Both the position numbers and the translations under genes were made by a program. The notes below the pieces were generated by a model. It saw only the letters and a program-made list of their open reading frames with translations, was not told the origin of the DNA and searched no databases. 27,377 nt of DNA from Macrostomum lignano (Eukaryota): positions 1 to 27,377 of the forward strand of contig NIVC01002795.1 of assembly GCA_002269645.1 (NCBI GenBank), given 5' to 3'. Below are positions 1 through 27,377 of the stretch, in pieces (the stretch's first letter is position 1; each line of letters starts with the position of its first letter).

Positions 1-256
1 TCAGCCACCTGAATCTTATCTTCTCAGCCCCCTGAATCATCATCTCTCAGCCACCTGAATCATCATCTATCAGCACCTGAATCATCATCTATCAGCCACC
101 TGAATCATATCTCTCAGCCACCTGAATCATTATCTCTCAGCCACCTGAATCATTATCTCTCAGCCCCCTGAATCATCATCTCTCAGCCCCTGATCATCAT
201 CTATCAGCCACCTGAATCATATCTCTCAGACACCTGAATCATTATCTCTCAGCCCT
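1..256. repeat. Degenerate ~23-bp minisatellite (TCAGCCACCTGAATCATCATCTC) in the last intron of the upstream gene
   Basis: About 11 visible tandem copies, truncated by the window start and ending just before the acceptor CCGCAG at 275-280. Confidence 0.95.
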
Positions 257-280
257 TGAATCCCTTCACCAACTCCGCAG

Positions 281-474
281 GTTAGCTGATAGTTGCCACC
301 ATTCTGCTGTCGCTGGTGCTGCTGAGCTGCATCGCAGTGAAGCACCGCGACAGCCTTCGCCAGCGGCTTGTGGCAGCCGTCCTCCGGACCCGGCCGCAGG
401 ACGCCGTGCTGATGGGAGAGCAGTCCGGTAGCATGATGCCGCTGAGTCTGGAGCAGTTCGATGATGACAATTAG
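281..474 (+). CDS. Terminal exon of an upstream gene: TM helix plus short cytoplasmic tail (LIVATILLSLVLLSCIAVKHRDSLRQRL...LEQFDDDN*), probable paralog of gene A
   Basis: 62 open codons from 286 to TAG at 472-474, a hydrophobic 18-mer followed by basic residues, ungapped similarity to gene A exon 11, and AATAAA at 696-701. An in-frame TAG lies at 283-285 if the acceptor at 280 is used. Not in the ORF track because it has no start codon. Confidence 0.7.
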
Positions 475-695
475 TAGATTTCACCTGAGCTTGCCTGCTT
501 CTTCTGAGCGGCTGACTGACTGGCTGTCTTGTGGCTCGCTCGTACAGATATCACTAAAATGTCCAGAAGTATCCCATGAAGCAATTCCGACTCAAATATT
601 TCTAGTGGCTGTTGTTCAGATAATTGGCTTCACAATACAAATCATTCCACCGCCTGCACTGAATTACTGCTGATTAGCAAATACGAGATGAAATG

Positions 696-701
696 AATAA
701 A
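696..701 (+). promoter_or_regulatory. Candidate polyadenylation signal of the upstream gene
   Basis: AATAAA about 220 nt after the stop, in AT-rich sequence. Confidence 0.45.
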
Positions 702-843
702 AATATACCTGAGCAATGCTTGCATTAGTTTAACAGTATAATAGTAACAAAATAATAATTGCAAAATCCGCCTCTGGTATTCGAAATTCACATTGGTTAG
801 TCATTATATACAGTTGGTCATTAGTCAGTCTGTTAATCATCAA

Positions 844-1450
844 CTACAACAACAGAATACGCTTCAAGGCCAGGTCGCGGATGAACGCCACGCCGCCGGC
901 CGAATCCGGGGCGCCGGCGTCAGCCAGCAGGCAGTCGACGAAACGCCCAGTGCGCGCCTGCCCCTGCCAGTAGGTTGCCTGCAGCGTTAGCAGCAGCACC
1001 TCCTGCACCGGCTCTGGGCAGTACGACTCGGTGCGGATGATGTGGTCTGCCAGCTGGAGTCGCCGACGGCGCAGCAGGGGTCGCTTGGACGGCCCAAGCC
1101 GGCGCGGCGATACAAAGCCGCGTTGGTCACTCGCTCGTAGCCGATCTTGAAGGCGGCGCGCAGCAGGTCAGCGTGCGCCGCGTCAACTTGCTGCTCGAGC
1201 GACTCCGTCAGCGTCCAGGTCTCGACCACCGCATGGAAAAACGCCGCCCTCTGGCTGTCAGGTAAGGCCTCGGACTGCAGGACTGCCCTCACAGAACAAA
1301 AGGCAGCCCAGGCAAGCCCGCGGCGACGCCGCAAATCCTCGCGGACGCCGGGAACCAGACCGCCGAGGTGGACGAGGTAGCGCGGAAGCTCTGTCGCCTG
1401 TCCATCAGCGCCTCGGCACCAAATCGCAGCCTCGATGTCGTCCGACAGTT
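844..1450 (-). mobile_element. 5'-truncated, degenerate non-LTR retrotransposon (RTE-like LINE; C-terminal part of the RT ORF)
   Basis: Minus-strand translation: ...HLGGLVPGVREDLRRRRGLAWAAF...AVVETWTLTESLEQQVDAAHADLLRAAF...VTNAALYRRAGLGRPSD, a frameshift near 1078, then LLRRRRLQLADHIIRTESYCPEPVQEVLLL...LKRILLL*. This matches the post-RT motifs of RTE-type elements (YLG, R..AW.AF, ETWTLT, TN..LY, RRL.LAGH). The usual LLYxA before ETWT is deleted. Confidence 0.85.
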
Positions 1451-1645
1451 GTCATTTGTCACAGTTCATTAGTCATTTGTCACAGTTCAATAGTCATTTG
1501 TCACAGTTCACAATCAGCAGCGTGCTGCTCACCTGAATTTAGTCAGAGTCCTCGTCGCCTTTGTTGTGAAGAGCGAAGTGTCGAGATAGAAGGTCAGGCA
1601 AACATAATATCAATGACTGACTGTTTAGATCATCCCTCAGTATTA

Positions 1646-2097
1646 TCTGACACTATAACACACTGCACAGCTGCTAGATCTGACACTATAGCACACTGCA
1701 CAGCTGCTAGATCTGACACTATAGCACACTGCACAGCTGCTAGATCTGACACTATAGCACACTGCACAGCTGCTAGATCTGACACTATAGCACACTGCAC
1801 AGCTGCTAGATCTGACACTATAGCACACTGCACAGCTGCTAGATCTGACACTATAGCACACTGCACAGCTGCTAGATCTGACACTATAGCACACTGCACA
1901 GCTGCTAGATCTGACACTATAGCACACTGCACAGCTGCTAGATCTGACACTATAGCACACTGCACAGCTGCTAGATCTGACACTATAGCACACTGCACAG
2001 CTGCTAGATCTGACACTATAGCACACTGCACAGCTGCTAGATCTGACACTATAGCACACTGCACAGCTGCTAGATCTGACACTATAGCACACTGCAC
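1646..2097. repeat. Near-perfect 33-bp minisatellite (TCTGACACTATAGCACACTGCACAGCTGCTAGA), about 13.7 copies
   Basis: Directly visible; explains the periodic ORFs at 1613, 1630 and 1643. Confidence 0.98.
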
Positions 2098-2430
2098 CGT
2101 CACCTGTGACAGGATGCAGTTTAACTATTAGCGATAAAAGGTTATGCAACGCTTCACATAGTCAGCAAAACCATAATTTTGAAACATCAGAGCCCAGCGC
2201 GCAATTGTGCAACTTTATTTATTCAGATTATCAAGCATAGAAATCTATAAAGCCTGAAATAATTTGATGCAACTGTGTTGCACTGTCTGATTGGAGTCAG
2301 ATAAGGAATGTTTATGCTAAGCGATGCCACTCGCCTGCTGAATGGCAATATAATGTGACCCTGTCTTGGTCAGCTTTGATGCAAATGTCAACTGTTGTTA
2401 CATTGAATTGCTGGGCTCAAACTGTGCTAA

Positions 2431-2938
2431 ATGACTGTGGGTGGCTCAGCTCTGCTTTGGCTGCTCCTGCTGACCAGCGGGTTGCTGGGGGCGTCAGAAC
2501 ATTGCCCGACAGTAGCGACCAGAGTCCTCAACAGTAAGCCAAGGATTGTAATCTACTCGCATTCCGAGTACGAGGCTGGCGAGAGCTACGACAGCCGAGC
2601 CAACTGCCTCTACAATGGCGGCGCACCCGAGCCAGCCGGCTACTGGTGGCGGATCACCTTCGAGAAGATCGAGCTGGAAACGTCCAGCACTTTTCAGCGG
2701 TGCAAGTACGACAATTTGACTGTGATGTACATGCTGAACGGGGCCAGGGAGACTCGGGTGCTGTGCGGCCGGCACTCCAATCTCGTGCTGCTGACTGACG
2801 CACCTTTCACACTTCGATTCGTGTCCGACTCCAGCGTGAACATGCGCGGCTTCAAGGTTTACTATGAGCAAGTCAGCCCGGTGGAGGCCGCGGCCATGAT
2901 CAGGAGAAATGAGATCAGCCCGGTTTTCCGGACCACAG
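2431..2938 (+). CDS. Gene A exon 1: signal peptide plus canonical CUB domain 1
   Basis: ATG at 2431; motifs Y....[43 protein letters not shown]; donor GTTTGT at 2939 (phase 1). Confidence 0.9.
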
Positions 2939-5900
2939 GTTTGTAGTGCATGAGCTGGATAGATTAGCAATCCATTCAGTATAGATAGATTAGCAATCCA
3001 TTCAGTATAGATGGATTAGCAATCCATTCAGAATAGATAGATTAGCAATCCAAGTCTCCGCTCAGTTTGGTTCCGCTCCCACAGGAGCAATCCATTCAGT
3101 ATAGATAGATTAGCAATCCATTCAGTATAGATGGATTAGCAATCCATTCAGAATAGATAGATTAGCAATCCAAGTCTCCGCTCAGTTTGGTTCCGCTCCC
3201 ACAGGAGCAATCCATTCAGTATAGATAGATTAGCAATCCATTCAGTATAGATAGATTAGCAATCCAAGTCTCCGCTCAGTTTGGTTCCGCTCCCACAGGA
3301 GCAAGGAACAATCTGCAGTGACCTGATTTCGCTGACTCACCCGCAGGCGCCAGAGGCTCGTGCAGCAGCATTGAACACCCTGGCAGTCCAGTCCGGTTGG
3401 CTGGCAGGTACATCAATACAACCGTGTTGGAAATGTCATCTGCTGATGGCAGCTACATTCACAACGCCGACTGCAGCTGGTCCCTGCGCGGCAGCAACCC
3501 TCTACAAGCGGTTTTCATCAAGTTCGACCGGGTGCAGCTCGAGGGCAGTTATCACAGCCCGTGCGTCCTTGACAACCTGACCGTCTCCTACCAGCTGAGG
3601 GGCAGCTCGTCAAGCCAGCGGCGGGTGTTCTGCAAGCTCAGAAGGCCCATCCAGTTGGTCAGCCAGGGCAGCGCCACTTTGGAGCTGCGAACAGATTCCA
3701 GCGTCGGCACAGGCTTCAGAGTCACCTGGTTCGCTGCGGACTTCTCCGAGCTGATTCCGGGCCAGTTTCAGACTAGCAGAGAGTTCATTGATGGTTAATA
3801 AAAAAGAGTTTATCATTAAATTGCTGATCTCTAGTCTCCCTCTTGCTTCAGCATCAAGCTTCCAGTCTCCATCGTGCTTCATCTTCAAGCTTCCAGTCTC
3901 CATCGTGCTTCATCATCAAGCTTCCAGTCTCCTTTTTGCTTCATCATGCTTCCAGTCTCCATCGTGCTTCATCATCAAGCCTTCAGTCTCCATCGTGCTT
4001 CATCTTCAAGCTTCCAGTCTCCATCGTGCTTCATCATCAAGCTTCCAGTCTCCTTTCTGCATCATCATCAAGCTTCCAGTCTCATTTTTGCATCATCATC
4101 AAGCCTTCAGTCTCATTTTTGCTTCATCATCAAGCTTCCGGTCTCCTTTGTTTCATCACCAAGCTTCCAGTCTCTCTCATACTTCATAATTAAGCTTCCG
4201 GTCTCCGTCATACTTCGTCACCAAGTTTCCAGTCTCCCACATGCTTCATCATGTGCTCATCAGCCTCTCAGCCTCATGCCTAATAGCACTGCCTCGCACC
4301 CGCAGAGCAGTGCCCAGAGAAGGTATCTATGCCCGACGGCGGCGGAATAAGACTGTACTATGATCCGCCACAGTCGTACGAACCTGGCATGTCCTGCAGC
4401 TGGACTGTGTCAGTTCCATCTGGCAAGGTGGCCGAGTTTTCATTTAACAAATTTAAATTGGCGCGCCGTATGTTCCGGTTTGGGAGGCCTTTCAGTTATT
4501 ATAACATCACGCGGCGTATCCGTGAGTGCGACGAGGGCTGCGAGGCACTGAGGGGGGAAGCAAGGGGAGCGGAGGGAGCGGTGAAGGAGTGTAAACAGTG
4601 AAGGAGGGTAAGCGGTGAAGGGGGTTAGTCGTGAAGGAGGCTAGTGGTGAAGGAGGCTAGTGGTGAAGGAGGCTAGTGGTGAAGGGGCTAGTGGTGAAGG
4701 GGGCTAGTGGTGAAGGAGGCTAGTGGTGAAGGAGGCTAGTGGTGAAGGAGGCTAGTGGTGAAGGAGGCTAGTGGTGAAGGGGGCCAGTGGTGAAGGAGGC
4801 TAGTGGTGAAGGAGGCTAGCGGTGAAGGAGGCTAGTGGTGAAGGGGGCTAGTGGTGAAGGGGGCTAGTGGTGAAGGGGGCTAATGGTGAAGGAGGCTAGT
4901 GGTGAAGGAGGCTAGTGGTGAAGGAGGCTAGCGGTGAAGGAGGCTAGCGGTGAAGGAGGCTAGCGGTGAAGGAGGGTAAGCGGTGAATTGGAGGGTGAAG
5001 GAGGATCGGTAGGTAGCGGGTCTCTAGTCACACAAAAAACAGTTTGCTAATCTTTTTTTCTCGCTCCAACTGTCCTGCAGACTTCTGCCCGATGTCCAAC
5101 GATTATGTTTCCATCACGTACAGTCAGTTCTCTGAGTACGGAGGAAGCAGAGAGTCCAAACGGTTCTGCGCAAACAGTGACGTCCAGCTGGGCGAGAAAG
5201 TTGTTACGGCTGTCGGCAGCGTTCAGATCAAGTTCCAGTCGCATCTCAGAATAGGGTCACGCAGAGATGCACGGGGATTCGAGCTTTTCTATCGGTTCGT
5301 TGATCGATCCACTCCCTGTAAGCAGCCTGATACTTTGTTTCACTTTAATGCACCCCATGCCCGCCACCCCAAAAACCCCATGCCTGCCACCCCAAACACC
5401 CATGCCCGCTACTCCAAAACACCCCATGCCCGCCACCCCAAACACCCCATGACCGCCACCCAAGCACCCCATGCCCGCCACCCCAAACCCCCATGCCTGC
5501 CACCCCAAGTATCCCATTCCCGCCACCCCATACACCCCATGCCCGCCACCCCAAACACCCCATGCCTGCCAACCCCATGCCTGCCACCCCAAACACCCCA
5601 TGCCCGCCACCCCAAAACAGCCCATAACCGCCGCCCCAAAAAGTGTCAAGCAGTCGCCACTCCGCGCCGCCCGCAGTGCTCGGCTCGTGCCCGCAGCCAC
5701 GCCAACTCAGCCCCTACAAAAGCACGATTTCCGTTCCACGGGATACATTGCCGGTTCTTGCCGGCAAAAACCAATGTTCGTGGGTGCTGCGGCCGCGAGA
5801 TTCGCAGCACTTGTTGTCACTGTCGCTCAACTTGGAGCATCCAATTTTTTCATTTCGCAGGACTCCAGATGAGTAAGTGGGTCGATGACAACTGTCAGGG

Positions 5901-8900
5901 TGCGTGCACAGAGGCGATTCTCAAATTTTCACGTTTAAAACCCGCCATTGATGGAGTCCTGCACTGAGTCCTGGATTGAGTATTGGATTGAGTATTGGAT
6001 TGAGTATTGGATTGAGTATTGGATTGAGTATTGGATTGAGTCCTGGATTGAGTATTGGATTGAGTATTGGATTGAGTCCTGGATTGAGTCCTGGATTGAG
6101 TATTGGATTGAGTATTGGATTGAGTCCTGGATTGAGTCCTGGATTGAGTCCTGGATTGAGTCCTGGATTGAGTATTGGATTGAGTATTGGATTGAGTCCT
6201 GGATTGAGTCCTGGATTGAGTATTGGATTGAGTATTGGATTGAGTATTGGATTGAGTCCTGGATTGAGTCCTGGATTGAGTCCTGGATTGAGTATTGGAT
6301 TGAGTATTAGATTGAGTATTAGATTGAGTATTGGATTGAGTATTGGATTGAGTATTGGATTGAGTATTGGATTGAGTATTGGATTGAGTATTGGATTGAG
6401 TATTGGATTGAGTATTGGATTGAGTATTGGATTGAGTCCTGGATTGAGTATTGGATTGAGTATTAGATTGAGTATTAGATTGAGTATTGGATTGAGTATT
6501 GGATTGAGTCCTGGATTAAGTCCTGGATTGAGTCAATATCAAAACCTTAAATTCTTTTACACATTTTGATACGTTATACTCTACTACTCGTATATAGTAG
6601 CAAGAAAAGAATGCGAATAATGCGATATAAATTCTCATTACTTTTAGAGCCTCAGCAATGTATCCAGGTTTAAGCGGGCCCTGCGAGCCGAGGGTTGGCT
6701 TTCGATCCAGCGCGAGAGTCCTGCCGGACGAGGACGACCCCGAGGCAGTCGGCACGAGACGGATTTTCAGCGAGGACTTCTGCACGTTTGCCAACAACAA
6801 ACCTGTCGGCCTCTTCGTCGGCGATGTGAACGTGACAATCTCAACGAGGCGGCCTGAACTCAATCTCATGGGCTTTAACCTCACCATTTTCAACATTCCA
6901 AAGCCGAAGACGGGTGCGAATCCTGATTTAGATTCCAGATCTCTTCTCAGATTCCCGATCTCTTCTCAGATTCCCGATCTCTTCTCAGATTCCCGATCTC
7001 TTCTCAGATTCCCGATCTCTTGTCAGATTCCCGATCTCTTCTCAGATTCCCGATCTCTTCTCAGATTCCCGATCTCTTGTCAGATTCCCGATCTCTTCTC
7101 AGATTCCCTCCCGATCTCTTCTCAGATTCCCGATCTCTTCTCAGATTCCCGATCTCTTCTCAGATTCCCTCCCGATCTCTTCTCAGATTCCCTCCCGATC
7201 TCTTCTCAGATTCCCGATCTCTTCTCAGATTCCCGATCTCTTGTCAGATTCCCGATCTCTTGTCAGATTCCCGATCTCTTCTCAGATTCCCTCCCGATCT
7301 CTTCTCAGATTCCCGATCTCTTCTCAGATTCCCGATCTCTTGTCAGATTCCCGATCTCTTGTCAGATTCCCGATCTCTTCTCAGATTCCCTCCCGATCTC
7401 TTCTCAGATTCCCGATCTCTTGTCAGATTCCCGATCTCTTCTCAGATTCCCGATCTCTTCTCAGATTCCCTCCCGATCTCTTCTCAGATTCCCGATCTCT
7501 TCTCAGATTCCCGATCTCTTCTCAGATTCCCGATCTCTTCTCAGATTCCCGATCTCTTGTCAGATTCCCGATCTCTTCTCAGATTCCCTCCCGATCTCTT
7601 CTCAGATTCCCGATCTCTTGTCAGATTCCCGATCTCTTGTCAGATTCCCGATCTCTTCTCAGATTCCCTCCCGATCTCTTCTCAGATTCCCGATCTCTTC
7701 TCAGATTCCCGATCTCTCAGATTCCCGATCTCTTCTCAGATTCCCGATCTCTTCTCAGATTCCCTCCCGATCTCTTCTCAGATTCCCGATCTCTTCTCAG
7801 ATTCCCGATCTCTTCTCAGATTCCCGATCTCTTTTCAGATTCCCGATCTCTTCTCAGATTCCCGATCTCTTCTCAGATTCCCGATCTCTTCTCAGATTCC
7901 CGATCTCTTCTCAGATTCCCTCCCGATCTCTTCTCAGATTCCCAATCTCTTGTCAGATTCCCGATCTCTTGTCAGATTCCCGATCTCTTGTCAGATTCCC
8001 GATCTCTTCTCAGATTCCCGATCTCTTCTCAGATTCCCTCCCGATCTCTTCTCAGATTCCCGATCTCTTCTCAGATTCCCGATCTCTTCTCAGATTCCCG
8101 ATCTCTTCTCAGATTCCCGATCTCTTCTCAGATTCCCGATCTCTTCTCAGATTCCCGATCTCTTCTCAGATTCCCGATCTCTTCTCAGATTCCCGATCTC
8201 TTCTCAGATTCCCGATCTCTTGTCAGATTCCCGATCTCTCAGATTCCCGATCTCTTCTCAGATTCCCTCCCGATCTCTTCTCAGATTCCCGATCTCTTGT
8301 CAGATTCCCGATCTCTTCTCAGATTCCCAATCTCTTCTCAGATTCCCTCCCGATCTCTTCTCAGATTCCCGATCTCTTCTCAGATTCCCGATCTCTTCTC
8401 AGATTCCCTCCCGATCTCTTCTCAGATTCCCGATCTCTTCTCAGATTCCCGATCTCTTCTCAGATTCCCGATCTCTTCTCAGATTCCCGATCTCTTCTCA
8501 GATTCCCGATCTCTTCTCAGATTCCCGATCTCTTCTCAGATTCCCGATCTCTTCTCAGATTCCCGATCTCTTGTCAGATTCCCGATCTCTTCTCAGATTC
8601 CCGATCTCTTCTCGGATTCCCGATCTCTTCTCAGATTCCCAATCTCTTCTCAGATTCCCAATCTCTTCTCAGATTCCCGATCTCTCAGATTCCCGATCTC
8701 TTCTCAGATTCCCTCCCGATCTCTTCTCAGATTCCCGATCTCTTGTCAGATTCCCGATCTCTTCTCAGATTCCCAATCTCTTCTCAGATTCCCTCCCGAT
8801 CTCTTCTCAGATTCCCGATCTCTTCTCAGATTCCCGATCTCTTCTCAGATTCCCGATCTCTTTTCAGATTCCCGATCTCTTCTCAGATTCCCGATCTCTT

Positions 8901-11900
8901 CTCAGATTCCCGATCTCTTCTCAGATTCCCGATCTCTTCTCAGATTCCCTCCCGATCTCTTCTCAGATTCCCGATCTCTTCTCAGATTCCCGATCTCTTC
9001 TCAGATTCCCTCCCGATCTCTTCTCAGATTCCCGATCTCTTCTCAGATTCCCGATCTCTTCTCAGATTCCCGATCTCTTCTCAGATTCCCGATCTCTTCT
9101 CAGATTCCCGATCTCTTCTCAGATTCCCGATCTCTTCTCAGATTCCCGATCTCTTCTCAGATTCCCGATCTCTTGTCAGATTCCCGATCTCTTCTCAGAT
9201 TCCCGATCTCTTCTCGGATTCCCGATCTCTTCTCAGATTCCCAATCTCTTCTCAGATTCCCAATCTCTTCTCAGATTCCCGATCTCTCAGATTCCCGATC
9301 TCTTCTCAGATTCCCTCCCGATCTCTTCTCAGATTCCCGATCTCTTGTCAGATTCCCGATCTCTTCTCAGATTCCCAATCTCTTCTCAGATTCCCTCCCG
9401 ATCTCTTCTCAGATTCCCGATCTCTTCTCAGATTCCCGATCTCTCAGATTCCCGATCTCTTCTCAGATTCCCGATCTCTCAGATTCCCGATCTCTTCTCA
9501 GATTCCCGATCTCTTCTCAGATTCCCGATCTCTCAGATTCCCGATCTCTTCTCAGATTCCCGATCTCTTCTCAGATTCCCGATCTCTTCTCAGATTCCCA
9601 ATCTCTTCTCAGATTCCCGATCTCTTCTCAGATTCCCAATCTCTTCTCAGATTCCCGATCTCTTCTCAGATTCCCGATCTCTTCTCAGATTCCCAATCTC
9701 TTCTCAGATTCCCGATCTCTTCTCAGATTCCCAATCTCTTCTCAGATTCCCGATCTCTTCTCAGATTCCCAATCTCTTCTCAGATTCCCAATCTCTTCTC
9801 AGATTCCCGATCTCTTCTCAGATTCCCGATCTCTTCTCAGATTCCCAATCTCTTCTCAGATTCCCGATCTCTTCTCAGATTCCCGATCTCTCAGATTCCC
9901 GATCTCTTCTCAGATTCCCGATCTCTCAGATTCCCGATCTCTTCTCAGATTCCCGATCTCTTCTCAGATTCCCGATCTCTTCTCAGATTCCCGATCTCTT
10001 CTCAGATTCCCGATCTCTTCTCAGATTCCCGATCTCTTCTCAGATTCCCGATCTCTTCTCAGATTCCCGATCTCTCAGATTCCCGATCTCTCAGATTCCC
10101 GATCTCTTCTCAGATTCCCGATCTCTCAGATTCCCGATCTCTTCTCAGATTCCCGATCTCTCAGATTCTCGATCTCTCAGATTCTCGATCTCTTCTCAGA
10201 TTCCCGATCTCTCAGATTCTCGATCTCTCAGATTCCCGATCTCTCAGATTTCCGATCTCTCAGATTCCCGATCTCTCAGATTCTCGATCTCTCAGATTCC
10301 CAATCTCTCAGATTCCCGATCTCTCAGATTCCCGATCTCTCAGATTCCCGATCTTTCAGATTCTCGATCTCTCAGATTCCCAATCTCTCAGATTCCCGAT
10401 CTCTCAGATTCCCGATCTCTCAGATTCCCGATCTCTCAGATTCCCGATCTCTCAGATTCCCGATCTCTCAGATTCCCGATCTCTTCTCAGATTCCCGATC
10501 TCTCAGATTCCCGATCTCTCAGATTCTCGATCTCTCAGATTCCCGATCTCTCAGATTCCCGATCTCTTCTCAGATTCCCGATCTCTCAGATTCCCGATCT
10601 CTCAGATTCCCGATCTCTCAGATTCCCGATCTCTCAGATTCTCGATCTCTCAGATTTCCGATCTCTCAGATTCTCGATCTCTCAGATTCCCGATCTCTCA
10701 GATTCCCGATCTCTCAGATTCCCGATCTCTTCTCAGATTCCCGATCTCTCAGATTCCCGATCTCTTCTCAGATTCCCGATCTCTCAGATTCCCGATCTCT
10801 TCTCAGATTCCCGATCTCTCAGATTCCCGATCTCTCAGATTCCCGATCTCTCAGATTCCCGATCTCTTCTCAGATTCCCGATCTCTCAGATTCCCGATCT
10901 CTCAGATTCCCGATCTCTCAGATTCTCGATCTCTCAGATTCCCGATCTCTCAGATTCCCGATCTCTCAGATTCCCGATCTCTTCTCAGATTCCCGATCTC
11001 TCAGATTCCCGATCTCTCAGATTCCCGATCTCTTCTCAGATTCCCGATCTCTCAGATTCCCGATCTCTCAGATTCTCGATCTCTCAGATTCCCGATCTCT
11101 CAGATTCCCGATCTCTTCTCAGATTCCCGATCTCTCAGATTCCCGATCTCTCAGATTCTCGATCTCTCAGATTCCCGATCTCTCAGATTCTCGATCTCTC
11201 AGATTCCCGATCTCTCAGATTCCCGATCTCTCAGATTCTCGATCTCTCAGATTCCCGATCTCTCAGATTCCCGATCTCTTCTCAGATTCCCGATCTCTCA
11301 GATTCCCGATCTCTTCTCAGATTCCCGATCTCTCAGATTCCCGATCTCTTCTCAGATTCCCGATCTCTCAGATTCCCGATCTCTCAGATTCCCGATCTCT
11401 CAGATTCCCGATCTCTTCTCAGATTCCCGATCTCTCAGATTCCCGATCTCTCAGATTCCCGATCTCTCAGATTCTCGATCTCTCAGATTCCCGATCTCTC
11501 AGATTCCCGATCTCTCAGATTCCCGATCTCTCAGATTCCCGATCTCTCAGATTCTCAATCTCTCAGATTCTCAGATTCCCTTTTTGTAACCAACCGTTGT
11601 GGTTAATGAAATGAAAATGAAAGCACGTCTACATCGATATACTAAAAATTTTATGCTAAAGCTGCTGCTCAATTCCCGCAACCTCTTGCCTACTCAAGGC
11701 TGCTCAGTCGTCAACATCAGCACCCAGTACACCAGTGGCCAGGCCTTCAAGGTCTTCAGAATCGATGCTCAACCCGGCTGTGTAGTTGCCGAATTCCTGA
11801 AGCAAACCGGATATTCTGAGTCATATTCTGTGAGCCTCTGTCCATCCTCTGCCCCTTCCCTGTGTCCTTAGTTCCTTCCCTGTGTCCTCAGTTCCTTCCC

Positions 11901-14900
11901 TGTGTCATCAGTTCCTTCCCTGTGTCCTCTGCTTCTTCCCTGTGTCCTCTACTCCTTCCCTGTGTCCTTAGTTCCTTCCCTGTGTCCTCAGTTCCTTCCC
12001 TGTGTCCTTAGTTCCTTCCCTGTGTCCTCAGTTCCTTCCCTGTGTCCTCTGCTTCTTCCCTGTGTCCTTAGTTCTTTCCCTGTGTCCTCAGTTCCTTCCC
12101 TGTGTCCTCAGTTCCTTCCCTGTGTCCTTAGTTCCTTCCCTGTGTCCTTAGTTCCTTCCCTGTGTCCTTAGTTCTTTCCCTGTGTCCTCAGTTCCTTCCC
12201 TGTGTCCTTAGTTCCTTCCCTGTGTCATCAGTTCCTTCCCTGTGTCCTCTGCTTCTTCCCTGTGTCCTCTACTCCTTCCCTGTGTCCTTAGTTCCTTCCG
12301 TGTCCTCAGTTCCTTCCCTGTGTCCTTAGTTCCTTCCCTGTGTCCTCAGTTCCTTCCCTGTGTCCGCATTCAAATTACATTCCCAAACATCATACTTCTA
12401 CCGAGTAGGCATTATGGTTTCTCATTGCCCATTTCCAATTTTTAGCACACGATGCTTAAGGTGATCTTCGAGTTGACTTGCCACCAGGCCGGCCCCCGCG
12501 AGTCTCTCGACGTCATCAGCCAGCTGTTCGTCAACTCCGTCCGCTGCAACAGCACCAGTTTTATGTACGACTCGTGGAAATATCCTCTGCTGCTGAAGTT
12601 CCCGAGCAACAGCGCAGCCCATCTGGTCAGTAAAGTGATCTACAATTTCCCAGGTAAATTTTGCTGCGGCCAACTTAAACGATTGTTTTCGGGAAGCTCT
12701 GATTTAAATGGGATTACATGGGATTGAATGGGATTAAATAGGATTAAATGGGATTGAATATGATTAAATGGGATTGAATAGAATTAAATAGGATTAAGTG
12801 GGATTGAATGGGATTAAATGGGATTGAATGGGATTAAATAGGATTAAATGGGATTGAATAGGATTAAATGGGATTGAATGGGATTAAATAGGATTAAATG
12901 GGATTGAATAGAATTAAATAGGATTAAATGGGATTGAATATGATTAAATGGGATTGAATAGAATTAAATAGGATTAAGTGGGATTGAATGGGATTAAATG
13001 GGATTGAATGGGATTAAATAGGATTAAATGGGATTGAATAGGATTAAATGGGATTGAATGGGATTAAATAGGATTAAATGGGATTGAATAGAATTAAATA
13101 GGATTAAGTGGGATTGAATGGGATTAAATGGGATTGAATGGGATTAAATGGGATTGAATGGGATTGAATGGGATTAAATGGGATTGAATATGATTAAATG
13201 GGATTAAATGGGATTGAATGGGATTAAATGGGATTGAATGGGATTAAATAGGATTAAATGGGATTGAATGGGATTAAATAGGATTAAATGGGATTGAATG
13301 GGATTAAATGGGATTAAATGGGATTGAATATGATTAAATGGGATTAAATGGGATTGAATGGGATTAAATGGGATTAAATGGGATTGAATATGATTAAATG
13401 GGATTGAATGGAATTAAATAGGATTAAATGGGATTGAATGGGATTAAATGGGATTGAATATGATTAAATGGGATTAAATGGGATTGAATGGGATTAAATG
13501 GGATTAAATGGGATTGAATATGATTAAATGGGATTAAATGGGATTGAATAGGATTAAATGGGATTGAATGGGATTAAATAGGAATTAAATGGGATTGAAT
13601 GGAATTAAATAGGATTAAATGGGATTGAATGGGATTAAATGGGATTGAATATGATTAAATGGGATTAAATGGGATTGAATGGGATTAAATGGGATTGAAT
13701 GGGATTAAATAGGATTAAATGGGATTGAATGGGATTAAATAGGATTAAATGGGATTGAATGGGATTAAATGGGATTAAATGGGATTGAATGGGATTAAAT
13801 GGGATTGAATATGATTAAATGGGATTAAATGGGATTGAATAGGATTAAATGGGATTGAATGGGATTAAATGGAATCAAATAGGATTAAATGAGATTAAAT
13901 GGAATCAAACAGGATTAAATGAGATTAAATGGAATTAAATGCGATTAAATGGGATTGAATAGGATTAAATGGGATAAAATGGGATAAAATGGGATCGAAT
14001 GTGTTTGAATGGGATAAAATTGGATTGAATGGGATTAAATGGGATTGAATGGGATTAAATGGAATCAAATAGGATTAAATGAGATTAAATGGAATCAAAT
14101 AGGATTAAATGAGATTAAATGGAATTAAATGGGATTAAATGGGATTGAATGGGATAAAATGGGATTGAATGTGTTTGAATGGGATTACATGGGATTGAAT
14201 GGGATTGAATGGGATAAAATGGGATAAAATGGGATTGAATGTGTTTGAATGGGATAAAATTGGATTGAATGGGATTGAATGGGATTGAATGGGATTGAAT
14301 GGGATTGAATGGGATTAAATGGGATTGAATGGGATTGAATGGGATTGAATGGGATTGAATGGGATTGAATGGGATTGAATGGGATTGAATGGGATTGAAT
14401 GGGATTGAATGGGATTGAATAGGATTAAATGGGATTGAATGGGATAAAATGAGATTGAATTTTATTGAATGGGATTACATGGGATTGAATGGTATTGAAT
14501 GGGATTGAATGGGATTAAATGGGATTGAATGGGATTGAATGTGATTACATGGGATTAAATGGGATTAGCTAAATGGGATTAAAGGGGATTGAATTGGATC
14601 GAATGGGATTAAGTTTGATTAAATTGGATTGAATGGGATTGAGATGATTTGAATGGGATTGCATGGGTCTAAATGGAATTGAATGGGGTTTAATGGGGTT
14701 TAATGGAATTAAATGAGATTGAGTAAGATTAAATCTGATTAAAGGCGAATTATTAAACTAATTTACGCGCAACACTTCCTTGACCTGCAGTGGTGCAATC
14801 AATCTGCCAGAACCTGGACTCGCGGCCCAACCAGAACGACAACAGCACCTTCGGGAACATCCATCTGCCTCTATTTATTGATTCGAGAATTCTGCCGAAC

Positions 14901-17480
14901 TCCAAGAGGCACTACTCACAGATATCTTGCGGTTTCGACCTCGACTACAGGCCTGGTTACAGCATCCTGCTGAGGATCAGCCACAACCTGGGCTTTGAGG
15001 ATATCGACTTCTATTGCCACTCCAAGCTGTCTAGCAGAGACGTCAATCCCCATATTGTGCTCACCACCAGGCGGCGGGACTCGAACAGTCCGGGCAACTG
15101 GATTGAGGAGCAGCTGGAAATGTGCCACGGTTATTCCATCGGCTCGCTGGGCACCAAGTCCAGATTGCTGATTGACGGCTCTGTCGGCATCAGCTTGCTG
15201 GCCTTGAAAAACGACATGATGGAAAGGCTGGCTGGACCTGGGATGGACGCATTGCGTCAGATCTTCAACCTGACACAAATCAAGACCTTGAGTTTTATCA
15301 TCAGCTATGAGTACGGTGAGACTGAGATGAGATGGGTGGGCTCTCAGGTAGGTTTTCAGGTGGGCTCTCAGGTGGGCTCTCAGGTGGGCTCCTAGGTGGG
15401 CTCCTAGGTGGGCTCTCAGCTGGGCTCTCAGATGGGCTCCAGGTGGGCTCTCAGGTGGGCTCTCAGGTGGGCTCTCAGGTGGGCTCCAGGTGGGCTCTCA
15501 GGTGGGCTCTCAGGTGGGCTCTCAGGTGGGCTCTCAGGTGGGCTCTCAGGTGGGCTCTCAGGTGGGCTCTCAGGTGGGCTCTCAGGTGGGCTCTCAGGTG
15601 GGCTCTCAGGTGGGCTCCCAGGTGGGCTCTCAGGTGGGCTCTCAGGCGGATTTTCAGGTGGGCTCCCAGGTGGGCTCTCAGGTGGGCTCTCAGGTGGGCT
15701 CTCAGGTGGGCTCTCAGGTGGGCTCTCAGGTGGGCTCTCAGGTGGGTTTTCAGGTGGGCTCTCAGGTGGGCTCCCAGGTGGGCTCTCATGTGGCGCAGTC
15801 TTCAAGGTGAGATGGGTCTTGAAGGTGAGGTGGGTCTTGAAGGTGAGGTGGGTCTTGAAGGTGAGATGGGTCTTGAAGGTGAGATGGGTCTTGAAGGTGA
15901 GGTGGGTCTTGAAGGTGAGGTGGGTCTTCAATGTGAGGTGGGTCTTCAATTTGAGGTGGGTCTTCAAGGTGATGTGGGTCTTCCATGTGAGGTGGGTCTT
16001 GAAGGTGAGGTGGGTCTTGAAGGTGATGTGGGTCTTCAATTTGAGGTGGGTCTTCAAAGTGAGGTGTGTCTTCAAGGTGATGTGGGTCCCGAAGGTTGGG
16101 TCTTCAAGGTGAGGTGGTTATTTAAGGTGAGGTGGATTTTCATGGTGAGGAGGGCCTCTAAAGTTGGTTTACAACTATTCTCTAAGATGCGGCGGTAACC
16201 AAAAAACTCGCTCTGAACACAATCTCGCGCAGTGCCCTCCTGCCCGGAGCTGCAGTGCCGCTCCCTGAACAGTGGGCAGCCGGGCTGCCAGAACATTTCG
16301 GTCAGCAGCATGAGGCTGGAGGCTCAGCTGGCCAGGACGCCAGAGAGCAGGGCAGCCGCGGCATCCGACTGCAAGTGGAACATCCCCACCAGTACGGAGA
16401 TGCGGCAGGCCATGGACCGCGAATCGAACTCTTGGCTAGTGCGCTTGGAGCTGTCTAACTTTGATTTCAGCTGTCCCTGTCACGACTGCGACGCGTACGG
16501 CCAGCACATGACAGTCGGCCGGAAGGCAGCCGGGGCCGCCGCCGCCACCAGGAGTCTTGTGATCTGCGGCGACTACAGCTCCTCTAGCCGGGTGCTGTAC
16601 ATGGCGCTGACTGCCGACCTGCCCGACATTCAGATCAGCTACTCGGCCATCGAGACTGGAATTAATGTCAGCGTGACCTTCATTGATTGCAACCGGAATG
16701 CCAGCCTCAGACAGTGCCGCATGGCCAGGACTCAGGTCTGGGGTGCCAAGCAGTTCATGCTCAGCGGAAGGACTCCAGGTGAGACGCGCGCTGAGGGTCA
16801 CCTGCCTTGCGCTTTGTTCCCGATGAACAAATACCCGATAAGCCTGGTCTCTGATTTATTTAATTGCCTGCTACCTGTTTCCTGAGGATATGTGCCGGTG
16901 GTGCCTGGTTCCCAAGTACGACGTCTCGTATACCGGTGTTTCCCCGGTTCCCGGGTATACATATAGGTGGTTACCCGGTTCCCGAGTATACATACAGGTG
17001 GTTACCCGGTTCCCGGGAATACATACAGGTGGTTACCTGGTTCCCGAGTATACATACAGGTGGTTACCCGGTTCCCAAGTATAAATACCGGTGGTTACCC
17101 GGTTCCCGAGTATAAATACCGGTGGTTACCCGGTTCCCGAGTATATATACCGGTGGTTACCCGGTTCCCGAGTATAAATACCGGTGGTTACCCGGTTCCC
17201 GAGTATAAATACCGGTGTTTACCCGGCTCCCGAGTATAAATACCGGTGTTTACCCTTCTCCCGAGTATAAATACAACTTTACGACATTAACCACAACCCA
17301 TCGCCTGTTCCAGGTGGTCTGGTCTTTCTGGCCATCGTGCTGACTCTCCTGCTATTGGGCTGCCTGTTGTTCATCAACCGAGAGGCCGTTGGCAGCCGAG
17401 TTCACGCGGTGCTGCAGTTGCGACAGTCCCGGACTGAGGACACCCTGCAGCTGACGAGGGAGACTGCGTCGCAGGAATAG
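2431..17480 (+). CDS. Gene A: type I membrane protein with about 7 CUB/CUB-like domains (~1148 aa, 11 exons)
   Basis: Exons 2431-2938, 3347-3793, 4306-4521, 5081-5317, 5677-5872, 6648-6913, 11699-11829, 12446-12653, 14791-15315, 16233-16778, 17314-17480. All junctions are GT/AG with matching phases (1,1,1,1,2,1,0,1,1,1), and the total of 3447 nt is divisible by 3. Signal peptide [23 protein letters not shown] motifs, [21 protein letters not shown]. Confidence 0.85.
2958..3303. repeat. Intron 1: 26-bp repeat (GATAGATTAGCAATCCATTCAGTATA) in a ~120-bp higher-order unit carrying a triplicated acceptor-like motif
   Basis: Lines 3061 and 3181 are identical at 120-bp offset; TTTGGTTCCGCTCCCACAG occurs three times. 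Confidence 0.92.
3347..3793 (+). CDS. Gene A exon 2: CUB domain 2
   Basis: CTGAC branch point at 3332 and CCCGCAG acceptor; [36 protein letters not shown]; donor GTTAAT at 3794 (weak). Confidence 0.85.
3843..4250. repeat. Intron 2: degenerate 31/34-bp minisatellite (CATCAAGCTTCCAGTCTCCATCGTGCTTCAT)
   Basis: Visible tandem copies with a HindIII core; explains the S/H/Q-rich ORFs at 3788-4350. Confidence 0.92.
4306..4521 (+). CDS. Gene A exon 3: N-terminal half of CUB domain 3
   Basis: Acceptor CCCGCAG; QCPEKV...[28 protein letters not shown]; donor GTGAGT at 4522. Confidence 0.88.
4595..4990. repeat. Intron 3: 16-bp purine-rich minisatellite (GTGGTGAAGGAGGCTA)
   Basis: More than 20 visible copies with degenerate edges. 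Confidence 0.95.
5081..5317 (+). CDS. Gene A exon 4: C-terminal half of CUB domain 3
   Basis: Acceptor TCCTGCAG; [11 protein letters not shown]...RFCA...VQIKFQS...RGFELFY; donor GTAAGC at 5318. Confidence 0.88.
5352..5638. repeat. Intron 4: 23-bp C-rich minisatellite (ACCCCATGCCCGCCACCCCAAAC)
   Basis: About 12 visible copies; explains the Pro/His- and Gly/Trp-rich ORFs. Confidence 0.93.
5677..5872 (+). CDS. Gene A exon 5: N-terminal half of CUB-like domain 4
   Basis: Acceptor CCCGCAG (phase 1); GSCPQP...[21 protein letters not shown]; strong donor GTAAGT at 5873 (phase 2). Confidence 0.82.
5962..6534. repeat. Intron 5: 12-bp minisatellite with two interspersed variants (TGGATTGAGTAT / TGGATTGAGTCC)
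   Basis: About 47 copies; produces the WIEY/WIES and LSIG/LSPG pseudo-ORFs. Confidence 0.97.
6648..6913 (+). CDS. Gene A exon 6: C-terminal half of CUB-like domain 4
   Basis: Acceptor CTTTTAG at 6647 matches phase 2; PCEPRVGF...DFCT...VNVTIST...MGFNLTI; donor GTGCGA at 6914. Confidence 0.82.
6930..11580. repeat. Intron 6: 4.65-kb satellite of 19-bp CAGATTCCCGATCTCTTCT with 16-bp and 23-bp variants
   Basis: Roughly 250 units (length divided by unit size). The + strand lacks stop triplets, so all three + frames are open. Confidence 0.98.
11699..11829 (+). CDS. Gene A exon 7: start of degenerate CUB-like domain 5
   Basis: Weak acceptor CTCTTGCCTACTCAAG (phase 1); [11 protein letters not shown]...PGCVVAEF; donor GTGAGC at 11830 (phase 0) matches exon 8. 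Confidence 0.65.
11861..12365. repeat. Intron 7: 20-bp pyrimidine-rich minisatellite (TGTGTCCTTAGTTCCTTCCC)
   Basis: About 25 visible copies, three per 60-nt line. Confidence 0.96.
12446..12653 (+). CDS. Gene A exon 8: remainder of degenerate CUB-like domain 5
   Basis: Acceptor ATTTTTAG (phase 0); [12 protein letters not shown]...VRCNSTS...LLLKFPS; donor CAG|GTAAAT at 12654. Confidence 0.8.
12705..14740. repeat. Intron 8: 2-kb 10-bp satellite (GGGATTGAAT / GGGATTAAAT)
   Basis: About 200 units, more homogeneous internally and decaying toward the 3' end. Confidence 0.97.
14791..15315 (+). CDS. Gene A exon 9: divergent CUB-like domain 6
   Basis: Acceptor CTTGACCTGCAG (phase 1); [19 protein letters not shown]...FYCH...MCH...SFIISYEY; donor GTGAGA at 15316. 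Confidence 0.82.
15336..15787. repeat. Intron 9 array a: 12-bp CAGGTGGGCTCT
   Basis: About 36 copies; gives the RWAL/GSQV/GGLS pseudo-ORFs. Confidence 0.96.
15800..16140. repeat. Intron 9 array b: 18-bp GAAGGTGAGGTGGGTCTT
   Basis: About 18 copies directly abutting array a and sharing its GGTGGG core. Confidence 0.94.
16233..16778 (+). CDS. Gene A exon 10: membrane-proximal CUB-like domain 7
   Basis: Acceptor CTCGCGCAG (phase 1); DCKWNIP...[16 protein letters not shown]...VICG...IQISYS...INVSVTF; donor CAG|GTGAGA at 16779. Confidence 0.85.
16930..17272. repeat. Intron 10: 31-bp minisatellite (GGTGGTTACCCGGTTCCCGAGTATAAATACC)
   Basis: About 11 visible copies. Confidence 0.93.
17314..17480 (+). 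CDS. Gene A exon 11: TM helix plus ~33-aa cytoplasmic tail
   Basis: Acceptor CTGTTCCAG (phase 1); [55 protein letters not shown]; TAG at 17478-17480. Not in the ORF track. Confidence 0.85.
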
Positions 17481-17545
17481 AGGATGGAGATAACCGGACA
17501 CTGCCGTCTCCCCACCTCTGCATACAATTTACTTTGCTGCTGACA

Positions 17546-18174
17546 CCTCTCCTCTCCTCTCCTCTCCTCTCCTCTGCTCTGCTCTCCTCTGCTCTCCTCT
17601 CCTCTCCTCTCCTCTCCTCTCCTCTCCTCTCCTCTCCTCTCCTCTCCTCTCCTCTCCTCTCCTCTCCTCTCTTCTCCTCTCCTCTCCTCTCCTCTCCTCT
17701 CCTCTCCTCTCCTCTCCTCTCCTCTCCTCTCCTCTCCTCTCTTCTCCTCTCCTCTCCTCTCCTCTCCTCTCCTCTCCTCTCCTTTCCTCTCCTCTCCTCT
17801 CCTCTCCTCTCCTCTCCTCTCCTCTCCTCTCCTCTCCTCTCCTCTCTTCTCCTCTCCTCTCCTCTCCTCTCCTCTCTTCTCCTCTCCTCTCCTCTCCTCT
17901 CCTCTCCTCTCCTCTCCTCTCCTCTCCTCTCCTCTCCTCTCCTCTCCTCTCCTCTCCTCTCCTCTCTTCTCTTCTCCTCTCCTCTCCTCTCCTCTCCTCT
18001 CCTCTCCTCTCCTCTCCTCTCCTCTCTTCTCCTCTCCTCTCCTCTCCTCTCCTCTCCTCTCCTCTCCTCTCCTCTCCTCTCCTCTCCTCTCTCTCCTCTC
18101 CTCTCTCTCTCCTCTCTCTCCTCTCCTCTCCTCTCCTCTCCTCTCCTCTCCTCTCTTCTCCTCTCCTCTCCTCC
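17546..18174. repeat. (CTCCT)n pentanucleotide microsatellite, ~630 bp, just 3' of the gene A stop
   Basis: Directly visible; source of the GEERR/LLSSP pseudo-ORFs. Confidence 0.98.
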
Positions 18175-18647
18175 ATTTCCTCTCTTCACTTCGCTTTGCT
18201 ATCTTCCCTCGCCCACTTGTCTCCCCAGTCCCCTCTCTCCAGCTGCTCACAGCCTCAGCTCCACACCAATATTTCACAGCCAGCAGCAGTGCAATCATTC
18301 AACTGCAACAGTAAACTGCACATTTTTGCTAAAATACACGATAACTTTATTTTACGACAAACGCCACCGGTTCTCCAACAACGCGAAGCCACATTGACGT
18401 CAATTTGATTGATACTTAATTAACAATCTGTTGTCATAGGAACGCGCTCCATCAGCCTAAAAGTAAAACTAAACTTTTAAACAAATCACTAATCACTTCT
18501 GCGAATTTTGATCTTCAATTAGTGCAAATTAACAATACTGAACAACACCTTAATTATCTTTTTCCTTATTGAATATGTAATCATTGGCTGATCTTGATTC
18601 TCCAACTGAATTATTATTATATTTGCGACTAACTTTATGCGATATTC

Positions 18648-18653
18648 AATAAA
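18648..18653 (+). promoter_or_regulatory. Candidate polyadenylation signal of gene A
   Basis: AATAAA in AT-rich sequence with a T-rich downstream stretch. Confidence 0.35.
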
Positions 18654-18777
18654 ACTAACGCAAATTTACATTCGATAAAGTTTATTTGCTCGCTTACTAT
18701 GAGTAACTCTGTGACAGACTTCAAGTTCGTTTATTTATTCGTGTTGTGCTTACCTGACAGACTGGTTCGGAGCGTCT

Positions 18778-19180
18778 AACTGATCACTCCAGCACCCAAC
18801 TGATCACTCTAGCAGTCAACTGATCACTCCAGCCCACAACTGATCACTCTAGCACCCAACTGATCACTCTAGCAGTCAACTGATCACTCTAGCAGTCAAC
18901 TGATCACTCTAGCACCCAACTGATCACTCTAGCACCCAACTGATCACTCTAACACCCAACTGATCACTCTAGCAGTCAACTGATCACTCTAGCACCCAGG
19001 TGATCACTCCAGCACCCAACTGATCACTCTAGCACCCAGAGGATCACTCTAGCAGTCAACTGATCACTCTAGCACCCAACTGATCACTCTAGCAGTCAAC
19101 TGATCACTCTAGCACCCAACTGATCACTCTAGCACCCAACTGATCACTCTAGCACCCAACTGATCACTCTAGCACCCAAG
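18778..19180. repeat. Intergenic 20-bp minisatellite (TGATCACTCTAGCACCCAAC / ...AGCAGTCAAC), about 20 copies
   Basis: Three units per 60-nt line; two interspersed variants. Confidence 0.97.
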
Positions 19181-19711
19181 TGACTCGCCAGAAACAGTTA
19201 CCAAAAAAGCAGAATCCGAAAAGCTACGATTTAGTTTCGCACCCCGCAGCTACCGCACCGCATCGGATCCCCGAACCCTGGATTTCATTTTCCTCCCCAT
19301 TTTCATCCCCATCGCTTCGTCACGCTGCCAGTAGCCATGTGAGAGGGGGATCGGGGATAAAATATTGACCACGGCAATCCGGTGTGCATCTGGGGCAGGA
19401 CAGGACAGGCCAGTCAGCGAAATGAACGCACCGAACGCAGTTCTTTCACCCACTGTTGAACTCTGCCTTATTGCGGAATTCGCTGGATGGGTGTGTGTGT
19501 GCGTGTGTGTGTGGGAGGAGAGCTTCGCCAAAGCCGTTCCCCGAGGCTCTCGGCACACTTCCAACCGCCTCCCGTTGATTATCGAAGAGCACTGGCGGGC
19601 GGACCGGATCACCCGATGCCCAGTTTTAATCCGCAATTTAATTTCGCGACACGCTATCAGCTTAGCGATACAGAGACAGACAGAGAGAGAAACACAGATA
19701 AGCACGGCTGG

Positions 19712-19714
<3 letters not shown>

Positions 19715-19758
<44 letters not shown>
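19715..19758. repeat. (GA)n microsatellite upstream of the gene B ATG; short (GT)n at about 19490-19511
   Basis: Directly visible. Confidence 0.95.
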
Positions 19759-19761
<3 letters not shown>

Positions 19762-19808
19762 ACAGTTCGAAAATTCGACCCACCTCGGCGCACCGTTCCG
19801 GAGAGGAG

Positions 19809-20028
19809 ATGAGCAGAACGCCTGCCACTGGATCGCACAGGCTGGTCGGCAAGAGTCGTCGCTTAGTCCGTCAGCGGGACATTGAGCAGTCGCAGCAGCA
19901 CTCGACCGAGGAGCGTCTGGCCCGGCCGCTCACCAGACAGCGCGGCGAGGAGGCCGAAGTCGCCGATGTCGACTTTGTGTTGCAGGAGGCGCCGCAACGA
20001 ATCGTCGTGCGAGTCAGCCTGGTCACGC
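19809..20028 (+). CDS. Gene B exon 1: basic/acidic low-complexity N-terminus leading into the domain (…RIVVRVSLVT)
   Basis: ATG at 19809; donor GTGAGC at 20029 (phase 1) matches exon 2. The start codon choice is uncertain. Confidence 0.65.
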
Positions 20029-23000
20029 GTGAGCGCCGATTCTCCTATTGGCGCTCAGCTCTCCCTTTTTAGCGCCTGATTCTACCATTCTACCCTTTGG
20101 CGCCTCATTCTATTGATATCAACTGGCGCCTCATTCTACTCAGAGGCGCCTCATTCTATTGATATCAACTGGCGCCTCATTCTATTGATATCAACTGGCG
20201 CCTCATTCTATTGATATCAACTGGCGCCTCATTCTATTGATATCAACTGGCGCCTCATTCTATTGATATCAACTGGCGCCTCATTCTATTGATATCAACT
20301 GGCGCCTCATTCTATTGATATCAACTGGCGCCTCATTCTATTGATATCAACTGGACCCTCATTCTATTGATATCAACTGGACCCTCATTCTATTGATATC
20401 AACTGGCGCCTCATTCTATTGATATCAACTGGCGCCTCATTCTATTGATATCAACTGGCGCCTCATTCTATTGATATCAACTGGCGCCTCATTCTATTGA
20501 TATCAACTGGCGCCTCATTCTACTCAGAAGCGCCTCATTCTACCAACCTGCACCTATTCTATCAACCTGCACCTATTCTACCAACCTGCACCTATTCTAC
20601 CAACCTGCACCTATTCTACCAACCTGCACCTATTCTACCAACTTACGCCTTATTATACCAATTGGCGCCTCATTCTACCAATTGGTGCCTCATTCTACCA
20701 ATTGGCGCCTCATTCTACCAATTGGCGCCTCACCATTATTAGCGCCCCACTGTCCCCAGGCCTCATGATACGCGCCGCCCTCTCAAAATCCCAGTGGTCT
20801 GCTGCGGCCAGAAGACGGTCTGGTCCTACCGCACCCACGGCCTCAGCCGGCTGGGCCAGACGGACCTGCTGCTCCTCCTTGAGCACATCGCCATCGACAA
20901 CGCCGCCCCAGCCGATCCGGTCGCTCTATTCGCTGGCGTCCTCAAGAAGGCCAAGGAGGGCAGCACGGTGGGCGACATGGACCACACGGTATTCCAGGCC
21001 AGCGAGCGCGGATTCCTCGGAAGCCAGTACACCGGCGGGGTGCTGTACTTCTTGGAGAGCGGCCAGTGCTTTCACGGCCTCGTACACCCGGCCGACTTTG
21101 GCAGCCTGCTGGCCTGCCGGCTGGTGCACAGGCGGGAGCTGCCCTACCTGCTGCACTCGCCAACACGGCTGCTGCTGAGGCTGGGCGCCGAGGACGGCGT
21201 GTATCCGTGCGGCCTCATCAGCAACCGCTACCGGCCGCCAGTGTTCTACGAACCGGCCCGATCGGTCATGTCCATGTTCAGGGTAAGGAGATTCGCTAGT
21301 CTTAGACAGCTAAACTCGCATATCCCCATCTGCACAATGTCTCCCCTTTCTGCACTTGAAAATGCGCTAGACTCCCCTATTGGCGCTAGACTCCCCTATT
21401 GGCGCTAGACTCCCCTATTGGCGCTAGACTCCCCTATTGGCGCTAGACTCCCCTATTGGCGCTAGACTCCCCTATTGGCGCTAGACTCCCCTATTGGCGC
21501 TAGACTCCCCTATTGGCGCTAGACTCCCCTATTGGCGCTAGACTCCCCTATTGGCGCTAGACTCCCCTATTGGCGCTAGACTCCCCTATTGGCGCTAGAC
21601 TCCCCTATTGGCGCTAGACTCCCCTATTGGCGCTAGACTCCCCTATTGGCGCTAGACTCCCCTATTGGCGCTAGACTCCCCTATTGGCGCTAGACTCCCC
21701 TATTGGCGCTAGACTCCCCTATTGGCGCTAGACTCCCCTATTGGCGCTAGACTCCCCTATTGGCGCTAGACTCCCCTATTGGCGCTAGACTCCCCTATTG
21801 GCGCTAGACTCCCCTATTGGCGCTAGACTCCCCTATTGGCGCTAGACTCCCCTATTGGCGCTAGACTCCCCTATTGGCGCTAGACTCCCCTATTGGCGCT
21901 AGACTCCCCTATTGGCGCTAGACTCCCCTATTGGCGCTAGACTCCCCTATTGGCGCTAGACTCCCCTATTGGCGCTAGACTCCCCTATTGGCGCTAGACT
22001 CCCCTATTGGCGCTAGACTCCCCTATTGGCGCTAGACTCCCCTATTGGCGCTAGACTCCCCTATTGGCGCTAGACTCCATCTTATTAGCGCTAGACTTCC
22101 CTATTAGCGCTAGACTTCCCTATTAGCGCTAGACTTCCCTATTAGCGCTAGACTCCATCTTATTAGCGCTAGACTCTCCTATTAGCGCTGGTTCTGCGCG
22201 AACCTTCAGGAGGCCGTCCCGCACCTGAGCGAAGGCCTGGTGCCGCGGCTGCGCGACTGCAACCTGACGCTGGAAAGCAACGGCATCGTCGTGGTGTCGA
22301 TCTCTGGCCGGCGCCAGGCCGACCTGGCCAGCCTGCTCAGCGTGTACGCTCCGGACACCGATGGAGTGCTGGCGCTGGCTGGCGAGCTCTGCCAGTCAGC
22401 CGATGCGCACCTGGTTGCCAGGGAGTCGCCTGGAGGCGAATTTGAAACCGTCCTGTTCTCCGCTGCAGGACGACCGCAGATCTGGCCGGCTGGGGGACTG
22501 CCGGCCACGGCTGGGGTGTCTGTTGGGGTGAGTGCTGTCCGGATGGAGGACAGAGGCTGGGGTTGATGCTGAGGGTGAGTGCTGTCCGAATAGAGGACTG
22601 AGGCTGGGGTGTCTGCAGGGGGTGAGTGCTGTCCGGATGGAGGACTGAGGCTGGGGTGTCTGCAGGGGATGAGTGCTGTCCGGATAGAGGACTGAGGCTA
22701 GGGTGTCTGCAGGGGGTGAGTGCTGTCCGGGTGGGTGTTATTGCAAGAAAAGTACATTTATTCGTGATGTCTCCCCACCAAAAAATTTAGCGCCTGCAGT
22801 CACTGGCCTCGGCTTTATAGCACTGTCCACTCGACTGGGGGCAGCGGATCAACAGGGCTGCTTGGCGGCCATCGTGGAAGACGGTCTTGGCGTTATCTGC
22901 AGCCGGCAGGACATGTGGAGCCTACTGCAGGTGAGAACTTGCAAGTCCTGCAGCATCATCACTCCTGCATCATCATCACTCCTGCACCATCATCACTCCT

Positions 23001-23269
23001 GCAGCATCATAACTCCTGCAGCATCATCACTCCTGCAGCATCATCACTCCTGCACCATCATCACTCCTGCACCATCATCACTCCTGCACCATCATCACTC
23101 CTGCACCTGTATCCTGCATCGCTCGATCATCAAACCAAAAATCTCGCAGAGCCTGAACGAAGCCGAAGACTTTGTGCTGCCACTCGACTGGCTGTTCTTG
23201 CACGACCGACGCGAACCAATGCGAAGTTCCAGTATCCGGTTTGTATGGCGCCACCTGCCTGGGGAGTGA
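19809..23269 (+). CDS. Gene B: SARA/endofin (ZFYVE9/ZFYVE16) C-terminal-domain protein (DUF3480-like), apparently without FYVE domain (~425-442 aa, 5 exons)
   Basis: Exons 19809-20028, 20795-21282, 22210-~22527, ~22800-22930, 23150-23269. Recognised family motifs: WSYRTHGLSRLGQTDLLLLL (cf. WCFTTKGMHAVGQ.E.V.LL), FLGSQYTGGVLY (FLGSKEHGGFLY), PTRLLLRLGAEDGVYPCGLISNRYRPPVF ([29 protein letters not shown]), ADAHLV (ADSHLV), AIVEDG (SIVEDG), SLLQSLNEAEDF (SLRQALREMKDF). The comparison sequences are from memory, not a search. The exon 3/4 junction has a 1-nt phase conflict. Confidence 0.8.
20075..20730. repeat. Gene B intron 1: 26-bp repeat (GGCGCCTCATTCTATTGATATCAACT) changing into 19-bp and 20-bp derivatives
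   Basis: Visible switch to GCACCTATTCTACCAACCT at about 20550 and to GGCGCCTCATTCTACCAATT at about 20660. Confidence 0.95.
20795..21282 (+). CDS. Gene B exon 2: core of the SARA C-terminal region
   Basis: Acceptor ATCCCAG, donor AGG|GTAAGG at 21283; carries the strongest SARA motifs (RLGAE, FLGS..GG.LY). Confidence 0.9.
21364..22189. repeat. Gene B intron 2: near-perfect 19-bp minisatellite (GGCGCTAGACTCCCCTATT), about 43 copies
   Basis: Directly visible; degenerate in the last ~6 copies. Confidence 0.98.
22210..22527 (+). CDS. Gene B exon 3
   Basis: Acceptor CCTTCAG (phase 0); EAVPHLSEGLVPRL...GVLALAGELCQSADAHLVARE...FETVLFS. The 3' boundary lies inside a repeat and is uncertain. Confidence 0.8.
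22509..22730. repeat. Gene B intron 3: 47-bp repeat spanning the exon 3 donor (GCTGGGGTGTCTGCAGGGGGTGAGTGCTGTCCGGATGGAGGACTGAG)
   Basis: GTGAGT at 22528, 22575, 22622 and 22716; mutated to ATGAGT at 22669. Confidence 0.88.
22800..22930 (+). CDS. Gene B exon 4
   Basis: Acceptors TTTAG (22790) or CTGCAG (22799); VTGLGFIALS...LAAIVEDGLGV...WSLLQ; donor CAG|GTGAGA at 22931. Confidence 0.8.
22950..23106. repeat. Gene B intron 4: 17-bp repeat (GCATCATCACTCCTGCA)
   Basis: About 9 visible copies. Confidence 0.93.
23150..23269 (+). CDS. Gene B exon 5 (apparent last exon)
   Basis: Acceptor TCTCGCAG (phase 0); SLNEAEDFVLPLDWLF...IRFVWRHLPGE*. Confidence 0.75.
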   Translation, partial: SLNEAEDFVLPLDWLFLHDRREPMRSSSIRFVWRHLPGE

Positions 23270-24227
23270 ACGGCGTCCTGGCTCCAACATTGTAGTGCTA
23301 ATTGGGAACTATAACTGCATCTAAATTATTTTGACTACCACCTGTCACCTTACCAATTGTTAGCTCTGCCTTGTCAAATCGTTACAAAAGACGTTTGATC
23401 TACTCGTCTACTCGTCTACTCAATTTCTAACCCTCTACTGTCAGTAGTAGATCATGCTTAAAACGACTCCTTATATTTTATGTCTGGTGTTGGCAAATTT
23501 ACAAGAATATGTAACAGCAGACGGACAGAGATAGTTTTTAACCAACCAGCCAGTCATAATAATCATGCGCTTCAGTGTGTAAAATCTAGAAAGCTTACCG
23601 TTTTCTGGACGCTTTGCCTCGGACCTGCTAATTTTCTGGTAGCTTATAATTGGCTTTAAAAATTTGCCTCATCTTCAAATTTCATTTTCAAGTCAGGTAT
23701 AAGGAGAAGGTTGAAATGAGTAACGACGCGAACATTTGCACTTTAACAGGGAAGAAAAACCCCTCGCGTCTTTAGTCTCACAACTGCCTAAGCCAAGCTA
23801 CCCCATTGCATTGCCAACTCAACCAAGCAGGCGAGAGGCTGCGGGTGACCCAGTCAGAACTATTGAAAGAGATCGGCTACGGTTCTGGCATTACAGATGC
23901 TACGGCAACCACCGGGTGGAAGTCAACAACTAGTGCGGCACTGGGGTTGTGGGTTGATGGAAGCATGTCGTGCCTGAGAAGCTGGGGGCTGAGGTGTCTT
24001 CCATCCCTACCAAGAAATTCTCAGAGAAATTGTTAGGGTTGAAGAGGCTATATGAAAGATAGCCTAGCAGAGAGCCAGCTTGAGTTTTGCTCTCTCAAAG
24101 CTGAATTGTGCTCAAGAGCCAAAAAAACAATACGTATATAGCTCGTGGAAAACTGACAGGCCAGAAGTCAAGAAGCCAAGCCTTGTATTCATATAACTTT
24201 TGCCCTCTAGCTCAAACTCAGTCTGAA

Positions 24228-24478
24228 ATGCTCCAACGAAGCCAGCTTACTGAGCTGGCAGCCCTGTGGACTGTGTGCGCCATCATCCTGTCGGCAGGCA
24301 GGCTGACAGACGGGCAGGTTCTCAACTCCGCGGTGCTGTGCAAGGCGGACCGATGCTACAACATCAGCATTCTTGGAAACGGTGACTACTTGAGTAGCTA
24401 TTGCGCCAGCTTCGGGATGCAGAAGCTCGACCAGATATCGTTTGAACTGTTCACTGCTAACATAGCAGCACTGACTAG
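24228..24478 (+). CDS. Gene C exon 1: signal peptide plus start of CTLD-like domain 1
   Basis: ATG at 24228; donor AG|GTGAGC at 24479 (phase 2). Confidence 0.8.
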
Positions 24479-26385
24479 GTGAGCCCTACTGAATCTGTTC
24501 ACTGCTAACATAGCAGCTCTGACTAGGTGAGCCCTACTGAATCTGTTCACTGCTAACATAGCAGCTCTGACTAGGTGAGCCCTACTGAATCTGTTCACTG
24601 CTAACATAGCAGCACTGACTAGGTGAGCCCTACTGAATCTGTTCACTGCTAACATAGCAGCACTGACTAGGTGAGCCCTACTGAATCTGTTCACTGCTAA
24701 CATAGCAGCTCTGACTAGGTGAGCCCTACTGAATCTGTTCACTGCTAACATAGCAGCTCTGACTAGGTGAGCCCTACTGAATCTGTTCACTGCTAACATA
24801 GCAGCACTGACTAGGTGAGCCCTACTGAATCTGTTCACTGCTAACATAGCAGCTCTGACTAGGTGAGCCCTACTGAATCTGTAGCACTGACTAGACGACC
24901 CCAACCAGCCTTAACCTGCAGAATAGAGGGACTGGCGTGAAGCATTGCGGACCGTAGCTTGTAGGCCTAGTCCATCTCATAATTCACTGGAATGCTAAAC
25001 TGGAATGCCTCGGATGACGGATGACGGGCAGCCAGAAAGCTCATAGTTGGAAATAGAAAATCAATAATTATCGTGAGTTTTCTGTTGACGATTCGTCCCT
25101 ACGAGAAACGACGATCGTAAAAAGAGCTCGTACGAGCTACATCCTTACCTGACTTTCCAGTGGCGTCAGTGAGACGACGTACTGGACTGGCGTCCACAGG
25201 GCCGCTCGCACCAGCCCGGCAGACAGGGTGTTCGCCTGGCGCAGCCAGACCAGCCAGCTGTACGTCTCCAGCACCGACGTGAGCCCGTCTAGCGAAGTCT
25301 TCACCAGCACGGAGGAAGACCCAACAGTGGGTGTGATCACGGACACCACAATCAACGTGACTAATTGGAACTCGATAAAAGTAGATAACAGCGGCTACGC
25401 CATCTGCATGTGCGTGTGTCCGATATCCAACCTGACCTGCTGCCCAGCACCGGCTTCTGGCTACACCTGCGCCAACTCGAGCGACGGTCGCTCCTTTTGC
25501 TTTCGACGTGGCGACTCCAAAAAGAAGTACTGGGAGGCGCCGACCATGTGCAGCCTGGCCAGCGGAGAGACGCTGATTGATCTGACTGAGACCGCTGCTC
25601 GAGTGGCCTTTCATGCGTACGTTTCACTGTACACAGTCTCTGGTTCTTTTTCCCTTTATGGATAATAATAATTAGAAAAACCCCTTTCCAGTGTTTTCAA
25701 CACCTTCAAGGCCGGTTGTCATGACACCTGCCTGATGGCTTTCGAGGAGCTGCCGTACAGGTTCAACGATAGCTATGGGCCGAAACTGCTTGCGGAAGGT
25801 TTCCCTTTGAAGGAGGGATACTTGAAGCAGAAAACAGACGATGCCAGGTACGGAATTACCATTGAAAAAGACTCTGGCACAGGTGGAATCAGGTACCTGG
25901 AAGAGAGGGACACCAGCGGGGGTTCTGGCCAGTTTGTATGCACTGCCACACCTGTAGAAACGACTACAACTACTACAACTACTACGCCGACTACCACAAC
26001 TACATCAACTACCACAACAACTACGCCGACTACCACAACAACTGCATCGACTACCACAACAACTGCATCGACTACCACAACAACTACTACGCCGACTACC
26101 ACAACAACTACACCGACTACCACAACTACTACGCCGACTACCACTACAATTGCGCCGAGTACTACAACCACACCTACTATCCCCACCCCGATAGCATCGA
26201 CTGCTACCAAGCAGGCTTCAGCTGTCACTCCGCTGTCAGAGGAGCAAGTCGTGGCCATTAACATTCAAAACTACGAGAATTCAAAAGAGAAGGCGACATT
26301 CTATTTGGTCCCTGTTGTGTTTCTGGTTCTGGCAGTGCTGATTGCTTATTACTTTGGCAGGCTTGCTTATCAAATGGGCGTCTAA
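24228..26385 (+). CDS. Gene C: type I membrane protein with two divergent C-type-lectin-like domains, Thr-rich mucin-like stalk, TM helix and ~8-aa tail (~466 aa, 3 exons)
   Basis: Exons 24228-24478, 25161-25616, 25692-26385; phases 2 and 2 match; 1401 nt is divisible by 3. Signal peptide MLQRSQLTELAALWTVCAIILSAG; C..DRCY...YC and YWTG...FAW...C pattern; second unit C....FCF...YWEA..MC...ETLIDL; TM FYLVPVVFLVLAVLIAYYFG. The lectin-fold call rests on Cys/Trp spacing only. Confidence 0.75.
24447..24894. repeat. 48-bp tandem repeat of the gene C exon 1/intron 1 junction (32 nt exon + 16 nt intron), 9 copies plus a partial one
   Basis: Unit CTGTTCACTGCTAACATAGCAGC[A/T]CTGACTAG|GTGAGCCCTACTGAAT starts at 24447 and recurs every 48 nt to 24831. 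Confidence 0.97.
25161..25616 (+). CDS. Gene C exon 2: rest of CTLD-like domain 1 and start of domain 2
   Basis: Acceptor CCTGACTTTCCAG (phase 2); GVSETTYWTGVHR...VFAW...YAIC; donor GTACGT at 25617. A small internal intron near 25412-25447 cannot be excluded. Confidence 0.78.
25692..26385 (+). CDS. Gene C exon 3: end of domain 2, poly-Thr/Pro stalk, TM helix, tail
   Basis: Acceptor CCCCTTTCCAG after a 75-nt intron (phase 2); in-frame ACN-codon repeats at about 25960-26180; hydrophobic helix; TAA at 26383-26385. Confidence 0.88.
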
Positions 26386-26697
26386 CGTTTCCGAGCAAAA
26401 AAATAACACAAAAGCTGTTTCTTATGAAGACTGACAATGCGTTTTAGATATGTACTGTCTGTCATTGAATGAATCATTGGTAGTGAATGTTGTGCGCAAA
26501 TTTCTCACATCTTGACGCTCGTACGCGATATGTTTACTAAGATAACATCATGCAAAGTTGATGGAGGGATACTGGAAGTTCCGAAGTTCTGAAATCGAAA
26601 ATATTTTGAGTTTTTACTCAATCTAGTGAACTCTTTTTCTAGTTTAGTTTTTCAAGCCTTTTTTCCCGTTTTTAGTTTTGAAAAACATTATTGAAAT

Positions 26698-26703
26698 AAT
26701 AAA
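26698..26703 (+). promoter_or_regulatory. Candidate polyadenylation signal of gene C
   Basis: AATAAA about 310 nt after the stop in an AT-rich 3' region. Confidence 0.45.
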
Positions 26704-27377
26704 CATTAATACACATTTATTACAATATACGGGAATATGATCCCAAATTCTGACAGAGCTATGATCCCCTGTGCAGATAATCAAAAGGAGTTACTTCTGA
26801 GGTTTTTTTAAACTATCTCATACTGATTCTATGAAGGCAATGAGCTGACTAAAAAATGTCCACTCATAGCACACTACTGAAAGTATACAGACGCCAGTAG
26901 AATATAAAAACAACACATAGAGCAGGCAAAAAACTGGTAAAATTGTGCTTCAACAACACTGGACCACGTGAAGGGAGACACAAAAGTGCAACTGCTTAGT
27001 AGATTGCATCACCTGACTGCAGCAACCCGTGCTCAGAATATTTTAGTAACCATTGCCACATAGGTGAGTTCCTGTAACACGGTCAGGTCTGGCTTTCCAG
27101 CTTACAGAAGGCTGAGCTGAAGGGGTGCCGGCAACAAACAATAAGCGAGACATGGCAAGCAAGACTTTCTAGAGAAAGACACCAAGGATCGATAATTGGC
27201 CTCTGAGGGAGACACCAGCAGTAGGGCGAAAACAGACAAGAAAAGCTCTCAGCTGCCTTCTGAGTTGAGGGCTGCAGATGACTTTTAAAGTCAACCAACT
27301 CCTGCTGAGGAGGTTTAAAACAATTCAGAAACTCTGGCGCTGCTCACAGCTGCCTCTGAGACTGAGTAGTCTGAAAT

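Follow-up and report, generated by a model that had tools for sequence, protein, structure and literature searches.

A probable stand-alone gene for the SARA core in the flatworm Macrostomum lignano

In the flatworm Macrostomum lignano, the segment from position 19809 to position 23269 on the + strand of the window (the whole 27,377-nucleotide stretch of DNA analysed here) carries a gene with five exons. Its product, as the preliminary description of this DNA had observed, is a member of the SARA/endofin family without the FYVE finger, the Smad-binding domain and the last subdomain. We consider, with a probability of roughly 0.7, that the locus is a stand-alone gene encoding a protein of 425 residues, composed of a disordered N-terminus and a complete two-lobed core. 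SARA and endofin are textbook FYVE-tethered endosomal adaptors, but little is understood, to our knowledge, of what their large and conserved C-terminal region does. The interpretation given in the preliminary description is partly supported: family membership and the missing domains hold, but the protein is not a unique derived truncation.

Gene model and domain content

The gene is bounded by the ATG at 19809 and the TGA at 23267-69; its introns are canonical (GT-AG) and are filled by tandem repeats (Table 1). The donor site of exon 3 is reiterated in intron 3, since it is included in the first unit of the 47-nt repeat. The product was 99-100% identical, exon by exon, to the UniProt entry A0A1I8GCD8 (M. 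lignano, 'DUF3480 domain-containing protein') and is therefore already in the databases as an uncharacterised protein, while none of the NCBI Mlig_3_7 proteins clustered with the product at this locus.

Table 1. Coordinates, in the window, of the exons of the SARA-core gene and of nearby features (a slash marks an exon-intron border or a split codon).
Feature	Position	Strand	Description
Last exon of the upstream multi-CUB gene	17314..17480	+	Transmembrane helix (20 residues), 30-aa tail, stop TAG 17478-80
AG acceptor	19764..19765	+	ML2 gene models join the upstream CUB/TM gene here, in frame
Exon 1	19809..20028	+	Start codon, basic disordered N-terminus (residues 1-50), first core strand; phase 1 end, donor GTGAGC
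Exon 2	20795..21282	+	Core N-lobe (VCCGQKTVW...SVMSMFR); acceptor cag/TGGTCTGC, donor GTAAGG
Exon 3	22210..22527	+	First half of C-lobe; phase 0 end at GGG/GTGAGT
47-nt tandem repeat	22509..22734	+	4.8 copies; first unit = exon 3 3' end + donor
Four-G run at exon 3 donor	22525..22528	+	With a fifth G the junction would be in phase 1, as in the paralogue (V codon split G/TC)
Exon 4	22800..22930	+	TGLGFIAL...DMWSLLQ; invariant VEDG motif; acceptor tgcag/TCACTGG, phase 1 required
Exon 5	23150..23269	+	SLNEAEDF...IRFVWRHLPGE, last two core strands; 120 nt including stop TGA 23267-69

The results of our Pfam search with the spliced product showed a match to SARA_C (PF11979) at E=3.6e-24 and 85.9 bits (the cut-off is 25 bits), which covered only positions 7-204 of the 353 positions of the profile, while neither FYVE (PF01363) nor the Smad-binding domain (PF11409) had a match on the gene model. 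This is the outcome of the domain check (DUF3480 and FYVE on the model) that had been suggested earlier, and the end of the SARA_C match at position 204, together with the like end of a paralogue described below, bears out the view that the stop precedes the last C-terminal part of the family. The absence of FYVE, first noted for the 2.3 kb before the ATG, was extended to the whole 27-kb window, where neither a regex search for the signatures R[RK]HHCRxCG and RVC..C nor tblastn with FYVE probes found any in the six frames. When 14 full-length relatives were compared by tblastn with the window, only the core exons were matched, with E values down to 1e-27 for canonical SARAs on exon 2, and there was no similarity to the Smad-binding domain or to the C-terminal subdomain.

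The phmmer search with the protein retrieved 123 relatives at E<=1e-10. A profile search with alignment A1 in a set of 5.8 billion proteins, limited to 8000 candidates, gave only M. lignano copies within that limit. The homology begins at about residue 52-62 and residues 1-48 are predicted to be disordered (pLDDT <50), in agreement with the approximately 65 low-complexity residues reported earlier before the core, and the twelve columns that are invariant in alignment A1 are all retained. The core is homologous to that of SARA (ZFYVE9) and endofin (ZFYVE16), with about 30% identity and a phmmer E value of about 1e-33. However, SARA and endofin have an N-terminal region of 700-1100 residues and a last subdomain of approximately 170 residues (4BKW 360-531; Pfam ~205-353), both of which are lacking here; the protein ends at the core boundary, approximately 170 residues short of the canonical ends. 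In canonical relatives the FYVE finger lies 220-300 residues before the core, and the Smad-binding domain was found in the relatives P0014 and P0019.

Gene boundaries, the paralogue and the neighbouring CUB gene

Comparison of the gene with its paralogue Mlig026443g1/g2 (P0152; PAA61454.1 / PAA88677.1; Mlig_3_7 assembly), a protein of 467 residues that is 55% identical, showed that the start motif MS..L..K.RLVRQ and the exon 1 junction (...ACGC/gtgag) are common to both, as are the intron positions and phases and the position of the stop, the phase at the end of exon 3 apart. The junctions of exon 2 are identical in Mlig026443, which carries one extra intron inside that exon, and its last exon has the same length (120 nt including the stop). 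The two genes differ in the disordered linker, which is approximately 45 residues longer in Mlig026443, and in their neighbourhood, since Mlig026443 is adjacent to a C2-domain gene and has no CUB gene beside it. The dN/dS between the two was 0.34 for the core, against 0.84 for the N-terminus. The annotation of Mlig_3_7 was guided by RNA-seq (PMC5730564). Since Mlig026443 has the same start, introns and stop, the short architecture is real, and the stop at 23267-69 is likewise real because Mlig026443 ends at the same position with a last exon of the same length. The product is part of a small family of short SARA-core proteins in M. lignano, whose other member is Mlig026443. The protein had been regarded as a derived paralogue, but it is not a unique derived truncation: a second M. 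lignano paralogue (55%) has the same architecture, short FYVE-less forms are present in nemerteans and the core alone is present in bacteria.

The same comparison bears on the possibility that the model is incomplete and represents the 3' part of a canonical SARA, with FYVE and Smad-binding exons beyond the window or with more C-terminal exons downstream. The window does end 4.1 kb past the stop, and the frame upstream of the ATG at 19809 is open for about 150 codons. However, an unrelated gene of the multi-CUB type, also on the + strand, fills the 17 kb upstream, similarity to FYVE, to the Smad-binding domain and to the C-subdomain was found nowhere in the window, and the start and stop agree with those in the RNA-seq-guided annotation of the paralogue; we therefore regard an incomplete model as very improbable. 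Further 3' exons after about 23266, considered in the preliminary description, are likewise not borne out, as tblastn found no C-terminal subdomain similarity downstream of the stop within the window and the paralogue stops at the same position. Three proteins of a short FYVE-bearing clade (P0104, P0112 and P0114) were considered as a flatworm SARA and were rejected when their organisms proved to be eriophyoid mites.

The location between two surface-receptor genes was confirmed, with the multi-CUB transmembrane gene on one side and a Thr-rich single-pass membrane gene on the other. AG 19764-65 had been named earlier as a site at which upstream FYVE exons might be spliced in; ML2 gene models do use the site, though what they join there are CUB/TM exons and not FYVE exons. 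Six of these models (P0009, P0010, P0011, P0012, P0013 and P0156) join the CUB/TM exons to the gene, which would make the SARA core the cytoplasmic tail of a multi-CUB transmembrane protein through a splice from 17467 to 19766, the transmembrane helix replacing the FYVE anchor. The donor at 17468-69 is compatible in phase with the acceptor at 19764-65, and no stop interrupts the frame before the ATG. However, this donor (GC/GTCGCA), the only frame-compatible one in the last CUB exon, is weak and fits the consensus at GT only, whereas the true donors of the gene and of its paralogue start with GTGAG or GTAAG, with the exception of one GTGCG in the paralogue. An in-frame TAG closes the CUB gene five codons past that donor, and the fused models, which carry frameshifts of their own, belong to the error-prone ML2 annotation. 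The paralogue, in turn, has the same start methionine, has in-frame stops 12-37 codons upstream of its ATG and has no gene called within 10 kb upstream.

The splice of the CUB gene onto the SARA-core gene is probably an artefact, because the donor is very weak and lies five codons before the stop of the CUB gene, and a fused receptor is an unlikely product of this locus. If it were true, the fusion would give a surface receptor a SARA/SUFU-like adaptor as its cytoplasmic tail, with a transmembrane anchor in place of FYVE-PI3P; we know of no described SARA relative in which a CUB-TM plus SARA core architecture has been seen. For a stand-alone gene, AG 19764-65 could be a spliced-leader acceptor, and the upstream CUB gene may share with it a primary transcript from which spliced-leader trans-splicing separates the two. 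About 7% of M. lignano transcripts are multi-gene precursors (PMC5730564).

The junction of exons 3 and 4

The sequence of the window as written does not encode the full-length protein, since exon 3 ends in phase 0 when exon 4 requires phase 1, a conflict of one base. The mRNA as the window reads is 1277 nt long and comes to an early stop after ...ATAGVSVGSLASAL. In the paralogue, the exon homologous to exon 3 ends in phase 1; in later units of the 47-nt repeat the run is GGGGG, and another genomic copy (P0006) was modelled with ...ATAGVSVGVTGLGF, an intact junction.

Several other junctions between exons 3 and 4 were considered (the acceptor at 22791, another in phase 0 that follows AAG, and donors within the 47-nt repeat) and none was both canonical and in frame. 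Read-through runs into a TGA, and the 14-nt 'intron' of the UniProt model was rejected because its start is not GT.

The G deficit could be real, in which case this copy would be a pseudogene with a product of 344 residues that lacks the end of the C-lobe, and the function would lie with other copies and with the paralogue. The given sequence of the window, with its phase conflict and early stop, is in keeping with this, as are the UniProt model P0001 (older annotation), which matches the window at 100% across the four-G stretch, the many redundant copies in the M. lignano genome (PMC5730564) and the lack of a Mlig_3_7 protein for this gene. However, the gene is otherwise intact, with five open exons, all of its GT-AG sites and all invariant residues, the defect is located in a G homopolymer and the junction of P0006 was modelled as intact. 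PacBio-based assemblies tend to miscount homopolymer runs. In the ML2 assembly, which is PacBio-based, only 32% of bases are error-free and intact ORFs are fewer than in Mlig_3_7 (PMC5730564). A real frameshift had been put forward earlier as the mark of a pseudogene; a phase defect of one base, unseen at that time, is present, but we consider an assembly error to be rather likelier than a real lesion, and a pseudogene is a possible though clearly less probable reading than an intact stand-alone gene.

Fold, relatives and proposed role

An AlphaFold2 model of P0001, whose sequence contains 19 wrong residues in one loop (residues 321-340, low pLDDT), gave a pLDDT of 84.6 and a pTM of 0.83, with residues 50-420 folded. 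The pLDDT of the two strands of exon 5 (E389-397 and E405-415) was about 88-91. Comparison of the model by Foldseek with the crystal structure of the C-terminal region of human ZFYVE9 (4BKW) showed an E value of 5.6e-30, a TMq of 0.69 and an rmsd of 3.1 A over 364 aligned columns; by sequence, the protein aligns to residues 55-359 of the 531 of 4BKW. The fold had earlier been thought of as possibly truncated, whereas the predicted structure is a complete compact module, and the protein stops at the alignment column at which the 366-residue bacterial homologues stop as well.

Comparison of the model with full-length SUFU (4BL9, 4BLA, 4BLB and 4KMD) showed E values from 4e-9 to 2e-6 over approximately 400 columns each, the matches from 4e-9 to 1e-7 having a probability of 1.00, and the N-domain of SUFU (1M1L) was matched at E=3e-4 with a TMt of 0.50. 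The likeness covers both lobes of SUFU, but the rmsd over the long alignments is about 16 A and the overall TM-score only about 0.3, which we read, from the predicted model, as a different orientation of the lobes. The predicted core fold is that of the C-terminal region of human ZFYVE9 and resembles both SUFU lobes. No SUFU family was among the Pfam matches of the protein at E<=1, and a profile search of PDB sequences found 4BKW and no SUFU chain. Nothing relevant was found in the literature, as judged by titles and abstracts, on DUF3480, 4BKW or a ZFYVE9-SUFU fold.

The gene fits a class of stand-alone cores with a disordered N-terminus, no FYVE or Smad-binding domain and an end at most about 70 residues past the last core strand. 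Short 'ZFYVE9-like' proteins of nemerteans (Lineus longissimus XP_064651837.1 and Tubulanus polymorphus XP_074656422.1) likewise lack FYVE and the Smad-binding domain; they have 489-510 residues and consist of the core and a short tail (Pfam positions 7 to ~228). The Tubulanus protein starts with MGNCC, of the myristoylation/palmitoylation type, while the flatworm proteins start with MS and lack such a motif. Orthology with the nemertean short forms was considered and set aside, as the grouping of the gene with them within the family had an NJ bootstrap of 13%, which does not support shared ancestry. The bacterial homologues (Gemmataceae MDB5310235.1, 366 residues, and a Gemmatimonadales MAG) have the same core limits, the same end column and the invariant W, G..GQ, R..LG, P and EDG columns, but their identity is about 26%, they are intronless and they have a conserved N-terminal motif of their own (M..W.R.FGR).

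The two lobes of SUFU form a clamp around a short GLI peptide. By analogy with SUFU, which is drawn from the fold only, the SARA-core protein would probably serve as a protein- or peptide-binding adaptor, and the SUFU-like fold of the model offers the concrete hypothesis of a peptide clamped between the lobes; we know of no GLI-type partner for it. As a PI3P anchor, a lipidation motif and a transmembrane segment are all absent, the protein would be active in the cytosol or through recruitment by a partner, and since the Smad-binding part is missing its partners need not match those of SARA. The role of an untethered dominant modulator of TGF-beta, suggested in the preliminary description, is speculative.

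The gene and Mlig026443 indicate that the two-lobed core can stand alone in animals, as it does in the nemertean short forms and in the rare bacterial homologues. RNAi is feasible in M. lignano. This flatworm also supports transgenesis (PMC5730564), so that it offers a way to examine what the core does apart from the other domains.

Gene structure and extent of the encoded protein

The DNA of the window is eukaryotic, with abundant tandem repeats. Coding pieces on the forward strand between 19809 and 23269 were 99-100% identical to a 420-aa protein that UniProt lists for the free-living flatworm Macrostomum lignano as a "DUF3480 domain-containing protein" (A0A1I8GCD8); the protein thus already has a database entry, as an uncharacterised protein. 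The gene has five exons and canonical GT-AG introns, most of each intron being made up of a tandem repeat array. The spliced product matched Pfam SARA_C (PF11979; E=3.6e-24) over profile positions 7-204 of 353 only, and no other family was found at E<=1. This five-exon product and its SARA_C match agree with the preliminary description, which had correctly placed a stand-alone SARA/endofin C-terminal domain protein here.

Features of the window and loci of the bacterial homologues (window coordinates unless a locus is named)
Feature	Coordinates	Strand	Remarks
Upstream CUB gene	2431-17480	+	CUB matches at 2431-2946, 3397-3798, 4329-4601
Last exon of upstream CUB gene	17314-17480	+	transmembrane helix, 30-aa tail, TAG
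Tandem array, 19-nt unit x252	6930-11547
Tandem array, 20/30-nt unit x100	12704-14743
Tandem array, (CCTCT)x128	17546-18184
Exon 1	19809-20028	+
Exon 2	20795-21282	+
Tandem array, 19-nt unit x43	21364-22189
Exon 3	22210-22527	+
47-nt tandem repeat	22509-22734
Exon 4	22800-22930	+
Exon 5	23150-23269	+	TGA at 23267-69
Downstream gene	25228-26385	+	Cys-containing ectodomain exon, long Thr-rich mucin-like stretch, transmembrane helix (FYLVPVVFLVLAVLIAYYFG)
Gemmataceae and Gemmatimonadales MAG homologues	L003 2944-4044; L004 4001-4573		MDB5310235.1, Gemmataceae, 366 aa

When 1.84 billion representatives were searched exhaustively with HMMER, 217 relatives of the protein were returned, 123 of them at E<=1e-10. 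Family members usually measure 1300-1600 aa, and a canonical one carries FYVE, SARA (the Smad-binding domain) and SARA_C 1-352 in Pfam. The part of the window protein aligned with these relatives (residues ~62-395) is the core only, that is, the two-lobed part of the SARA/endofin C-terminal region. The FYVE motif of typical members lies 220-300 residues ahead of this region, and they run ~170 residues beyond it, in line with the earlier claim that the protein ends before the last part of the family's C-terminal region. The absence of FYVE was also borne out for the whole 27-kb window: regular-expression scans and tblastn with two FYVE probes (human EEA1 and HRS sequences) found no FYVE signature in any frame, and the Pfam search of the product found no FYVE. 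The use of 14 full-length relatives as tblastn queries (E up to 10) gave matches confined to exons 2-4, with no resemblance in the window to the FYVE finger, the Smad-binding domain or the terminal subdomain.

The AlphaFold2 model of the UniProt sequence (P0001), made with a 35-sequence alignment, had a mean pLDDT of 84.6 and a pTM of 0.83; residues 50-420 were folded and residues 1-48 disordered, and the strands at the end of the fold (389-397 and 405-415) reached a pLDDT of ~88-91. The best Foldseek match in the PDB was 4BKW, the crystal structure of the human ZFYVE9 C-terminal region (E=5.6e-30, TMq 0.69, rmsd 3.1 A), followed by entries for full-length SUFU (probability 1.00, E=4e-9 to 2e-6) and by 1M1L, the N-domain of SUFU. 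In the window protein a SUFU-like, two-lobed core follows an N-terminus that is basic and disordered. Since the model aligns in sequence with residues 55-359 of the 531 of 4BKW, the last ~170 residues of the latter are a separate subdomain. The flatworm proteins and the 366-aa bacterial homologues ended at the same column of the multiple alignment, and all twelve invariant columns (W83, G89, Q95, E188, R198, L203, G204, P211, R220 and E369-D370-G371) were kept in the flatworm proteins. The folded prediction, the 4BKW match, the common end and the invariant columns indicate that the protein, as modelled, is a complete two-lobed module with no broken domain; this answers the question, raised earlier, of whether the truncated fold is complete. 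The boundaries of PF11979 differ from the structural domains: the SARA_C model begins ~110 residues into the two-lobed core and extends into the ~170-residue separate subdomain, so that complete core-only proteins look like partial Pfam matches.

A paralogue and the limits of the gene

The strongest evidence on the limits of the gene comes from a paralogue in the Mlig_3_7 assembly, Mlig026443g1/g2 (P0152; PAA61454.1 / PAA88677.1), which measures 467 aa and is 55% identical to the window protein; this assembly was annotated with the help of RNA-seq, spliced-leader and poly(A) data (PMC5730564). Its exon structure was rebuilt on its genomic locus, L001, and compared with that of the window gene. 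In both genes exon 1 ends ...ACGC/gtgag in phase 1, the following exon starts ag/TGGTCTGC, the ...ATGTTCA(A/G)G/gt junction is in phase 0 and the last exon, including the stop, is 120 nt long. The N-terminal motif is also common to both (MSKAARSPLKLAKARLVRQKEVQDQQ in P0152, MSRTPATGSHRLVGKSRRLVRQRDIEQSQQ in the window protein). The same junctions, phases, start motif and last exon show that the short FYVE-less architecture is real and common to two or more diverged genes of M. lignano. The dN/dS between the two genes (NG86, dS ~1) was 0.34 for the core vs 0.84 for the N-terminal 52 residues; the core has been under purifying selection. One phase-1 intron of P0152, located after ...KKAKEG (L001 12500-13041, compared with window exon 2), is absent from the window gene and was therefore gained or lost since the duplication.

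The upstream gene encodes a multi-CUB, single-pass membrane protein and spans at least 15 kb, with introns full of repeats. Six gene models of the ML2 assembly (P0009-P0013 and P0156) join it in frame to the window gene, with GC/GTCGCA (GT at 17468-69) as donor and the AG at 19764-65 as acceptor. This AG had been flagged earlier as a possible acceptor for upstream FYVE exons; it is indeed used as an acceptor in the fused models, but the exons joined are those of the CUB/transmembrane gene. That the SARA core is really spliced onto this gene is nevertheless very improbable, since the GT alone of the donor agrees with the consensus and lies only five codons ahead of the natural stop of the upstream gene, whereas the other donors of the window gene and P0152 start with GTGAG or GTAAG (one GTGCG in P0152). 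Moreover, the fused models carry many frameshifts of their own, and P0152 uses the same Met as its start without a called CUB-type neighbour; its ATG has in-frame stops 12-37 codons ahead of it, and no gene is called within the 10 kb upstream. Many multi-gene precursor transcripts of M. lignano are split by spliced-leader trans-splicing (PMC5730564), and co-transcription followed by separation at an AG just upstream of the ATG would plausibly account for the fused models.

The phase conflict at the exon 3/4 junction

The P0152 junction ahead of VTGL is in phase 1 and splits the V codon G/TG. Window exon 3 ends GTT GGG/GTGAGT in phase 0, while both possible acceptors of exon 4 require phase 1, a defect that had gone unnoticed in the preliminary description. 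As read, the spliced mRNA of 1277 nt has a stop after ...ATAGVSVGSLASAL* and encodes 344 aa, while one extra G in the run at 22525-28, inserted for analysis only, gives a 425-aa protein. The later units of the 47-nt repeat begun in exon 3 read GGGGG, another genomic copy (P0006) is modelled as ...ATAGVSVGVTGLGF, and the UniProt model of the window gene sidesteps the conflict with a 14-nt pseudo-intron not beginning with GT. The PacBio-based ML2 assembly has only 32% error-free bases and fewer intact ORFs than Mlig_3_7 (PMC5730564). For this reason an assembly error was favoured (probability about 0.65) over a truly frameshifted copy, which we consider rather unlikely.

The first unit of the 47-nt repeat is one G shorter than the others, and because the repeat starts within the 3' end of exon 3, intron 3 contains four further copies of the splice donor (GGGGGTGAGTGC). 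The four very large tandem arrays sit in introns and between genes; such arrays give rise to long spurious ORFs (up to 1643 aa) on the forward strand. The downstream gene matched no Pfam family at E<=0.01, except for one weak match below the cut-off.

Relatives of the SARA core and its putative mode of action

The short form is not unique to this locus. FYVE-less short forms are present in the nemerteans Lineus longissimus (510 aa) and Tubulanus polymorphus (489 aa, start MGNCC). The SARA orthologues of eriophyoid mites (Aceria tosichella and Fragariocoptes setiger; P0104, P0111-P0114, P0126 and P0157-P0193) measure 650-880 aa and have kept FYVE without the Smad-binding domain, the terminal subdomain also being absent from most members examined; this shortening is independent within the family. 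A Schistosoma margrebowiei protein (P0147, CAH8650236.1, 1102 aa) has SARA_C while the Pfam FYVE finger and Smad-binding domain are absent, and FYVE loss may extend more widely in flatworms. P0131, a 989-aa protein from the protist database EukProt, starts with MGNSCC and joins RING and UBA domains to the SARA core, a different architecture of the same module. Bacterial homologues are rare (2 loci only among 185,579 species genomes) and intronless, and both have an N-terminal motif of their own, M..W.R.FGR. The M. lignano genes formed a pair with 100% bootstrap in NJ trees; support for grouping this pair with the nemertean short forms was 13%, with Schistosoma 14% and with the bacteria 36%, the last grouping being probably due to long-branch attraction. 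The short form may thus be either an old spiralian paralogue or the product of a loss specific to flatworms.

The core is probably a protein-binding module. Contact between the SARA C-terminal region and the TGF-beta type I receptor was reported by Tsukazaki et al. in 1998, and the corresponding endofin region reportedly binds TOM1 (Seet and Hong). In the 4BLB and 4KMD structures a GLI peptide is held between the two lobes of SUFU, as a clamped strand. Since the FYVE finger, lipidation motifs and transmembrane segments are all absent from the window protein, it would be cytosolic or brought in by a partner. Judged from its sequence, it lacks the Smad-binding domain and would hence be unable to present Smads. 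The window protein could be an adaptor, or could compete for whichever partner the core binds, the "dominant modulator" proposed in the preliminary description being one version of this. The observation made in that description was confirmed and its interpretation supported in part.
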